Shown piece by piece: positions 1 to 64,000 of a DNA stretch of 64,000 bases. Within the stretch, counting starts at the first letter, position 1; each line of letters starts with the position of its first letter. The position numbers and the translations under genes were made by a program. Under the pieces are notes generated by a model. The model ran no database searches. It had not been told where the DNA came from and worked only from the letters and a program-made list of their open reading frames with translations. Source of the stretch: Deinococcales bacterium (GTDB lineage: Bacteria > Deinococcota > Deinococci > Deinococcales > JAAFIG01); contig JANNVX010000014.1 in the NCBI GenBank assembly GCA_031414595.1, positions 1 through 64,000 of the forward strand, written 5' to 3'.

Positions 1-118
1 GACGTGTTGCGGAATACGAAGTGGTATTGCTCTGATTGGTTTATGGAGATTGCTTGTGGTTTGCATAACCTTCGCTGTGCTTTTCGCAAACGGGCTTTGC
101 GGAAATCGAGCTAGTTTC

Positions 119-376
119 TTATTTCCGATAACGTCTATTATAAACTCGAGAACCACGAAGACGAATTCGACGAATTAAAGCCCCAACTTTGTTATTCACC
201 AAACGAGGTTTCAAACGAACGTACTGCACAACATCTTTTAACTCGAGAATGAGTTCTTGGCTATACAAAAGCGTAAATTCTTGATTCCTCCAAGCCCGAA
301 GTATCAAACCACAAACACCATTTCGTTTTAGCAAAGCACTAACAAAAACATTGGTGTCTAATACAACACGAATCAT
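119..376 (-). CDS. PIN-domain (VapC-like) toxin, apparently C-terminally truncated
   Basis: N-terminal RVVLDTNVFVSALL motif. Only 85 aa; the DPDD/TGD C-terminal motifs are missing. Confidence 0.7.
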   Translation of the reverse strand: MIRVVLDTNVFVSALLKRNGVCGLILRAWRNQEFTLLYSQELILELKDVVQYVRLKPRLVNNKVGALIRRIRLRGSRVYNRRYRK

Positions 377-606
377 TTTTTGCGATTTGTCCGTACTGCT
401 CGTTGTGCTTCGAGTGCCAAATCATCGGCTTGGCTTTCGGTCAAATCATCGTTTAACCCATCATCTGAAAAGATTAAATCCCAGTCTTTATCTTCTTGGC
501 TTAAAAGCGCCAGAGCGCGGTCTACGACTTCGGCTCGAGACAACTGGTATTTTTGTTCCAAGTATTTGACATTCTGAATGCCATATTCTGTCAGTTCGAT
601 AGTCAT
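373..606 (-). CDS. Putative antitoxin (RHH-like) of the PIN toxin
   Basis: 77 aa, SRAEVVDRAL motif, acidic tail, 4-nt overlap upstream of the PIN gene. Confidence 0.6.
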   Translation of the reverse strand: MTIELTEYGIQNVKYLEQKYQLSRAEVVDRALALLSQEDKDWDLIFSDDGLNDDLTESQADDLALEAQRAVRTNRKK

Positions 607-893
607 ACCAAAAGTGTAACACCATCAAAACAGTATGGCAATTGTCTCAACAGTGCCGAGACAATCAAATTGTCGCTACAGTGTAGCAACAATCTTTTCA
701 TCTGGATAAAGCTCATAAAAACTTATGGCTCGAGTGAATTCATCAGAAAGACTCCGCGAAACCCCTGCCTGTCTTGACCCTACAGCAGCACCTTCGGGCT
801 TGGGTCGCTTTAGGCATGGGGAGGTAAGGAGTCCAGCCGTAGGCTGCAAACAGTGCCGAAGGTACTGCGAAAAGCCACTTAGCCGAACTCTGC

Positions 894-1280
894 TTATGTT
901 TCATAACGTTTTAAGTAATTTGGGCTTGCCACACGAAGTTTATCCTCAGCAATTTGACGCAACACCTTGACCGAACCATTTGGTACAACTCCACTACGAA
1001 TCTGACTCGAGAGAAGCGTATTTAAGCCCAGCACTTGTGCATCTAAGGCGACTCGAGAAGTTGGCATTTCTATTTCGGTCTCGAGCAAATCTGCCAATGC
1101 TACCGCTTCGGCTTGCAAAAACCCTTCCTCGAGAGTTGAGCGCTCGAGCATCGAAAGCGCATTCATAGCAACCAGAGTACGGAATTTAAGCCGAGCATCC
1201 GCAATCGTTGGCAGGATTTCCGTCTCGAGAAATTCACGCACCGCCGTAGCAAGTTCAGGGTTATTAGGGCGTGACTGCAT
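894..1280 (-). CDS. DUF6285-like protein
   Basis: Start MQSRP..ELATAVREFL and end KLRVASPNYL; lies downstream of an APH-family gene. Confidence 0.65.
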   Translation of the reverse strand: MQSRPNNPELATAVREFLETEILPTIADARLKFRTLVAMNALSMLERSTLEEGFLQAEAVALADLLETEIEMPTSRVALDAQVLGLNTLLSSQIRSGVVPNGSVKVLRQIAEDKLRVASPNYLKRYET

Positions 1281-1282
1281 AC

Positions 1283-2263
1283 TTACTCATCCTCCAATAA
1301 ATACAAAATCTCGAGTTCCATTTCGCTACTTAAACGCCCCAGTACCGCCAATTCAACACTTCGTTCAAGACCGTCCAAATGGCGTTTGGCTTGGGTCAGG
1401 GCGGCAACTGCCCATTTGACGTTGCCCATGATTTCCCAGTAATGCAGGTCAGACAAAGAAATGTTTTGGTTGGTTAAGGTATTGTAATGACTTAAATACG
1501 GCTCGAGTTCGCCAATGCCGCCCAAATGCAAATGGTCTTGCCCAAAGCGCCAAGCCCGAATTAAAGTCCAGGCTAAATCCTCACATGGGTCGCCCAAGTG
1601 GGCAAATTCCCAGTCCAGCACGGCAGTTAGACCATTTGGCGAAAGCATTAAATTGCCAATTCTAAAGTCGCCATGCAGCAGCATTTCGCCATGACATGTT
1701 GGTTCATGGGTTTTAAGCCAGTGCAGCGCCAATTCAATGGTTGGATGTGGTTCGTGTACACCGTCAAGTTCAGCATACAACCTTGCAATACTGGCTTTCG
1801 CGCCTGTACCACTGCCCGAATTGGGCAAAAACTCGAGACCCACAGGGTTAGTGGCATGGATTTTGGAGAGTTCTTCTGCCATCCGCTTTGGCAATTCGGC
1901 TCGAGCAGGCGCAAATTCTGGGCGGCTGACCACCCGCCGTCCAACCGCTTCACCGCGCACCCGTTCGGAAATAAAGGCTTCACGCCCTAGGATATCTGGG
2001 AGGTACAGCACCGGTTTTGGGACAGTCACACCAGCCGCAAACGCTGCTTTGATTACCCTAAATTCTTGTTCTAGGGTCAGCTGCTCGAGGTTCATCGCGC
2101 CGCCACCAGCCCGACGCATAATCAGTTCTAAGATCTGACCGTTTTGCTCGAGGTCAAGTAACCATGCTTCTTTGCTTGCGCCGCCAGCCAGCAGTTGTAA
2201 CCTAAGAATACTCGAGTTAGGAAAGAACGGCTCGAGCCGCACCGCTAGGGTTTCGGGGGTCAT
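1283..2263 (-). CDS. Phosphotransferase (APH / acyl-CoA dehydrogenase-associated) family protein
   Basis: GGASKE, HGDFRIGN and LDWEFAHLGDP motifs. Confidence 0.9.
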   Translation of the reverse strand: MTPETLAVRLEPFFPNSSILRLQLLAGGASKEAWLLDLEQNGQILELIMRRAGGGAMNLEQLTLEQEFRVIKAAFAAGVTVPKPVLYLPDILGREAFISERVRGEAVGRRVVSRPEFAPARAELPKRMAEELSKIHATNPVGLEFLPNSGSGTGAKASIARLYAELDGVHEPHPTIELALHWLKTHEPTCHGEMLLHGDFRIGNLMLSPNGLTAVLDWEFAHLGDPCEDLAWTLIRAWRFGQDHLHLGGIGELEPYLSHYNTLTNQNISLSDLHYWEIMGNVKWAVAALTQAKRHLDGLERSVELAVLGRLSSEMELEILYLLEDE

Positions 2264-2370
2264 GATGGACTTAGTTTAACTCGATTTATGCAAAAGATTC
2301 TGTTGTTTTATTGCTGCTACGGCGTTACGGGGCTGTTTGAAGCTCAAGGTAAATCATTTGCATTCCCGCA

Positions 2371-2613
2371 TCAGAAAGTTTGGCGGTGTCCAAAGTCAAC
2401 CCCGAGCTTAGCAGCAAAAGCAAAATCATTCACGCCTAAACTTTTGGTTGCTTTGATGCCGCTCACACCAAGAAAACCCTCGAGCCGCCCTTGTGGGAGT
2501 ACGCCCGCAGTCCTTGAAACAAGTGGGATGGTATTTGAATTTGCAGGGACAAAACTGATAATGCCAACGATACTCGAGACCAATCCGAGTAAAACAACAG
2601 CTTTAGGGTTCAT
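2371..2613 (-). CDS. Small hypothetical exported/membrane protein
   Basis: AAGGAG RBS before the ATG at 2613; hydrophobic N-terminus. The longer ORF call runs through REP elements. Confidence 0.4.
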   Translation of the reverse strand: MNPKAVVLLGLVSSIVGIISFVPANSNTIPLVSRTAGVLPQGRLEGFLGVSGIKATKSLGVNDFAFAAKLGVDFGHRQTF

Positions 2614-2719
2614 TGCGCTCCTTGAACGGTTTATTTCTAAACCGTATAAAAATTTGGATGCCGCTCTGGGTTTGAAGTTCCCAGTGGAGTCACCCAAATT
2701 CTGAAACAGACCAAAAGCA

Positions 2720-2790
2720 GGGCGACCACAAGGGTCGCGCCCTACAAAAAACCACATCACCAGCGTAGGGGTGGGTCTTGTACCCACCCG
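2720..2790. repeat. Inverted pair of GTAG-type REP-like palindromes
   Basis: Minus strand GTAGGGCGCGACCCTTGTGGTCGCCC (2720-2745) and plus strand GTAGGGGTGGGTCTTGTACCCACCC (2765-2789). Confidence 0.65.
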
Positions 2791-2818
2791 CGTAAGAGAA
2801 GATTAATATGTAAGAAGT

Positions 2819-3430
2819 CTAATCTGTCACAGCCAGCCGAACTCCAAGCGCTGCAAAAATAAGCGCGAACGAACGACGAAGCCAAAAAAGAATTTTAGGC
2901 GATTGCAACACAAAATTTCTGACCGCACTTGCCAGAACACCGTAGACCATAAAAACAACCAAAGTAATCAGCATAAACACAGCACTGAGCAGCAAAAAAA
3001 TACCAATCGGAGAATTAGAATCTCGAGGAATAAAAAGCGGTAAAAAAGCCAAGAAGAAAATCGTTAATTTAGGATTGAGGATGTTCAGTAAAAATGCCCT
3101 AACTGCAATCTGCCAAGCGCTTTTGCTCGAGCCAGCCGAATTAAAGGTTAAGGCGTTCTGGTCGTGCCACATCTGCCAAGCCAGATAGAGCAAATACACC
3201 GCGCCAACAAATTTAAGCCCCTGAAAAACCACCGCACTAATATGCAGCACCAACGTTAGCCCCAGAATACTTGCCAGTAAATGCGGCAAAATACCAGCCG
3301 TACAACCAATGGCGGCAGCAATACTGGCACGCCAACCAAAAAAAATACCAGTCGAAATGGTGTAAATCGCACCCGTACCCGGAATTAGAACCACAATCAA
3401 CGAAGTCAGTAAAAACTCAGCATTCAACAT
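2819..3430 (-). CDS. LysE/RhtB family translocator
   Basis: PGTG, GAVYLLYLAW and NILNPK motifs; hydrophobic. Confidence 0.92.
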   Translation of the reverse strand: MLNAEFLLTSLIVVLIPGTGAIYTISTGIFFGWRASIAAAIGCTAGILPHLLASILGLTLVLHISAVVFQGLKFVGAVYLLYLAWQMWHDQNALTFNSAGSSKSAWQIAVRAFLLNILNPKLTIFFLAFLPLFIPRDSNSPIGIFLLLSAVFMLITLVVFMVYGVLASAVRNFVLQSPKILFWLRRSFALIFAALGVRLAVTD

Positions 3431-3466
3431 AAAAAGCCTCCTGCTCGAGCCTCGAGCCTAGAAAGG

Positions 3467-4318
3467 CTACTGTGATAAGCCGTAAGCGTCTTGTACGCTC
3501 TTGCGGTATTGAGCGGGCGTAACTGCCCAAAGTCGTTTGAACCAGCGCGTTAAATGGCTCTGGTCGCTAAAACCACAAGCCAGCGCAACTTCGGCAATAC
3601 CTTGCCCCTCGAGCAACAATTTCTTGGCGTTTCGTACCCGAACTTGACGTAAAAACGCATGAGGCGCAATGCCAATGGCTTTGGTAAAAACATGAACCAA
3701 ATGAAAACGATTTAAGCCAGTGATGTTAGAAAGCGCACTTAAAGAAATATCCGCCATAAAATTTTCCTCGAGAAACTGCTTTATTTGCGTCACGGCTCGA
3801 GGTTCACGCCCAAATTTCTGGGGTCGCAGCTTTGTATCTGCATAACGCCCAATAAAACGCGTCAGCACAGACTGCAACAAGGTTTCAGACTCGAGCAGCG
3901 AGGTTTCTGGATGCTCGAGCAACCGATGGAGGTGTAAAAAATCTTGGGCAATAAAATCATCTGTAATCACACCCGACTGAAAAAACGGGAGTTCTCGAGA
4001 AACCCCAGCTACGTCTGAGGCGATACTTTTGAGAAAACTTGGCTCGAGATAAAACATTCGGTAGCCCCAGCCCTCGAGTGTGGCTGGCTGCCCTGTGTGC
4101 GGTTCATCGGGAATGCACAAGTTAATCTGTCCTCGAGCCGCCACAATGTTCTCGCCACGGTAAAAGTAGCCAAGAGCGCCCGATTCAATCACACCAATTG
4201 CGTACTGCTCGTGCGTATGCAAAGGGAACGACTGCGTAAAGTCCTGACCACGCAGGAGTTCCAAGTTATGAAGTCTTGGAAAGTGCCAGATTTTAGAGAT
4301 GGGCTGGGCAAGTGGCAT
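3467..4318 (-). CDS. AraC family transcriptional regulator
   Basis: FPLHTHE cupin domain and C-terminal GFSDQSHLTRWFKR. Confidence 0.93.
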   Translation of the reverse strand: MPLAQPISKIWHFPRLHNLELLRGQDFTQSFPLHTHEQYAIGVIESGALGYFYRGENIVAARGQINLCIPDEPHTGQPATLEGWGYRMFYLEPSFLKSIASDVAGVSRELPFFQSGVITDDFIAQDFLHLHRLLEHPETSLLESETLLQSVLTRFIGRYADTKLRPQKFGREPRAVTQIKQFLEENFMADISLSALSNITGLNRFHLVHVFTKAIGIAPHAFLRQVRVRNAKKLLLEGQGIAEVALACGFSDQSHLTRWFKRLWAVTPAQYRKSVQDAYGLSQ

Positions 4319-4354
4319 TGCGGCAATGATACTAAAATTTTCTCGAGAAGAAAA

Positions 4355-4648
4355 TTAGCGCATGGCTGTTTTCAGATTTCCTCTTGAACCATGCACCACA
4401 GCAAGAATTTCCACATAGGCTTCTGAGGAAGAATAAATAATACGATAAGGACGCTCAAAAATTTCCCGACGGTGGTCGCCTAATTCTGGAACTTTATGTC
4501 CCATATCAGGAAAATCCCCTAGGGCATCTGCTGCTAAAACCAACCGATTGATGGTTTGACGTGCATATGTTTCAGATTGAGGCTCAAGGTAAGCGTAAAT
4601 CGTATCCAAATGCCCTAAAGCTGAAGCTGACCAAATAACTCGCATCAT
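4355..4648 (-). CDS. RelE/ParE family toxin
   Basis: VIWSASALGHL...FPDMG..VPE...YRIIY...ILAVVHGSR pattern. Confidence 0.88.
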   Translation of the reverse strand: MMRVIWSASALGHLDTIYAYLEPQSETYARQTINRLVLAADALGDFPDMGHKVPELGDHRREIFERPYRIIYSSSEAYVEILAVVHGSRGNLKTAMR

Positions 4649-4836
4649 TATTGTGGCGGCAACCCAAAACGCTGACGAACTTCTTGGGACGTAAAATGCC
4701 GTCCAGCATCAATATCTGCCTGACCAGCTTCGACGGCTTGATGTACATAAATGGCGTACTGCAAATCTTCCCAAGTTGCATCGTCAGGCAAATGCTCGAG
4801 CAAACGCTGGGCTTGTTCACGAATCAGGGTTTTCAT
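4648..4836 (-). CDS. Antitoxin partner of the RelE/ParE toxin
   Basis: LPDDATWEDLQYAIYV...GQADIDAGR pattern; directly upstream of the toxin. Confidence 0.8.
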   Translation of the reverse strand: MKTLIREQAQRLLEHLPDDATWEDLQYAIYVHQAVEAGQADIDAGRHFTSQEVRQRFGLPPQ

Positions 4837-4907
4837 GGTGAAAGGATACAGCTTGGGCTTAAAAGTAGCAAGAAAATGATGTGGCGCTAACACCATTCAT
4901 TCGTGAG

Positions 4908-5198
4908 TCAAACCCCGACCAACTCGAGCCTAACTTCACGCCCAAGCCGAGCCTCGAGTGTGATCAGCATTTCTAAGCTAAACTTATCGTGCTTACCACG
5001 CATTAAATCGGAAACTCGAGATTGTGCAATGCCAAGCTGTTGCACAGCTTGGGCTTGGGTTAATTGCTTGGCATTAATAAAACCACGTAAATCATTGATC
5101 AGTTTAGAGCGCAATTGCAAAATTGCAGCTTCAGCAGGGTCAAAACCCAAGTCTGTAAAAACATTTCCACTGGATTCTATAATTGGTTCTTGCATCAT
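4908..5198 (-). CDS. HigA-like XRE antitoxin
   Basis: SSGNVFTDLG...LTQAQA...QSRVSDLMRGK..KFSLE. Confidence 0.88.
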   Translation of the reverse strand: MMQEPIIESSGNVFTDLGFDPAEAAILQLRSKLINDLRGFINAKQLTQAQAVQQLGIAQSRVSDLMRGKHDKFSLEMLITLEARLGREVRLELVGV

Positions 5199-5512
5199 TG
5201 CCCTCCTATTTGGCGGTAACGCCGTCTTGCTAATTCAATGTCTTCTCGAGCCGTTTGCTGGGTTCTCTTTTGGAAAGCGTGCAGCACAAAAATAGCCATC
5301 TCGAGTTTTGCCACATAAATAATTCGCCATTCGCCAAAGACATGAATACGAATTTCACGCACACCTGAGCCAATGTCCGACATTGGTTTCCAGTCGCTAG
5401 GGTCAAAGCCCCGTTGTACAGCATCAAGTTCAAAACCAGCTTGTCGCCTTACTTCAGCAGGAAAATCCCGTAAGTCATCAAGGCTCGAGCCTACAAACTG
5501 GAGTGGCTTCAC
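5195..5512 (-). CDS. HigB/RelE-like (Gp49/DUF891) toxin
   Basis: GSSLDDLRDFP...DWKPM...GVREIR...VLHAFQKRTQQT; GTG start inferred. Confidence 0.88.
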   Translation of the reverse strand: MKPLQFVGSSLDDLRDFPAEVRRQAGFELDAVQRGFDPSDWKPMSDIGSGVREIRIHVFGEWRIIYVAKLEMAIFVLHAFQKRTQQTAREDIELARRRYRQIGGQ

Positions 5513-5636
5513 AAGCACCAATATATCAAAAAAAATTGATAAATACTCGGTATCAATTACTCGAGCATTCACGGCTTCTGGCAGATGGGTATTTTAGTGC
5601 CAAGTTACATCATCAGGCAAATGCTCGAGCAAGTAG

Positions 5637-6029
5637 CTAACGCTGTTCCAGGTCACGCAAAGCAACTGTTAAAGCATTGGTGGAAACCCGAATCTCGAGC
5701 AAAGACAAAACCAACGAAATCAGCATCAAGATTAAACTTGAGGCAAATAAAGCAACAGCCACAGTCTCGAGTTTGAAAAGAATACCAAGCATCGCAGCCA
5801 CACATAAAGCAAGACTGGCAACACCACCAGACTGCATCCACAAAATCAGGCGAATACGGTAACGCAAGGCTTTAATCTGCTCGAGAATATCGGTGTCGTG
5901 GTCTTTTTGGTAATCTCCGGATAAGCGCCGAATCAGCGCCGCTAGTGCCAGAAAACGGTTGGTGTACGCCAGCATCAGCAGTGAAATGGCGGGGAATAAA
6001 AGCGCTGGTGTGCCAAGTGATATTTCCAT
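5637..6029 (-). CDS. DUF2721 membrane protein
   Basis: TPALLFPAISLLMLAYTNRFL motif; three hydrophobic segments. Confidence 0.8.
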   Translation of the reverse strand: MEISLGTPALLFPAISLLMLAYTNRFLALAALIRRLSGDYQKDHDTDILEQIKALRYRIRLILWMQSGGVASLALCVAAMLGILFKLETVAVALFASSLILMLISLVLSLLEIRVSTNALTVALRDLEQR

Positions 6030-6050
6030 TTGGGGAGTATATTGGGTTCT

Positions 6051-7532
6051 ATGCGAATTTTCTTGGTCTTGTTGGCTGGGGTTTTGTTGCTTGGTGTGCA
6101 GTCGCTTGGTCAGACAGCTGTGCAGTCATCTCTGCCAGCCTTTATTGGGGCGCAGGGTTTTGGGGCGCTGGCGACTGGCGGACGTGGCGGGCGGGTGATT
6201 GCGGTCACAAATTTACGTGCCAGTGGTGCGGGTTCGCTGCAAGATGCCCTCAATCAAGCTGGGGCGCGGACGATTGTGTTTTGGGTATCTGGGGTCATCG
6301 AAGGTTTGCCAATTGTCAGCAGGGGCGATGTCACGATTGCTGGGCAAACCAGTCCAAATGGGATTATGGTGCGCGGCTTACTGATTCAGGGTGATGAGGT
6401 CTGTGAAGCCGATGATTGTCCACTGCCTAAAATTGCGCCAAGCAATGTCATTGTGCGTTTTTTGCGGTCTCGAGTCGCACTCGATGGTGATGGACTTCGT
6501 TTACACCGAGCCAAAAAAGTCATTGTTGATCATTTTTCGGTCGGCAATGCCAATGATGAAGCGGTACAAATTTCATTCTCGAGTGATGTGACGATTCAAA
6601 ACAGTTTGTTGGCAGAAACCCTTGGCGACCACAATGACCTCGGTGGGATGTTACTCAATTATGCTGACCCGAAACGTAATTTTCCACTGACCAGAATTTC
6701 GCTGCATCATAATGTTTGGACACGGATTGGTGGACGAATTCCAGAGTTATCCAGAGAAAACCCAAGTGCTACTGGCAGCAGCATGGACGTAGAAATTTCT
6801 AATAATATTTTCCATGACCATACTTTTCCGATGTGGTTTGGCAATACCTCTCTGGTCAATGCACCCGAAAATGGTTACAGCCGCGCTCCGATTTATTACC
6901 GTGCCAATCTGATTGGCAATTATTCTTTGCAGAACCCAAATAACAGTACCAGTGTGGGTTTAATCACGCTCGAAGGGGCTGGAAGTCCAGACATAGGTTA
7001 TTTACCCGATAACACCCCAAGCCAGTTTTTTTTACAAGATAACCAAACCAATTTAGGGGAGGCGAGGGATTGGCAACTGGTCTACTGTTGTAATGATTTC
7101 CGCGATGCGATGCGTGACAAGACCATGCCTTTTGCCAGCACCAAACCGTCTTGGGCTGCCGTAAAGCGTCTTGGTTTTCCAAGTATCAGTTACACACCTG
7201 TTGGGCAGTTACTCGAGTACAGCCGTAAAAATGTCGGGATGCGTCCGTGGGATGCTTTTGATACTCGAGTGATGCAATTTGTGGTCAGTAATCGTTTTGA
7301 CACGACCTCGCGCAGCATAAACCCCGCCAATGATGCCTTAAAAACAGTTTCGGCTTTGGCTGCCCCTAAAGACACCGATACTGATGGCATGGCGGACGCT
7401 TGGGAAGTACAAAACGGCTTAAATCCTCGAGTGGCAGACCAAAACGGGATGCAGTTATCACCAAAAATGTTGGGCGTGGCTGGGTACACCAATCTCGAGG
7501 TATATTTAGAGAGTTTGACCAAGAATCGCTAA
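6051..7532 (+). CDS. Secreted pectate lyase-like beta-helix protein
   Basis: Signal peptide, AFIGAQGFGALATGGRGG, TIAGQTSP, C-terminal DTDTDGMADAWE...GYTNLE. Confidence 0.85.
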   Translation: MRIFLVLLAGVLLLGVQSLGQTAVQSSLPAFIGAQGFGALATGGRGGRVIAVTNLRASGAGSLQDALNQAGARTIVFWVSGVIEGLPIVSRGDVTIAGQTSPNGIMVRGLLIQGDEVCEADDCPLPKIAPSNVIVRFLRSRVALDGDGLRLHRAKKVIVDHFSVGNANDEAVQISFSSDVTIQNSLLAETLGDHNDLGGMLLNYADPKRNFPLTRISLHHNVWTRIGGRIPELSRENPSATGSSMDVEISNNIFHDHTFPMWFGNTSLVNAPENGYSRAPIYYRANLIGNYSLQNPNNSTSVGLITLEGAGSPDIGYLPDNTPSQFFLQDNQTNLGEARDWQLVYCCNDFRDAMRDKTMPFASTKPSWAAVKRLGFPSISYTPVGQLLEYSRKNVGMRPWDAFDTRVMQFVVSNRFDTTSRSINPANDALKTVSALAAPKDTDTDGMADAWEVQNGLNPRVADQNGMQLSPKMLGVAGYTNLEVYLESLTKNR

Positions 7533-8353
7533 AGCTCAGTGCGTACCTGCCAGAGTTCCGGAAACAAGACAATCTCGAGGGCGCGACGTAAGTACGGCAC
7601 GCCAGCCGTGCCACCCGAACCAGTCTTAAAGCCAATCACCCGTTCGACGGTAATCAGGTGGTTAAATCGCCAGCGCCTAAAATTATCTTCAACATCAATC
7701 AGTTTTTCGGCTAACGCATAGAGTTCCCAGTGCTTGGTGGTGTTGCGGTAGACCTCGAGCCACGCATCGCGCACAATTTCGGATGGTTCATAAGGCTGGG
7801 CGTAATCGCGCTCGAGAATTTCGGTGGGGATTTTCAGTCCAGCTTGGTGCAGTAAACGCAAACTCAGGTCGTAAATACTTGGGGCGTTTAGAGCATTCTC
7901 GAGCAGTGCAAAATGTTCGGGGTGTTCGGCATGTGGACGCATCATAAAAGCATTTTTATTGCCGAACAAAAATTCGATTAAGCGGTACTGATGACTTTGG
8001 AAACCACTGGCTTGTCCAAAACTGCTTCTAAAAACAAGGTAATCGCTTGGAGTCATGGTTTTTAGCACTTCCCAAGCACTTGCCATCTGTTCTTGCGCTC
8101 TGGAGACTCGAGCCAGCATTTTCATGGCTGGGTCAATACTGCCTTTTTCGAGGTGCTGCATGGCACTGGTTAATTCATGGATTATCAGTTTCATCCAGAG
8201 TTCTTGAACATGGTGAATCAAAATAAAAAGCGGTTCGTCGTGAGCATCGCTCAGGCATTCTTGGGAACTGAGTAACTGCTCGAGTTTGAGGTAACTGGTA
8301 TAAGAAAAACCAGTTTTGAAATCGGTGTGGGCGCTTTTATAGGTATCATTCAT
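7529..8353 (-). CDS. kynA: Tryptophan 2,3-dioxygenase
   Basis: HDEPLFILIHHVQELWMK, ASGFQS and GSGGTAGVPYL motifs. Confidence 0.95.
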   Translation of the reverse strand: MNDTYKSAHTDFKTGFSYTSYLKLEQLLSSQECLSDAHDEPLFILIHHVQELWMKLIIHELTSAMQHLEKGSIDPAMKMLARVSRAQEQMASAWEVLKTMTPSDYLVFRSSFGQASGFQSHQYRLIEFLFGNKNAFMMRPHAEHPEHFALLENALNAPSIYDLSLRLLHQAGLKIPTEILERDYAQPYEPSEIVRDAWLEVYRNTTKHWELYALAEKLIDVEDNFRRWRFNHLITVERVIGFKTGSGGTAGVPYLRRALEIVLFPELWQVRTEL

Positions 8354-8404
8354 TTTTATATCTTAAACCTTCGTAAACGCTTACGGAATCTGTTAGACTA
8401 CGCC

Positions 8405-9334
8405 ATGTCCAAACTTCTTGTTTTTGGTGAAGCCCTGATAGACCTTAAAGCCAAATCTGCCCTCGAGTTTGAAGGGGATGTGCCGCTTCAATTCGAGGGT
8501 TTTGTCGGTGGTTCACCCTTAAATGTTGCCTTAGCCGCCGCTCGGCTTGGCTTGCCAAGTGCGCTTGCAACTCGAGTCAGCACCGACTTTTTTGGACAAG
8601 AAATTATGAATCTACTCGAGCAGAACGCGGTTCAAACCGATTTTCTTGAACGTGGCGATGAACCGAGTACACTGGCATTTGTACGAATCGAGAATGGACA
8701 ACCAAATTATAGTTTTCGCTTTGCTGGCACAAGTTTTCTCGAGTATCAAGCCGAAAAACCACTGCCCGAAAACCTAGAAGCGGTGCATATTGGCAGTATT
8801 TTTGTGTTGTTCCCAGAACTGGCAGCACGTACTTTTGCCGTTATGGGTGGCTTTAGCGGCTTAAAGCATTATGATATTAACGCCCGTCCAGCCATCGAAA
8901 GCAACCCCGATAAGTACCGTGCAACCTTACCTCGAGCCTTAGAACGCAGTGATTGGGTCAAATGCTCACGCGAAGATTTTGAATTCTTATATCCAAACAC
9001 CTCAGAAACCGATTTTGCCGCTTCAATTCTGGGGAATGCTGCTGTGGTGGTGGTCACCGATGGTGGAGAAGGCGCACGGCTATACCGCAAAAACCAATCG
9101 GTACTCGAGGTCAAAACACCTAAAGTACAAGTGGTAGACACAGTTGGTGCGGGGGACACTTTTAGTGGTGCAACGATTCAACAATTGCTCGCTAAACAAC
9201 TCCAAAACCGTGCTGCACTCGAGAATGCCAGTCGTGAAGCCTTGACCAGCGTGCTTGAATTTGCGGCTTTTGCGGCTGCCTTAAATTGCACCAAAGCTGG
9301 TTGCAACCCGCCAAGACTCGAGGAGATGCAGTAA
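8405..9334 (+). CDS. PfkB family carbohydrate kinase (fructokinase-like)
   Basis: GEALID, GGSPLNVA and DTVGAGDTF motifs. Confidence 0.93.
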   Translation: MSKLLVFGEALIDLKAKSALEFEGDVPLQFEGFVGGSPLNVALAAARLGLPSALATRVSTDFFGQEIMNLLEQNAVQTDFLERGDEPSTLAFVRIENGQPNYSFRFAGTSFLEYQAEKPLPENLEAVHIGSIFVLFPELAARTFAVMGGFSGLKHYDINARPAIESNPDKYRATLPRALERSDWVKCSREDFEFLYPNTSETDFAASILGNAAVVVVTDGGEGARLYRKNQSVLEVKTPKVQVVDTVGAGDTFSGATIQQLLAKQLQNRAALENASREALTSVLEFAAFAAALNCTKAGCNPPRLEEMQ

Positions 9335-9336
9335 TT

Positions 9337-10101
9337 CTATTTTTGGTCATGGAATTCAAGAATGACGGGTGCATGGTCAGAATAAAATTGTTCACGGTAA
9401 ATTTGAGCCGATTTAACTCGAGAGGCTAGGTTTTTGCTACACAATTGGTAATCAATCCGCCAACCGACATTATTTTGTCTAGCCCGACCTCGATTAGACC
9501 ACCATGAAAAATGCTCGGTCTGTCCGACATGAGTTCTAAAAACATCCACAAAACCAGTCTCTAAAACTCGGGTCAGCCAAGCCCGTTCATCTGGTAAAAA
9601 ACCACTGCTCTCCAAGTTCGCCCGCCAATTCTTTAAGTCTATTTCCATATGGGCAATGTTGAAGTCGCCTCCAATCAAAACATCACCAGATTGTTTTAAC
9701 TGTTCTAGCCACGGTTCAAATTCTGCCAAGAAACGGTACTTGGCGCTTTGGCGCTCTAAGCTGCTCGAGCCACTTGGAAAGTAAGCACTGACGGCACTAA
9801 ACCCGTCAAATTGAAGGCGTATAACCCGCCCTTCAGCATCAAATTCTTGCGAACCAAAGCCGTACTGCACAGCTTTTGGTTTGAATTTAGAGAGTATACC
9901 CACACCACTGTAGCCCGGTTTTTGGGCTGCGAACCAAAAGGCTTGGTACTGCTCGAGACCAAGCAAGGCTGGAAGTTGATGTTCAAGCGCTCGAACTTCT
10001 TGTAACAGAATAATATCGGCGTTTTCTTGTACCAGCCACTCGAGCAAACCCTTTTGTGTAGCACTGCGAATTCCGTTGACATTTAGGGTAATAACTTTCA
10101 T
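9337..10101 (-). CDS. xth: Exodeoxyribonuclease III
   Basis: NVNGIR, GYSGV, GDFNIAH, GWRIDY and SDHAP motifs. Confidence 0.95.
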   Translation of the reverse strand: MKVITLNVNGIRSATQKGLLEWLVQENADIILLQEVRALEHQLPALLGLEQYQAFWFAAQKPGYSGVGILSKFKPKAVQYGFGSQEFDAEGRVIRLQFDGFSAVSAYFPSGSSSLERQSAKYRFLAEFEPWLEQLKQSGDVLIGGDFNIAHMEIDLKNWRANLESSGFLPDERAWLTRVLETGFVDVFRTHVGQTEHFSWWSNRGRARQNNVGWRIDYQLCSKNLASRVKSAQIYREQFYSDHAPVILEFHDQK

Positions 10102-10214
10102 GGATAAAGCATAACCTTAAGTGCTGATATTGTTCAATTTTAGCGACTCGGTTTTAATGGAAAGTAACCTACTGCACGCAACAATTTGCATTACTGTCGA
10201 GTGGGGTTTATTCT

Positions 10215-10219
10215 CCTAT
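10215..10219 (+). repeat. Target-site duplication, left copy (CCTAT)
   Basis: CCTAT immediately precedes the TGT terminus; an identical copy follows the ACA terminus at 59039-59043. Confidence 0.93.
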
Positions 10220-10371
10220 TGTGAATTGCTCTTCACTTTGTCAGTAAAATGAACCATTTTTAGCTCATTTTGTCGTATTGAATGGCAGTGTTATCGTTTG
10301 CCACGTCATAGTTCAATTTTATTTTCGTTTACCGTGTCACTATTAAAATTGTGCTATCGTTTACCAAGTCA
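10220..10371 (+). repeat. tnsAB-proximal transposon end with TnsB-binding sites
   Basis: Terminus TGTGAATTGCTCTTCACTTTGTCAGTAA. 18-bp repeats TTATCGTTTGCCACGTCA (10291), TTTTCGTTTACCGTGTCA (10322), CTATCGTTTACCAAGTCA (10354), plus a degenerate copy near 10270. Confidence 0.9.
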
Positions 10372-10398
10372 ATACATCTAAATCTAAAAGGAGTAGAT

Positions 10399-12864
10399 AT
10401 GAGTAGTATATATGCAAATCCAAACGGTCTGACAAGTCGCAAGGGAAACGCCCTGCTGACTAGGTTTAAAACCACTTTACCATTTGAGAGTACCATCGAG
10501 GAACGGCTGATTCGCGTATTAGATGCCGACCTCGATATCGTTACGGTTAAACGTGCCGAAACTGTTAAGGTTTTTTCATTCGATGGATCTTCACATGAGT
10601 ACACTGCTGACTTTGAGGTTTCCTTAATCAATCAGCAGACTTATGTTCTCGAGTGTAAACCTCAAAACTTACTACACGATATACTCGTCGAGGATTTATC
10701 AAAATGGACTGCTCGAGCAATGCTTTTAAAGCAACAAGACAAACCTTTACACATCATTACTGATGATGATTTACCCGATTCGTTGATACAAAAATCCATT
10801 TCATATACACCATTTTTCAATACGTTTCCATATCCAGACGTTGAAAAAACAGCGATGGAATTTCTTCAAGAACGGGGCTATTTACCACTTTCAACCTTGC
10901 GCCTACATATTAGAAGTATTACTCAACGTTCTTTTCCAGAAATTGACTCCACGCTTTACGGTTTAATCGCTCGCAACGAGTTAATTGCAAATGAAAGCAA
11001 TTTTTCGCCAAATTGCTTAGTTGACCTACCTAATCGACATCTCGAGCCAACGCGCACGCCACTTGGCAAATTAGTGCAGGCTTTATTAATTGATTTACCA
11101 AAACCTACCCCGCGCCTAGAACCAAAAATGAATCCAGCTCTAATACTCGAGCAAAAGTTTTTAGCGACAGGGCGTGGGCAAAAGGCGTTAGAATTATTTT
11201 CCGTTTACAATAATCCGAATGTGCCAATCACAAAACAATTGGCAAAAGAGTTGACACAGAAAATCGGTGTCAATGCCCGAACTCTTTTTCGATTTCGACT
11301 TTCCCTTATCGAAGCAGGCGCACCAAATATCATTTTTACTGAACTGGTTCCGTTTTTGACAGGTGCCACACCAATACGCCCAAAACGTCAGGTGGAAGAT
11401 AAAGTCGCAACGATTATCGAGGAGTTCTGTTTAAAAAACTACTTTGTGCCAGTTGGTTCACCCACAAACCATCGAGCCAGTACGATGGCAGAATTGCATG
11501 AAATGATCAGAAAAGCCTGCCTTCAAAAAGAGCTATCACCACCTGCCTACACAACAGTCAAACGTTTTGTGGAAAAAATCATCAAACGAGATCCAATCAA
11601 GGCAACAAAGGCTCGTGATGGACAAGAAAAAGCCGATTCACTTGAGGCACGACAAGGCAAATTGATTGTGCTGCGGTACGGAGAAGTAATCGCCGTGGAT
11701 TGCTCTCCGTGCGATGTTTTTTTCCAAAAATCTAAAGCCGAACTGCATTTCAAAATCCATAGTCGAGGCAAAAACCAACGAAAAGAGAATGCAACTCGCG
11801 GCAATTTTGTGACTGTAGCAGATATAGCCACTGGTCAGGTTCTCCGTTCAGTCATTTTTGAAAGTGGCATCGGTGGTGCGGAAATCTTGGAAGTTTTACG
11901 TGATGTTTTTCTGCGTGATCAAAAGCTCTTTTCGCAAAACGATATTGTCAGTATTCCACAAGGATTTGGTCTACCTCAACGAATTCGTTTAGATAGCGGT
12001 TCAGAATTTACCAACAAACAAGTGGCTCGAGTTTTAGCACATTTAGGGATAGAGCGTGTAACACGCAATAGCTACACCAAACACTATGGTGGTAGAGAAG
12101 AACGAATTATTGGAATCCTCAGTCACAGTCATCATGTATTGGTAGGTACAACCATGAACACCATTGAAAAGCGCGGTGTTTATCAGGCACAGGCAAATGC
12201 TGTTTTAGATTTTGCAGACTTAAACCGATTTCACCAAAAAAACGTGGAACGTTATAATAATTTGCACGCACCACTGCACGAATACACCCGTCATCAACAC
12301 GCTCAACATTTGGTAGACAATGGTGTAACTGCATGGCGAATTCTTAGCCAATCACAACTTGACTATGTGACCAACCGAATGCACCCTGAAGAAGATCGCT
12401 TGACCATTCAAAAAGGAATCTCAATGTTTGGGCTTAAATACCAATCAGATGCGCTTAGACCACTCATTATTCGCCGTGCGAAATTGAATATTAGCTACAA
12501 CCCTGATGACATCTGTGTTGTTAATGCCATACATCCCGACACTGGAGAACGAATACCACTCACAGCAGAATTACCCGAAGGTTTTGAGCCACCAATTAGC
12601 AAAAAACTCTGGTATGAATATAGGCATCGGGTTAGAAAAGCGGCGCGTCAAGCTCAGGATGCAGTCGAGACACCTCAAGAAATTGTAGCAGATGTAATGG
12701 CGAAGAAAACGGAGCGAACTATTGAACAAAAAAAGAGTAAGTCAAGACATAGAAGTGTACAAACATCGCCTTCTCAAAGTAGGAAAATCGTTGAGACTGG
12801 CGCACGCACCATCCAATCGGCTGTTATTGAATTTTTAGACAATCCAGTCGAAATTGAAGAATGA
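10399..12864 (+). CDS. tnsAB: TnsA-TnsB fusion transposase
   Basis: N-terminal TnsA-like nuclease (FESTIE, YTADFEV, LECKP). DDE core AVDCS / RLDSGSEF / GREERIIG. Mu-type C-terminus GISMFGLKY...YNPDDI. AGGAG RBS before ATG 10399. Confidence 0.88.
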   Translation: MSSIYANPNGLTSRKGNALLTRFKTTLPFESTIEERLIRVLDADLDIVTVKRAETVKVFSFDGSSHEYTADFEVSLINQQTYVLECKPQNLLHDILVEDLSKWTARAMLLKQQDKPLHIITDDDLPDSLIQKSISYTPFFNTFPYPDVEKTAMEFLQERGYLPLSTLRLHIRSITQRSFPEIDSTLYGLIARNELIANESNFSPNCLVDLPNRHLEPTRTPLGKLVQALLIDLPKPTPRLEPKMNPALILEQKFLATGRGQKALELFSVYNNPNVPITKQLAKELTQKIGVNARTLFRFRLSLIEAGAPNIIFTELVPFLTGATPIRPKRQVEDKVATIIEEFCLKNYFVPVGSPTNHRASTMAELHEMIRKACLQKELSPPAYTTVKRFVEKIIKRDPIKATKARDGQEKADSLEARQGKLIVLRYGEVIAVDCSPCDVFFQKSKAELHFKIHSRGKNQRKENATRGNFVTVADIATGQVLRSVIFESGIGGAEILEVLRDVFLRDQKLFSQNDIVSIPQGFGLPQRIRLDSGSEFTNKQVARVLAHLGIERVTRNSYTKHYGGREERIIGILSHSHHVLVGTTMNTIEKRGVYQAQANAVLDFADLNRFHQKNVERYNNLHAPLHEYTRHQHAQHLVDNGVTAWRILSQSQLDYVTNRMHPEEDRLTIQKGISMFGLKYQSDALRPLIIRRAKLNISYNPDDICVVNAIHPDTGERIPLTAELPEGFEPPISKKLWYEYRHRVRKAARQAQDAVETPQEIVADVMAKKTERTIEQKKSKSRHRSVQTSPSQSRKIVETGARTIQSAVIEFLDNPVEIEE

Positions 12865-12892
12865 TCAAGTGGTCTCTGTAAAGGAGATGATT

Positions 12893-13681
12893 ATGACAAA
12901 CCAACGACATACCTACCTTAACAATCGTGAACGCCTTTGGCATCCAGAGACTTCTCGAGAAAATTTATTGAGTGAACTAGATGCAATGATTAGTGACCCA
13001 CCACGTCACAGAACCGTGAGTATAGCAATTCCAGGTGATGCAAATGATGGCAAAACACAAATCATTTCACAGTTTCTGAAACGACACCCGCCAACCAATG
13101 AAGGAGACTACACAAAAATACCTGCTATTGCAGTTGAAATGTCAGATATTTCTACAGTTCAACAGCTCAGTCGGCGTTTACTCGAGGAGTCAAAAGACCC
13201 CGACCCAACTTCCGGAACACATGACGAACGAATGGCACGTTTCGTAAAACGAGCCAAAAAAATCGGACTCAGAATGGTCTTCCTTGATGAGTTTCACGAT
13301 TGTGCTGACACAAGCGGCAAAGGTAAACCATTCCTGCGTCTCCTTAAAAGCCTGCTGTCAAAGCGTATTTTTGTAGTCCCCGTTGGAATGATCGAAGTAC
13401 GCGAAGTATTGAAAAAGGATCCGCAACTTGCTAATCGATTTAACTTTCATAAAGGGCAATTGGCAAAAGTTACAAATTTGGAAGTTATTAAAACCTTAAC
13501 GGAAAAAATAGCTGGCAATCCCATTGTAATCACTGATGCCGGATTGGAGTATATCCTTGATAAAACAAAGGGTACACTTGGAGATATATTAGATTTTGTC
13601 GAACACACCCTACGAAAATATAACAACCTCGAGCTAACTAGCTTGGAAAATCAGTATTTATTGATGCCATTCTCAAAGTAA
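12893..13681 (+). CDS. tnsC: TnsC/TniB AAA+ ATPase
   Basis: Walker A GDANDGKT and Walker B VFLDEFH; follows the transposase; AAGGAG RBS before ATG 12893. Confidence 0.9.
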   Translation: MTNQRHTYLNNRERLWHPETSRENLLSELDAMISDPPRHRTVSIAIPGDANDGKTQIISQFLKRHPPTNEGDYTKIPAIAVEMSDISTVQQLSRRLLEESKDPDPTSGTHDERMARFVKRAKKIGLRMVFLDEFHDCADTSGKGKPFLRLLKSLLSKRIFVVPVGMIEVREVLKKDPQLANRFNFHKGQLAKVTNLEVIKTLTEKIAGNPIVITDAGLEYILDKTKGTLGDILDFVEHTLRKYNNLELTSLENQYLLMPFSK

Positions 13682-13862
13682 CAAATCGAACATGATACCT
13701 TTCAGCTCATAGTTTGAGAGGATTCAGATTACTCAAATCTTCTCAAACCTGCTCCATGAGTTCTTAAATTTCAAAGCACTTTTTTTCCATTAATAAACAC
13801 CATTCAGCGAAACGGCTAAAGGGCTTTTAGTGTGATTCTTAAAAACGAGTTAAACTTCTGAT

Positions 13863-14474
13863 ATGGCTTGGCTACTTGGAAGCACCATTACGCTTCGTAT
13901 TGGCGAAAACACCCGTATTTACACCGTTGCGGATGTTCCCGAAAGCGCACCAACTGGACACCTCGATTATCAAACACCACTCGGACAGGTGCTACTTGGC
14001 ACAAACATTGGTAAGATTGCAGTCTGGCAAAATGCCGCAGGAAAGTCGCTGCAAGCCACAGTGATCGCTGTGGAATCCTCGAGTTCGTTTGAGGCTGCGC
14101 CTTTGCATTATCACAGTGACGCAATCAAACAAAAATATGCTCTCGAGCAAGCTGAACATTGCCTTGTGGAATTTGGGCAAAGCCAAGATTTATGGAAACT
14201 AAGCCAAGCCAGCAGTTTTTTTCGTGATGCAAAACAACCCAAACGAGCTTTAGAAATCACTGAAGGAGTTGTTGGATCAACCCGCGCTTTACAATCAGCC
14301 TTGCTGACGACTCGAGCGGCGGCATACTTGGATTTGCATCATTCTCGAGAAGCCCAAAAACTTGTGCATCAAGCCGTGAAAATCTCAGGATGGACTTCGC
14401 AGCTTTACTCGGTTCAAGCCAATAAAGAGGAAGCCGCTCATTACGGGCGATTAGCAGAAGGCTTTCGGGGGTAG
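13863..14474 (+). CDS. GreA/GreB C-terminal-like domain fused to TPR-like helices
   Basis: YTVA...LDYQTPLGQVLLG...G resembles the GreA C-domain (ISxxSPLGxALLG); helical C-terminal half. Confidence 0.55.
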   Translation: MAWLLGSTITLRIGENTRIYTVADVPESAPTGHLDYQTPLGQVLLGTNIGKIAVWQNAAGKSLQATVIAVESSSSFEAAPLHYHSDAIKQKYALEQAEHCLVEFGQSQDLWKLSQASSFFRDAKQPKRALEITEGVVGSTRALQSALLTTRAAAYLDLHHSREAQKLVHQAVKISGWTSQLYSVQANKEEAAHYGRLAEGFRG

Positions 14475-14516
14475 GCTTTTACCTACAAAAACCATTTGTG
14501 CCTTAGAATTGCGGGA

Positions 14517-14990
14517 ATGGCACATTCTCCTGATGACTTATTTTCCCTTTTTGCTTCACCAGCACCAGTTTCTTTGGTTCAGACGTACACCGATGGCTCT
14601 TGTCTTGGCAATCCAGGTGTTGGTGGTTGGGCAGCCATTCTTGTTTCAGATGGTCAGGAACGAATACTGACTGGTGCAGATCCAGATACCACCAATAATC
14701 GAATGGAGTTTAAGGCATTACTCGAGGCAATTCGGGCTTTAGAGCAACCAAGTGCTGTGGCGGTTTGCACCGATTCAGAATTGCTGATTGGCTTACTTCA
14801 CAAAGGGTACAAACGGCGCAATCCAGAACTGAAAGCCCTATGTGCTGAAATTGAAATGATGGTGCAACACGGTGGACATCAGCTTGACTTTGATTGGGTA
14901 CGGGGTCATACGGGACACGAATTCAACGAGCGGGTTGATAAACTGGCGAAACAAGCCGCCCTTGAAGCACAAAGAAAGCGAGGCATGTGA
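14517..14990 (+). CDS. rnhA: Ribonuclease HI
   Basis: YTDGSCLGNPGVGGW, TTNNRME, TDS and WVRGHTGHEFNERVD motifs. Confidence 0.92.
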   Translation: MAHSPDDLFSLFASPAPVSLVQTYTDGSCLGNPGVGGWAAILVSDGQERILTGADPDTTNNRMEFKALLEAIRALEQPSAVAVCTDSELLIGLLHKGYKRRNPELKALCAEIEMMVQHGGHQLDFDWVRGHTGHEFNERVDKLAKQAALEAQRKRGM

Positions 14991-15550
14991 TTCCATCAGA
15001 GCAATTTGAACGGAATGCCGTGATGCTCGAGCAATTGCGGCAGTTTGATTGGCGGGAAGAATTTAAAGCCTTCTTGAAAATCACCCGTCAGCCACGTTTG
15101 ACATATTTGGATTTGAACGAACATGACTTTGCGGTTTTTATGGTCTTTGTTATGATTCGCGCTAATTCTGCTAAGCGCATCAAGCTCTGGCTGACTCGAG
15201 TTTGCAAGAGATGCAAGAAACGAGCTTATTCACGTTTTCCAGCTCGAGAATTTAACCTTCGGGCAGAAGAGCCTTGGGGTCATTACGGGTATCGGATTGT
15301 GCCAGATCTAATGGTGTACGATCAGAATGGAACTGTGGCTGTGTGTCTCGAGATTCATCGGACACACCGAATCAGTTTTGGTAAGCGCAGGCGCTTTTTA
15401 GAAATGGGAATGCGGTTTGTTGAACTACACTTTGAAGGTGTGCTGAAAGCTGCTTTGTGGTTTTTGGAAGGTAGGGAGAACATTGCTCTCAGCGTTGAGC
15501 ACGAATTACTGCTTGCTCCTGTTTGGTGCGGCAAATGCCGAAATAGGTAA
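14987..15550 (+). CDS. Hypothetical protein, possible PD-(D/E)xK (CoiA-like) nuclease with Cys pairs
   Basis: IVPDLMV...LEIHRTH motif; CKRC and CGKC pairs. Confidence 0.45.
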   Translation: MIPSEQFERNAVMLEQLRQFDWREEFKAFLKITRQPRLTYLDLNEHDFAVFMVFVMIRANSAKRIKLWLTRVCKRCKKRAYSRFPAREFNLRAEEPWGHYGYRIVPDLMVYDQNGTVAVCLEIHRTHRISFGKRRRFLEMGMRFVELHFEGVLKAALWFLEGRENIALSVEHELLLAPVWCGKCRNR

Positions 15551-15649
15551 AATCGAGAGTCCAAACAATTCGATTTGGTGTAGTGGAACGACAAAACCAG
15601 TCCGTAAAGTTATGCGAAATCATTAGAAATAGAAAATGCTTGAAAGTGA

Positions 15650-18064
15650 CTAATTTAAGTATGGTCGCAGCTTTTTCAGTATTTGGCTCTCCGGATACTC
15701 TCTTAAAGTAATTTCCAACAACTTTTTGTAAGTTACCTTTGATCCAGATCGTATTTCTCGAAACGCCGACCTCCATTGTTCGGCATCAGTGTTGCCATGT
15801 GGCAAATCAGCGACGCGACCACCAGCCCGCTCCCAGAATTCCTTTAAGCGGTCAGGCACACTATCAATACACCACTGTTCAAAAACCTCAGTACGGTCAA
15901 TTTCTTCAACTGCATTGAGTGATCGGCTAAAAAACTGGAAAAATTTTTGGAGCGAAGTCAAAAGTTTAAAAATTGACTCAACAAATGTTGTAACAATGGG
16001 ACGAGAATCAGGTCTAAACTCATCACATAATCTCTGAGCTAAAGCCCATCGATTGCGTCTAACCATAACTCGACCAGTCGCTTTAAGAATACTTTCAGAC
16101 TTGCCTAGATTGCCACTTTGAGATATTGCGGCTTTTACAATTTTTTCGATATGGGCATCTTGGAGTAAGTCTGGCAGTGCCGTGACAACTCGAGTTGCAC
16201 CATCTAAGTTAAATTTTCCATCACTTACAAGTTCCAAAATTGTCTCGGACAGTTCTGTTTCAATGAATTCCCCAGATTCCCCTTGTCTCAGCCAATCATT
16301 GGCTGTGGTCATCAAGAAGCTTTTACGTGCAAGACTAGGCAACTTTTTCCAGACACTTGAACGATTGGGAAATGCCAATAAACTCGCATCAGATGTTGTT
16401 CCTAAACGCTCAAGAAGTTGGAGTGGAACTTGTAAATCATTCAACAATTCAGAAACTAGCAATGGCAATAAGCGCTTTGCTTGTCCACCCCAAGGATCTT
16501 TGGCTTTTAAACCGGCGATTGTCCAGATTTGGATGCCTGCCTCAGTAACCTCAAGAGCTTCCCATCCTGAATGGTCATTATTGAGATATGTTCCTGCGTG
16601 TTCCCAGACATCTCTTCGATCCATATTTTGTGCAGCACAAATCAATTCTCGAGTCCCCGCAATTAGCTGATATGCACGAACAATTCTTTCAGAAGCATCC
16701 AAAGGCGCATTTTGCAATAAATCCTGAAAACATTGTTCTGTTGGTGCTTTTTGCAAATGAATTGATGCAAACAACAGCCACCACTGACGATATTTCAAAT
16801 TCTCAATAAAAACATTGGGGAGTGTCTGATGGGCAATGGATGCAGCCAATTGTGTTTCCCAAGAATCCGCAACCAATTCAAAAAATGTAGTGCTGTTTTT
16901 GCTGCAAAGTCCAGCCCAAATAGCCTCGATAAGTTGAGGATTCCCTGACCGAAGTGCAGATTTTATTGCTGTTTGGATTGCGTAAATCCACCAAGATTGT
17001 GCCGTTCCACAGCGCGTGAACAAGTCAGACATGGATTGTACTTCATCTTGGATCAATTTAGAAGCTCGAGACTGAATGATATTTTGCAATGCAAATTGCT
17101 CAGTTAAGGGTATCAAACCGGCTACCCGTTTTAAGTCATCAATGGAAGCACCTACGAGTTGTTTTTGTAGAAATTCCCATAACTTGTACTGCTGCTCACA
17201 GACAAATTCAGCCTGAATTTCCAAGGTTATCAAATTTTCTAAAGCAGCAGCAGCGACATTAACGCTCCCTCTGCCTTCTTCAAGTTGCTTTAGAAGTAGA
17301 AACAGTATGCTCAGGGTATTCAAGGCATCCCATTTCCAAGCAGTCAAAGACTCGAGCCAAGGCAGAATAACAGGATTGCGATCCCCAGCCAGATGACGTA
17401 GTAATAAATCCTCTGCTTTAGGTACGATAAGTGAGTTTAGATTGTGCCAACGCGACTTTAGGCTATCTGGCACCAAGACTAATTTGGGGGTAAACCCAGA
17501 ATTGTGTAGTGCATCAGGATCAAAAATAGTACGAAATGAAAATTCCTCACGACCTTTTTGGGGTAAGGCATCCCAAAAATTCCAAATCTGAGGGATCAAA
17601 TTCAAATCCACCAAAATCACAGGGTTATTTTGTGATTGCACTATTGTGTATGAAAAAGCATAATCAGGCTCATCAACTTGCTCAGGGTAAGTATTTATAC
17701 CTGTTTTTGAAATGATTGTTGGGGACAGTGGTGTTGTCCAATTTTCATCTTCCAGAATCACCCATAAATCTCGAAGTTGTACTTGTGCTAAGTATTCAAT
17801 TTCTATTAAGACAGCGCGAGTGATGACACTTCCACGACGTGGAGCTTTATCATCTCGAGCCACTCGAAGTATCGAAAAAAAGGAAGTGTTTTTAACTTTG
17901 CTTCCAATGTAAAAAGGATCCCATTCAGGTATTTCAAAGCTGGCCCTCGGATAGTCTGAAATAGTCTCAAGCCACGCGATGGGTTTTGTGGTGGTTGAAC
18001 CAAGAAGAGCATGACCTACAGTGGGATGAATACCAAACAATGCTCGTTCAATTGGGAGGTTCAT
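15650..18064 (-). CDS. GAP1-N1-like protein with C-terminal EAD1 domain (GTPase-based conflict system)
   Basis: N-terminus ERALFG...GHALL...DKAPRRGSVITRAVLI; C-terminus FWERAGG.VADL...EQW...LLEITLREYP; operon context. Confidence 0.72.
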   Translation of the reverse strand: MNLPIERALFGIHPTVGHALLGSTTTKPIAWLETISDYPRASFEIPEWDPFYIGSKVKNTSFFSILRVARDDKAPRRGSVITRAVLIEIEYLAQVQLRDLWVILEDENWTTPLSPTIISKTGINTYPEQVDEPDYAFSYTIVQSQNNPVILVDLNLIPQIWNFWDALPQKGREEFSFRTIFDPDALHNSGFTPKLVLVPDSLKSRWHNLNSLIVPKAEDLLLRHLAGDRNPVILPWLESLTAWKWDALNTLSILFLLLKQLEEGRGSVNVAAAALENLITLEIQAEFVCEQQYKLWEFLQKQLVGASIDDLKRVAGLIPLTEQFALQNIIQSRASKLIQDEVQSMSDLFTRCGTAQSWWIYAIQTAIKSALRSGNPQLIEAIWAGLCSKNSTTFFELVADSWETQLAASIAHQTLPNVFIENLKYRQWWLLFASIHLQKAPTEQCFQDLLQNAPLDASERIVRAYQLIAGTRELICAAQNMDRRDVWEHAGTYLNNDHSGWEALEVTEAGIQIWTIAGLKAKDPWGGQAKRLLPLLVSELLNDLQVPLQLLERLGTTSDASLLAFPNRSSVWKKLPSLARKSFLMTTANDWLRQGESGEFIETELSETILELVSDGKFNLDGATRVVTALPDLLQDAHIEKIVKAAISQSGNLGKSESILKATGRVMVRRNRWALAQRLCDEFRPDSRPIVTTFVESIFKLLTSLQKFFQFFSRSLNAVEEIDRTEVFEQWCIDSVPDRLKEFWERAGGRVADLPHGNTDAEQWRSAFREIRSGSKVTYKKLLEITLREYPESQILKKLRPYLN

Positions 18065-18912
18065 GTCTCTCCAAACAACCAGTCAATTGGCAGTGTCAAA
18101 TCGCTTTTTTGCTCTCCGTTTGGCAGCACAAGAAAACCGGATTTCTCTGCGCCAGCTTCTCGAAAAGTATGTTGGAAATTTGGATCATCAAGTGAACCCC
18201 CTTGCGACGATAAACCATACACACGCATTGCACTATCTGCCCAGACTGTACGGATAAACTGCTCGAGCAATGGGCAGAGTTGCTTGAAATAGAATTCTGG
18301 AGTCAATTCAGTATTGACTTCATCAAAACAGGACAACATAATTGCCAATCGAGGTGAGGTTGTTCCTATTGGAGCAAATCCAGCACGTACCCACCACCAC
18401 ATTTGCAGTAGTTCAATCATTTCAATCTGTGACGATAATCTGCGTAAATTCACATTATCTGGTGCGTTGATTTCCGCTTGAGGCTTTGGGTTTTTCATCT
18501 CTTTTGCCACAGGAGGAGCATCCATTGTGGTCGTGGGTTCATTTATGGCACTTGGACGAATAAAAAGCATCCAAGCCGAGGACTCTTGAAATCCAGAAAT
18601 CCAGTTTCCTTCAATAGCTCGGTCACGAATCATTCGAGTTAATTGCTCACCATCATAATCAGGCAGTACAAGATCTATGGATTGACCATGACGATTCAAC
18701 AAAGGCAGTGTCATAGAATCATATGCACTGGTGGTACGTGGCGGTTTTTCACCGCGTTCATAGGCTTCAAGCGCCATTTGGAATAACTTTAAGCTTTCAG
18801 GCTGTCCCCTGAATTTTAGGCTGCTTTTTTGTGCAAGAATTCGCCCATAGACTTGGGTGCCATAACCTGTTTTCCCTGACTGTGAATATCCCATCAGCAA
18901 TAATTGACTCAT
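18061..18912 (-). CDS. TRAFAC-clade double-GTPase family protein
   Basis: GYSQSGKT, PPRT, DYDGE and LSCFDE motifs. Confidence 0.78.
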   Translation of the reverse strand: MSQLLLMGYSQSGKTGYGTQVYGRILAQKSSLKFRGQPESLKLFQMALEAYERGEKPPRTTSAYDSMTLPLLNRHGQSIDLVLPDYDGEQLTRMIRDRAIEGNWISGFQESSAWMLFIRPSAINEPTTTMDAPPVAKEMKNPKPQAEINAPDNVNLRRLSSQIEMIELLQMWWWVRAGFAPIGTTSPRLAIMLSCFDEVNTELTPEFYFKQLCPLLEQFIRTVWADSAMRVYGLSSQGGSLDDPNFQHTFREAGAEKSGFLVLPNGEQKSDLTLPIDWLFGET

Positions 18913-19887
18913 TTATGTACCTCGAGTGAACCAACGAGATAAGTTCTCTGCTCGGGAATTAGCAGCTTCACTAACATCGTTAAAAGCGGTGACAGCAGGC
19001 TTAACTTGACTGATTAAAACTTCGGAAAACCACTCGAGAACATCTGTGCCTTGTGCCTCGTGACCATTCGTTGCAATTGTGTGGAATGATTTCGCATCTG
19101 GCAATCCCTCTTCAAGTGCCGTTTTTACTGCTTGCAATTTTGGGTTAGAAGTAGTCTCGTCTGCCTTAGTCCAGATAATTTGTGTGGGACGAAGTTTCAA
19201 TTCGGTAAAACGATTGAGTAGAGTCAGGGTTTCACGAGCAGCGGTATTTCGTTCTAACGGATCTGATAATCTTCGCCCATCCACCACAAAACACAAAGAA
19301 TCTGCGTGTCTTAATATCCAAGCAGCCCCTTCAGCAGAAGGTTGATTGGGTTCTATATTCCATGCTCGAAACCATTCGCCAGGTACATCGGTGATAAGAA
19401 CGTCTTGCCAATTTGCTTCTCGAGTTGCAAATCTCAGATGAAGCAGTCCTGGTTCACGACCTTCACCAGTTGTTCTGGGTGGATATGTGGGTTTTTCATC
19501 GCCTTTCCATGCTAAAGAACGACTTATCAAATCCCACCCATACAAGGTAAACGACCCAGCAAATGCCCATTGGGGTATTTCCCTGCCCTTGGTCAAAAGT
19601 AAGTACAAAGAAGCCAGTAAACTGGTTTTTCCTGCATCTGCAAAACCCACTAACCCAAGTAAAATGGGTCGCTGTTGTCCAGCAATGAATTGGGCTGCCA
19701 ATGGTGTGAACGAATTCCCACTCCATGCTGGACGCAATTTCTCTGTATCAATGCTTAGATCACTCGAGTCATGCGAAGATGTGCTCTCTCCTTGGAAATG
19801 CTCGCATGCTTCAGGGGACTCGCCTGTATGAAAGCAACCCGTTTTTGGGGCATTACAAGTCTCAACTGAACAAACAATACGACTCAT
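18913..19887 (-). CDS. TRAFAC-clade double-GTPase family protein with N-terminal Cys cluster
   Basis: GFADAGKTS, PPRT, DVPGEWF and WTKAD motifs; ATGA overlap with the upstream gene. Confidence 0.8.
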   Translation of the reverse strand: MSRIVCSVETCNAPKTGCFHTGESPEACEHFQGESTSSHDSSDLSIDTEKLRPAWSGNSFTPLAAQFIAGQQRPILLGLVGFADAGKTSLLASLYLLLTKGREIPQWAFAGSFTLYGWDLISRSLAWKGDEKPTYPPRTTGEGREPGLLHLRFATREANWQDVLITDVPGEWFRAWNIEPNQPSAEGAAWILRHADSLCFVVDGRRLSDPLERNTAARETLTLLNRFTELKLRPTQIIWTKADETTSNPKLQAVKTALEEGLPDAKSFHTIATNGHEAQGTDVLEWFSEVLISQVKPAVTAFNDVSEAANSRAENLSRWFTRGT

Positions 19888-21107
19888 ACTTGAGTTCCCA
19901 ACGACAAAGTACGCAAGTACCAAACAGCAAATTCCATCGGAGAAAGCGGCAGTTTTCCTGAAAATCCAAAGTGCTGACCAATCACCTTATCCGAAATACT
20001 GTTCTTTACACCCGAGAGTTCTGCTAAATGCCTTGGCAGTACCCTAAGCGGAGTTGAGGCATTAAGTATCACTTGCCCGAGAACTTGCTCGCCCATTATC
20101 TCCTTAATACCTTCTACGAGGGTACTTGATTCTTCGGCTTTTTCACCAAAAGCGGTAAAAATAGCTTCCTCGAGAACAGCAATCGCTTCTGGGGAAACCG
20201 GGTATGAAATCATTTCATGCAAATCAACAGCCATAATCGCTGCTGCTGACCACACTGAGAGCGTCCTATAACGGCGTTTAAGGTTGGGCGAAAATCGAGT
20301 TTGAAGCCACCACAATACATTGAGCTTTTCTTTGATATTTTCGTTTGAAGTCTTGATAAAAGAAGCATCAATCACTGGAATCTTTATGGATTGAAGCTGT
20401 TCATCAAGTTCGGTTGCGATGCTTTGAAAAGAAGATTGGATAGTTTCTGCAATTCCAGATGCAGTTGCTTTTGCCCACTGTGGAAAGATGATATTTTGAC
20501 CGTAACTTTGATTATTTGAAATCGGATTGCCGTTCTGAAATGCCGCAGCAAAACCTGTATCCAACGTATCAGTTTTGTCAGATAAGTCTATTTCGGGCAT
20601 TTTGGAAAATGTAATTTGGCTCGTTGGACTTTCAGAAGTCAATTCACAGGCTTTTTTATAAGCACATTGAAATTCTAGCAATAATTTTTCCAGTACACCA
20701 ATTTCTTTAGGGTTGCCAAGAAATTTAAGTGGATTAATGACTGCCAAATACAAAATTACCTTATTAGAATCTGAAACCCGACGCAAAGCATATAAAAGCA
20801 TATAGCGAAAAAGTGCCACAGGATCGTTTTTATGCTGACTGCTGAGAGACCTCCATTTTGACAATAAACACTCTTTCACCAATCTAATAGGCTCAGCGCT
20901 GGCATTCACTTTAGAATCTATTGCTGCCAATCCACTAGAAACCAGTAAACTCACATCGGACTCGAGTTGCTCGAGAATATCTAAAGCTGCTTGGTTCAGA
21001 TATTCAAGTTTTTCGTCATCTAAAGTGTAGTCTGCGGTAATCACTTGCAACAATTCGTGATCTAAGGTATCCATTTGTGCATCTGTGATTTCTTTTGCTT
21101 TAGACAT
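19884..21107 (-). CDS. GTPase-associated system all-helical protein (GASH-like)
   Basis: All-helical 407 aa with LNVLWWLQTRFSP..RRYR motif; lies upstream of the two GTPases. Confidence 0.65.
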   Translation of the reverse strand: MSKAKEITDAQMDTLDHELLQVITADYTLDDEKLEYLNQAALDILEQLESDVSLLVSSGLAAIDSKVNASAEPIRLVKECLLSKWRSLSSQHKNDPVALFRYMLLYALRRVSDSNKVILYLAVINPLKFLGNPKEIGVLEKLLLEFQCAYKKACELTSESPTSQITFSKMPEIDLSDKTDTLDTGFAAAFQNGNPISNNQSYGQNIIFPQWAKATASGIAETIQSSFQSIATELDEQLQSIKIPVIDASFIKTSNENIKEKLNVLWWLQTRFSPNLKRRYRTLSVWSAAAIMAVDLHEMISYPVSPEAIAVLEEAIFTAFGEKAEESSTLVEGIKEIMGEQVLGQVILNASTPLRVLPRHLAELSGVKNSISDKVIGQHFGFSGKLPLSPMEFAVWYLRTLSLGTQV

Positions 21108-21156
21108 ATTAGCGGATATTTTATAACCAAATCCAAAAAATCACAAATCATCAATT

Positions 21157-22326
21157 TTAGTCGTTTAGAGCAGCAATAATGCGATTTATGGATTCAAAAC
21201 GCTTACGCGGAAACCAGATTGGACGGATGTGATGCTCACTTAGGAAGCGCAGACGTTTGGCATTTTGAGCTTTTTCCACTTCTTCCAATATCGCAAAATG
21301 GATGCTTCCATCATCAATGGACTTTACACTTTCATGTAGTACACGCATGGTACGGTCTTGTGCAAGGCTACAGCCAATGAAAATAAGAGTTCGTGAACGA
21401 AACAAAGTCTGCAATAAGGAAGGTATCTGCAAACCAAAATCAACCTCGTCATGCCCGTAAACTTTTTCGTACTCTTGCTTGGTTAGAACACGAGTATTTC
21501 GTTCATCCCAACTTCCGTGAATTTTGACTAGCCCACGTCCGCCAGATTGAATTAATCTCCCAAGTCTATCAGGCTGTGCGCCTTCAATCACATTCACAAT
21601 AGGCATATTCATCTGATTTGCCGATGTCTCCAAAACCCGATCAAAATTGGTGGTAATTATTGAACGTTTTCCAAGTTTTACAATTTCTCTGGGTAATCCT
21701 TGAATTTCAACTTTTTCAAGATGATGGTCACCATAGGCAGATTCGACGATTTGTCTAAACTGAAAAGGTGTTGCGATTTGCTCGAGATGTTTAGCAGCCC
21801 CTTCATAATCATCGCCACTTAGTAAATTTTCTATTTCGATTAAGCAATCATGCTTTGCTGCTTGTGTCTTGAGAAAATTTGTCCATTGAGGCATTTTGTA
21901 TGGGACTGATATTCCAGCTCCTACAAATGGAGTCAATAAATCCCTGCGTGATGGTTCAAAGAGTTGCCGAATGGTATCTGCATTATCGGCAAAGTCAATC
22001 AGGTCTTGGAGTTCATCGAGACCTTGATTTGTGGGTTTTGAAATTGTATTGGTTTCTTGTTCCATAAATTTGAGAAACCGCGTTTCATGCGGGTAGTCTA
22101 ACAATGCCTCCCGAACGAGATTTGGTGCCGATGATATTTTGCCATTTGCGGCTTCGCGCCACAAAACTCGCCAAACTGTGCGTATATTTCCTGCTTGGGT
22201 TGGCATGTCTGCAGGACTACCACCAGATCGTCGCCATAACTCGATGATGTCGGAAGGTATCGTATAACGTTCTGCGAGTGCTTCAATCATGGCTTCGTCA
22301 CTATTTGCAATAGACATTATGAACAA
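21157..22326 (-). CDS. EAD1-SIR2 effector (putative NADase)
   Basis: N-terminal EAD1-like LWRRSGGSPADM...W..LW...ALLDYP. SIR2 motifs PFVGAGIS, ITTNFD, KIHGS, FIGCSL.D. Confidence 0.85.
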   Translation of the reverse strand: MFIMSIANSDEAMIEALAERYTIPSDIIELWRRSGGSPADMPTQAGNIRTVWRVLWREAANGKISSAPNLVREALLDYPHETRFLKFMEQETNTISKPTNQGLDELQDLIDFADNADTIRQLFEPSRRDLLTPFVGAGISVPYKMPQWTNFLKTQAAKHDCLIEIENLLSGDDYEGAAKHLEQIATPFQFRQIVESAYGDHHLEKVEIQGLPREIVKLGKRSIITTNFDRVLETSANQMNMPIVNVIEGAQPDRLGRLIQSGGRGLVKIHGSWDERNTRVLTKQEYEKVYGHDEVDFGLQIPSLLQTLFRSRTLIFIGCSLAQDRTMRVLHESVKSIDDGSIHFAILEEVEKAQNAKRLRFLSEHHIRPIWFPRKRFESINRIIAALND

Positions 22327-22343
22327 TTATACACGGGGTTGGT

Positions 22344-22371
22344 AATCACCAAGCAAATCTGCTTGGTGATT
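22344..22371. promoter_or_regulatory. Perfect 12-bp-arm inverted repeat upstream of the SIR2 gene (operator or terminator)
   Basis: AATCACCAAGCA-AATC-TGCTTGGTGATT. Confidence 0.5.
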
Positions 22372-22688
22372 GAGAAAAACGCAGAAGCAGCAATGGCACT
22401 ACAAGCCAAGCATAAGAAATAACACTGGCAGTAGTAAAATTTTGATTTCACCACTCAGGTTAAGCTGGCAAACACAGCCGCGAATTGATCCTCTAAATGG
22501 TCATCACGTGTGTGATCATGCCAGACTCGAGCCAAGGTAACGGCGTTGTGGTGGTTTAAGTCTTTATGAGACACTAACCCGATTTTCAAAATTTGTTCTG
22601 CATGAAGGCTGTTTACAGATTTTACCTGACGAAATCCCGAAGTTCGAGGTGAGTCTTGGGACTATGGGAAAGCGGCAGCTTACACGCC

Positions 22689-25511
22689 CTAATTGAGTAC
22701 AGATGTGTGTCCAAGACTCTCTTGAGCAACAAGTGGATAGGCTTGTTCACACGCAGTCAATGCAATTAAAATAAGGTCATCAACATTTTCGTCATCTTGA
22801 TTCATACCAACCACCAAGGCAATTACTTTTTCTTTCAAAACTTGGGGCAATAATGGACACAGTGCCTCAAGCTTTTCCACCAAATTGTACCCATGTGAAA
22901 GGCGTAAAGCATAAATGACAGGGCTAACTGCCTTAACGTATAAACCCATTGATTCATAGTGGGTTGCCAGTCTCAATGCCGCCGTTTCAACACTTGCGAA
23001 AAGACGTTCATTGATCTCATCATTAAAAGAGCCGTTCAAGCCGACTTGAAACGGTCGAACATTTCTTAACATACTTTGAAGTGCATCCAAATCATTTAAG
23101 CTGGAAAACTGTTCAGAAAGGTATTTCTCGATGTCAATGTTGATGCGAATTGGAACGTCTTTTGACAGCCGATACCCATCTGTTGGGTGGTACATCAGCC
23201 ATTTGCCCAATTCATTATCCAGTGAAGTGAGGAGCTTATTTAATTGGTTCAGGGCTGTGCTGGCTCGAGCGCGGCGTTGACCTTCATTATCAGTTGATTG
23301 TCCAAAAAAGACACGTTCGCCCAGTTGTTTGGGAGTGACCCATGAATCGGTCAACGCCAAATACACCAAGGCTTGCAACGGATAGCTGGATTTGGTGGCG
23401 ATGACTTGCCCCTGCACCACCAGTCTCATTGCCCCAAGGGTTGTGATCGTAAACTCGGTGTTTTTCTGCAAATCTACAGTACGAATGGGGGCTTCTAAAA
23501 TTCGCTCAAAGCGGGTTCGAGCCACCTCAAACCGACAACAAGCTGCAAGTACCTTTAAGTAGTGGTCTCGATACATCACTACAGTACAGTCATTTGGGGT
23601 ATTTCGATGTTCGATAATTTCCAACAATTCACTTGCATAAGTTTCGTCAATGGCATTGTGTTGTACAAGGATTTCGCCAATCATCAACTGATTTAGCAAA
23701 ACCGAGTCGTAGGTCATGCTGCCGTTTTTGTTGATTTTTCGCATTTCATTTAAAGCTGCTTGATCGTCGCCGCGACTTAAGCAAACTAAACCATCAACAA
23801 GTGGCTGATAGAACTGATACTCGAGATATTCATCCATTCTGCCGCGAGTCTTTTGAATGACATCTTGTAGTTCTTCGGCGTGGTGCTTGAGCCTGACCCA
23901 GTTTTTTAACCGATAAGCGACGTAAGCGGCATACGTGTGTGGTAACAGTAAACCACTGAGATAATGACTGGCTTTGAATGCAGCGATTGAAACATCAAAG
24001 TTTTCTATCGCCAATTCAAAGTGACCAAGCTCGAGGTAGATCAAACCTCGGGTACAATACAAAAAAGGTCCAGACCCTTGGGTTGAAGCAGTTAAGCAAT
24101 GTAGCCCTTGCTGCACATACTCCAATGCTTCTTCATATTGCCCTGCATCTTTTTGCATGTCTGCTAAGTTGGCACACAATCGTGTCATGCGATGGTAATA
24201 ACGGTGGCTATTATTTTCACAAAAAACCATCGCCTCACGCGAAATTTCAATTGCTCCCAACAAGTTTCCAGCCATCTGCTCGATATACCCCAGCGTACTC
24301 AGGGTTAGGATTTTAAGATAAGTTTCATTCGAGCGCAGGGCGAATTTGTAAGAGCTTTGTGCCGCCGCCCGTGCTTGGTCAAATTGTCCATGTCGTACAA
24401 GAAAAATCGCTTTGAGATTATGTATTTTAGCGAAATCTATGTCATCTCGAGCAATTGCTTCGGCTTGTTTTAAGTATTCTTTAAACGCCACAAAATCATT
24501 ATTTGCGTTGGCAATCCGAACCAAAGTCACAAATGTGAATGCAGTTTCGCAACCCAATGCAAGCTGTAAATTGGCAATGCGCTGAGATGCAACCAAATCG
24601 TTGGTGGCGTATAAATAGTGTATGAAAAAATCCCTTAGATGCGGTGTTAATTCACTCTGCGGGATTGAAGATAGAATCTGAGTTTTTTCTTTTTCATTGA
24701 GGTCATCTTCTATTTTGGTATAAAAAATTTGTTCAATGGCTGCTTTCTTTTCCACCAAATCCATTGTGTCTAACCTGCTGATCAGGGCATTGAGTTCAGC
24801 ACTGGATGTGTTTAAAACTTTAACATCTTGCGCCTTGCTGAGATGGTTGTACATCAAGGGGTGCAGCAAGAACTCGCCTTCCAAAAGAAGCGGGAAACCT
24901 GTCTCTATAATCTCAAAAGCCTGCATCTGGTCAACATCTGGCAGGTTTCTGACGACAAAAAAATCGACAAGAAAGTTATACAGTTCTTTTGGCAGTTCTC
25001 CAATCAGGTCATCCAAATAAGCTTCCAAGCCAATTGGATCATGGAATAGTGTGGCTGGGTAAGTCCAGCCCAAGGTTTTGCCATAAACCTCTTCAACATC
25101 GGTCGTTTTGAGCAATTTTTTCAGCTCTTCTTTAGTGAACGCCAAATCATTGGGCTGCAAAATATCCAAGGTGCGTTTCTGACGACTGAATTGAACTTTT
25201 GGGTAATTGGAATGTCGTAGTGCCAAGATAAAGCGTCTTTCGTTGACTGGTGTCGAAATAAGCTGACCAATACTGGCTCGGCTCAATCTGTCTGCATTGT
25301 CAATAATGATGGTTTTTTGGCTGTCCTGAACCTTTTTTATTAACAGTTTTTCGCTAACTTCGCCAGCATCAAGAAAAACGGCAGCCTCATCATTTTGAGC
25401 ATACTGCTCGAGCAGGATGCTTTTGCCAAAACCATTGGGAGCGCAAACCAAAAAATGTTTTTTCTCCGCCAATCGAGACAGCAAATGGGTTCGCATAATG
25501 TTGAAGTTCAC
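22689..25511 (-). CDS. MalT-like ATPase + TPR + C-terminal DNA-binding/BTAD-like regulator
   Basis: APNGFGKS P-loop, DLAFTKEE, TLGW, central TPRs, C-terminal ITTLG...LVYLAL...GYRL. Confidence 0.7.
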   Translation of the reverse strand: MNFNIMRTHLLSRLAEKKHFLVCAPNGFGKSILLEQYAQNDEAAVFLDAGEVSEKLLIKKVQDSQKTIIIDNADRLSRASIGQLISTPVNERRFILALRHSNYPKVQFSRQKRTLDILQPNDLAFTKEELKKLLKTTDVEEVYGKTLGWTYPATLFHDPIGLEAYLDDLIGELPKELYNFLVDFFVVRNLPDVDQMQAFEIIETGFPLLLEGEFLLHPLMYNHLSKAQDVKVLNTSSAELNALISRLDTMDLVEKKAAIEQIFYTKIEDDLNEKEKTQILSSIPQSELTPHLRDFFIHYLYATNDLVASQRIANLQLALGCETAFTFVTLVRIANANNDFVAFKEYLKQAEAIARDDIDFAKIHNLKAIFLVRHGQFDQARAAAQSSYKFALRSNETYLKILTLSTLGYIEQMAGNLLGAIEISREAMVFCENNSHRYYHRMTRLCANLADMQKDAGQYEEALEYVQQGLHCLTASTQGSGPFLYCTRGLIYLELGHFELAIENFDVSIAAFKASHYLSGLLLPHTYAAYVAYRLKNWVRLKHHAEELQDVIQKTRGRMDEYLEYQFYQPLVDGLVCLSRGDDQAALNEMRKINKNGSMTYDSVLLNQLMIGEILVQHNAIDETYASELLEIIEHRNTPNDCTVVMYRDHYLKVLAACCRFEVARTRFERILEAPIRTVDLQKNTEFTITTLGAMRLVVQGQVIATKSSYPLQALVYLALTDSWVTPKQLGERVFFGQSTDNEGQRRARASTALNQLNKLLTSLDNELGKWLMYHPTDGYRLSKDVPIRINIDIEKYLSEQFSSLNDLDALQSMLRNVRPFQVGLNGSFNDEINERLFASVETAALRLATHYESMGLYVKAVSPVIYALRLSHGYNLVEKLEALCPLLPQVLKEKVIALVVGMNQDDENVDDLILIALTACEQAYPLVAQESLGHTSVLN

Positions 25512-26593
25512 TTTATGTCCGCAATTTTTGCTAAGTTCAGGTCAATCCATTGGTTGACCACACGAATTTGCTTATCCATGGCGTTTGAGTCTTTGGTGTC
25601 TGATTGATCATTCATGTAGGTGTAAGCGATTTTGTCGCCGTTTTTCAGTTCGGTGTAGCCACTCAAGGTGAGCATCCTCCAGCCAGAACCAATTTTGGCA
25701 GCACGGTAAGTGACGGGCAGCGGACCACCGATTTGATAACAGCACCCCAACTTCATCAAGTCACGAAATATGGTTTGTGATTTGGGGCTAAGGGTGGAAT
25801 TTGCAAACAGTCCGTAGAACAGGCGGGTGTAGGCTTGCGGGGTGGTGATGTTTTGCAACCAAAACTCGATTTTGGCGGTGTAATTCGGTCCGTGAAAATA
25901 CCTGTCCAACGAAAGTTCTACCTGCTTACCAGTGACCTTCATCGAGGCGGTGACCAGCTTGCCCGCCGTTTCGACTCGAGCCTCAAAAGGCAAGTCGTAA
26001 TAGTTTTTGAGTCCCTTTGCCAAGTCTTTGCCTATGACCTGTGGAAAGAGTCCGCCTTGTGTTCCCCACCAGGCTTTGCTGGTGATCAAAACATTGGTGC
26101 ATGGACTGCTGCTTTTAACGCTGTAGGCAAGGGCTTTAGGACCAACGGCTAAATGAACAATATCGCTGGCGGTGTTGTCGCTGCGTTGGATGGCTCTTTG
26201 CAACAAATACGACAATGAATTGCTACCTGATGGGAATTTCTCGATACTCTGATTTTGTGGTGTGGTAATAAATTTTTGATTGAGTGCAAGGCGTTTTTGG
26301 TCAACTTTCTGGAGCGCATCAAAAACCACCAATGATTTGTACATGCTGATGGTTGGGAAAAAGGTATTGACTGATCCGTAAGCAATGCTCTGGCTCGGGG
26401 ACGATTCACCTTTTTTGTAGTAATCAGCAAAGAAACCAATCCGCCCAGTGACAGTCTTGGGTAAGGGGAGTGTGGAGGTTTGGGCTGGCAATAATTCGCC
26501 GCAAACATCTGAGGAAACAATGTTTTGTGCAGCGCTGCCATGAAAAGAAAAAGCTGTCACAGAAATACCTAAGCCTAAAACCCACCACTTCAT
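25508..26593 (-). CDS. Secreted class A beta-lactamase-like serine hydrolase
   Basis: Signal peptide; SMYK (SxxK), SDN and KIG motifs. Confidence 0.8.
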   Translation of the reverse strand: MKWWVLGLGISVTAFSFHGSAAQNIVSSDVCGELLPAQTSTLPLPKTVTGRIGFFADYYKKGESSPSQSIAYGSVNTFFPTISMYKSLVVFDALQKVDQKRLALNQKFITTPQNQSIEKFPSGSNSLSYLLQRAIQRSDNTASDIVHLAVGPKALAYSVKSSSPCTNVLITSKAWWGTQGGLFPQVIGKDLAKGLKNYYDLPFEARVETAGKLVTASMKVTGKQVELSLDRYFHGPNYTAKIEFWLQNITTPQAYTRLFYGLFANSTLSPKSQTIFRDLMKLGCCYQIGGPLPVTYRAAKIGSGWRMLTLSGYTELKNGDKIAYTYMNDQSDTKDSNAMDKQIRVVNQWIDLNLAKIADIK

Positions 26594-27186
26594 AAATTCA
26601 CCATATGTTGCACCCATAAATTGAGATCGCCCCCAAGACACTGACATTTTAGCACTTGCGGCAAGAGTAGGCTGGCTCGAGTCGTCTTGATTGGTCTAGG
26701 TCTGCCACAAGATTGTGCATATGGCTTGGCTTGGAAGAACCCCAACGCAAACACGGATAATGAATCAACGCAAATGATGAAAAGCCTCAAAAACACATTT
26801 GCCTTTTTTTACATAAACTCAAAAGAATATTTGTGTACTCCAGTAAAAACCACACTGCAATTTAACTAAGATGATAGAGATTTACCACTTTTTTTTGGAA
26901 TCGGAATCTTATCGTTTTTGACGTACATTTATGGGCATTTACGACCCTTATGATAAGGTTATTTGAAATTGATGATACACATCAATAAATTAGTATACGA
27001 AACTTATCAACAATAACAGTCAGAAGTTCAAGTCAAAAGAACGGGAGAAGTCAAATGATACCAATGTTCAAAATAGCCTTAATAAATTTTCCCCCCTAAT
27101 ACATTACAACGCAGCATAAGCACAGTTCTAAATGTAGGAATGAAAAGCCTGTTGGAAACTAAAACCTTGTAAAAATTGGGGATAAC

Positions 27187-30100
27187 ATGATTAAGAACGA
27201 ACAAAAGAAACTACTGGCAAAACGACGTTTAGCATGGGCATTAGCATTGACTTTTATTTTTTCTAATCAAGGTCCTTTAATTGTGGGTCTCGCAGCCCCT
27301 AGTGTGTTCGTTCGTCCGCAACTTGGCGTGTCACGCTCACCCTTAAATGTCATGTCGTTTGGAGATGCTGGTTTTGGAGAAGTAGCCGATGCGATTAACG
27401 TTGCCAATGGAAATTTGTTTGTTAGTGGTGCAAATGTGGCAAAAAATAACACTCCAAGTGGTGAGGCACAAAATGCCAATACCATTGGTGGTTCTGGCTG
27501 GTCAACCAAAAGTCGAATGCGGTTAAATGGTTTTCAAGCAAATTTAGTTACAGCCCCAACAAGCCTCAGTCTCGAGTTGGGCGACCAATCAACCATTGGA
27601 TTTAAGAAAGTTTCTAGTGTTAATTTTGAACAAAGCCCTACTTGGATTCAACGGTATCAAAATGTTGCTGCTGGCGCATGGACTTTTTATGCCTTACAGA
27701 GCCAACCAGGTGTTTCATACCAAGCCGAATGGATTGCCTTGCGAACAGGTTCGAGTGCCATAGCTCATTACTATGATGCTTCAGGTGTTCGTTATAGTTT
27801 TTTTCAAGATGGTGAATATGCAGATTATTGGCAAACACCAGATCAACAATTCCGAAACGCACAACAAGGACTAACCGAAGGTAAACCCTATAATGGTCAA
27901 ACTAACCCGTTTGCTTCTGGAAGCGGTGCGTTAAACGAAATCTCGTATGACAGCACAACTGGACGGATTTCTAAAATAAGTGATGAATATGGGCGGGTCA
28001 CAAAATATGAATGGAACACAAACCAAACACTACGCCAAATAAATGAACTTTTGAGCGATGAAAATAATGCAGACACATATGCTCGTCGAACTGATTTTCA
28101 ATACATAACTGCTCAAAATCTTATTTCTTCAATTACTTACACTGCTCGAGATGGGCAAGGCGCAACAATAGCTCGTACCACTGGTTTTGAATACGATGGT
28201 GTTGGTCGCATCACACGAATCAAGCGCGGCGCTGTTAGCGGTCAAAAAATTACTACATACACCTATGATCCATCCCCCGATTTGGCGCATTTGATTCGTA
28301 GCGTTGCTATTCGTGATTCTTCTGGTGTGTTACTAGAGCCAGAAACTTTTTACCAATACTCGAGCAATAACACCACACTGTTAGCAACAATGCCAACTAC
28401 TTCTATTCAAGTAGAAAGTTTGCAGCAAGTATGTAAAGAAAAGAGCCGTGTCGTCAATAATGATGGGCAAAATGACAAACACGCAACAGTATTGGGCTGT
28501 ACGCAAGATGCAGCTCTTTTTCGAGTACCAAATAACGTCATAAGTGGTCAGTACCAGATTAAACTTCGTGCCAACGCAAAAATGGCAACCGTGGTTTTGA
28601 AACGCAATAATCAACGAATTGCTAAACGCGAATGGGCAACAGAAGCATATCAAACAGGCAATCTGGCAAAGACAACCTTAAAGGCTGGAGACCGTATTAG
28701 CATAAGTGTCCTAGATACTTGTGCTAATAAAGTGAATTGTCAACAAAGTACAATTCGAGTAGATCAACTCGAATTACAACAAGTAAGCCTGCGTTTAGAA
28801 CCACAACAGGGACAAGAAATTGTTGATGCAAAAGCCAGTCAAGGTAAATCACATTTGGTGAATCATCGTTTTTCCGTATCTGTCCCCAATAATATCCCGA
28901 ATGGTTACTATCGTATACGAGTAAAAGCGAAAGCTGATGAAGTTACAGGTACACCTAGCTTAGACCTTGTACAAAATAATTCAGTTGTGAATAGTGTAAC
29001 CTTACAAGGTAAAAAGTGGAACACCCTAGATTTAGGTGCAGTAAATCTCGAGTCAGGTCAGCCAATTGATTTGCAATTTGCATCAGCACGTACCCAGAGT
29101 CTAGGATCAGGCAAGAACCTAAAAGTTGATTTTATAGAGCTTAGCCGCATTACAACCAGTGCGGCTGGTTCAAAAGTATTGACCATCACACAAGGCGACC
29201 AAGTTCAAACATATGAACTTGATTTGTTCAATCGTTTGCGTAAACGAATTCTAAAAGATACTAATCCTGTCTCTGGTGCGACTCGAGATTTGGTTTGGAC
29301 ATACCAGTATTATAAGAATGGCAATGTTGCGCTCGAGGTTGAACCCTCTGGTCGTTCTACGCACTATGCTTATGATGCTGACGGCTTGCTACTCAGGCGG
29401 ACAACATACCGAAGCAATCCATTTGCCGAAGGGTACACGCCTCAAATCTCGGCAGGTTTAACCTTCCGAGATTTACAAGACCTGAATAATGATGCACAGC
29501 CTGACCGTGTTTTTTATAAAGGGCAAACGGTCAAAGTTGCTGCTGCTGTGCGATACGACTATGCCCGTCAAGGTGTGGAGTGGAAATTACAAGATGAAAA
29601 CGGAATCGTCTTATACAACTCTGTTACACCTGTTCCAAGTCAAAATAACTATCAATTTACTGTTGAACCAGTCAGCGATATTGACAGTGGTGGGGTCTAT
29701 ACTGTTCGTGCAGAATTTAAAGCCCCAAACTTTGCTATGCCTTCTAATCCAACATCAAGTAGCGCATTTACAAAAACCTTCAAGCTCATCGCCATTACCC
29801 GAAATAACAACATAGAATCAGAGGCAACATTTACGGTAGCCAGCCAAATTAAAGGAATTCGATTTGATAACTTCCCAACTGAACTGGTTATTGCCCCTGA
29901 TTGCGTCCAAACATCAGTTCAGTATGTTGCTGGTAATGGCTGTGGTGTTGCAAATGCACCAATGTCTATCAGTCTCAATGGTCAAGCCATTGTCAATGAA
30001 TACTTCCCCAGTTCCAATACGGGCTTGGTTTGGACAATTCAACAAGCCCCGGGTTCAGGATTTTCAATCCTCAATAATGTCTTTTCGGTACCTTATGACA

Positions 30101-33100
30101 GCACTTTGCTTAGTCTGAGTAACCCCACTGTAAATCTACAGGCTTGCAGTGTTGCTGAGCCATCGCTCTGCGCCCAAATACCGATCAAATTGCGTCTGTT
30201 TAAGTTACAAGGAACCAACGAATTTACCAATCCAATCTATCGTTGGGACAATGATTCAACCATTACAAGTGCATTCACAAGTGGCGTACCAAGTGCCACT
30301 CAAGCTGGACCAAAATTCGAGGGTAGCAATCACAATAAACTGTTCTCCCAAGATAACAAACAACTCGCTGTCCAAGCGGTCAATGTTCCCCAAGGCTATG
30401 CACCACCAATTCAGTGGTCTGTGAGTGATTGGTATCATTACATGAACAACGACTACTACCACCGTTTTGACGCACCAAATAACCAGCCATTGCATCTGGG
30501 ATTTCCGTATTCATACACGAATCCTGATCTCCCCCCAGCATTTGGAGGCTTAGGAAGACCATATTCTGAATATAGCGGCTCAATTAACGACAATGGCTGT
30601 TTTCGAGCGCCATTAGTCGGCTGGGATGGTGCATTTTTTAATGTGCGGCGAGAAAGCCGTTTTATCAAAGTCAGGGCAAGTGTTGCTGCCACAAATCAAA
30701 GCATCGAAAATTGGATTCGAGTCGATTTTAGAGATATTAATTATAATCCAAGTTCTATTCCTGGATGTGCAGGTGGTCTAACAAATGGATTATTGACTGG
30801 AGCAGGAATTACCTATGCTCAGCCAGGTGCTGGTGGCGGTGGTGTCCGTCCCCAAGAAGTAAGCAACGATGCTGCTGCTTGGTCATACAGCTATGGAGAC
30901 ATCAGTGCAAATACACCCTCGGGCAATGAAAACCCGTTAGCCGCAGATAATCAGCCTGATTTTGATAATACAGTCAAGCCCGGATTTGCAACGCTCGAGC
31001 TTATGGCATATGACCAGCATCGCCGTGTGACCTCTGCGTTCTCAGCCAACGACACCAGTGGTCTTTCTGGTTCTTATACTGGAACAGAACAACGCAATAC
31101 TTTTGGAACGACTCTACACACCGATACAACTTCGGTACAGAAATTTGAAGTTTTGATTAGTAGCACCGCAGAAGTTCGTGTAGATGGCACAGTTACAGAA
31201 AGCCCGTCTGAACCACGCGGATTTACAGCCGTTTCTGGCTCGAGTAATGTTAAACGCAGCACAACAACAAACTTGAATACCCGTGGTTTACCAACAAGTA
31301 CAGCAATAAACTGGAAAAATCCAAGTGGAGTACAACAAACCAGTACCTCTACCATGACCTATGCGAGTACAGATACTTTGGGAAATCCCACCACACTAGA
31401 ATCAAAAACACTTCCAACCCCACCATCCGTTACTGCTGTCACCGCACTTCAATACCCAGACCAAATCAAACAAAGTCTAAGCAGCACCACCGAAGTTGGG
31501 CAACTGCCTGGCAGTGTGACCCAAAAAGTTCAAAAGTTTGTTTATGATGCACTAGGAAATGTCGTCAAAGAAACCCTCGAGGGAATCGCAGCCGATGTGA
31601 CAGTGACCACTTCCGCCGAGATTGCTGCAACCAACACAAACCCAAAAATACCAACTGCCACAATTGGAGTCACACCAACCCTTCAAAACAAAGTCATTGA
31701 ACGTGCATTTAATGGTTTCAATCAAACTGTCTGGCAAAAAACAACTTTGCAAGACAGCACTGATGCAATAAAGAACATCGGAAGTGAGTCAGGTTCGGTC
31801 TATGCAGCAACTGGCGAACTTTTGCGGGAATGGAATGGCAACTTTAAGAATTCAGTGATTTATAAATACAACTCGAGTAATCGTATCGAACAGATTCAAC
31901 GTGGTATTGGTAATGGAACTTGGAATGCTTCAAGTACCCTGACCACAATACGTCAAGAGTTGAATATGGCTTACGATTCGTTTGGACGGGTGACAACCAC
32001 TAATGAAACCAATCAACCTGTGCAAAAGACAGAATATGATTCGCTAAATCGTGTAGTTCGAGTCACAAAACCAGATGCTTCAAAAGTAGAAACGCAGTAC
32101 GACATCCACGGACAAGCAAATAACGAGAAAATCTATAAAAAAGATGGTGCAGTTCGTCGAACAACCACAACAGAACGCGATTCATTAGGCTATACAACAT
32201 CAATGTCTGTGACTGGCGACAGTAGCCCTTCATATACCCTTACCTATACCAATGATAGCCTTGGGCGAATTCGCAGCATCACCCACAGTGACATCAGCAT
32301 TAACCCGAATGTCTCTGACCGTACTATCAGTATGCGGTATGACATTGAAGGAAATCAAATTTACCAAAATGGTATGACCATGCGTGGTGAAAGTTCATTC
32401 ATGCAGGATCAACGCCGACCAGCCAGTGCTTACGAATTTGATGCTCTTAATCGCAAAACAAAAACTCATGTTCGGCTGTACCCAAGTTCTGATGTCGAAA
32501 CAGTTACACCAGGAACAGATACTGCTACTACCACAGCCGTCTACGATGGTTTTGGCAATGCAATTCAAACCATAGACCCTAATGGCTACAGTACCGAAAA
32601 TGCTTATGATGCAGCAGGCAAGGTTTTCCGTACTCAGCGTCAAATGTGGTTAGGTACAGAACCATCGGATGTACCAGGTAAGGGTACAAGTCTTGACCGA
32701 AGCATCAGTGCAGCAGCCTATGACGCTTCAGCCCGTACCATCAAAACAGTAGATGCGGCTGGAAACACCCGTCAAATGAAATATGATCCACTTGGCAATG
32801 TGTTGGTTGAGGTAGATGAACGAAACTTTGTGGTCAAAGGGTATACCTACACCGATGATGGATTACCACTAGGGTTTTGGGAGCCAAAATCTGATGCCAA
32901 TAACCTCGCAAAACTACCGAGTTATAATTTCGGCAATCCAAATGTTAGGGTCGGTAACACAGCTAACCCACGTCCTGGTGGACATGACCTAGTGAAGTTT
33001 AACGTGTACTCCACCAGTAATAAACGTCCACTTCCGGAAAGAGTATTAACCGCTACCGGAACCACCACTACTCAACCAACCACCAGTGGTTCAGGTGGCG

Positions 33101-36100
33101 CAGAAACAAACTTTGAATACGACTTTGCTGGACGAGTCATGAAAACAACTTTGCCTGCCGATGAACAAGGTGTCCGTCACATCATCACTCAGGAATACAA
33201 CGAAGATGGTGAAGTCACCAGTATTACAGATGCCGATGGTTTTACCACCACCATGAAGTACGACCATAACAACAAAATACTTGAACAAAAACAATTAGCT
33301 CGAGCAGGTTCAACAGACAGCAATGCTGGATTGGGAAGTGGTTTAACCAGCACATTTGAATATGATGTTTTTGGCAATCTAATCGAGAAAAACGAACGTG
33401 GGCTTATTACTAAATATGCTTATAACAGTATCGGAAAAGCAGTTGCGGAAAGCCAACCAACCAAACCAAGTGCAACCAGTAGCATAAACTGGGCGCGACG
33501 TGGCTACCGCTTAGATGGTGAGTTATTGATCAAAACAACCACTGATTTCCAAAATTATTACAATCCAATACCAACCGCTCCAGACCAACCAATTGAAATG
33601 GACACATTAAGTGGTGTGGTCAATGGTGGGAATGTCACTGGCTACCAACTAGACACCAATGGTCGGATCATTGGTGAGGCTAGTTTTGGGCGTAAACGCA
33701 CTAATGGTGCAATCAACGATAATAACCAAGATTATGATACGTCATTCGCAGCCCAAGAGAAACAAGAACAGCTTTTCTACAACGGTTTGAATCTTCGTGT
33801 AAAACGAATCTTCAATGGTGACCGAGCAATTTATGCGCCTCAACGAGATGCCTCTGGACGTTTTATCCTTGGTAATGGCACTGCCAGTACAAACCCGACA
33901 GACCCAAATATCAGTACCGCTTACCAAACGTATAATCGTTACGACAACCGAGGCAAGTTGCTCGAGCAGTACGATCAAAATGCTGCCTTTACAGGAACCA
34001 GCCGCTTTAATTTATTCCGCTATGAATACTCAGATACAGGTAAAGAAATTCGTAACAACCGCAATGTGCGAGTAGAAGCTCCCGTATTACTCTGGTCAAA
34101 CAATGGGAACAGACCAGCCGATCCAATCCTCGGAAAAACCGTACTCATGGCAGCCAGTGTTGGTGTTGTGGTCAGCCAATACAATGAACGCGATACACTC
34201 GAGAAAACAGTGGTCAAAGACCGAGCGCCTAGTGGAATTCAAGATTTAGCCCCAGAAACCAACCGAGTGACAACTTATGGCTATTATCCAAATGGTTTGA
34301 AAAAACAAACTTCGGTTGCTCCAGATAATAATGCAACGCCATTGGGGACAGTAAAATACACCTACGACCAAAGAGGACGCGAAATTAAAGTTGAAGATGA
34401 CAACGGAGCAATAGATACACGACGAGACGATAAGGGAATACCACGTGGTCTCCAAAACAACATCAGTGGTACAGCAACCACTACCACCACCTACAAACCT
34501 GGCGAGCTTACCCGTATTGTTAAAGATGGCTCGAACAAGTGTTATCTCCAACAAACGACAATCAACACCCTAGCAAACCAGCCATATGAAATATCAGAAT
34601 GGATTTACGACCCACAAGATGTTTCTCCAGTAGCCTTTTCTTGTGGTGTCAGCCAACCAACCCGTAAAACCATCACAACCTACAATGAACAAACGCTGCC
34701 TGTAGAAACCAACATTGTTAATGCACAGACCCGTACAGTAGCTGATTCATATACAGATTTTACAACAGACTCAACTGCTAAACAAACATATCAATACAAC
34801 GATTACAGTTATGAAACGAAAGTCAACTTTGAGTCAACCTTAAAGTCCCAAGGCTTTCGTAAAGGATATTCCTGTCAGAAAGTTGCAATACGACCAAGCA
34901 TAGAAGTGCCACTCACCATGCCTGATCCAAATAACCCTGGTGGACCATACATTGCTGGTATTCCATATCCAGACGCATGGTTAGATTCTACCTGTACAGC
35001 CCAAACACAAATTTATCAACCTGGTTCAACGGTTCCAGCAAAAGACATGTACGACTATGTAGCCCAACGTGAAGGTTTTACCAGCGAATCGTCAAAGAAA
35101 GACGAATCCATCAGTGAATATACAATCACAGGTGCAAAAACACTCTTGAAAGAAACCAAGAATATTGGTCTAATTGTCCAAGCTGCAAACCCAGATACAG
35201 ACTTTAGGGGTGCAATATCTGCTCCACCACTGGGCGAAACCACGACGACACAAAAGTACATTCTTGATTCGAGTGGAAATAGACTTTATGTTGCAGGTGG
35301 CGACTATGACGGTTTTGTTAAACGTTACAATGCCATTGATAAACCAGCCATGTACTTCAAGTGGAGTGGCGGTGCAACTGATCCTTATGCTGCTTACAGT
35401 GATTTTGTATACGACCCAAGTAACACCCAAATTATCTCGAGTACCAGTGGAATTAGGCAAAAACGCATTGCTGGTAATTTAGGTTATGAAATTATTCGTG
35501 ATACCAGTAACTTGTTGTATTCGGATGATGACTTACAAATTAGCAATAAGCGCATTGGGCGACTCTGGCGACTCTGGGATCCAGGCGGACTTTTTGGTAT
35601 TGGAATGGGCTGGAAAACCGAACAAGTTACAGATGCTAATTCGTATACAAACCCCAATAATTTTGTGCAACGCAACGCAACCTATAGCATGGCAGATGGT
35701 ATTGTTGATAATACTTCATGGACAGGCATTGTACCATTTAGTGTTATTCCAGACATAGGAACGCAATTCCAACTTGAAGCGCCACAAACAGCACTCAGCA
35801 CTCAGGTAGGCATTTCCCCGTCAAGCATTACAGCACCTACAAGTGTAGTTACACCACCAAGTACAGGCACTCCAAGCAGCACTGTTACCACACCAATTGC
35901 TCCAGCCCCTGTACCAGTAGTTCCACCAGCAAATACTCCGCCAGCCTCGAGTCCAGCCCCCGCAAATCCAGCATCAGTTCCACAATCTGCAAATACCAAT
36001 AATGCACCAGCAAATACCACCAACGTTACAACCCCAACAATAGGTGTTACCGTCACCCAGCCAGTCCCCGCTCCAGCGACACAACCAGCCCAAGCCCCTG

Positions 36101-38127
36101 CTACGCAACCCAATGTTCCAGCAGCAACCAACCAACCAAGTAACCCAACTTCAAACACCACCCCGCTCGCCCCAAATAATGCCATTCTTAACCCACCAAC
36201 TTCTGTTGTACCTCAAACCTTGGGCAATACGAACTCGAGCAGCGTAACTTCCCCTCAAAGCAGTAGCGTCGTTCCGAATATTGGTTTGACCCCATCGAAC
36301 GTTCAAGCGCCTTCGACCAGTGTCACACCAAACATTGGTACTTCACCGAACTCGAGTAACAGCAACATTACAGCCCCGCAAAGCACTGCTAAACCCGTAA
36401 CTGGAGTACCAACTGCAAGTACAATTCGTCCTCCAACTTCGGTAACTGCGATACGTGCAGAATCACCTGATGGTGGCGAGTTCATTTCTTTACTCGAGAC
36501 CACATCGCAGCAGGCTTGGGATAATTATCAGACGTGGTTAAAGAGCTATTTTAGTTATTCTCGAACAGCCATTAAACAAATAATGGATAAAAACAACTCT
36601 GGGGACAAAGCCATCGGTGAATTTAAGGACTTACTGATTCAATGGCTAGGCTCGAGTTTAGTCCGATGGGCAGATAAAAACTTGAGTGAGTATTACTCAA
36701 GTAAAGTTGCATCAACTATTTATAACTTACGTCATGGTTTAAGTGACCAAAACGAAGTCATTGAAATGTTTGTGGTTTACGCTTCGATTGTTTTCTTAGC
36801 GGATGCAAGCGGCGCTCATGGTGAAGATGCCAGAACTAAACTTGTCAATATCTATGGCTTCTCTATTTTCCTAATGCAATCCAAAGGAAAAGTCGCGTCA
36901 GGCAAACCACTAGACTACGCTGGGTTTGTTACCAGAGACATTAAAACAAACGGTGCTTGGGATGCCAAAAAGATAAAAGCACATATTCTAGGTTGGATTG
37001 GCACAATTGATTATTGGGATCCTAATGCTAGAGATGCAAAAGCGCAATTGTTCGCTTTGGATATGTTTATTGGTGGGTTAAGAATCCTAATGGGTATTGG
37101 GGCAGCCGCTCTTGTGCCTACTGCCCCTGCTGTGGCTGGAGCATTGGCTTTCTGGGGTGCGGTGGATAGTTTATACACAGCACTTGCTGGTAAAGACGCG
37201 TTGACAGGACAATCAGTGGGCGATCTTGGGCGAATACTGGCAGCAGGTGGTGTCGCGCTGTTCGTTTTCCAGGCTGCCAATGGTATCCGTTCAGCAATGG
37301 CAATTGGTTGCAATAGTTTTTCTGCTGAAACGCCTGTCAGTACCATTGATGGACAAAAACGAATTGATTCTCTGCAAAAAACAGATAATGTCACGGGTTT
37401 CCATGAATACTCACGAAAGACTAATGAATATCAAGTTACTAATACAATTTCACACACCGACACAACCGTTGCCAAACTGGAACTGGAGACAGATAGTGGT
37501 CAAGCAGAAACGCTGACCACAACACCAGAACACCCATTTTATGCTTTAGTTGAGCCAAATCAAAACTCGAGTGGTGTGTGGGTCAACGCGGAGAAACTCA
37601 AAACTGGGAACTGGGTTAAGCGACTAAATGGGTACGGAGTTGTTAAACGTTCATGGAATGAAACAGCCAATCAGAAGATGTATAACTTAACTGTAGAGAA
37701 TGCTCATACATTCTTTGTGGGAAAAAACGATTGGCTGGTGCATAATACAAATCAAGGTTGTGCAAATTTATTCGCAGTGGCAAATCTTGATCCGGGTGAT
37801 TTTGGACGAAGTGATAAAGTTCACTTTAATAGAGCAAATGCCCAGCTGGAAGCTCAATTATTGGCTAACCCAGGGCTTGCGGCGCGTTTAGACGCGACAT
37901 CACGATTAATCGACCCGACAGCAGCAACTGCACTTTCTAGGGTTTCATCAACTGGAACTCGACAAACTCCTATAGGTTTTACGTGGCATCACAGCCTAAC
38001 CCCGGGGAGACTTGAGTTAATAACTCTTGGTGACCATTACTATTTGTGGACACTTAATCATCCAGGTAACATGGGTGGATATGCTATTTGGGCAGTTCCA
38101 GCTGGTGCGCCACTTCGTAGACCGTAA
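27187..38127 (+). CDS. Giant YD/RHS-repeat polymorphic toxin with pre-toxin Hint domain and WHH (HNH) nuclease tip
   Basis: Signal peptide; many YDxxGR repeats; Pro/Thr-rich linker; hydrophobic helices; Hint CNSFSAETPV...YNLTVENAHTFFVG...VHN (37309-37746); GFTWHH...H..HPG..GG..IW. Confidence 0.88.
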   Translation: MIKNEQKKLLAKRRLAWALALTFIFSNQGPLIVGLAAPSVFVRPQLGVSRSPLNVMSFGDAGFGEVADAINVANGNLFVSGANVAKNNTPSGEAQNANTIGGSGWSTKSRMRLNGFQANLVTAPTSLSLELGDQSTIGFKKVSSVNFEQSPTWIQRYQNVAAGAWTFYALQSQPGVSYQAEWIALRTGSSAIAHYYDASGVRYSFFQDGEYADYWQTPDQQFRNAQQGLTEGKPYNGQTNPFASGSGALNEISYDSTTGRISKISDEYGRVTKYEWNTNQTLRQINELLSDENNADTYARRTDFQYITAQNLISSITYTARDGQGATIARTTGFEYDGVGRITRIKRGAVSGQKITTYTYDPSPDLAHLIRSVAIRDSSGVLLEPETFYQYSSNNTTLLATMPTTSIQVESLQQVCKEKSRVVNNDGQNDKHATVLGCTQDAALFRVPNNVISGQYQIKLRANAKMATVVLKRNNQRIAKREWATEAYQTGNLAKTTLKAGDRISISVLDTCANKVNCQQSTIRVDQLELQQVSLRLEPQQGQEIVDAKASQGKSHLVNHRFSVSVPNNIPNGYYRIRVKAKADEVTGTPSLDLVQNNSVVNSVTLQGKKWNTLDLGAVNLESGQPIDLQFASARTQSLGSGKNLKVDFIELSRITTSAAGSKVLTITQGDQVQTYELDLFNRLRKRILKDTNPVSGATRDLVWTYQYYKNGNVALEVEPSGRSTHYAYDADGLLLRRTTYRSNPFAEGYTPQISAGLTFRDLQDLNNDAQPDRVFYKGQTVKVAAAVRYDYARQGVEWKLQDENGIVLYNSVTPVPSQNNYQFTVEPVSDIDSGGVYTVRAEFKAPNFAMPSNPTSSSAFTKTFKLIAITRNNNIESEATFTVASQIKGIRFDNFPTELVIAPDCVQTSVQYVAGNGCGVANAPMSISLNGQAIVNEYFPSSNTGLVWTIQQAPGSGFSILNNVFSVPYDSTLLSLSNPTVNLQACSVAEPSLCAQIPIKLRLFKLQGTNEFTNPIYRWDNDSTITSAFTSGVPSATQAGPKFEGSNHNKLFSQDNKQLAVQAVNVPQGYAPPIQWSVSDWYHYMNNDYYHRFDAPNNQPLHLGFPYSYTNPDLPPAFGGLGRPYSEYSGSINDNGCFRAPLVGWDGAFFNVRRESRFIKVRASVAATNQSIENWIRVDFRDINYNPSSIPGCAGGLTNGLLTGAGITYAQPGAGGGGVRPQEVSNDAAAWSYSYGDISANTPSGNENPLAADNQPDFDNTVKPGFATLELMAYDQHRRVTSAFSANDTSGLSGSYTGTEQRNTFGTTLHTDTTSVQKFEVLISSTAEVRVDGTVTESPSEPRGFTAVSGSSNVKRSTTTNLNTRGLPTSTAINWKNPSGVQQTSTSTMTYASTDTLGNPTTLESKTLPTPPSVTAVTALQYPDQIKQSLSSTTEVGQLPGSVTQKVQKFVYDALGNVVKETLEGIAADVTVTTSAEIAATNTNPKIPTATIGVTPTLQNKVIERAFNGFNQTVWQKTTLQDSTDAIKNIGSESGSVYAATGELLREWNGNFKNSVIYKYNSSNRIEQIQRGIGNGTWNASSTLTTIRQELNMAYDSFGRVTTTNETNQPVQKTEYDSLNRVVRVTKPDASKVETQYDIHGQANNEKIYKKDGAVRRTTTTERDSLGYTTSMSVTGDSSPSYTLTYTNDSLGRIRSITHSDISINPNVSDRTISMRYDIEGNQIYQNGMTMRGESSFMQDQRRPASAYEFDALNRKTKTHVRLYPSSDVETVTPGTDTATTTAVYDGFGNAIQTIDPNGYSTENAYDAAGKVFRTQRQMWLGTEPSDVPGKGTSLDRSISAAAYDASARTIKTVDAAGNTRQMKYDPLGNVLVEVDERNFVVKGYTYTDDGLPLGFWEPKSDANNLAKLPSYNFGNPNVRVGNTANPRPGGHDLVKFNVYSTSNKRPLPERVLTATGTTTTQPTTSGSGGAETNFEYDFAGRVMKTTLPADEQGVRHIITQEYNEDGEVTSITDADGFTTTMKYDHNNKILEQKQLARAGSTDSNAGLGSGLTSTFEYDVFGNLIEKNERGLITKYAYNSIGKAVAESQPTKPSATSSINWARRGYRLDGELLIKTTTDFQNYYNPIPTAPDQPIEMDTLSGVVNGGNVTGYQLDTNGRIIGEASFGRKRTNGAINDNNQDYDTSFAAQEKQEQLFYNGLNLRVKRIFNGDRAIYAPQRDASGRFILGNGTASTNPTDPNISTAYQTYNRYDNRGKLLEQYDQNAAFTGTSRFNLFRYEYSDTGKEIRNNRNVRVEAPVLLWSNNGNRPADPILGKTVLMAASVGVVVSQYNERDTLEKTVVKDRAPSGIQDLAPETNRVTTYGYYPNGLKKQTSVAPDNNATPLGTVKYTYDQRGREIKVEDDNGAIDTRRDDKGIPRGLQNNISGTATTTTTYKPGELTRIVKDGSNKCYLQQTTINTLANQPYEISEWIYDPQDVSPVAFSCGVSQPTRKTITTYNEQTLPVETNIVNAQTRTVADSYTDFTTDSTAKQTYQYNDYSYETKVNFESTLKSQGFRKGYSCQKVAIRPSIEVPLTMPDPNNPGGPYIAGIPYPDAWLDSTCTAQTQIYQPGSTVPAKDMYDYVAQREGFTSESSKKDESISEYTITGAKTLLKETKNIGLIVQAANPDTDFRGAISAPPLGETTTTQKYILDSSGNRLYVAGGDYDGFVKRYNAIDKPAMYFKWSGGATDPYAAYSDFVYDPSNTQIISSTSGIRQKRIAGNLGYEIIRDTSNLLYSDDDLQISNKRIGRLWRLWDPGGLFGIGMGWKTEQVTDANSYTNPNNFVQRNATYSMADGIVDNTSWTGIVPFSVIPDIGTQFQLEAPQTALSTQVGISPSSITAPTSVVTPPSTGTPSSTVTTPIAPAPVPVVPPANTPPASSPAPANPASVPQSANTNNAPANTTNVTTPTIGVTVTQPVPAPATQPAQAPATQPNVPAATNQPSNPTSNTTPLAPNNAILNPPTSVVPQTLGNTNSSSVTSPQSSSVVPNIGLTPSNVQAPSTSVTPNIGTSPNSSNSNITAPQSTAKPVTGVPTASTIRPPTSVTAIRAESPDGGEFISLLETTSQQAWDNYQTWLKSYFSYSRTAIKQIMDKNNSGDKAIGEFKDLLIQWLGSSLVRWADKNLSEYYSSKVASTIYNLRHGLSDQNEVIEMFVVYASIVFLADASGAHGEDARTKLVNIYGFSIFLMQSKGKVASGKPLDYAGFVTRDIKTNGAWDAKKIKAHILGWIGTIDYWDPNARDAKAQLFALDMFIGGLRILMGIGAAALVPTAPAVAGALAFWGAVDSLYTALAGKDALTGQSVGDLGRILAAGGVALFVFQAANGIRSAMAIGCNSFSAETPVSTIDGQKRIDSLQKTDNVTGFHEYSRKTNEYQVTNTISHTDTTVAKLELETDSGQAETLTTTPEHPFYALVEPNQNSSGVWVNAEKLKTGNWVKRLNGYGVVKRSWNETANQKMYNLTVENAHTFFVGKNDWLVHNTNQGCANLFAVANLDPGDFGRSDKVHFNRANAQLEAQLLANPGLAARLDATSRLIDPTAATALSRVSSTGTRQTPIGFTWHHSLTPGRLELITLGDHYYLWTLNHPGNMGGYAIWAVPAGAPLRRP

Positions 38128-38327
38128 ATTAGAAATACTGGAGATGTGAATGCACGTGAAAAAGTGTTCAAATATCAGAATTCTGTACAACCAAGAACAC
38201 ACATCATTACATTGAGAATTTGCAATCAATGTATCAGCTAGATGAGCCTTCGGTGTATTCAATGTGAATTAAAATCTACTTCATAGTATGTACACCGACA
38301 GAGTTTCACTTCAAGAAAGAGGAATTT

Positions 38328-38786
38328 ATGCGCGATTTTAGAAAACTCAACCTAATTAGTGGTAATTCAAAAAAGCCTCTAAATAAAACACTTATGCACG
38401 ATATATCTATGGAGTATGGTTTTGTATTCCCAGAAAGTTACATTCAGTTTTTAGAATTCGATAACTCTGCTCCACATCCTGAGAGAGATACGTTTTTTCT
38501 TAGCCCAGAAGATGGTTACGGCATTGACTACTTTTTTTCTTTTACTGATGAACTGTATCCAACGGGTTTTTTGATGTTTTTGGATGAATTGAAAACAGTC
38601 AATAATAAAGTTTTCCCGTTTGCGAAAGATGGAGGTGTTAGTTTGTTCTGCTTTAGATTTTTTCAAGATGGAACTTATGATGTAGGGTACTTATCAAGTC
38701 ACTATAGGTATGAAAGCTATCTCTATTTAGCAGCATCTTTTGAGAGTTTCATTGATCAACTTCAAATTGATCCAGATATGATATAA
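38328..38786 (+). CDS. SMI1/KNR4 (SUKH) immunity protein
   Basis: FPESYIQFL, FPFAKDGG..LFC and LAASFESFIDQL motifs; directly downstream of the toxin. Confidence 0.88.
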   Translation: MRDFRKLNLISGNSKKPLNKTLMHDISMEYGFVFPESYIQFLEFDNSAPHPERDTFFLSPEDGYGIDYFFSFTDELYPTGFLMFLDELKTVNNKVFPFAKDGGVSLFCFRFFQDGTYDVGYLSSHYRYESYLYLAASFESFIDQLQIDPDMI

Positions 38787-38949
38787 AGCCGAAGCATAGT
38801 GAGTATCTCTGTATTGAAAAGCACCATAATGCAATTTTTAGAAAAAAATCGAAGGGTGAGTGAAGAACATATTTTAGTTCACTCATAAGTCTCCAATCAT
38901 AAAAAGATCGTTGTAGTGAACTACACTTGAACAATATTTAGGAGTTTTT

Positions 38950-39414
38950 ATGTTTACAGTTCGGTTTAATACTTTACTTCCAATCAGCTTTGTTTCGCTT
39001 TGTGGTTTAACAATGCTTGGCTTGTTGATTCGTGGTGTGGATTTCACTCGGTTGCTCGTACCAGTAATTCTTATTTTTGCAAGTTTCCGTGCGTTTTCCG
39101 CAATCTACTTTTCGGTGTACATGCAAACACTTACCTTTAGGATTTCTTTCACGGCAGTTAAGCCATTTGAATTTCACAGTGCAGAAGTTCGCTCAGGGCG
39201 GTTGCACTTTTTGGATGCAACAGGTAAAACCCTCCTGAGTGTGGCAACTTGGTTGTGTCGTACCGAGGATGTGAGTGCTTTGGTTAAGCAGTTTCCAGCA
39301 TCTGGTATCCAAGTTACTGGTGGGCATCATAGGCTTGCAGAAATTCTAAGGCGTGTTGAAAATGGCACTTTTGACCCAAACACAATCATAGTATTTACCA
39401 TTCAAGGGAAGTAG
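38950..39414 (+). CDS. Small membrane protein, copy 1, with a 36-aa extra tail containing GGHHR
   Basis: Two hydrophobic segments; matches copy 2 up to KQFPAS, then diverges. Confidence 0.65.
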   Translation: MFTVRFNTLLPISFVSLCGLTMLGLLIRGVDFTRLLVPVILIFASFRAFSAIYFSVYMQTLTFRISFTAVKPFEFHSAEVRSGRLHFLDATGKTLLSVATWLCRTEDVSALVKQFPASGIQVTGGHHRLAEILRRVENGTFDPNTIIVFTIQGK

Positions 39415-39419
39415 GAGCT

Positions 39420-39800
39420 ATGAATCGTGTAATGTACAAAATTCTATACCTTGAAGATCAAGAAGTAGGGCGGTTTTACGATTTTATTTTTAACGAAAAG
39501 TCTTGGCTTGTATTCATTTCTATTTCTGGAAATGAATACATAAACACTTTTCACCTTGAACATTTACCGTTCTCGGCTAATGTTAGAAAAATATGTGTAT
39601 GGTCATGTAAGGATGTTAGTTCAAAAAGTTCCATGAAAATCATTGAAGAATTGGAACTCAACTTGAAAAAATTCTCAAATAATCAGATGGGCTTTGGTGA
39701 TGTATTTGAAATTTACCAGCCAAATTGGGAAACTTGGGGTGCTGGAATTCCAGTGGAAATTTCTTCAAAAATTAGCGAACTTATGTCTGACTTGCCTTAA
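39420..39800 (+). CDS. Hypothetical protein, possible orphan immunity protein
   Basis: AT-rich 126-aa ORF with AGGAG RBS, located between the duplicated genes after the toxin. Confidence 0.5.
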   Translation: MNRVMYKILYLEDQEVGRFYDFIFNEKSWLVFISISGNEYINTFHLEHLPFSANVRKICVWSCKDVSSKSSMKIIEELELNLKKFSNNQMGFGDVFEIYQPNWETWGAGIPVEISSKISELMSDLP

Positions 39801-39890
39801 AAGTTTAGAATAAAAATCTAAACCAGCTATACTAAAGATTAGTAAGTCATGAGAGGTAATTTTCAACAAGGTCTTGCGAATAGGAGTTTT

Positions 39891-40256
39891 ATGTTTACAG
39901 TTCGGTTTAATACTTTACTTCCAATCAGCTTTATCTCGCTTTGCGTTTTAACAATGCTTGGCTTGTTGGTGCGTGGTGTGGATTTCACTCGGTTGCTTGT
40001 GCCAGTGGTTCTTATTTTTGCAAGTTTCCGTGCTTTTTCCGCAGTTTACTTTTCGGTATATATGCAAACAGTTACCTTTAGGATTTCTTTCACGGCAGTT
40101 AAGCCGTTTGAGTTTCACAGTGCAGAAGTGCGTTCAGGGCGCTTGCATTTCTTGGATGCAACAGGTAAAACCCTCCTGAGTGTGGCAACTTGGCTATGTC
40201 GTACTGAGGATGTGAGTGCTTTGGTTAAGCAGTTTCCAGCATCCTCTAAGGAGTAG
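39891..40256 (+). CDS. Small membrane protein, copy 2
   Basis: Paralogue of 38950..39414; AGGAG RBS before ATG 39891. Confidence 0.7.
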   Translation: MFTVRFNTLLPISFISLCVLTMLGLLVRGVDFTRLLVPVVLIFASFRAFSAVYFSVYMQTVTFRISFTAVKPFEFHSAEVRSGRLHFLDATGKTLLSVATWLCRTEDVSALVKQFPASSKE

Positions 40257-40262
40257 GTCTTT

Positions 40263-41453
40263 ATGAATTTACGTTGGTGTGGTTTGACAGTGGTTATGGC
40301 GTTACTGACCGCTTGTCCAGACCCTAATGATCCAAATAAGCCAACTGTGGCTATCACAACCCCTGCTTCGGATGCCACTGTTAGCAATACCATTCCAATT
40401 CAATTGGATGCTGTGGATAATGTTGGTTTGGCTCGAGTCGAAGTTTTTGTGCGTGGTCGTGGTTCAACTCAAATTGGTTTGAATGTGGGTAGTGCCGTCA
40501 GTGCGCCTTTTGTGGTGCAGTGGGATACCACAGGTGTTCCCAACAATACCGAACTCGAATTGGTGGCTCGAGCTTATGATACGGCTGGAAATGAAGGGGT
40601 CAGCACCCCTATCCGCATCAAAACCCAAAATGCAAATCTGCCCAGCCTGACCTTGCTCTCTGGCTATTCGCTTCCCCCAAAACCCGTGCAGTTTGCCAGC
40701 AGCAAGCTCCAAACCCAAAACGTTGCACTTGACTCGGTTTTACCAGCCCATACAACCCGTGTACTCGAGGCTTTAGAAGCCCCCAAGAACCTCTCAGAAC
40801 TTCGCGCTCGAGTTGCCAGCACCTCGGCAGTTATTCGCCCATTGGCATTGACTCGAGACTTGGCGCTGGAATGGGAATGGAGTCCTTTTCAAAGCGTTGG
40901 CAGTATTGCAGGTGCGGATGGTTACGGGATTTTCTTGTCTAAACTGGACATTGCTGGGTCTTATCAGCGCCTGCTGAACCAACAAGCAACAGCTTCTGGC
41001 GCTCAGAAGTTCTCGAAAACATTTTCTGAAGCTCGCACAGGAGATGTCTATTTTGGTTGTGTAACTGCCATTGTGGATAATCGTTCTCGAGAAACACCTT
41101 GTAGTAACGCAGATGCAGCCAAATTCCCACCAGACCAAGATGTGGCAGCACCCGCCGATGGTGCGGTTGTCTCGGATGGTCGCCCAACCCTGACTTGGAC
41201 AGCCACCCCAAATGCAATTGGTTATTTGTATTTGCTCTATGACCGTAACCCTTGGGATGCCAATGCCAAAATTATTTGGCGCAACACCCCAGCTACCCAA
41301 ACCACCGATAAGTTATTGGCAGCTTATCCAAGTGCTTTAGCCCCACTTGCCAAGGGAACTTACTATTGGTGGGTTGCGGGGGTTAGTTTTGATTCGTTTG
41401 GTAAAGCGGATGGTTTTTCGTTTTCTGATCCGCGTACCATCGTTGTGCCTTGA
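40263..41453 (+). CDS. Lipoprotein with bacterial Ig-like domain(s)
   Basis: Lipobox LTAC; PTVAITTP...DNVG..RVE...WDTT...ARAYDTAGN. Confidence 0.8.
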   Translation: MNLRWCGLTVVMALLTACPDPNDPNKPTVAITTPASDATVSNTIPIQLDAVDNVGLARVEVFVRGRGSTQIGLNVGSAVSAPFVVQWDTTGVPNNTELELVARAYDTAGNEGVSTPIRIKTQNANLPSLTLLSGYSLPPKPVQFASSKLQTQNVALDSVLPAHTTRVLEALEAPKNLSELRARVASTSAVIRPLALTRDLALEWEWSPFQSVGSIAGADGYGIFLSKLDIAGSYQRLLNQQATASGAQKFSKTFSEARTGDVYFGCVTAIVDNRSRETPCSNADAAKFPPDQDVAAPADGAVVSDGRPTLTWTATPNAIGYLYLLYDRNPWDANAKIIWRNTPATQTTDKLLAAYPSALAPLAKGTYYWWVAGVSFDSFGKADGFSFSDPRTIVVP

Positions 41454-41466
41454 GTTGGAGTGAATT

Positions 41467-43557
41467 GTGTTGAAACCTTTAACAACTCGAGTCTGGTGCT
41501 TGGTAATGGCGCTTATGGCGGTTTTGGTTGCTTGCCCTGATCCAATTCCACGGGTGGAGTATAAATTGCTGAGCATTTTGCCTACACCAGTCACCCCGGG
41601 CGACACAGTGACCGCCTTTGGGGTATTTCCAAAAACCGCCCAAGTCTTTGTGGGTGGTGAACTGATCACAAGTAGCGCAGTCAAGGACGGCTTGCGCTTT
41701 ACTCTTCCAAGCACAGCCTCAGCACAGGATACCAATGTCCGAATTTCAGGTGTTGCCCCTTGGGGAGAAAACATCAGCTTGGCTGGGTCTTTGGCAGTAA
41801 ACCCAAGGATTGATGCGGTTGCGGTTCAAGGGCAGTATGTGCGAGTTCTTGGGGCTGGCTGGACGGCTTCCTCGAGTGTGGTGCTTAAAGTCAATGGTCG
41901 GGCTGTACCAGTTTCTCAAGATGGTGCTGCTTTGCTGGGTGAACTGCCGAGGTCAGCAACTTTTGGCTTGTTGACTGTTACTGTCGAAGTTGCTAAAAGA
42001 GTTTCTAACCCCAAAGGTGTCTTATTTGAAGCTGGAGCAGTTCAAGGTCGGGTGAACATCCCAGTTGCGGTGGCTGAAATTCAGGCTCGAGTTTCAACCG
42101 TAAAAGCCACTCAAGTAAAGGCATTCTTAGTCAAAGGCACACAAGCTGCACAACGCGCAGTTCGGCTTTTGCCATACGCAGCCACAAAAGCTATCCGAGC
42201 TTTAGACTTAACCCAATTTACCTTCTCGAGTGTCGCCCTAGCCCAACAAGCCTTTAGGATACTTCGAGATGCAGCTATTTTTGCCGCATGGGATCAGTGG
42301 GTTGGGGTTACAGATGCAGGACTCAGCACCATAAGTCAAGCCCCCAAAAGTATTCGGACAACCTTGGCAGGTTCAGTCCCAACACCGAGTTCTGAGCAGT
42401 GGTTTCTTGGTTTACAAAGTATTCCAATGGCATGGCAAGTTACTCAAGGCAAAAACGTAACTGTTGCGGTGATTGATACCGGAGTTGACCTCAAGCATCC
42501 AGACCTCAAAGCCAATGTTTTGCCTGGATATGACTTTGTGGATAACGACCCAATTGCCCAAGATATTTCCGGACACGGCACACATGTGGCTGGGCTGGTG
42601 GCTGCCAATGGAAAAGCTTATGGCGTTGCACCACAAGCAAATATTTTGCCAATTCGGGTACTACGAGACCTCTCTGGCGGCAGCACCAGTACAGTTGCCC
42701 AAGGGATTCTCTGGGCAGCCAACTTATTGCCAGATTTACCAAATCTAAACCCAGCCCAAATTATTAACTTGTCGCTTGGCTCAAATGACTATAGTCCAAT
42801 CCTTGATGCGGCTATTCAGCAAGTCCAAACTCGAGGTGTGATTGTTGTTGCCGCAGCAGGAAATAGTGGTGGTGCAGTAGCGTTTCCTGCGGCACTCAAA
42901 GATGTTATTGCGGTAACTGCTTTGGCTGGGGTCAGAGGTGGAGACTTGCTTTACCAACCGTCTTATGCGTCCCGAGGTCCCGGTGTTTGGGTCACGGCTT
43001 TTGGTGGCGATATGTCTCAAGACCAAAATAAGGATGGTTTCCCCGACGGTATTCTCAGTACCGATGTGACCGACACAGGTTATGGTTTACGAATGGGGAC
43101 TAGCATGGCTTCACCCCAAGTTGCTGGACTTGCAGCACTTGCACTGGCGAGTGGCTCAAAACCAGCAATGGTACGTGAACTCTTAGCTCAAACAGCAACA
43201 GACTTAGGTGTTCGAGGCATAGATTTACAATTTGGCTATGGTCTAATTTCGTCTCGAGCCATCACAGGCAGCCAACCTCGAATGTATGCCATTGCACTGG
43301 ACACCACAAGTAAAGTGGTCAGTTGGAGTCTTGTACAGCAAGATGGTACGTTTCTGGTTCAAAACCTGACCCCAAGTCAAAATTTGCAAATCATTATTGC
43401 TAGTGACGAAAACGCCAATGGTATCGTTGGAGAGATAATGGAATGGCGTTCAGATACCTTGGAAATTCAAGCGGTAGCCGCACAAATTAAAGACGTTGAA
43501 ACCCTATCTTTGCATCCATCGAATCAAAGTGGTGTGCAGTTGATTGTTAAACCATAA
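41467..43557 (+). CDS. Subtilisin-like S8 peptidase lipoprotein
   Basis: Lipobox LVAC; catalytic VIDTG, HGTHVAG, GTSMASP; AAAGN. Confidence 0.92.
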   Translation: MLKPLTTRVWCLVMALMAVLVACPDPIPRVEYKLLSILPTPVTPGDTVTAFGVFPKTAQVFVGGELITSSAVKDGLRFTLPSTASAQDTNVRISGVAPWGENISLAGSLAVNPRIDAVAVQGQYVRVLGAGWTASSSVVLKVNGRAVPVSQDGAALLGELPRSATFGLLTVTVEVAKRVSNPKGVLFEAGAVQGRVNIPVAVAEIQARVSTVKATQVKAFLVKGTQAAQRAVRLLPYAATKAIRALDLTQFTFSSVALAQQAFRILRDAAIFAAWDQWVGVTDAGLSTISQAPKSIRTTLAGSVPTPSSEQWFLGLQSIPMAWQVTQGKNVTVAVIDTGVDLKHPDLKANVLPGYDFVDNDPIAQDISGHGTHVAGLVAANGKAYGVAPQANILPIRVLRDLSGGSTSTVAQGILWAANLLPDLPNLNPAQIINLSLGSNDYSPILDAAIQQVQTRGVIVVAAAGNSGGAVAFPAALKDVIAVTALAGVRGGDLLYQPSYASRGPGVWVTAFGGDMSQDQNKDGFPDGILSTDVTDTGYGLRMGTSMASPQVAGLAALALASGSKPAMVRELLAQTATDLGVRGIDLQFGYGLISSRAITGSQPRMYAIALDTTSKVVSWSLVQQDGTFLVQNLTPSQNLQIIIASDENANGIVGEIMEWRSDTLEIQAVAAQIKDVETLSLHPSNQSGVQLIVKP

Positions 43558-43576
43558 GTGCAACCACGGAGGTTAT

Positions 43577-44821
43577 GTGAAGAAATTTTTTGGAATACTC
43601 TTAGTGATGGTCGCAGTTGCTGTAGGCATTGTCAGTCTTGCCGCAGCTTATCCAGCAAAACTCGAAAGTTTCCCTAGTGGATTTAGAATTCGAGCTGAAC
43701 AAAATATTCGTTTTTTTGTGGATTATCAGCAAAAGCAAATCATCGTTCCCGAAGCTCAATTGCCAGAGGGTACAAGTGTGCCATCAGATGCAAAGCTCGA
43801 GTTGCGAGCAGATGGTTTTATCCTAACCCTTTCCTATCCTTTTTCGGTAACGCTCAATCCATCAGGAAAATTGCTGACTATTCTCAAAGACGAACCAAAT
43901 GCTGTGCCTTCTGACGTTCGCATCCCCGTTTTTTACGAGATGCACAATGCCCAAGCATCCCAAGTCGCAGCTATTTTGACCCGTTTGTATCCTGGTTTGA
44001 AAGTTGAAGTTGATGAGCGTCAACGTTCAATCATAGTGCTACTCAGTCCTGCTGACCGTGAAGTAGTTGACCAAGTAATTAAACGCTTAGATGCACCACG
44101 ATTACAAGTCATGTTTGAAGCTGAAATTGTTGAAATAAACCGTAAAATATCACAGCAACTAGGCATAGATTACTCGAGACTTTTTAACCTTAACTTCAAA
44201 TTCAATGAAGGAACTCCACCCAATGGAGTGCTTGGCTTTGCGCCATTTCAACGCAGCCCTCTGTCACTTGAAGTGGGCATTAACCTGCTCAAATCAAACG
44301 GTGTGGCTAGAACACTCACTCGCCCTCGCATTGCCGTTTTGGATGGTCTCGAGGCGCGTATAAATGCTACTCAGACCCAGCCTATTCGCACAGTTGGCTC
44401 TGGTGGACAAGTTACTGTCTCCAATATCACCACAGGTATCAGTCTTCGTTTAGTTCCTAAAGTCGCTCCAGACAAGACCATTGAATCACAACTGAGTATT
44501 GCTGTTTCGTCACCTACAGGTATCTCGAGTGAAGGTTTACCAACCTACAGTACCCGTGAAGCGAGCACAACGGTACGAGTAAAAAATGCTGAGAGTATTG
44601 TTATCGGTGGATTGATCGAATCAAGGCGTAGTACCTCAAGTTCAGGAATTCCGGGGCTTATGGATATTCCAATTCTCGGAGAATTATTCAGAACAACCTT
44701 TACCGAGGAGTCTGACACCGATCTTTTGATTGTTGTTACCCCCTATGTAGTCAATAATGTCTTGCTCCCAGAAACTCCTCCTGCTCCAGAAACTCCTCAA
44801 GAACCACCAAGTCAACCATGA
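43577..44821 (+). CDS. Short secretin (GspD/PilQ-like outer-membrane pore)
   Basis: N3-like VDERQRSIIV, QVMFEAEIVE, RPRIAVLDG, GISLRLVPKV, IVIGGLI, GIPGLMDIPILGELF, LLIVVTP. Confidence 0.9.
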   Translation: MKKFFGILLVMVAVAVGIVSLAAAYPAKLESFPSGFRIRAEQNIRFFVDYQQKQIIVPEAQLPEGTSVPSDAKLELRADGFILTLSYPFSVTLNPSGKLLTILKDEPNAVPSDVRIPVFYEMHNAQASQVAAILTRLYPGLKVEVDERQRSIIVLLSPADREVVDQVIKRLDAPRLQVMFEAEIVEINRKISQQLGIDYSRLFNLNFKFNEGTPPNGVLGFAPFQRSPLSLEVGINLLKSNGVARTLTRPRIAVLDGLEARINATQTQPIRTVGSGGQVTVSNITTGISLRLVPKVAPDKTIESQLSIAVSSPTGISSEGLPTYSTREASTTVRVKNAESIVIGGLIESRRSTSSSGIPGLMDIPILGELFRTTFTEESDTDLLIVVTPYVVNNVLLPETPPAPETPQEPPSQP

Positions 44822-45249
44822 AAAGATTGAATTTGCTTTGGGTTTGTATTGTCTGTCTAATGGCGTGTGCGCCTGCGGTCAGTATTACATTTCAACCTCA
44901 AGTAAATAATCCTCTGACTCAAAAAATGATTGTGGCTTTTAAGGCTGTCTTTACTTATTATCAACTACAAGTTAAAGAACAGGCTTCATATCAATACGAC
45001 GGAACAGATGAACGAGCGTTTCTACTGGCAATTGATCAGTTTTACCTTGCAAATCCAGGTTTTTGTCCAATGAATGATGGATTCCATGTCAATGCAGATG
45101 GCACATTGCAAATGACCTTGGCAGCAAAAAAAGAACAGGTTATTGCTTTCATATATGACCTTCGGAATAAGCCCAAATTTGTTTATGTAATCGTCTCTGG
45201 AATTAGCCAAATTGAACCCCCTACTCGCCCTTGTCGTAACGGAAACTAA
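44818..45249 (+). CDS. Lipoprotein of unknown function
   Basis: Lipobox LMAC; ATGA overlap with the secretin gene. Confidence 0.65.
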   Translation: MKRLNLLWVCIVCLMACAPAVSITFQPQVNNPLTQKMIVAFKAVFTYYQLQVKEQASYQYDGTDERAFLLAIDQFYLANPGFCPMNDGFHVNADGTLQMTLAAKKEQVIAFIYDLRNKPKFVYVIVSGISQIEPPTRPCRNGN

Positions 45250-45257
45250 GGAATAAT

Positions 45258-45959
45258 ATGAAAAAATGGATTGTAATTACCGCTTTAATTGTAGGAACAG
45301 CTTTTGCCTTAGCTCAAAGTAATGGTTTAGCTTTATTCAACAAAGTTCGAGCTATACATGGGGATGCAGCTCTGACTGGACTCAAAACACTCCGAATTAC
45401 AAGTAATGTAGAAAATATTGACTCGGTAGGAAAGGTATCAATCCTTGCAACCCAAGTCGCAATTTACGATTTTGAAAATATGCGTTACAAATTGTTGGTC
45501 AGCACAGGAAATCAAGCTATAGACGGGTATCGAATAACTTCAAATGACTCAACTCAATGGACTCCGAAGGGCATCAAAGCAATCCCAGAAAGTCAAGCAA
45601 ACATCCTGCGGTATACATTTGTTCAAGGTATCCTACCTTTACGCCTCAATCCACAAACATGGACTTCAATCAATCAGACTTCTGGTACTATCGCAGGTTT
45701 GAACGGGGACATATTAACGTTGCAAAGTGCATCACAACGTACTTCATTACTTGTAAATAATGATGGTGAAATTCAGGCACAACGTTTTACCGTAGGCGAT
45801 CAATTTGAGACTGTCTTTGGGGAGTATCAAGTTATTTCAGGAATTCGCTTTGCAACTCGAGAACGATTACTGAGAAACGGGAATTTTGCCATTAGATTAT
45901 CGCATACCAAAATTAATGTTAATCCTTCACTCAATGCTACAGATTTTATTTTGCCGTAA
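45258..45959 (+). CDS. Exported protein, possibly LolA-like/lipoprotein-sorting fold
   Basis: Signal peptide; HGDAAL..LKTL...YQVISGIRF...INVNPSL..TDF pattern. Confidence 0.5.
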   Translation: MKKWIVITALIVGTAFALAQSNGLALFNKVRAIHGDAALTGLKTLRITSNVENIDSVGKVSILATQVAIYDFENMRYKLLVSTGNQAIDGYRITSNDSTQWTPKGIKAIPESQANILRYTFVQGILPLRLNPQTWTSINQTSGTIAGLNGDILTLQSASQRTSLLVNNDGEIQAQRFTVGDQFETVFGEYQVISGIRFATRERLLRNGNFAIRLSHTKINVNPSLNATDFILP

Positions 45960-46590
45960 GAGTTTACTGCTCTAATTGACGGTCTGACTCAGCTTTTCCG
46001 ACTGGTCATTCCAAACACAAAGGGTGGGGCTAGTTTACCCATTTCCTTAAGGTCTGCTTCGATTTCTTCGCGCTGATTGGTTTAGCGTTTAATGCCACTG
46101 GCTTGTAGCACCAATTTGGCATTTAAGTAAGACATAAATTCTCTTTAATCTAATCCCACCGCACAACTGCTTGACCCGTTCCAAATCACTTGTGAAATCA
46201 AGCAACCAATTGTCCATAATAGCTTTCTTCTTTGCCTAGCTTGAATTGGATGTGATGGATTTACGTTATTTATCATAGGTTAGTTGCGAGATTGAGTTCA
46301 CTACAGAGGAATTTATATTGCATTTATAGCCAAATTATATCTTTTTTATGATTTGGCTAATTTCAGTATATTCACTTGAAGCATAGTAAAGTTTACCGCA
46401 CAGTCACATTGAAATCAGCAATTTACTCATGTTCTTGAATCTAATTTCCTCCGCGCCGTTCCCTGTGTACTCACAAGGCAGCAGATTTGATTGGTTTTGG
46501 ACAAATTCTCAAAAGTGAGCGCACCGTAATATGACCCTCGAGATAATCATACATATCTCGAGTCCAAAAAACGCTTCCCGCCTTGCTTTA

Positions 46591-46911
46591 TCACTTCGTT
46601 GTACTCTTTTGACGTTTAGGTGGTAAATGATTTGAAGAAGGTTGTGCCAATAAATCAGATGGCTCAAGACCCATCTTTCGAGCTACTGTGAACAATCGAA
46701 GCAAAGTAGGATTAAACCGCCAGACCTGTTTACTCTCGAGTTGCTGATACCAATTCAGTCCAATGCCCAGTTGCTCGGCTGCCTTTTCTTGTGTCCAACC
46801 CAATTCCAATCTGCGTTGCCGAATGCGACTTTGAATCAATCGCAAGTATTCTGCATCTCGAGAATCTAATTCTCGTAGGAATTCTGTCAGTGCAGTTGAG
46901 CGTTGCGGCAC
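46591..46911 (-). CDS. XRE-family HTH regulator
   Basis: IRQRRLELGWTQEKAAEQLGI...YQQLE...FNPTL. Confidence 0.85.
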   Translation of the reverse strand: MPQRSTALTEFLRELDSRDAEYLRLIQSRIRQRRLELGWTQEKAAEQLGIGLNWYQQLESKQVWRFNPTLLRLFTVARKMGLEPSDLLAQPSSNHLPPKRQKSTTK

Positions 46912-46945
46912 ATTGTTACAATTCGCTTTGCCATCCTCTTAGACA

Positions 46946-46963
46946 ACCCTGTTCAAACAGGGT
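46946..46963. promoter_or_regulatory. Inverted repeat, candidate XRE operator
   Basis: ACCCTGTT-CA-AACAGGGT between the divergent XRE and CSLREA genes. Confidence 0.5.
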
Positions 46964-47045
46964 ATACTAACTTAACCATGACCAGCCAAAGCGTATGTAA
47001 CAGTAATTGGCTTGGGTCAATGAATCGCTAACAAGGTGAAGGGGT

Positions 47046-49043
47046 ATGTTCATGACAAAGCAGAAAAAATGGTTTCTGGCACTCGGTATTGGAATCTTGG
47101 CAATCGCAGTGGCGCAAAGTCCTTCATACACCTTTAGCATTGCTGGTCGTAATGTCAAGTTAAGCACCCTCGAACAAAAGAATCAAGTCTTTGTGAACAT
47201 CACCGAACTTGGCAAAGCAATGGGTTTTGGCGTGACCATTGACCAAAAGAAACGCACCGTTGTCCTCAGCAATACCTCGAGTGCCGTTGCCAGACTCACC
47301 CCACCTGTCAATCCCAATGCTCCAATCCAAGTCAATACCCTCACTGATACCCCAGATGCCAAACCAGGTGATGCCATTTGTGCCGATAGCCTAGGACAAT
47401 GCAGCTTAAGAGCCGCGATTCAAGAAGTGGTGGCACAAAAACGAACTCGAGATATTCGAGTACCCAATGGAACCTATACCCTCGAGCGAGGCGCGTTCAA
47501 TATCCCAGCCCAAAATGCTGCTTTCCAAGTCCGTATTCGCGGTGAGAACAAAGACAGCACCATCATCAATGCTGATGGACGAGACCGTGCTTTTGTGCTG
47601 AATGCAGGGCAGAAGTTGCTTCTCGAGAACTTGACCATTCGTAATGGGTCAACCACGGAGTCAGGTGGGGTGATCGCCATTCTTGGATATGGCAGTGGTA
47701 CAAACTCGGCTTTAACCCTCAAATCAACCAAATTCTTTGCCAACAAAGCCGGTGGGAGCGGCGCAGTGATCGCTGTTCTACAAGAGTATGGCAGTGTTTC
47801 AATTGACATCAGTCAATCTGAGTTTAGTGGTAACAGTGCCAGTAAAAATGGAGGGGCAATATCCGCAGTCATCGGTCAAGAGCCTACCAGCTTAACCATT
47901 GACAACTCAGTCTTTATTGAGAACTCGAGCCTTGGCAGTGGCGGAGCAATTCAAACCAATGGAAATCTGAAAATCACCAAATCGCAGTTTCTAAAAAATG
48001 AATCCAGTGGTGGTGACGGCGGGGCAATCTCGAGTCGCGGTTCAACCAACTTCAGTGATGTCACAATGGATGGCAATTCAGCTTCAAATGGTGGTGCGGT
48101 CTTTATTGGTAGAGATCAGAAAAACGTTTCATTTGAAAATACACGCTTTTTGAACAATACAGCCACCAGCAATGGTGGGGCGTTATTTATTGATATGCAA
48201 AGTGCCTTTAATATGACTAAATCAGCATTTACTGGCAATACCAGTAAAAACTCAGGTGGAGCAATCTTTGTTTCCAACAGCAATAACATCAGCATCGCTG
48301 AAACGAATATCTCCGCCAATCAAGCTCAGACCCAAAGTGGTGGTGGTATTTTTGTTGCCAGTACCAGTCAAATGGCTGTACGCAAGAGTCAGATTTTTGG
48401 CAATACTGCTACTGAAATGGGTGGTGGAATTTACATTCAACCTCAAGTATTCCAAGGATTATCACCGATTGTCACGATTGACAGCATAAGTCTGTACCAG
48501 AATCGAGCCAAGAACGGGGCGGGAATATACTCGGCTGGAAACCTAACCATTCAAAACAGTACCGTTTCACAAAACATAGCGTCCAATCAAGGTGGTGCAG
48601 TTTTCAGTGGAGAATCTCCTGAATCTCCACTAGCGCCAATTCTCGTTCTAACCAGTTCAACCTTTTACGATAACCAAGCAGGGGATACGAATGCTAACCA
48701 AGTTTACTCAAAGCAAAAATTCACAACTCGCTCGAGTCTGTTCTACAACAGCCAAGGCAAGAACTGCAATGCGCCAGAAGTGATTAGCCTTGGCTACAAC
48801 ATCGCTTCGGATGACAGTTGCAAATTGACTGGAAAAGCTGACCAGAACAATACTGACCCCAAACTCGGACTCCTAGCTGACAATGGTGGTGGTCTCTTGA
48901 CCCATCTGCCAGTGGTTGGTTCACCAGCCATTGATGTCGTGCCACTGAACACCTGTGAAGCTCGAGACAATCGTGGGGTGGTTCGGCCTCAAGGTGCAGC
49001 TTGTGATGTTGGGGCAGTTGAGCGCAGTCCAACGGATAAATAA
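47046..49043 (+). CDS. Secreted CSLREA-domain beta-helix protein (Pmp-like GGAI repeats, choice-of-anchor Q-like end)
   Basis: Signal peptide; CSLRAAIQE; repeated FxxN...GGAI; DPKLGLLADNGG...GSPAID...CDVGAVE. Confidence 0.85.
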   Translation: MFMTKQKKWFLALGIGILAIAVAQSPSYTFSIAGRNVKLSTLEQKNQVFVNITELGKAMGFGVTIDQKKRTVVLSNTSSAVARLTPPVNPNAPIQVNTLTDTPDAKPGDAICADSLGQCSLRAAIQEVVAQKRTRDIRVPNGTYTLERGAFNIPAQNAAFQVRIRGENKDSTIINADGRDRAFVLNAGQKLLLENLTIRNGSTTESGGVIAILGYGSGTNSALTLKSTKFFANKAGGSGAVIAVLQEYGSVSIDISQSEFSGNSASKNGGAISAVIGQEPTSLTIDNSVFIENSSLGSGGAIQTNGNLKITKSQFLKNESSGGDGGAISSRGSTNFSDVTMDGNSASNGGAVFIGRDQKNVSFENTRFLNNTATSNGGALFIDMQSAFNMTKSAFTGNTSKNSGGAIFVSNSNNISIAETNISANQAQTQSGGGIFVASTSQMAVRKSQIFGNTATEMGGGIYIQPQVFQGLSPIVTIDSISLYQNRAKNGAGIYSAGNLTIQNSTVSQNIASNQGGAVFSGESPESPLAPILVLTSSTFYDNQAGDTNANQVYSKQKFTTRSSLFYNSQGKNCNAPEVISLGYNIASDDSCKLTGKADQNNTDPKLGLLADNGGGLLTHLPVVGSPAIDVVPLNTCEARDNRGVVRPQGAACDVGAVERSPTDK

Positions 49044-49140
49044 CTTTACTTTTGCAGTTAAAAGGCGGAAAATGACTCGAGACTCCTCGAGATTTTGTCG
49101 CTACGGCAATGCGTTCTTAACACAACTGGATGGTTAAACC

Positions 49141-49584
49141 ATGCAAGCATTTATTCCCACAAGACCAGCACCCGCTCCACCAAGAGTATCACTGCTTGGA
49201 CTAAAAGCCACAACCATTTTAGAGGTTGGTGAAGCAGTCGAAAACGGTTTTGCCACAAGCCTTGTCAAGCGGTTTGCTTCGCATATCAATGCTTCGTTGC
49301 AAGATACACTCAAACTGCTGGATATAAGCAAACGCACTTTTCACCAATACCAACGCCATAAAAAGCCTCTGAGCCGAAGTGTAAGTATCAATGTGCTTCT
49401 CTTAGCCCAAATCACAGAGGCAGCCGAGCAGTATTTTGAAGATAAAACCAATGCCCATGCTTGGCTTGCCACACCTCGAACTACTTTTGGAGGCACGACA
49501 CCTCTTCAGTTCAGTCTGCTGCCCAATGGGGCTGAATACGTTAGAGCCGTGTTGAACAAACTCGAGCATGGGGTTGTTACGTGA
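49141..49584 (+). CDS. Xre/MbcA/ParS-type antitoxin (no RES toxin seen)
   Basis: ISKRTF...LS...FED...AWLATP...FGGTTPL...LEHGV. Confidence 0.82.
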   Translation: MQAFIPTRPAPAPPRVSLLGLKATTILEVGEAVENGFATSLVKRFASHINASLQDTLKLLDISKRTFHQYQRHKKPLSRSVSINVLLLAQITEAAEQYFEDKTNAHAWLATPRTTFGGTTPLQFSLLPNGAEYVRAVLNKLEHGVVT

Positions 49585-49724
49585 AATTTGTTTCTGCAAC
49601 GCGTTTTCAAATAGAAGTAAGCTCAACAATGGCAACTCGGGAAGCATGGATGTCCGAGCAACCCTTTTGGAGTGTCACAGTATAGCCCTAACGAAAAGTT
49701 GGGCTTTACCTGTTGAATCATTGC

Positions 49725-50132
49725 CTAAGCGTCTTCCTCATCTCTAAGCTCTCGAGTGAATATGTTGGATTCGCAATCAATTGGATGAAGACCTATGAAT
49801 TCTGCATAATCAATGTCGTTCTTTTCAAGGTTTTGGTGTTCGTTTTTATGGACTCCATTTAATCCTTCATCCAACATCCGAGCCAAATCCTCGACTTTCC
49901 CGCCCCGCTCCTTGAGAAGACGACAAAATTCTTGCCTGCCGATTGATTTTACCAAATCATCCCTATCAAAGAGCATCGCTGCGTATAATCTTGGTTCTGG
50001 CATAAAGGTTTTGTCGTGACTTGAGAATGCAATCAGGTCATAGTTAAGGTCACTTCTTTCACGAATCGCCACAAGACGCTTCCCGTACAGGTAAAAATGT
50101 GTGTTTTTCGGTAACATTGTTGCCATCCTCAT
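49725..50132 (-). CDS. Hypothetical protein
   Basis: Open frame; no motif recognised. Confidence 0.45.
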   Translation of the reverse strand: MRMATMLPKNTHFYLYGKRLVAIRERSDLNYDLIAFSSHDKTFMPEPRLYAAMLFDRDDLVKSIGRQEFCRLLKERGGKVEDLARMLDEGLNGVHKNEHQNLEKNDIDYAEFIGLHPIDCESNIFTRELRDEEDA

Positions 50133-50298
50133 GCACTTGTAGAAAAGAACCTTGCAGCACCACCACAACCAAATCCCAACGACCACCAATGCTCAAAAAT
50201 CACGATTATGACTACTCAAGTAGGAAACGATACTATTGAGGTCATGCTGTGATGATTGATTTCAAACCAAAAGTAAATCATGAAACCACAAATAATCA

Positions 50299-50688
50299 CT
50301 ACCTACCACGGTATCCAAAAACAAAAGCTGGAACTGGCTTGCTCATCGTCTCAAAGTCGGCTTTGACCTGTTGCCTATGATTGGTCTGACGGGTGCTACC
50401 AGTGGGTTGCAATTGGTCTATCCAAAGTTCCAAAGCATCTTCTGGTGAGTCTTCGTAAACCTCGAGTATTTTAGGTTCGGTCGGTTTGATGCTATCCCAA
50501 TGGATGTACCGATGTAAGCGTTGTAAATGCTGTTCTGGACTTTGACTCGAGGCAATCAGTCCAAGCATGTGTGATTCCTCGAGCATGATTGAACCTGCTT
50601 CTTCGCTTCTTAGAAGTTGCAGTAATTTACTGGTGTAGTCACGCCAGACTGTGTTGACTTCACGTTTTTGACGGTTTCTTTGGCTCAT
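50299..50688 (-). CDS. Hypothetical protein
   Basis: AGGAG RBS before MSQRNRQ; last gene of a minus-strand operon. Confidence 0.55.
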   Translation of the reverse strand: MSQRNRQKREVNTVWRDYTSKLLQLLRSEEAGSIMLEESHMLGLIASSQSPEQHLQRLHRYIHWDSIKPTEPKILEVYEDSPEDALELWIDQLQPTGSTRQTNHRQQVKADFETMSKPVPAFVFGYRGR

Positions 50689-50741
50689 ATGATTTACTCC
50701 TTTTACACATCTTTTGCTTGTAGTTGCTTTTATTTGAGAAA

Positions 50742-51086
50742 TTATCCAAACTTCCTTTGAACCAAACGCCAGCACAAAGTGACCATCAGACCAGCGAATA
50801 GAATCACTGCCCAACTTGGTAATTGCAGAATCACCGCCAAGCTGTATGAGTAAACCCCAGCACAAAAGGTTAAAGACCAGACCAATGGAATTTTGGCAAA
50901 TAATTGTAGAAACGCATCAAGATTATGCCCATAGTGCTTCTCGAGCAAGAATAGGATGATGGCAAAGACCATCAGGCTCGAGACAAGACAAAGCCCAATT
51001 GAGGCATTGACAGTCACGAGTAATCTTGTTGTCAAACCTCCAGCCAGAACTGCAAAAACAAGCAACTCGAGGTGAACCCTTTTCAT
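50742..51086 (-). CDS. Small membrane protein
   Basis: About four hydrophobic segments; ATGA overlap. Confidence 0.55.
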   Translation of the reverse strand: MKRVHLELLVFAVLAGGLTTRLLVTVNASIGLCLVSSLMVFAIILFLLEKHYGHNLDAFLQLFAKIPLVWSLTFCAGVYSYSLAVILQLPSWAVILFAGLMVTLCWRLVQRKFG

Positions 51087-51436
51087 GGTGTCTCCAAGTT
51101 CGCCTTGCCAAAAAACCGAGTATTCATTTGTTCTCGTAACCGATGATTCTCAAGGGTGAGTTTACCAAGTAAGCGCTCGAGTAGGATTTCTTGGGCTTTT
51201 GATCGCTCGAGTTGTTTTTGTAGATTCAAATTCTCGGTCTCGAGTAAACCAGATTGTTGTTCTGAACTAATAAAAGCATCATTACCAAAGCGTTCATATA
51301 AAGCTCGCCAAGAAAATAAGGTTGAAGCTAGGATTTTATGTTCTCGAGCCACAGCACTAGGTCGTTTGTGTTGTTCAATGACTTCCTTGACCATTCGCAA
51401 CTTAAATTCGGGGGTGTATAACTTTCGGTTTTTCAT
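51083..51436 (-). CDS. HTH_Tnp_1 (IS3 OrfA-like) DNA-binding protein
   Basis: RKLYTPEFKLRMV...VAREHKI..STLFSW...LERLLGKLTLEN. Confidence 0.75.
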   Translation of the reverse strand: MKNRKLYTPEFKLRMVKEVIEQHKRPSAVAREHKILASTLFSWRALYERFGNDAFISSEQQSGLLETENLNLQKQLERSKAQEILLERLLGKLTLENHRLREQMNTRFFGKANLETP

Positions 51437-51903
51437 GGTCTAGTCCTTACATTAAATGTAATCGTGTGAATCACGGTATCTTTTGTATCTCGAGGAAGTT
51501 CAGTAAGCTCTAATTGATGCTCGTTATTTAGGGTAAAAGCTATGGTGATTCGGCTTTTGGTTAAAGTCCATCCATCACTATTTACAGCACTTGATTCAAG
51601 AACTTGTAAAAAAGTGGTTAGAGCTTTCTCAAAGGTCGTCATAAATTGGGGGATTGGTGTTCCAAAATCATTAACAGTAAAACTTTGGCTATCCACTGAA
51701 AATTCAATGTGTACAAGTTCTTCCTTGGTGGTTACGCTGGTTGCAAGGTTTAGTTCGCTTGCTTTTCGGGTTTTGCTTGCTTTATCGAGATAGAACGCCC
51801 ATGTCACTTGGGTGATCTGAATTCTTGTGCCTAAAAGGTTATAGGTGTGCGCTATATTGAAGGTGCTTTGTACCGCACCAAGATAATCAATGGGCTGGTT
51901 CAT
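51433..51903 (-). CDS. Hypothetical protein
   Basis: ATGA-coupled within the operon. Confidence 0.55.
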   Translation of the reverse strand: MNQPIDYLGAVQSTFNIAHTYNLLGTRIQITQVTWAFYLDKASKTRKASELNLATSVTTKEELVHIEFSVDSQSFTVNDFGTPIPQFMTTFEKALTTFLQVLESSAVNSDGWTLTKSRITIAFTLNNEHQLELTELPRDTKDTVIHTITFNVRTRP

Positions 51904-52619
51904 TCTCGTGTCCCTAAGCCTAACTCGAGACCATCATCCAAAAGATGGTTTTCATGCTCGTTAGTTAAATTTTCCTCGAGAATAACTTTGCGTTTCATGG
52001 GTGGAATCCATTTCTTCCAATGCTCTGGGATTTCTAATCGCATTGGCTTGAGATTTTGAGCAATTAAGAAACCATGCTCGAGAACCCCAGTCATGTGTAG
52101 ATACCGAGCATCTTCGACCAAATTCAGTAAATCGAGGGTGGTTTTAGCACTGACCACAAATGGTTCTATTTTTTTGTTGTCTGGTGGGTAAACTCGCAGC
52201 AATACTAATTTCTCAGCTCGGTCTAAACGGAGGACTTTGCCAGCCGCACTCCAGAAGGTATCAGCACCATTCAAATCAACGGCATTCTCGAGGGGCATGA
52301 CTCGAGCCAAGGTGAGGTTGGCTAAGCGTTGGTCTTTGAAGGTCTTGCCGTACAACGTGGCTCTCCAAGTACCAGAGAGTTGGATTGAAGACTGTTCAGG
52401 GTGGGTGTTGCGCCACCTCGAGAAAACCCTTGGGTGAACTCGAGCGATGTAAGTACCATTTTTTGGATTGCCAAGTTGAATGGTGACTCGAGTGTTTTGC
52501 TGGTCATCTTGGATGGTGGCATTGGCTTGGATGAAGAAATGGTGGTTATAGTCGGTGTGAATACCTTTTGGCATTGGCTGTGGTGTGGTTACAAGAGTTT
52601 CAAAAACGTCATTTGACAT
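51900..52619 (-). CDS. Hypothetical protein, paralogue of 52652..53272
   Basis: Shared WSA.G...D...LV..RVYP...PF..SA...H..G.L...LEIP..W..W; GGAG RBS. Confidence 0.65.
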   Translation of the reverse strand: MSNDVFETLVTTPQPMPKGIHTDYNHHFFIQANATIQDDQQNTRVTIQLGNPKNGTYIARVHPRVFSRWRNTHPEQSSIQLSGTWRATLYGKTFKDQRLANLTLARVMPLENAVDLNGADTFWSAAGKVLRLDRAEKLVLLRVYPPDNKKIEPFVVSAKTTLDLLNLVEDARYLHMTGVLEHGFLIAQNLKPMRLEIPEHWKKWIPPMKRKVILEENLTNEHENHLLDDGLELGLGTRE

Positions 52620-52651
52620 GCTATCTCCTATTCACGGGTTTCTTATCGTCT

Positions 52652-53272
52652 TTAGTTGGCTTTCCAGTTGCGCCAACGATCAGGAATTTCTAAATCTTGA
52701 TTGGTTAATACTTCTGCAACAAGCTTTTTGCCACTTAAGTTCCCTATCAAATGGACAAACTCATTTTTTCTTGGCAACTCTTGTTCTACTTTCAAACTGG
52801 CTGAAATCAAAAATGGCGTGGCTCGAGCTTGCTCAGGGTAAACCCGAATCGTGACCAATCGGTGTATTGGGTCACTTTTGGTGATTTGTCCAATAGCACT
52901 CCATCGCGGCTGGTGGGAATCTTCTCGTTCTAACTCGAGGGGTTCAATACGATGTAGGTGAAGTGGTTCAAACAGCACACTATCGTTCAAAGTGCGGAAA
53001 TGAAGCGTACATAACCACCAACGATGACTTGCTGGGTTGAGCCTTAACACATCTGCACTGGCTTTAACCCGAAGCATGGTGCTATCGGAGAGTTGGATGT
53101 CCATATTGTTACCGCTCCCTGAATCGTAAATACAAGCCGCCACTCGCATAAAAGCATGGCATCCATCAGGAATAGGAAAATCAAAAGTGAGTTTTCGTGG
53201 GGTAGTGGTCAATGGTCTGCCTCGAGCTTGGATTTTGTGACTGGTCATAAGAAATGCCACCTCTGTACACAT
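52652..53272 (-). CDS. Hypothetical protein, paralogue of 51900..52619
   Basis: Same shared C-terminal motif set. Confidence 0.65.
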   Translation of the reverse strand: MCTEVAFLMTSHKIQARGRPLTTTPRKLTFDFPIPDGCHAFMRVAACIYDSGSGNNMDIQLSDSTMLRVKASADVLRLNPASHRWWLCTLHFRTLNDSVLFEPLHLHRIEPLELEREDSHQPRWSAIGQITKSDPIHRLVTIRVYPEQARATPFLISASLKVEQELPRKNEFVHLIGNLSGKKLVAEVLTNQDLEIPDRWRNWKAN

Positions 53273-53390
53273 CGGATCGTGTTTGTTACAAAAGGTGGTG
53301 GTGTTAAACGAGATTGATTGTCTTGAACTGCCAACATGAGTTGTAAGCTCAAGTGCTGACCCTAATTGCTTGGGGCATTTACATTATAAC

Positions 53391-53406
53391 ACCGTATATA
53401 TACGGT
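53391..53406. promoter_or_regulatory. Perfect 16-bp palindrome, candidate operator
   Basis: ACCGTATATATACGGT, 37 bp upstream of the XRE start codon. Confidence 0.55.
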
Positions 53407-53443
53407 TCTGCTAGTCAAAGTCAACCTGTAGCCTTCGCAAACG

Positions 53444-53671
53444 ATGCCTCGCTTTGCGGTAGACCCAGAGATAATACGTGTTCGCATTCGTCAATTACGA
53501 CTCGAACAGGGTTTAACCCAAGATGAAGTAGCAGCCCGAAGTGGAATCAACGAAAAGCACTATCAAGACCTCGAGACGGGAAGGAAAGCCTTTAATCCTA
53601 CTCTCGAGACCCTCAATGCTTTTGCTTTGACCTTTGAAGTGGAACTGGCTGTCCTTCTAAAATCGGAGTAA
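53444..53671 (+). CDS. XRE-family HTH regulator upstream of the tniQ-cas operon
   Basis: IRQLRLEQGLTQDEVAARSGI..KHYQDLETG..FNPTL. Confidence 0.88.
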   Translation: MPRFAVDPEIIRVRIRQLRLEQGLTQDEVAARSGINEKHYQDLETGRKAFNPTLETLNAFALTFEVELAVLLKSE

Positions 53672-53838
53672 AACCGTAGATTCCTGACACGTTATTCGGA
53701 AATTTAACGTGAAATACACGGGAGTTTGAAAATCAGAGTTGGTCATTGTAGACCAAACAAAAACAGTATGCTAAGTTATCCGTCAGTGACAGACTATTAT
53801 AAATGTCAACGAAACCTGAATCTTGAGGTAATTAGGAT

Positions 53839-54798
53839 GTGTTTCATATGATTGAAACTGCCAAAAACCCACACTGGGCAATCCACCCTCAAATCCAAAA
53901 TGGTGAGTTGTTTGAATCTTGGATTGTGCGGTTGAGTGCCGAAAATGGCTTTCGCCTGCGCGAAGTGATACAGCAATTAGAACTCAAAAATGTCTTTTGT
54001 TCTAAAAACAATGTTGAGATCAAAGCCGTAAGAAAATTGTCGGATGCAACTGGGATACTTCAATATCGAATCCTCGAATCCCATCTTGGGTGGCTTCAAA
54101 ATCACTCTGATCTTGCCTATGCAAAAACATTTACCCTTTGGGGGCGTAGCCCATCGGACACGATACAGCATTTTAAGTTTTGCCCAGACTGTTTTGCTAA
54201 TCAAGACAAGCCACACATACTGCTTGACTGGGCATTTGAAATCACTCAGTTCTGCACGGTACATCAACGACCTTTACTCGAGCGTTGTCCAAAATGCCGC
54301 GAGCCACTTCAGTTTAGTTTGCTTTTCAACAAAACAATACAACCCGAAATCTGCTCTAATTGCAGCACAAAAATGAAAATCCATGCTCGGAAACACAGCA
54401 TTGATTTCAAATTTGGTCTCGAGCTACAAAGACAAATCTTGAGCCTCCGAAAACATGACCAAGTATCACCAAAACAATCACGAATTATCCCAGCAAAAAC
54501 GTTTTTATCAATTGTTGAGCGGATATTTTATCGCTTTACCAATTTACCCAACCAGCAAACCTTCTCTAAATTGACTGATCTCTCAGTTATGTTGCTGGAT
54601 GATCGTTTTTCGCAAGCGTACCGAAGAATAAACGCCCTGACCATTTGTGGCTGGCTTTTAGCCGACCCAATAGTACGAATTATTACTCTGCGCCAATTCA
54701 CGCAAAAGTATGTTGAATACTCGACGGCTATTCAAATTATTTCTGTTCTGAATTATGCACAAGCGACATTGCAACCACGTAATGGAACTTACCAATGA
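53839..54798 (+). CDS. tniQ: TniQ target selector
   Basis: HPQIQNGELFESWIVRLSAENG; zinc motifs FCPDC, W...CTVH..PLLERCPKC, CSNC; ATGA overlap with cas5. Confidence 0.92.
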   Translation: MFHMIETAKNPHWAIHPQIQNGELFESWIVRLSAENGFRLREVIQQLELKNVFCSKNNVEIKAVRKLSDATGILQYRILESHLGWLQNHSDLAYAKTFTLWGRSPSDTIQHFKFCPDCFANQDKPHILLDWAFEITQFCTVHQRPLLERCPKCREPLQFSLLFNKTIQPEICSNCSTKMKIHARKHSIDFKFGLELQRQILSLRKHDQVSPKQSRIIPAKTFLSIVERIFYRFTNLPNQQTFSKLTDLSVMLLDDRFSQAYRRINALTICGWLLADPIVRIITLRQFTQKYVEYSTAIQIISVLNYAQATLQPRNGTYQ

Positions 54799-55529
54799 GC
54801 TTATTTGCACTCGAGGTTTGGGGCGATTACGCCTGTTTCACACGTCCTGAAACAAAAGTTGAAAGACTTAGTTACCCTGTGATGACTCCAAAAATTGCTC
54901 GAGCAATTTTTGGAGCGATCTACACCCAGTTTTCTGGGGGTGAAACACCTCACACAACTTTTTTCTGGCAAGTCAGGCGAATCGAAATCCTCAATCCAAT
55001 TGTGTTTATTTCGTTCTCACACAATGAAGTCAAAGGGAGAGCAAGCACTTACAACATTTTGCGCTCAGTTCATCAGCCCGACGCACTTCAACCGCTCATG
55101 GCAGATGGCAATGATGATTCCAGCAAAGAGACTGGGCGCACCCAACGCCAATCAATGATTTTGCGCGAGGTGCGTTATCGGATATTCGCTGAACCAGTGC
55201 TGTACAATCCAAACCAAAGCAATCTGAAGCAAATCACCCACGAATTTGCTCGACGTGCAGCCAAAGGCAAGTGTTTCCATCAGCCTTTTTTGGGATGCCG
55301 TGAATACATAGCATTTTTCCAGCCAGTTCCGCCCACATTTGGCGTTGGCGCACCGATTTTTGAAGATATTGGTTGGATGATCTACGATACGTTTGATCTA
55401 TCACAGCCAAGCTCAATCACCATTACACCAAGCATTAGTATCTTCAGGGCGACGATTCAAAACGGTGTTCTCGAGATACCGCCGTATGATAGCAACGAGG
55501 TACGCAAACTAGGACTGGGAGTGATTTGA
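54795..55529 (+). CDS. cas5c: Type I-C Cas5 (Cas5c/Cas5d)
   Basis: WGDYACFTRPETKVERLSYPVMTP, RTQR..ILREVRY and GKCFHQPFLGCRE motifs. Confidence 0.95.
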   Translation: MSLFALEVWGDYACFTRPETKVERLSYPVMTPKIARAIFGAIYTQFSGGETPHTTFFWQVRRIEILNPIVFISFSHNEVKGRASTYNILRSVHQPDALQPLMADGNDDSSKETGRTQRQSMILREVRYRIFAEPVLYNPNQSNLKQITHEFARRAAKGKCFHQPFLGCREYIAFFQPVPPTFGVGAPIFEDIGWMIYDTFDLSQPSSITITPSISIFRATIQNGVLEIPPYDSNEVRKLGLGVI

Positions 55530-57343
55530 TGCTCGAGGCTCTGATCGAATATGCTCACCGAAAACAATTGGTTCTCGAGCCTGGTTTTGCTGGCAGGCGT
55601 ATTCATTGGTTAATAAATCTTGACTCTAAAGGACAGGTTCAATCCGTTTCTTTTGCAGATGAATCCAAGCGACGAGCGAAGTTGTTTCCATGCTGTCCAG
55701 ACCTGCAACAGCCCCAACTGATCAGGCTGCCACATGTACTTAAACAGCTTGGAATACTATCAACACGAGCAGCCCACTTTTTAATGGATTCATGTTGTCG
55801 TGTGGTGCTTTATCCAGATAACGATCAGTTGGAACAACATAAGACTTTTCTAAACCTAATCCAACTAGCAAGCCAAGAAGTTAGGATATTACGACCAGTT
55901 GCAAAAATGCTTTCAAAGCAAAAGGAAATTGGTCGAGTACATCAAGCCCTCATTCAATTGAAAGCCACAAAAACCGACAAAGTATCGTTTTCGGTGGATG
56001 GAGTGGTCATACTTGAGGATACAACGTGGCATGATTGGTGGCGAAGATTTTATATAACCACAAGCTCAAAGCAAAATTCAGATCGTATGATCAGTCTGGT
56101 TTCAGGAGAAGTTATTTCGCCTGCCAGAACACATCCAGCGCTTAAATCCTTGGTCGAAAAAAAAGTAACTTTTGGAGCGGCAGTAGTGGCTGTGCATAAA
56201 ACTGCCTTTACCTCATATGGGCTAAAACAAGCCGAACACGCCGCCATGTCAGGAGCATCTGCCGCTGCCTATCATGCAGCTCTGGAAGATTTATTGAGAC
56301 AAACTAGGATGGTTCATGGTACGAAAGCGGTGTATTGGTACAACCAAGAAATTCCACTACAATCCGACCCACTGGCGCTGATGTTGCGCGATGAACGCAT
56401 AGATAACATCAACTACCGAAAACAGCTTGAGGATATTCTTTCACAAGCTCGAAAAGATGATTCTCGAGATGTTGCTTGCCATATTGCTGTGTTGCGTGAA
56501 AATGAAAATCGGGTCAGGATTTCATTGTACAAAACGCTGCGATTGAGTGAAGTGGCGGCTGGACTTATTAAATGGCTCGAGGATACTTCAATTGATGGTT
56601 TGGCAGGTACTGGTTTCGTAGTTGATCTACCCAGCGAATTTGCTGGTATGTTTCGTCAACGAGTTGGGGGAAAAAGCGATAAGGCACTTGACTTTCAACC
56701 ACTACTGATTGTGTTGTACCAGCAGATGCTCAACCCCACTCTACCCATTGCGATGGCTCTGGTTGATTATTCACTTAAATCGGTCATTACCAGCTTTGTA
56801 AAAGGCAAATTTCAGGCAGCATTTGCAACCAAGGCAGATTTACCATTGCGACAAAATTTGGTGATTTACATGGGTATTTTGAAAGCATTTTGCCGTCACT
56901 CAGGTGATCGAGACCTATTGCAACAACTGAATCCTAATCATCCTAATTCACACTATCAAACAGGTCGGCTCACTGCGATGCTCGAGCGTATTGATGGGTT
57001 GAATAATCCTCCACATGTTGAACTCAAAAACCAAAGGTTGTTTTTGCAAATTATGACGACACCGAACAATATCCTGCAAGAAAAAATGGCTTCCAGTCAA
57101 CGAAAGCTCAAGCGACTTGAAAGAACTCGACGATGGTTCAGCCTATACTTACAAAAAGAAATGAATACGATTTGGGAGAATCTTGATGCTAAGGTTCGGA
57201 GTAATAGCTCAGTAAAACGCCAATGCTTATTCCTATTGGGTTACTTTCAACAAACCATTTCTCAATTGATTGAACCTGTGCAAAACGATGATTTTTACAA
57301 TTTGGAGTCGAGAACCTTTAAGGAGCAACATGAAACCGATTGA
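55526..57343 (+). CDS. cas8c: Type I-C large subunit Cas8c (Csd1), divergent
   Basis: MLEALIEYA...EPGF...W.I.LD..G, LVSGE...ARTHP, AFTSYGLKQ, YQTGRL.A.LE, Q..FLLGYFQQ. Confidence 0.88.
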   Translation: MMLEALIEYAHRKQLVLEPGFAGRRIHWLINLDSKGQVQSVSFADESKRRAKLFPCCPDLQQPQLIRLPHVLKQLGILSTRAAHFLMDSCCRVVLYPDNDQLEQHKTFLNLIQLASQEVRILRPVAKMLSKQKEIGRVHQALIQLKATKTDKVSFSVDGVVILEDTTWHDWWRRFYITTSSKQNSDRMISLVSGEVISPARTHPALKSLVEKKVTFGAAVVAVHKTAFTSYGLKQAEHAAMSGASAAAYHAALEDLLRQTRMVHGTKAVYWYNQEIPLQSDPLALMLRDERIDNINYRKQLEDILSQARKDDSRDVACHIAVLRENENRVRISLYKTLRLSEVAAGLIKWLEDTSIDGLAGTGFVVDLPSEFAGMFRQRVGGKSDKALDFQPLLIVLYQQMLNPTLPIAMALVDYSLKSVITSFVKGKFQAAFATKADLPLRQNLVIYMGILKAFCRHSGDRDLLQQLNPNHPNSHYQTGRLTAMLERIDGLNNPPHVELKNQRLFLQIMTTPNNILQEKMASSQRKLKRLERTRRWFSLYLQKEMNTIWENLDAKVRSNSSVKRQCLFLLGYFQQTISQLIEPVQNDDFYNLESRTFKEQHETD

Positions 57344-58295
57344 AAATCGCTACGAATTTCTACTCATTTTTGATTGCGAAAATGGCAATCCCAATGGTGA
57401 TCCCGACGCAGAAAACCTTCCAAGAATAGACTCCCAAGACGGTCATGGATTGGTCTCTCCAGAATCAATCAAACGAAAGATTCGTGACCGTATTGCCCTG
57501 AATGGTATAGAAATCTTTATCCAACACCAAACCAATCTCAATCGTGCGATTTTTGCGGCGCGTGAACAGAGTAATACCTTAAAAGACAAATCCACCAAGA
57601 TAACATTACAAAACGCCGCTGCAATTATGTGTAAACGATTTTATGATGTTCGGACTTTCGGTGGGGTAATGACTACAGGTGTCAATTCAGGTCAATTGAC
57701 TGGACCTGTGCAGATTACATTAGCTCGCAGTGTTGACCCAGTTCATATCATGGATTGGGGAATTACTAGAGTGGCTGTTGCCGAAACTGTCCAAGGAGCA
57801 AAAACCCTGGCTGACTACGAACAATGGGAATCCGAACAAAATGCTTCAGATTTAAGAACTATGGGACGGAAAAGCCTGATTCCATATGGATTATTCGTAG
57901 CCAAAGGCTGCATCAGTGCGTTTGATGCGGAAAGAACAGGGTTTTCAGAAGCTGACCTCGAATTGCTCTGCGAAAGCATGTTAGACATGTTTGAACACAG
58001 TCGCAGTGCCAGTCGTGGTTTGATGACCACAAGGCGCTTGGTAATTTTTAAGCATATAGGATCATCCAAAGACCCCAAAGTGCGCCTCAAACAAGCTAAA
58101 CTAGGGCGTATTCCAGCACAAAATTTGCTCGAGTTAGGCAGAATTGTTCGCATTTCTCGCGTCAATAAAGATGCTTTTCCTCGAGCCTATCACGATTACG
58201 ACGTGGTTGTGGATACCAGTGCATTACCAGAAACCATTGAAGTGCTGGATTTAGATTTGTGGGATGAAGAAAAGTTTCGCTCGGCTTGGGTTTAA
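57330..58295 (+). CDS. cas7c: Type I-C Cas7 (Csd2)
   Basis: NRYEF..FDCENGNPNGDPDAENLPRID, KRKIRD, FYDVRTFG.VM, GPVQ, TMGRK..IPYGL, TGFSE.DL; AAGGAG RBS. Confidence 0.96.
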   Translation: MKPIENRYEFLLIFDCENGNPNGDPDAENLPRIDSQDGHGLVSPESIKRKIRDRIALNGIEIFIQHQTNLNRAIFAAREQSNTLKDKSTKITLQNAAAIMCKRFYDVRTFGGVMTTGVNSGQLTGPVQITLARSVDPVHIMDWGITRVAVAETVQGAKTLADYEQWESEQNASDLRTMGRKSLIPYGLFVAKGCISAFDAERTGFSEADLELLCESMLDMFEHSRSASRGLMTTRRLVIFKHIGSSKDPKVRLKQAKLGRIPAQNLLELGRIVRISRVNKDAFPRAYHDYDVVVDTSALPETIEVLDLDLWDEEKFRSAWV

Positions 58296-58467
58296 GCGAA
58301 CCCTTAGTGGCACTAAAATCACCTATAGTTCGCGGAAACCAAATTTCGTCTATGACGTGATTCTTCTGTGCGATATTGAGTAGTGATCAAAAAATTAATG
58401 TTGAATTATTGGGTTCGCAGAATGTATTCCTTTTTGACTTTGTACTATGAAAAGATATACATTTACA
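58296..58467 (+). promoter_or_regulatory. Type I-C CRISPR leader
   Basis: GCGAACC (58296)...GTTCGC (58328) inverted motif, a second GGTTCGC (~58412), AT-rich; TTGACT-N18-TACATT just before repeat 1. Confidence 0.7.
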
Positions 58468-58645
58468 GTCTCAATGGCATCTAGCCGTCGAGACGCTTGA
58501 AACCAAACCCGACGAAAGGATGCACATTACGATAATCCGTCTCATGGGCATCTAGCCGTCGAGACACTTGAAACATTGCCATCTAAAGTCCAATCACATA
58601 CATTGGCATGTCTCTATAGCTTTTAGACATTGCGATGCTCGAGAT
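58468..58645 (+). CRISPR. Mini CRISPR array: 2 intact plus 1 degenerate 36-bp repeats, two 35-bp spacers
   Basis: R1 58468-58503 GTCTCAATGGCATCTAGCCGTCGAGACGCTTGAAAC; R2 58539-58574; R3 58610-58645 (24/36 identical to R1). Hairpin GTCTC..GAGAC and TTGAAAC 3' end. Confidence 0.9.
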
Positions 58646-58717
58646 TTGGAACTTTACAAAAAAAGTCTTTGCAGTAGCGACAATAAACCGTTAGCACCAC
58701 TACATTCTCTTAAAACC

Positions 58718-58746
58718 TTGAATAAACATAGGACATGAGCTAGGAT
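58718..58746 (+). promoter_or_regulatory. Candidate sigma70 promoter for the homing crRNA
   Basis: TTGAAT-N17-TAGGAT, followed by TACA and the isolated repeat. Confidence 0.5.
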
Positions 58747-58750
58747 TACA

Positions 58751-58808
58751 GCCTCAACGGTACTTAGCCATCGAGACGCTTGAAACTAACCAATTGACCT
58801 ATATGCCC
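58751..58808 (+). CRISPR. Delocalised atypical repeat plus tRNA-targeting homing spacer
   Basis: Repeat GCCTCAACGGTACTTAGCCATCGAGACGCTTGAAAC (58751-58786). Spacer TAACCAATTGACCTATATGCCC matches the minus strand of 59086-59107 at 18/22. Confidence 0.88.
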
Positions 58809-58892
58809 GAATTTATTTTTTCCAAAGCCTCTTGTTCCAGATATGCGGAGGTCAAAGCCAAAAGGTTTGCTTGAAAGGAGTATTGGGATCAC

Positions 58893-59038
58893 TGACACGG
58901 TAAACGATAAGAAATGATATAGAATTTAACTCGAGTTCGTTAAACACAATGTTTATTTAGGAAAGTTCAATCAGTGCCACGGTAAACGATATTGACATTC
59001 ATAAAAATAATTACTGACAAAGTAAACGATAATTCACA
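58893..59038 (-). repeat. tRNA-proximal transposon end with TnsB-binding sites
   Basis: TGACACGGTAAACGATAA (58893), TGCCACGGTAAACGATAT (58975), degenerate copy (58993), TGACAAAGTAAACGATAA (59015), ending AATTCACA. Inverted relative to the sites at the other end. Confidence 0.92.
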
Positions 59039-59043
59039 CCTAT
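59039..59043 (+). repeat. Target-site duplication, right copy (CCTAT)
   Basis: Identical to 10215-10219. Confidence 0.93.
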
Positions 59044-59072
59044 TTGCCAAATGTGCATTTTACGGTTAATCT
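59044..59072 (+). promoter_or_regulatory. Candidate tRNA promoter
   Basis: TTGCCA-N17-TAATCT, 13 bp upstream of the tRNA. Confidence 0.6.
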
Positions 59073-59085
59073 AGGGGTCGTGCGA

Positions 59086-59162
59086 GGGTCTATAGCTCAA
59101 TCGGTTAGAGCGGAGGTCTCATAAACCTTAGGTTCGGGGTTCAAGTCCCCGTGGACCCACCA
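59086..59162 (+). tRNA. tRNA with CAT anticodon (Ile2 or elongator Met)
   Basis: Acceptor stem GGGTCTA/TGGACCC, anticodon arm GAGGT-CTCATAA-ACCTT, GGTTCAAGTCC T-arm, encoded CCA. G1-C72 pairing argues against initiator fMet. Confidence 0.95.
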
Positions 59163-59185
59163 AATTATGAAGTTTGGATTTAATA

Positions 59186-59677
59186 ATGCCTTACACTCCA
59201 ATTCTTGCCACGCTGGGTTATTTAATCTCTGAAGATAATCAAAAGGTTTTACTGGTGCATCGGCATAAACGCAACGCCGATGCACATCTTGGCAAATACA
59301 ACGGACTGGGCGGGAAACTCGAGCCGTTCGAGGATGTGGTCTCCGGTTTGCGCCGTGAATTCTTAGAAGAAGCCGGAATTGCCCTAGATAATGTAAGACT
59401 GCGCGGCACAATCAACTGGTCTGGTTTTGGTAAGACGGGCGAGGATTGGTTTGGCTTTATTTTTGTAGCGCGTGGTTTTTCTGGGCAAATCACCTATGAA
59501 AATCTCGAGGGAACGCTTGAATGGGTCGAAATTTCTAAGTTACTGGCTGGGGATTATCCGCTTTGGGAGGGCGATAAGCATTTTTTACCACTGGTTTTTG
59601 ATGATAACACAAGCCCGTTTTCTGGGGTGATGCCGTATAAGAATGGCAAACTGGTCTCTTGGGCATTCTCGAGATAA
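59186..59677 (+). CDS. NUDIX hydrolase (8-oxo-dGTP diphosphatase-like)
   Basis: GKYNGLGGKLEPFE...RREFLEEAG Nudix box; LWEGD..FLP. Confidence 0.9.
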   Translation: MPYTPILATLGYLISEDNQKVLLVHRHKRNADAHLGKYNGLGGKLEPFEDVVSGLRREFLEEAGIALDNVRLRGTINWSGFGKTGEDWFGFIFVARGFSGQITYENLEGTLEWVEISKLLAGDYPLWEGDKHFLPLVFDDNTSPFSGVMPYKNGKLVSWAFSR

Positions 59678-59678
59678 T

Positions 59679-62600
59679 TTACATATCCCAATGCACACGG
59701 CTGGTATCTTGGGCTTTTTCAATCACTAAACGGATTGGTAAGCGGTCTGCGAGGGCTGGGACGTGAGTTATTACGCCAACCATGCGCCCTTGGGTTTGCA
59801 GGTTCTCTAAGGTGTTGGCGACCATTTCCAAGGCATCTGCGTCGAGTGTGCCAAAGCCCTCATCTAAAAAAAGTGCGCCTAGGGCTTGGCTTCCAGCTAG
59901 ATAATCGGACAGGGATAAAGCCAGTGCAAGCGAAGCAATAAAACTTTCGCCACCCGAAAGGGTTTTTACGCCTCGAGATTCTAAGCCGTTCCAAGCATCC
60001 CGAACATGAAACTCTGCATCTATCAGTTCGAGCGTATAGCGTTCTCGAGTGATACCCTGCAAGGTTTTGGTGGCACGTTGCAGCAGTTGTTGTTGGACTC
60101 CTGCCAGTAAATAGTCTTGGAATTCATTGCCTTTCATATCTAGGGCTAGGGCAGCGTAAGTGTCAAAGCGTTTTTCTAGCCCGTTTTGCTCACGGCGTAG
60201 GTCTTTAGCTTGTTTAATCTGTTGTTCTAACTGGGTTTTTTCGGCTTCGAGTTGCCCAAGTGTGCGGCGCAAGGTTTGGTTTTGTTGTTCTAAATTTTGC
60301 TGTTGCTGCTCGAGTTCTTCGGGTGGTGTCTCGGGTTTTCTGCCGCCCAATTCTTCAGCAATTTGGTTTTGGCGTTGTTGCACCAACAATTGATTTTGCA
60401 GGTGTTTTTGGATGCTTTCCTCGAGTGCCAAAATTTCGGCTTCGGGTAGGCTTTGGCTTAGCGCGGTTTGGCTGTCTAAAAAACCCAATTCTGCGAGTTT
60501 GGCTTGGGTGGTTTCTTGGGCTTGCATAGCTTCTTGCTGGGCGGTATTTAAGTTGTTGCGTGTGGCTTCTAAGGCACTTTTTAGGCTGGCGGTCTGGGTT
60601 TTAGCGTTTGTGTACGTTTCTCTGGCTTGGCGCTCATTCTGCTCGAGTTGCGAGCGCTTGGTTTTGAGGTTTTCAATCTCGGTTTTGAGGTTTTCATTTG
60701 CGCCAGCTTGCCGTAATTCATAAGCAAAAGCCCCAAGCAGTTTTTGTTTAGCGGCTTGTAAGGCAGCATTGGCGTTGCTGTGTACGCCCAGCCGAGCCTC
60801 GAGTTTAAGCACCAAGGTTTTGCGTTCGCTTTCGATTTCTAGGCGTTGCTGCTCGAGCCGAAGGCTTTCTTGCAAGGCATTTTTTTGTTCTGCCTGACGG
60901 CTTTCTAAAAGCGAAACGGCTGCCTCGAGACGGCTTTGTTGGCTGGCAAGTTGCGCTTTTGTTTTACTCAGTTGCTCAGATGCACTTTTTTCGGCTTGCT
61001 GCAATTGTGTTTTGTTTTGCTGCAACTGCCTAACACGGTTTTCAAAATCGGTGGCTTGGCTTAATTCATTGGCTAAACCAGAAAGTAATTCGGCTCGAGC
61101 CGTTTGTAAGGCACTTTTGGGGTCGGTGGAATCTGAAAGCACATCTTGCCAGCCTTGCAATAGTTGCTCGAGTTCTTCGCTTGTCTCACGCAAGGTTTTT
61201 TCAACTCGAGCCACTTCTTTAGCTGCACTCATTTTATTTTGTTCATGGTTTTTAGCAGCTTCTTTTAAGCGAGTGAATTCATCACGTAAACGGCTGACCT
61301 CGAGCAATCCAACTTGCAGGGCTTTTTCGGACGTTGGCACATTGGCATTAAAATCTGGCAGGGTTTTAAGTGGTTCGCCACACACAGGGCAAGGGTCGCC
61401 GATATTTAAGTCGCGTACCAATTCAGCCGCGATATTCTCACGTTTTGCGGCTTCGAGTTTTGCCTCGAGTTCTTTTTGAGTGGCTGCCGCGATTTTCCCA
61501 TCGCTCAGAACCGTGTTTTGCATGGTTTTTGTTTCTTCAAGTTGGGCTTCCCATTGTAGCAGTTCATCCCTTGCCGTCTCGAGTTCGGTTTTGGTGTTGC
61601 CAATTTGTTTGACAATTCGGACATGGGTTTTTAATTCGTTCTGGACAGTCATTATTCTCGTCCAAGCCTGTTCACTAAAACTTGGTGCGAGCGGACTGGC
61701 ATCTTCAAGCTGCCCACCAAGTTCGCTTAAACGTTTTAATTTGGGTTTTAACGCCTCGAGTCCACGCAGTTCTTCTTCTAAAACGGGGATTTGCAGGGCG
61801 GCTTCTCGAGCCGTTTCTAGTGCGTGCATGTCCTCGATTTGTCTTTGCTGCACATCTTCAAGAACTTTTTGTTGCTCGAGTAGCGCGGTCTGGGCTTCTT
61901 TAAGACGAAGACCAACCGTTCCAAGTTCGGCGCGGCGGCGTTCAAGTTCTTTGAGTTGTTTTTGACTTCGTTCCAAAAGTGGTAATTGGGCGCTTAGTCG
62001 CTCGAGTTCACTCCAAGCAGTTTCAGTGAACGGTTCGCCCTCGGCAGTATCGCTCAGGCTTCCACCCAAGGCTTCCAATCGTTCTAAACGCGGCACAAGC
62101 GCCGTTAAAGCCACCACCTTATCCTCGAGATGTTTCGTGCCAAGGGCGGCTTCTCGAGCCGTTTCTAAAGCCTCTAAATGCTGTTGCTCGAGCCTGTGCG
62201 CCGACTCAAAACGCTGCTGGGCGGTTTCAGCTTCCCGTTTAATTTGACCAAGCCGCGCTTCAAGTTTTATGTTTTGTTCAATCAATGGCAAAATACTCGC
62301 CACGCGCCGTGCAGCTTTAGCTTGGGTTTGTAGTGCTTCAATTTTTGCTTGGGCAGCCTCTAAACCCTGCCACTCGAGTTTTACATTTTGCAGCGCGGTT
62401 TCTAAACGCCAGATGTCCCTTGCCTCAATCAGTGCCGTCTTTAACCGCTCGAGTTGCTGACCTGTCTGCTCGAGTTCCCTTTGTTTTTGCAGTTGTGTGG
62501 TTTCTAGCGTCTCGAGCGCTTCTGGTGTGGCAGTGGAGAGCGATTCTAACTGAATTTGCAATGCCTCAGATTTAGTTTTGGCTTCTCGAGCCAGTTCACC

Positions 62601-63134
62601 ACTGCGTTTTTGGATGTTTTCGATTCGCTCTAAACCAATCAAATTCTTGAGTAAATCACGGCGTTGCTTGGGTTCACCGCGCAAAAAACGATCAAATTCA
62701 CCCTGCGGTAACAGTACCGCTCGAGTAAAACCTTCAAAATCCAAACCGACGGTGCGTTCAATCGCTTCAGCAACTTCTTTTTTCTTGATTTGCTCAACCG
62801 CCGTAACCCATTTATCATTTTCCAAGCGCTCAAACCGAACTTCCGAACTTTTACTCGAATAAGTGCGAGCCACACGATATTTGCGTCCATCAGAGGCTTC
62901 AAATTCAAGACTTAAACTCATGCCGCTACTGCCTTGGGCAATCAGTTCCTTGGCGGGTTTAGAACCTAAACGCGGGGTTTGTTCAAACAGTGCAAAGGTC
63001 AGGGCATCTAAAATACTCGATTTTCCCGCGCCAGTCTGCCCAACAATTGCAAATAACTCGAGATTCGAGAAGTCAATCACCGTCAAATCCCTAAAACACG
63101 TAAAACCCTGCAATTCTAAGCGAAGCGGACGCAT
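59679..63134 (-). CDS. sbcC: SbcC/Rad50 SMC-family ATPase
   Basis: GQTGAGKSS, LPQGEF, CPVCG zinc hook, LSGGE, LFLDEGFGTLD; long coiled coils. Confidence 0.94.
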   Translation of the reverse strand: MRPLRLELQGFTCFRDLTVIDFSNLELFAIVGQTGAGKSSILDALTFALFEQTPRLGSKPAKELIAQGSSGMSLSLEFEASDGRKYRVARTYSSKSSEVRFERLENDKWVTAVEQIKKKEVAEAIERTVGLDFEGFTRAVLLPQGEFDRFLRGEPKQRRDLLKNLIGLERIENIQKRSGELAREAKTKSEALQIQLESLSTATPEALETLETTQLQKQRELEQTGQQLERLKTALIEARDIWRLETALQNVKLEWQGLEAAQAKIEALQTQAKAARRVASILPLIEQNIKLEARLGQIKREAETAQQRFESAHRLEQQHLEALETAREAALGTKHLEDKVVALTALVPRLERLEALGGSLSDTAEGEPFTETAWSELERLSAQLPLLERSQKQLKELERRRAELGTVGLRLKEAQTALLEQQKVLEDVQQRQIEDMHALETAREAALQIPVLEEELRGLEALKPKLKRLSELGGQLEDASPLAPSFSEQAWTRIMTVQNELKTHVRIVKQIGNTKTELETARDELLQWEAQLEETKTMQNTVLSDGKIAAATQKELEAKLEAAKRENIAAELVRDLNIGDPCPVCGEPLKTLPDFNANVPTSEKALQVGLLEVSRLRDEFTRLKEAAKNHEQNKMSAAKEVARVEKTLRETSEELEQLLQGWQDVLSDSTDPKSALQTARAELLSGLANELSQATDFENRVRQLQQNKTQLQQAEKSASEQLSKTKAQLASQQSRLEAAVSLLESRQAEQKNALQESLRLEQQRLEIESERKTLVLKLEARLGVHSNANAALQAAKQKLLGAFAYELRQAGANENLKTEIENLKTKRSQLEQNERQARETYTNAKTQTASLKSALEATRNNLNTAQQEAMQAQETTQAKLAELGFLDSQTALSQSLPEAEILALEESIQKHLQNQLLVQQRQNQIAEELGGRKPETPPEELEQQQQNLEQQNQTLRRTLGQLEAEKTQLEQQIKQAKDLRREQNGLEKRFDTYAALALDMKGNEFQDYLLAGVQQQLLQRATKTLQGITRERYTLELIDAEFHVRDAWNGLESRGVKTLSGGESFIASLALALSLSDYLAGSQALGALFLDEGFGTLDADALEMVANTLENLQTQGRMVGVITHVPALADRLPIRLVIEKAQDTSRVHWDM

Positions 63135-63826
63135 TAGCTAATCTGCTCGAGCGGAAGGTGGGTCAGGCGATTGGCATAAATGAGTTCGGTGCTTTGGTGG
63201 GTGCTTTCGTGGACATCAATCCGCGTGATACCGGTGTTATTGAGTTGAAACCAGTGCTTACCCGAACCTACCGCTACGCCAAGCGCTTGCCCCATAATAT
63301 GAGCGTAAAAATGCCCATGCGAAACAATCGCAACTCGGTCTTTTGTGCCACCATGACGCTTGAGTAATTCTGCCCACATCTGAACGGCTCGAGGGTTACA
63401 GTCTAGTTCTACGGCTCGAGACCACCAGCCTTGTGTGCCGTAAATCGAAAAATCTATGCTCGGAAAACGCGCCCCCAGTTCGGCTCGGTTCTTGCCAGAT
63501 TGCCCAAGGCGTTGCCCATCCTGCTCGAGCCAAATACCACCAGTTTCATGCCATTCTTCCCAGATTATAGGGGTTAAACCTGTGCCACGGCTAATCTCGA
63601 GCGCGGTGTGAATCGCCCTTGTCATGGTACTACAATACAAATGTGTAAAACGCTGACCACTTTCAAGCGGGTCGGTATTGCGAGTCAAAAAATCACCTAG
63701 GGTAGTCGCTTGTTTGACCCCAAGACTTGATAGTTCAGGGTCATCAGAACGCCCCAATTCTGCGCCAGTGGCATCAAAAAGAGCATTGTTAAGACTTTGG
63801 GCATGGCGAATAAAGTAAAACCGCAT
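63134..63826 (-). CDS. Histidine phosphatase (phosphoglycerate mutase) family
   Basis: FIRHAQS.NN, LS.LG..QA, S.M.RA..TA, VSHG and NTGIT motifs. Confidence 0.9.
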   Translation of the reverse strand: MRFYFIRHAQSLNNALFDATGAELGRSDDPELSSLGVKQATTLGDFLTRNTDPLESGQRFTHLYCSTMTRAIHTALEISRGTGLTPIIWEEWHETGGIWLEQDGQRLGQSGKNRAELGARFPSIDFSIYGTQGWWSRAVELDCNPRAVQMWAELLKRHGGTKDRVAIVSHGHFYAHIMGQALGVAVGSGKHWFQLNNTGITRIDVHESTHQSTELIYANRLTHLPLEQIS

Positions 63827-64000
63827 GGGTTATTTATACCAGACAAGCGATGAGTTATCGGGGTTTTTCGGTGCATTACATTACTTTTAGGTGTGGTAAT
63901 ACGAGTTTCAGGAAGCCCATGTTTTACCAATGCCTGAACCTCTTTGGCTCTCGAGAAGTAGGTCTTGATGCAACGAAGTACCTTGTTCCCTAGCGGCTGT

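Follow-up and report, generated by a model that had tools for sequence, protein, structure and literature searches.

Type I-C CRISPR-associated transposons (CASTs) are so far known from computational prediction only and are reported without CRISPR arrays, homing guides or attachment sites. Rybarski et al. (2021, bioRxiv 10.1101/2021.08.16.456562) describe nine I-C CASTs in which TniQ adjoins TnsABC, and the sections on these elements record no CRISPR array, atypical self-targeting spacer, tRNA or known attachment site; later papers, where they turn to I-C CASTs, again mention no recognisable array. Because such elements had been reported lacking arrays, guides and attachment sites, their choice of target had been left open.

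Type V-K systems reportedly carry a delocalised crRNA, a description that goes back to Saito and colleagues in 2021. In the published description of the truncated repeat-spacer units (att-guides) of V-K elements, the guide comes after GAAA(G/C), 3' of the effector gene, and beyond it a tRNA gene contains the protospacer in the opposite orientation (Hsieh and Peters, bioRxiv 10.1101/2021.02.06.429022); a review likewise covers the delocalised V-K crRNA (PMC11656645). Rybarski et al. also report short homing spacers in I-F3c, I-B4 and type IV CASTs, for which they propose a mini-Cascade. An earlier note on the DNA analysed here had named V-K as the known precedent for a short delocalised homing guide; that precedent exists, but it is not the sole one, with I-F3, I-F3c, I-B4 and type IV systems also to be counted.

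Here we describe a Tn7-like type I-C CRISPR-associated transposon of 48.8 kb (10220-59038) within a 64-kb window, the window being the whole stretch of DNA that was analysed. Its assignment to the type I-C CASTs is supported on sequence grounds. The gene order is TnsA-TnsB fusion, short TnsC, cargo, Xre, TniQ, Cas5c, Cas8c, Cas7c, a two-spacer array and an orphan repeat-guide unit (Table 1).

Table 1. Features of the transposon, its CRISPR components and its tRNA target (window coordinates).
Feature	Position	Strand	Basis or detail
Target-site duplication, left copy, CCTAT	10215..10219		same 5-mer directly outside both ends
tnsAB-proximal transposon end	10220..10376		terminal TGTGAATT and TnsB-type repeats
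tnsAB-proximal end, degenerate terminal TnsB-type repeat	10226-10248		
tnsAB-proximal TnsB-type repeats, three closely spaced	10291-10313, 10322-10344, 10354-10376		
TnsA-TnsB fusion transposase, 837 aa, highly divergent (predicted)	10351..12864	+	sub-cut-off Pfam matches in right order
TnsC / TniB-type AAA+ regulator, 275 aa	12854..13681	+	Pfam TniB E 2.5e-31
Small Xre-family HTH protein, directly 5' of tniQ	53444..53671	+	Pfam HTH_3 E 3e-11
TniQ, 319 aa	53839..54798	+	Pfam TniQ E 4.5e-16; PADLOC TniQ models
Cas5c, type I-C pre-crRNA endonuclease (predicted)	54795..55529	+	Pfam Cas_Cas5d 1e-20; PADLOC Cas5c 9e-42; PDB 3kg4 1e-32, I-C Cascade Cas5 8g9t
Cas8c/Csd1 with Cas11c-like C-terminal part	55526..57343	+	Pfam Cas_Csd1 2e-57; PADLOC Cas8c 5e-56; PDB 8g9t Cas8 6e-13
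Cas7c/Csd2	57270..58295	+	Pfam Cas7 3e-80; PADLOC Cas7c 4e-83; PDB 7kha Cas7 2e-68 from residue 22
Mini CRISPR array, two spacers	58468..58645	+	R1 58468-58503, spacer 1 58504-58538, R2 58539-58574, spacer 2 58575-58609, R3 58610-58645
Atypical repeat R4 of the orphan unit	58751..58786	+	covariance model 53.5 bits
Homing guide (predicted) TAACCAATTGACCTATATGCCC, 22 nt complementary to tRNA gene	58787..58808	+	directly 3' of R4
CRISPR-proximal, target-proximal transposon end	58888..59038		terminal ...AATTCACA, mirror of TGTGAATT at 10220
CRISPR-proximal TnsB-type repeats, three dispersed	58888-58910, 58970-58992, 59010-59032		
Target-site duplication, right copy, CCTAT	59039..59043		same 5-mer directly outside both ends
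tRNA, anticodon CAT	59086..59162	+	ARAGORN and Rfam
Protospacer TAACCGATTGAGCTATAGACCC, tRNA nt 1-22 on opposite strand	59107..59086	-	22-nt match
PAM CTC, tRNA nt 23-25 (GAG of D-stem)	59110-59108	-	

The ends found in the window are those of a CAST, with inverted TGT...ACA termini, TnsB-type repeats (three at one end and three to four at the other) and a 5-bp duplication. Set in inverted orientation, the two ends are identical at 23 of 30 terminal bases, and the four tnsAB-proximal repeats depart from the 23-nt consensus at 6, 4, 7 and 9 positions. A TTGCCA hexamer abuts the duplication; a promoter scan called no tRNA promoter.

The core machinery of a CAST was recovered, with TnsC and TniQ clear and TnsB identified through sub-threshold rve and Mu-transpos_C matches together with Atlas look-alikes. 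Within the predicted TnsA-TnsB fusion, Tn7_TnsA-like_N (76-138), rve (539-572) and Mu-transpos_C (677-728) were matched at E values of 1e-3 to 3e-3, below the curated cut-offs; the match in the TnsA part, also below cut-off, has an E of 0.003. The closest Atlas clusters consist of ~900-aa proteins with the same three domains (scores 0.95-0.97), Tn7_TnsA-like_N being carried by 20-59% of their members, and no PDB or NCBIfam sequence match to the fusion was obtained. The top PDB matches of TnsC were VchTnsC (3e-7) and ShTnsC (6e-4). TniQ is the sole TniQ/TnsD found in the element and lies 40 kb from tnsC, at the head of the cas operon. Its AlphaFold model (pLDDT 88) matched the fold of a type I-B CAST TniQ (8fcu_P) best, followed by V-K TniQ, the TnsD N-terminus and I-F3 TniQ. 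The small Xre-family gene beside it has counterparts in I-F3 CASTs, where XRE regulators are described as adjoining the guide and cas operons (Petassi et al., bioRxiv 10.1101/2020.07.02.184150).

The type I-C effector set beside TniQ is complete and intact. For Cas5c, Cas8c (Csd1) and Cas7c (Csd2) the best matches were subtype-specific PADLOC and Pfam models and I-C Cascade structures, with no Cas6 found. Residues 469-578 of Cas8c align to Cas11 of 8g9s (E 0.005), and the true start of Cas7c is likely the ATG at 57330, which has AGGAG just 5' of it. A scan of 50 ORFs in the element (35 of the 52 with at least 100 aa, plus 15 further ones; 10 of the 52, embedded in longer genes, were left out) found no Cas3, Cas1, Cas2, Cas4 or Cas6, nor did the 64-kb window show a host Cas3.

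Ahead of the mini-array is a promoter-like site (58434-58463). The array spacers are 35 nt long; spacers 1 and 2 had no plasmid match, and their phage matches were at chance level only (E 0.4). R1 and R2 fold into hairpins of -14.9 and -12.3 kcal/mol, and R3 is a degenerate terminal repeat that is still recognisable (its score was reached by 3 of 2000 shuffles). The orphan unit starts only 105 bp beyond R3, such that the guide, called delocalised in the earlier note, does stand apart from the array, but by that short distance only. Its repeat R4 differs from R1 by six substitutions (positions 2, 8, 11, 13, 14 and 20), all within the hairpin, leaving the 3' 16 nt identical; by chance, substitutions would be confined in this way with a probability of (20/36)^6 = 0.03. 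The hairpin is thereby weakened to -4.9 kcal/mol, compared with the value given above for R1, and this could impair Cas5c processing.

R1, R2 and R4 carry a hairpin and share the 3' end CTTGAAAC, in agreement with the 3' GAAAC described for type I-C repeats, and the PAM likewise fits this type. Rfam matched no CRISPR-DR family to the repeat, returning chance miRNA matches only, and the repeat covariance model found no further copy, the best extra match (62500-62531, 14.5 bits, E 0.08) lying inside sbcC. On the 3' side of the guide no repeat was supported (the best score was reached by 262 of 2000 shuffles) and no terminator was found. A candidate fifth repeat, composed of the GCTTGAAA octamer (58869-58876) and a GCCTC...GAGGT hairpin (58827-58851), was rejected, its score being reached by 262-278 of 2000 shuffles and its fold being no better than that of shuffled sequence.

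Rechecking of the guide against the protospacer reproduced the letters and coordinates given in the earlier note, the CTC PAM and mismatches at exactly positions 6, 12, 18 and 19; at position 19 the crRNA G faces a target-strand T. Both ARAGORN and Rfam start the tRNA at 59086, and the match therefore ends at tRNA base 1, as had been claimed. ARAGORN assigns this tRNA to Met, of the non-initiator type, and it may alternatively be a lysidine-type Ile tRNA. Remeasurement also bore out the spacing: the duplication lies 42 bp past the match and 64 bp from the PAM, on the PAM-distal side, which places the guide's target at a CAST-like distance from the element end. ShCAST inserts 60-66 bp from its PAM, a spacing to which the 64 bp seen here is similar. 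Beyond the 22-nt match, the T-rich next 13 nt (GAATTTATTTTTT) agree with the target at 1 of 13 positions. The word "truncated", used for this guide before, is borne out for the complementarity only; no 3' repeat or terminator defines a short transcript.

Searching both strands of the 64-kb window with up to 6 mismatches allowed finds the tRNA site and nothing else. A match with at most 4 mismatches has a probability of 3.6e-8 per position, and ~0.005 are expected for the whole window. Among the 180 22-mers that follow GAAAC in the window, only the guide has at most 4 mismatches to the 300 bp outside either end, and the next best has 6. Given 4 mismatches in 22 positions, the probability that 6, 12 and 18 are all included is 19/7315 = 0.0026. 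Every sixth crRNA position is described as unpaired in Cascade, and here every non-flipped guide position pairs, one of them (position 19) as a wobble; the guide thus differs from the tRNA where Cascade does not read. The mismatch at position 12 faces tRNA C11, which is conserved in the Rfam consensus of tRNAs, indicating that the guide was not simply copied from another natural tRNA. The earlier proposal that selection has preserved only the pairing positions is overstated, its basis being one element.

Among the PAMs of the I-C system from B. halodurans, CTC is reported to rank second, and it is also described as functional in the I-C systems of X. albilineans and L. pneumophila. Being well documented as a secondary I-C PAM, and consisting of conserved tRNA D-stem letters, it gives no hint of the escape from Cas3 that had been suggested, and mismatches at every sixth position would not protect against canonical Cascade either.

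Relatives of the element and an empty target site were also sought. A word-index search with TniQ returned 3 proteins, including the window's own, a Cas8c search returned two close relatives (50% and 41% identity), and HMMER over 1.84 billion representatives gave 7 proteins at E<=1e-30 and 14 at E<=1e-10. The close relatives are all of metagenomic origin. A profile search of genome contigs with the TniQ alignment gave no match, and tblastn of TniQ against plasmids found distant TniQs only (<=27% identity among the 10 of 40 matches listed). A second search of these contigs, with the neighbouring NUDIX protein, led to 80 loci, none of which (0/80) contained the protospacer and which had no tRNA-Met and no XthA beside NUDIX; the closest genome (83.5% nt identity) has a different synteny.

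We consider it probable that the orphan repeat-guide unit homes this I-C CAST, by RNA guidance, to a site beside the tRNA-Met gene. From the anatomy, match, register, PAM, ends, duplication and distances observed at the locus we infer a pathway of transcription, processing, Cascade assembly and TniQ bridging that would have led to the present insertion. The orphan unit would be transcribed together with, or 3' of, the two-spacer mini-array, and Cas5c would cleave R4, turning its intact 3' part (...ACGCTTGAAAC) into the 5' handle. Cas5c, Cas8c (with its Cas11c part) and Cas7c would assemble on the guide RNA, and the resulting Cascade would read the CTC PAM in the tRNA D-stem and pair with tRNA nt 22 to 1, needing no match at the flipped-out positions 6, 12 and 18 and tolerating a G:T wobble at position 19. 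TniQ at the PAM-distal end would then recruit TnsC and the TnsA-TnsB fusion, and the element would go in 42-47 bp past the paired region, on the 5' side of the tRNA, which would stay intact, and the 5-bp duplication would arise.

Several features argue for this proposal. The match is unique in the window, non-random and in register with the repeat end; three of four mismatches occupy the flipped-out positions, the fourth being a wobble; and the R4 substitutions spare the 16 nt predicted to form the handle. The complete I-C effector set stands beside TniQ with no Cas3/1/2/4/6 recognised in the ORFs scanned, and the single short TniQ is modelled with a fold like that of Cascade-binding CAST TniQs. 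The element has Tn7-type ends and a 5-bp duplication, with the target on the PAM-distal side at the distance given above. The use of CTC by other I-C systems and the layout of V-K att-guides point in the same direction.

Set against homing are that the proposal rests on one element, that no supported 3' repeat or terminator would make the RNA 3' end, that the R4 hairpin is far weaker than that of R1, that the TnsB part is known from sub-threshold Pfam matches and Atlas look-alikes, and that the target abuts the tnsAB-distal end with three dispersed sites, unlike the I-F3 case (right end). In addition, mismatches outside the most PAM-distal segment are reported to abolish transposition by the I-D CAST, so that 22 bp of pairing might be too little for a Cascade of normal length to license insertion. 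The "strong evidence of functional RNA-guided homing" of the earlier note is better described as strong circumstantial evidence, drawn from the I-C CAST itself, the register, pairing, PAM and PAM-distal insertion.

The guide RNA may be truly short, in a mini-Cascade with about four Cas7, or it may have the normal length and form a partial R-loop; the two appear evenly balanced. Truncation may be apparent only: a normal guide of ~35-40 nt could have had a PAM-distal part that, in a previous host, matched the variable sequence 5' of the tRNA, leaving only the 22 nt of conserved tRNA sequence paired in the present one. Homing would then still be RNA-guided and no mini-Cascade would be involved. 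That the match stops exactly at the end of conserved tRNA sequence, with no RNA-end mark after nt 22, and that the array spacers are 35 nt long are as this explanation would have it, whereas the agreement of just 1 in 13 for the T-rich nucleotides past the match is not. The distances can be read either way: counted from a hypothetical nt 35, the transposon end is 35 bp away, near the I-D value implied by a reported 75 +/- 6 bp from the PAM start, while counted from nt 22 it is 48 bp away, which is close to the 43-45 bp published for an I-F CAST. The described I-D requirement for pairing in the PAM-proximal and middle segments and the short homing spacers described in other class 1 CASTs also weigh against it, and we regard it as possible but somewhat doubtful. 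A new I-C CAST lineage is an equally tentative proposal, which would combine Cascade with V-K-like homing by means of an orphan repeat and 22-nt guide, a mini-Cascade of about four Cas7, a tRNA target beyond a CRISPR-proximal, left-like end with ~64 bp to the PAM, a short TniB-like TnsC and fused TnsA-TnsB.

Explanations in which the guide plays no part in insertion fare less well. TniQ or another element protein might read the tRNA region directly, in the manner of TnsD in I-B CASTs, which are described as homing without a guide (PMC11656645), and the repeat-guide unit, with its four mismatches, weakened hairpin and missing 3' repeat, would then be a decaying relic. The sole TniQ, at 319 aa, has no C-terminal extension of TnsD length and finds its best fold match in a Cascade-bound I-B TniQ, and decay would not put three of four mismatches on flipped-out positions and spare the handle-forming 16 nt; direct protein recognition is therefore unlikely. 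Another conceivable role is that of a CreA-like regulatory guide, in which Cascade would bind positions 1-22 of the tRNA gene, repressing or marking the gene, and would have no role in insertion. Partial complementarity, a degenerate repeat and the lack of a nuclease recall the crRNA-like regulators described elsewhere, and bound Cascade would cover the transcribed start of the tRNA. It is nevertheless very improbable, as it leaves unexplained both the transposon end and duplication at a CAST-like PAM-distal distance and the position of TniQ at the head of the cas operon, and the target is not toxin-like. As for a chance match or a functionless leftover tRNA fragment, nothing but the single instance speaks for it; the expected number of such matches in the window, the single hit among the GAAAC-adjacent 22-mers, the exact repeat register and the periodic mismatches make it scarcely credible.

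RNA-guided homing, the reading we prefer, can be approached through a testable parts list, as the element supplies ends, guide unit, PAM, target and insertion distance; with the list complete, the question of I-C homing becomes directly testable. The element bears on whether a class 1 Cascade licenses transposition from ~22 bp of pairing, by mini-Cascade or partial R-loop, and on where TniQ docks in a Cascade without Cas6. Its three cas genes, TnsA-TnsB fusion and TnsC of 275 aa also make it a compact candidate for guide-directed insertion tools. Were the new lineage with its mini-Cascade to prove real, it would represent a class 1 CAST of six genes, with homing that tolerates mismatches at every flipped-out position and a guide that has drifted there.

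In comparison with known systems, the element resembles the I-C CASTs of Rybarski et al., as described there, in being Tn7-like and in having Cas5, Cas7 and Cas8c without Cas3 or Cas1/2. It differs in having TniQ at the head of the cas operon, a TnsA-TnsB fusion, a short TnsC of 275 aa and a two-spacer array together with an orphan homing unit by a tRNA. The array, homing unit, tRNA target and TniQ placement amount to a different architecture, set apart by the description of those elements.

The unit does not fit an I-F3 homing guide: it has an atypical repeat upstream only, a 22-nt match, no Cas6 and a target at the three-site, tnsAB-distal end. The I-F3 guides described by Petassi et al. (bioRxiv 10.1101/2020.07.02.184150) are full length, are flanked on both sides by atypical repeats, are Cas6-processed and direct the right end to protein or ffs gene targets. 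Likenesses remain in the self-targeting guide that adjoins a diverged repeat, lying at the array or as much as about 80-85 nt past it, in tolerated mismatches, some at every sixth position, in the XRE regulator and in the idea of a "private guide". The short spacers of I-F3c, I-B4 and type IV CASTs, as far as they are described, share a match of ~20 bp right after the repeat, a distance of ~64 bp from the transposon end (I-F3c) and the shortened-Cascade hypothesis; those spacers lie inside an array and are followed by an atypical repeat, belong to other subtypes and are not described with tRNA 5' end targets.

With the V-K att-guide, in its published description, the unit shares a position 3' of the array, a short match, the lack of a 3' repeat and a protospacer that lies in a tRNA, past the CRISPR-proximal end and oriented the opposite way. 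V-K systems use Cas12k and a tracrRNA, ~13 nt of repeat and 17 nt of mostly perfect match, whereas here we find a class 1 Cascade, the full 36-nt repeat and 22 nt with periodic mismatches; this element also has a predicted TnsA and is inserted upstream of the tRNA 5' end. The full-length repeat and Cascade effector lead us to suggest that the unit works like the V-K att-guide family without being a member of it. Most likely it is the first reported I-C guide of this type, in a class otherwise known from other CASTs.

The 22-nt guide, TAACCAATTGACCTATATGCCC, was compared base by base with its protospacer, TAACCGATTGAGCTATAGACCC, and differed at positions 6, 12, 18 and 19. ARAGORN and Rfam agree on the limits of the target tRNA gene (77 nt, anticodon CAT); the match therefore spans tRNA nucleotides 22 to 1, ending at base 1. 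The three bases flanking the protospacer 5′ on its own strand are CTC, a PAM that falls at tRNA nucleotides 23-25 in the D-stem. Past the match, guide and target agree at just one of 13 positions. The CCTAT target-site duplication lies on the PAM-distal side, 42 bp beyond the match and 64 bp beyond the PAM, and the tRNA is uninterrupted by the insertion. These results confirm in every detail what the earlier note had observed, from the letters of guide and protospacer, the four mismatches, the PAM and the end of the match at tRNA base 1 to the position of the duplication.

On both strands of the whole 64-kb window, the tRNA site is the sole site matching the guide with six or fewer mismatches, and about 0.005 chance matches are expected at four or fewer. 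As a control, all 180 22-mers that follow any GAAAC in the window were compared with 300 bp of flanking sequence beyond either transposon end; the guide alone reached four or fewer mismatches, two 22-mers had six and the remainder 7-11. Type I complexes are reported to flip out every sixth position, and the mismatched positions 6, 12 and 18 are such positions; the probability that all three fall among four mismatches in 22 is 19/7315 (0.0026). All 19 guide positions read by Cascade are paired, one of them as a G:T wobble, and the first guide base follows the repeat end in register. Because the mismatch at position 12 corresponds to C11, which is conserved in the tRNA consensus, the guide is not a mere copy of another natural tRNA; it has diverged at positions that Cascade does not read.

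Features of the transposon and its target site
Feature	Position	Strand	Remarks
Tn7-like element	10220-59038		48,819 bp
Target-site duplication CCTAT	10215-10219 and 59039-59043		flanks both element ends
TnsB-binding-type repeats, 23 nt	start 10291, 10322, 10354		three closely spaced copies at the end opposite the CRISPR, plus degenerate terminal copy
Putative TnsA-TnsB fusion			837-aa ORF, first in gene order; weak, correctly ordered TnsA-N, rve and Mu-transposase-C matches
TniB/TnsC			275 aa, after the 837-aa ORF
Cargo			about 40 kb, between TniB/TnsC and the Xre-type HTH gene
GreA/GreB-C-like ORF, RNase H ORF, ORF without family	13863-15550	+	immediately 3′ of tnsC
GTPase-associated conflict system	in 15650-25511	-	cargo; GAP1-N1/EAD1 protein, DO-GTPase1, DO-GTPase2, GASH
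RHS-repeat polymorphic toxin	in 27187-40256	+	3646 aa; PT-HINT and C-terminal WHH nuclease domain
Cargo cluster	40263-49043	+	Big_7 Ig-domain protein, S8 subtilase, secretin, 665-aa protein with Chlamydia-PMP repeats
Second HTH_3 ORF	46591-46911	-	
Xre/MbcA/ParS-type antitoxin ORF	49141-49584		
IS3-type HTH_Tnp_1 ORF	51083-51436		
Xre-type HTH protein	53444-53671	+	75 aa, immediately 5′ of tniQ-cas5c-cas8c-cas7c
TniQ, Cas5c, Cas8c, Cas7c			in that order after the Xre gene
R1 (array repeat)	58468-58503		
Spacer 1			35 nt, between R1 and R2
R2 (array repeat)	58539-58574		
Spacer 2			35 nt, between R2 and R3
R3 (array repeat)	58610-58645		degenerate terminal repeat
R4 (orphan repeat)	58751-58786		105-bp gap after R3; guide directly 3′
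Guide	58787-58808	+	
TnsB-binding-type repeats, 23 nt	start 58888, 58970, 59010		three dispersed copies, CRISPR-proximal end
Protospacer	59086-59107		reverse complement
tRNA (CAT)	59086-59162		

The two-spacer array sits 3′ of cas7c. R4, the orphan repeat that carries the guide, differs from R1 at six positions, every one inside the hairpin, and the hairpin folding energy is -14.9 kcal/mol for R1 versus -4.9 for R4. The last 16 nt of R4, the would-be crRNA 5′ handle, are identical to those of R1. Neither a repeat nor a terminator was found 3′ of the guide.

The earlier note had called the guide truncated, a point established for the pairing only. A truncated RNA, loaded on a mini-Cascade with some four Cas7 subunits, we regard as an even bet: the match ends 48 bp from the element, close to a published I-F CAST spacing of 43-45 bp, and published I-D data, with mismatch allowed solely in the most distal segment, argue for this short form, but the lack of any 3′-end signal speaks against it. 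A normal-length RNA with its distal part unpaired in the present host also fits, as its would-be nucleotide 35 lies 35 bp from the element, near the value implied by the I-D CAST spacing, 75 ± 6 bp counted from the start of the PAM.

Inverted copies of TGTGAATT form the element termini, and the two ends share 23 of their 30 terminal bases. Cas5c, Cas8c and Cas7c find their best PDB matches in I-C Cascade structures, and no Cas3, Cas1, Cas2, Cas4 or Cas6 was detected among the 50 in-element ORFs scanned. The 319-aa TniQ is the only one of the element, and its predicted fold resembles those of Cascade-bound CAST TniQs. We read the 837-aa ORF as a likely TnsA-TnsB fusion, since its look-alikes in the Atlas are ~900-aa proteins carrying the same three domains; of all identifications in the element it is the least secure, because PDB and NCBIfam yielded no match.

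The locus has the anatomy of a CAST homing ('att') guide, and its best explanation is a type I-C CAST whose homing is RNA-guided; on sequence grounds we consider this quite probable. Cas5c would cut R4, and the guide RNA would be loaded into a Cas5c/Cas8c/Cas7c complex that binds the tRNA gene; TniQ would then recruit TnsC and the TnsA-TnsB fusion, and the element would be placed 5′ of the tRNA. A single element underlies this reading. A further idea, escape from host Cas3 through the CTC PAM and the mismatches, is unsupported: canonical I-C systems accept CTC, no Cascade senses mismatches at sixth positions and no host I-C system is visible within the 64-kb window. CTC is reported as the second-best I-C PAM in B. 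halodurans, as active in X. albilineans and as 95-99.5% protective in L. pneumophila. Speculatively, a 'private guide' effect could instead stem from the atypical repeat, as shown for an I-F3b element (bioRxiv 10.1101/2020.07.02.184150), or from a short R-loop.

Relatives are few. For TniQ, a word-index search returned three proteins including that of the window itself, and a search of 1.84 billion representatives gave seven proteins at E<=1e-30; Cas8c had two close relatives; the close relatives of both proteins all come from metagenome sources. Searches of genome contigs with TniQ and the neighbouring NUDIX protein returned no sister element and no empty site. The closest genomes are MAGs labelled Deinococcota/Deinococcales. 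In the closest of all (L001), window 2278..371 (reversed) has its homologue immediately next to the NUDIX gene (59186 onward in the window), with no tRNA there; window and L001 are therefore separated by an inversion-like rearrangement with one break near the tRNA/NUDIX junction.

The 64 kb contain 237 copies of the palindrome CTCGAG versus 11.9 expected (20-fold); the density is 7.0 per kb in the flanking host DNA and 2.7 per kb in the transposon, and is lowest in the central cargo (1.2-2.5 per kb). Its excess is 18-29-fold in L001, L002 and L003, the three closest genomes, and at most 5-fold in all other 77 NUDIX loci. The sites have no extended flanking consensus and occur in all three codon frames. 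CTCGAG has the look of a highly iterated palindrome specific to this lineage, of which we found no mention in the literature searched. Its abundance probably explains a 16-nt stretch of sbcC (in 62500-62531, minus strand) that contains CTCGAG and matches the 3′ part of the repeat at 15 of 16 bases (covariance model 14.5 bits, E 0.08). ATGCAT, AGTACT, AGGCCT and ACTAGT are absent from the window versus 12-19 copies expected, which suggests restriction-site avoidance.

In the cargo, the GTPase-associated conflict system is accompanied by a SIR2-EAD1 protein (with LmuA/ThsA-like SIR2 matches in PADLOC) and a 940-aa STAND-NTPase/TPR protein, and 3′ of the RHS toxin lie a SUKH-1 (SMI1/KNR4) immunity-type ORF plus three small ORFs that had no family. 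Six minus-strand ORFs within 49141-53272 had no Pfam family or PADLOC match, and the four scanned against NCBIfam had no match there.

The published description of type I-C CASTs draws on nine metagenomic systems, in which TniQ lies beside TnsABC and which are reported to have no CRISPR array, atypical self-targeting spacer, tRNA or known attachment site (Rybarski et al. 2021, bioRxiv 10.1101/2021.08.16.456562), which left the self-targeting mechanism open; later papers still present I-C CASTs as computational predictions without a recognisable array. The element differs from these published systems in architecture and has an array, a probable homing guide and a tRNA site. Among the literature searched, subscription-only papers and supplements aside, we found no earlier description of a homing guide in an I-C CAST. 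The target adjoins the tnsAB-distal end, whose three TnsB sites are dispersed, an arrangement shared with V-K, for which spacing is given from the left end (Hsieh and Peters, bioRxiv 10.1101/2021.02.06.429022); in I-F3, by contrast, the target adjoins the right end. The I-F3 guides for homing also have mismatches, among them ones at every sixth position, and XRE regulators are reported beside the I-F3 guide and cas operons (bioRxiv 10.1101/2020.07.02.184150), a parallel to the Xre protein beside the tniQ-cas operon here. I-F3 homing guides lie at the array or up to about 80-85 nt beyond, and short homing spacers, with a mini-Cascade proposed, are described for I-F3c, I-B4 and type IV CASTs (bioRxiv 10.1101/2021.08.16.456562). 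The analogy to V-K drawn in the earlier note is a fair comparison, but class 1 precedents (I-F3, I-F3c, I-B4, type IV) already exist. The element supplies the missing parts of I-C CASTs rather than a new principle.

Follow-up and report, generated by a model that had tools for sequence, protein, structure and literature searches.

Nine type I-C CASTs have been described by Rybarski et al. 2021 (10.1101/2021.08.16.456562), in which tniQ lies beside tnsABC and for which, in the account given of these loci, no array, self-targeting spacer or attachment site was found. Putative I-C CASTs without arrays were also noted by Hu et al. 2024 (PMC11300857), and the I-C CAST is listed as a variant by Makarova et al. 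2025 (PMC12669027), where Rybarski 2021, Faure 2023 and Hsieh and Peters 2023 are cited jointly for I-D, I-C and IV-A; the term 'I-C' has no match in the main text of either Faure 2023 (PMC10293859) or the Hsieh and Peters review (PMC11406308). Guide categories have been established in I-F3 and V-K CASTs (PMC11406308; 10.1101/2021.02.06.429022), and short homing spacers were reported by Rybarski et al. for I-F3c and I-B4, the I-F3c spacer measuring 20 bp and lying ~64 bp from the end. Across the literature searched, subscription papers aside, no description was found of an I-C CAST with a homing guide, including in the accessible text of PMC11656645, PMC10910872 and PMC8649781.

The window analysed here, i.e., the whole stretch of 64,000 nucleotides, contains an element of 48.8 kb (10220-59038), which begins with TGTGAAT, ends with ATTCACA and is bordered on either side by the target-site duplication (TSD) CCTAT (10215..10219 on the left, 59039..59043 on the right). 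Its left end (10220..10368, + strand) bears TnsB-site-like repeats, while its right end (58888..59038, +) bears three such repeats of 22 nt. The TG..CA ends, the repeated TnsB sites and the 5-bp TSD are those of a Tn7-like transposon, as is the combination of a TnsB transposase, a TnsC ATPase and a TniQ-family selector. The left end is occupied by a tnsAB fusion (10399..12864, +; 821 aa from the ATG), whose product matches Pfam TnsA-N, rve and Mu-transpos_C, each weakly and below cut-off, is 47-62% identical to its sister proteins and returned no match in the PDB, and by the AAA+ ATPase gene tnsC (12854..13681, +; Pfam TniB, E 2.5e-31; VchTnsC, E 3e-7). At the right end are found an Xre-family HTH gene (53444..53671, +; Pfam HTH_3, E 3e-11), which is a possible regulator, followed by tniQ (53851..54798, +; 315 aa; PF06527, E 4.5e-16), the sole TniQ/TnsD gene found in the element when the window was scanned with a profile of 15 TniQ proteins. 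The operon continues with cas5c (54795..55529, +; TIGR01876, above cut-off), cas8c (55526..57343, +; Pfam Cas_Csd1, E 2e-57; TIGR01863, 152 bits, below the cut-off of 218.65) and cas7c (57330..58295, +; TIGR02589, above cut-off), after which come an array and a separate repeat-spacer unit.

The cas5c-cas8c-cas7c operon, the lack of cas6, a hairpin repeat ending in GAAAC and a TTC-type PAM identify the system as type I-C, and the presence inside the element of Cascade genes without Cas3 or Cas1, together with a minimal array, is characteristic of a CAST. Within the window, the Cas3, Cas4 and Cas1 proteins of the host gave no tblastn match, none of the 46 ORFs scanned matched Cas12 (the V-K hallmark Cas12k is missing, and a class 1 Cascade is present), and the I-F families (Cas8f/Cas5f, Cas7f, Cas6f) were not matched, the cas genes falling in I-C families only. 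An internal ATG behind AAAGGAG, from which Cas11 would start, occurs in the cas8c gene of three of three Cas3-bearing relatives; it is missing from all four CAST cas8c genes considered below (window ~56915-56935), two of which have a TTG one codon later.

The boundaries of the element are corroborated by a genome of the same genus, G005, which represents the empty site: the left flank, a single CCTAT, the right flank and an identical tRNA follow each other there, with 98% identity over the 161-bp flank-plus-tRNA stretch. Furthermore, in run X6 (public contigs from another study), the right end stops at 59038 and is followed by a different flank of ~45 nt and then by the same tRNA, giving a PAM-to-TSD distance of ~62 bp as inferred from two overlapping loose ends. 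The flank in run X5 is 2 nt shorter as well, and run X1 is not independent of the window.

The element shares with the I-C CASTs of Rybarski et al. the Tn7-like core, TniQ, Cas5c, Cas8c and Cas7, and the lack of Cas3 and Cas1. It is set apart from those nine loci, as they were described, by its layout: tniQ heads the cas operon ~40 kb from tnsAB-tnsC rather than lying beside tnsABC, TnsA is fused to TnsB, and the element has a mini array and a delocalised guide as well as TSDs and a known empty site.

The ~39-kb cargo (13863..53272), located between tnsC and the Xre-tniQ-cas end, encodes an RNase H, an EAD1/double-GTPase cluster, SIR2, a TPR-NTPase, an Rhs protein, SMI1/KNR4, a subtilase, a secretin and an Xre antitoxin, and also contains an IS fragment. 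The region from 15650 to 25511 comprises GAP1-N1/EAD1, two double-GTPases, GASH, EAD1-SIR2 and a TPR-NTPase, and resembles a conflict or defence system. The region from 27187 to 39800, in which an Rhs protein of 3646 aa with a pretoxin HINT domain and a weak WHH nuclease tip is followed by SMI1/KNR4 and by small ORFs in duplicate, has the appearance of a polymorphic toxin-immunity locus, while genes for an Ig-domain protein, a subtilase and a secretin form a single run at 40263-45959.

The mini CRISPR array (58468..58645, +) consists of two 35-nt spacers and 36-nt repeats ending in GAAAC (starting at 58468 and 58539), with a degenerate third repeat at 58610. The array still gains spacers, because runs X5/X6 and X9 hold leader-end spacers that differ from those of the window. 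Targets of the two ordinary spacers were found neither in the host genome (at up to nine mismatches) nor in the 364 genomes of the phylum; plasmids and phages gave chance-level matches only (E 1-4), and viral contigs gave no exact masked match. Elsewhere, the host genome encodes a complete type I-C system with Cas3, whose Cas7 is only 39% identical to that of the element. A gene flanking the element has its best matches within the plasmid collection in Deinococcus (59-63%), making the host a probable member of Deinococcota. The host genome also contains a second TniQ-like gene, of 410 aa, located ~2.5 kb away from a CRISPR array with 21 repeats of a different type (G000:C101:44-5153), as well as a run of 27 tRNA genes that all lie on the same strand and recall the tRNA arrays of plasmids or phages (G000:C56:144-4674).

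The separate repeat-spacer unit begins 105 bp past the degenerate third repeat. Its 36-nt repeat (58751..58786, +) differs from repeat 1 at six positions (seven in a 37-nt scan) and has a weakened hairpin (about -4.9 vs -14.9 kcal/mol) with an intact 3' GAAAC. The homing spacer (58787..58808, +), located directly 3' of this repeat, matches over 22 nt a tRNA gene with CAU anticodon (59086..59162, +; anticodon CAT; non-initiator, elongator Met or Ile2), which serves as the attachment site. The protospacer lies on the minus strand (59107-59086) and is preceded by the 5' PAM CTC (59110-59108), so defining a target at 59086..59110. The initial annotation had placed mismatches at positions 6, 12, 18 and 19 next to this PAM, had the match ending at the first base of the tRNA, and had put the TSD 42 bp beyond the match and 64 bp from the PAM; recomputation reproduced all of these values and the protospacer coordinates, with the tRNA starting at 59086. 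A possible tRNA promoter, TTGCCA-17-TAATCT (59044..59072, +), was recognised by eye, the scanner having not flagged it; since this candidate begins right after the TSD, insertion would leave the promoter intact. For the guide itself, the promoter scan flagged none, candidates being seen by eye only.

An identity of 18/22 does not by itself single out the tRNA site in the 4.49-Mb genome: a second site with four mismatches (at 3, 8, 14 and 21) is present on C62, where a YTC PAM is lacking. When the sixth positions are masked, the tRNA site alone in this genome has at most one mismatch, the next best having three. None of 3000 shuffled window guides fitted the 150-nt flank as well, and the chance of three of four mismatches landing on 6, 12 and 18 is 0.0026. 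Among orthologous tRNAs, of which 13 of 16 were in register (two in G018 and one in G013 were left out), positions 6, 12 and 18 mismatch in 13/13, and the window guide differs from the tRNAs of G007, G008 and G012 at these three positions only. Position 19 would form an rG:dT wobble; selection for this wobble was rejected, as the base matches 5 of the 13 in-register orthologues and thus reflects divergence of the host.

Close relatives of the TniQ protein were found in three other genomes (G010, G014 and G004) among 364 of the phylum searched, all belonging to the family of the host. Each sister TniQ heads a cas5c-cas8c-cas7c operon with a four-repeat array, and each element possesses a separate altered repeat. 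In G010 this repeat lies downstream of the array, the G014 copy is on the opposite strand close to the right end, and that of G004 is found upstream of tniQ. With the guide register fixed by the 3' end of the repeat, the G010 guide matches over 23 nt the 3' end of a sugar ABC permease gene (PAM TTC, 62 bp to the TSD CGATG; mismatches at 3, 4, 5, 6, 18 and 21), the G014 guide matches over 20 nt tRNA-Leu(GAG) (PAM TTC, 61 bp to ACAAA; mismatches at 6, 9 and 18), and the G004 guide matches over 24 nt tRNA-Arg(CCT) (PAM CTC, 60 bp to TTGGT; mismatches at 6, 12, 14, 16, 17 and 18). In the case of G004, the protospacer was worked out beforehand from the spacing and the guide was located afterwards. 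The sister left ends beside tnsAB bear the same 5-mers, CGATG, ACAAA and TTGGT; they reside on contigs other than those of the cas modules and are linked to them by matching TSDs and end sequences only. The number of shuffled guides reaching the observed score was 0, 4, 0 and 25 of 3000 for the four guides (0 for the window guide), and among the four flanks the best fit of each guide is to its own. The PAM-to-TSD distance is 60-64 bp in 4/4 elements, consistent with the fixed-distance insertion of CASTs. The comparison thus covers four elements with context, which as kin are not independent, although their guide sequences are unrelated. Co-variation of spacer and attachment site, which the initial annotation had named as a check on sister elements, is indeed observed: both change together in 3/3 sisters, with a YTC PAM and a distance of 60-62 bp.

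These four guide-target pairs bear directly on two other explanations of the spacer. Homing might be achieved by protein only, the tRNA gene being read by a TnsD-like factor in the manner of I-B2 and I-D CASTs, with the spacer a vestige or a chance match. Homing to tRNA genes by TnsD is the rule in cyanobacterial CASTs with fused TnsAB (PMC9881144), and the host genomes contain other, longer TniQ/TnsD genes that might act in trans. The I-B2 and I-D elements (PmcCAST, McCAST, CyCAST) indeed share with the window element the fused TnsAB, tRNA attachment sites and a type I Cascade, but a second protein, TnsD, homes them ~29-33 bp past the 3' end of the tRNA. In contrast, the window element, in which a second TnsD was sought (the sisters being in pieces), has one 315-aa TniQ without a long C-terminal extension and no TnsD was found in it; furthermore, insertion follows the PAM, lying upstream of one tRNA but, for two others, at the 3' end or past it. 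The targets are four unrelated sequences (the 3' ends of two tRNAs, the 5' end of another and a protein gene), each with its own guide, the same spacing and drift at sixth positions, which renders homing by protein only very unlikely. Alternatively, the guide might regulate the tRNA, either through Cascade bound at its 5' end or as antisense RNA, without selecting a site. The window crRNA would be complementary to the tRNA and its target is close to the promoter; the guides of G004, G010 and G014, however, have the sense sequence, and all four targets lie at a fixed distance from the insertion point, which leaves a purely regulatory function with hardly any credibility.

Several further observations were made on the sister loci. 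In G004, a second copy of tRNA-Arg(CCT) with upstream sequence is present inside the element, just past the array (G004:C136, L016:367-443), and differs from the homing guide at two additional seed positions. In G014, the left end directly adjoins an older sister element at the right end of the latter (G014:C421, L083:2460-2560), and the new TSD overlaps the last bases of the older element. The same site has thus received a tandem insertion, displaced outwards by 3 bp, which suggests that target immunity may be weak. The host genome contains a 1.1-kb sister remnant (G000:C17:43422-44544, L037) with a truncated tnsA, two repeats with one spacer and a mutated left end; also present are a separate repeat and a guide that matches clpP in part at its 5' end, with the register shifted by 2, a TTC 61 bp from the end and no TSD.

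The G004 element has an apparent frameshift in tnsC and an IS5-like insertion ahead of its array. Such decay, together with the degenerate 1.1-kb remnant at the host clpP gene, would agree with homing by RNA in the past and an element that is now inactive, its guide being a fossil. For the window element this is improbable, given that its genes are open and of full length, its ends and TSD are perfect, the 98% identical empty site and the independent X6 flank argue for recent movement, and the leader-end arrays differ between strains. It is very probable, at the level of sequence, that the spacer functions as a short, delocalised guide for the homing of a type I-C CAST, as the initial annotation had proposed; strong support comes from the empty site of G005 and from the guides that change with their attachment sites in 3/3 sisters. 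Against RNA-guided homing stand the mismatches seen in the current hosts, i.e., those at 3-6 in the seed of G010 and six within 24 nt in G004.

The distribution of mismatches follows the known geometry of Cascade, in which every sixth crRNA base is flipped out (PMC12774636). Across the four elements, mismatches occur at 10 of 13 positions that are multiples of six and at 9 of 76 elsewhere (Fisher p 4e-6), and several of the latter vanish against orthologous targets in other genomes. For example, the G010 guide differs from its target at 3, 6 and 18 in G009 and at 3 and 6 in G013, while positions 14 and 16 of the G004 guide match most relatives, in which position 4 then differs; in these comparisons, three of ten permease rows (G014, G016 and G018) and the G003 tRNA row were left out, having picked another place. 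The proposal that only the pairing positions have been preserved is thereby supported, whereas selection for the mismatches themselves need not be invoked: a mismatch frequency of 77% at sixth positions is approximately that of drift to saturation. In these natural guides, the every-sixth-base rule is visible as genomic drift.

Type I-C systems prefer a TTC PAM, and their crRNA is processed by Cas5c (10.1101/2022.06.15.496202). The PAM is TTC in two and CTC in two of the four elements, and the CTC of the window target is fixed by the tRNA D-arm in 13/13 in-register orthologues. The suggestion that a non-canonical PAM protects from autoimmunity, a form of PAM-based privacy, is therefore unsupported and was abandoned. 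Avoidance of the host Cas3 by means of the short match is, however, plausible, because the host possesses a full I-C system. As regards truncation, the end of the match at tRNA base 1 does not demonstrate it when considered alone and was discarded as proof; it is the G004 and G010 guides, in which matching stops at 23-24 nt while the conserved target continues, that suggest truncation.

A serious though less probable alternative is RNA-guided homing with an untruncated crRNA, in which a full-size Cascade would form, the 3' part of the RNA would remain unpaired and the complex would set the distance. No downstream repeat, terminator or conserved hairpin marks the 3' end of the guide, neither a terminator nor a second repeat being present at 22-24 nt, and in both the window and G014 the end of the match coincides with that of the conserved tRNA. 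Moreover, the PAM-to-TSD distance does not rise with match length (64, 62, 61 and 60 bp for matches of 22, 23, 20 and 24 nt), and the I-D hotspot lies at ~75 bp for any spacer length (PMC9881144). Conversely, the conserved targets of G004 and G010 extend beyond the point at which matching stops, and 60-64 bp is shorter than the ~75 bp of I-D and resembles the ~64 bp of the 20-bp I-F3c guide. On balance, a short mature crRNA with a mini-Cascade is slightly favoured as the form of the guide complex, in which case full-length spacers would insert roughly 12 bp further out. It should be noted that shortening the spacer of the I-D McCAST by 12 bp greatly reduced transposition (PMC9881144) and that PAM-distal mismatches block transposition in I-F3 (PMC12774636); a short R-loop is thus not generally enough.

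By every sequence test the element is a CAST, and its family would appear to work in the manner of I-F3 and V-K homing. With I-F3 it shares a single TniQ preceding the cas operon, guide categories, an atypical repeat, tolerance of mismatches and a nearby Xre gene; I-F3, however, has an I-F Cascade with Cas6 as the dock for TniQ, a dinucleotide PAM, a homing spacer flanked by repeats and mostly four fixed att genes, whereas in the present family Cas6 is absent, the PAM is YTC, the guide is not followed by a repeat, and the att gene differs among all four elements. A truncated, separately placed guide directed at diverse tRNA genes is common to this family and to V-K (10.1101/2021.02.06.429022), although V-K relies on a single Cas12k with tracrRNA, a truncated repeat, a 17-nt mostly perfect match and a GTN PAM, and lacks TnsA, in contrast to the full-length altered repeat, the 20-24-nt match and the sixth-position mismatches found here. 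V-K, initially pointed out as a precedent for a short guide, is not the only one, I-F3c and I-B4 providing others. What is new, judged from these loci, is I-C CASTs with apparent RNA-guided homing to varied sites and a layout unlike that of published I-C loci.

The following sequence of events is proposed. The atypical repeat-spacer unit would be transcribed and its repeat cut by Cas5c to yield a 5' handle, whereupon Cas5c-Cas8c-Cas7 would bind the YTC PAM and form an R-loop of 20-24 bp with every sixth base unpaired, these bases being consequently free to drift. TniQ at the PAM-distal end would recruit TnsC, and TnsAB would insert the element 60-64 bp from the PAM, producing a 5-bp duplication, with the right end oriented towards the target; in the window this point lies immediately upstream of the probable tRNA promoter. 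The 35-nt spacers of the ordinary kind, acquired in trans, would direct jumps into mobile DNA. The parts of this mechanism that we infer are transcription, the length of the crRNA and the docking of TniQ.

The four CAST Cas7 proteins form a clade (support 100/98), which adjoins complete I-C systems that include Cas3 and come from the same family (85/81, a weak placement) and is far from the host's own system, while the four TnsAB proteins group together (92/97) among Tn7-like transposases of the phylum. No cas match was found in the stretches around the Tn7-like relatives (40 kb for G056, ~5 kb for the others), and the tree pattern fits one local capture. The closest transposon without a cas match (G056:C1:1161000-1189100, L079-L080; TnsAB 47-48%) encodes two long TniQ/TnsD proteins, the gene for the first adjoining tnsC and that for the second lying ~24 kb away, and is a candidate for the protein-guided ancestral state.

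Thirteen TniQ-family proteins, at 50% clustering, reach an E value of 1e-30 or better, and scores fall from 182 bits (12th) to 129 (13th) and 101 (14th); this drop, together with the number of proteins, indicates a family that is small yet larger than the four elements with context, ~10 further relatives being known from protein sequence alone. A TniQ alignment search detected no more family members among contigs from metagenomes or viruses, one ordinary Cas3 system was all that a Cas7 scan of genome contigs returned, and none of the 79 metagenome Cas7 loci examined (of 80, one being left out) had a TniQ. The elements represent a Cas6-free CAST family, probably in Deinococcota. In its fullest form, a proposal for which we consider the evidence evenly balanced, the family would derive from an undescribed, independent capture of an I-C Cascade by a Deinococcota clade of Tn7-like transposons with fused TnsAB, giving a Cas6-free CAST of six proteins in which guide length picks the pathway: a 20-24-nt crRNA without a 3' hairpin would assemble a mini-Cascade, possibly without Cas11, that recruits TniQ-TnsC and not the host Cas3, and the attachment site could be freely rewritten between tRNA and protein genes.

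A 2024 review (PMC11406308) names I-F3 as the only CAST group known outside cyanobacteria, and the CAST of the window is found in a different phylum. I-C CASTs have so far been known from nine metagenomic loci, with the homing route left open; the ends, TSDs, empty site, arrays and four natural guide-target pairs presented here make the question of I-C homing directly testable. In I-F3 and I-B2, TniQ contacts Cas6; type I-C has no Cas6, and the docking of TniQ must therefore differ from that in I-F3 and I-B2. With three cas genes plus TniQ, TnsC and a fused TnsAB, these elements would rank with the most compact of the programmable integrases of type I.
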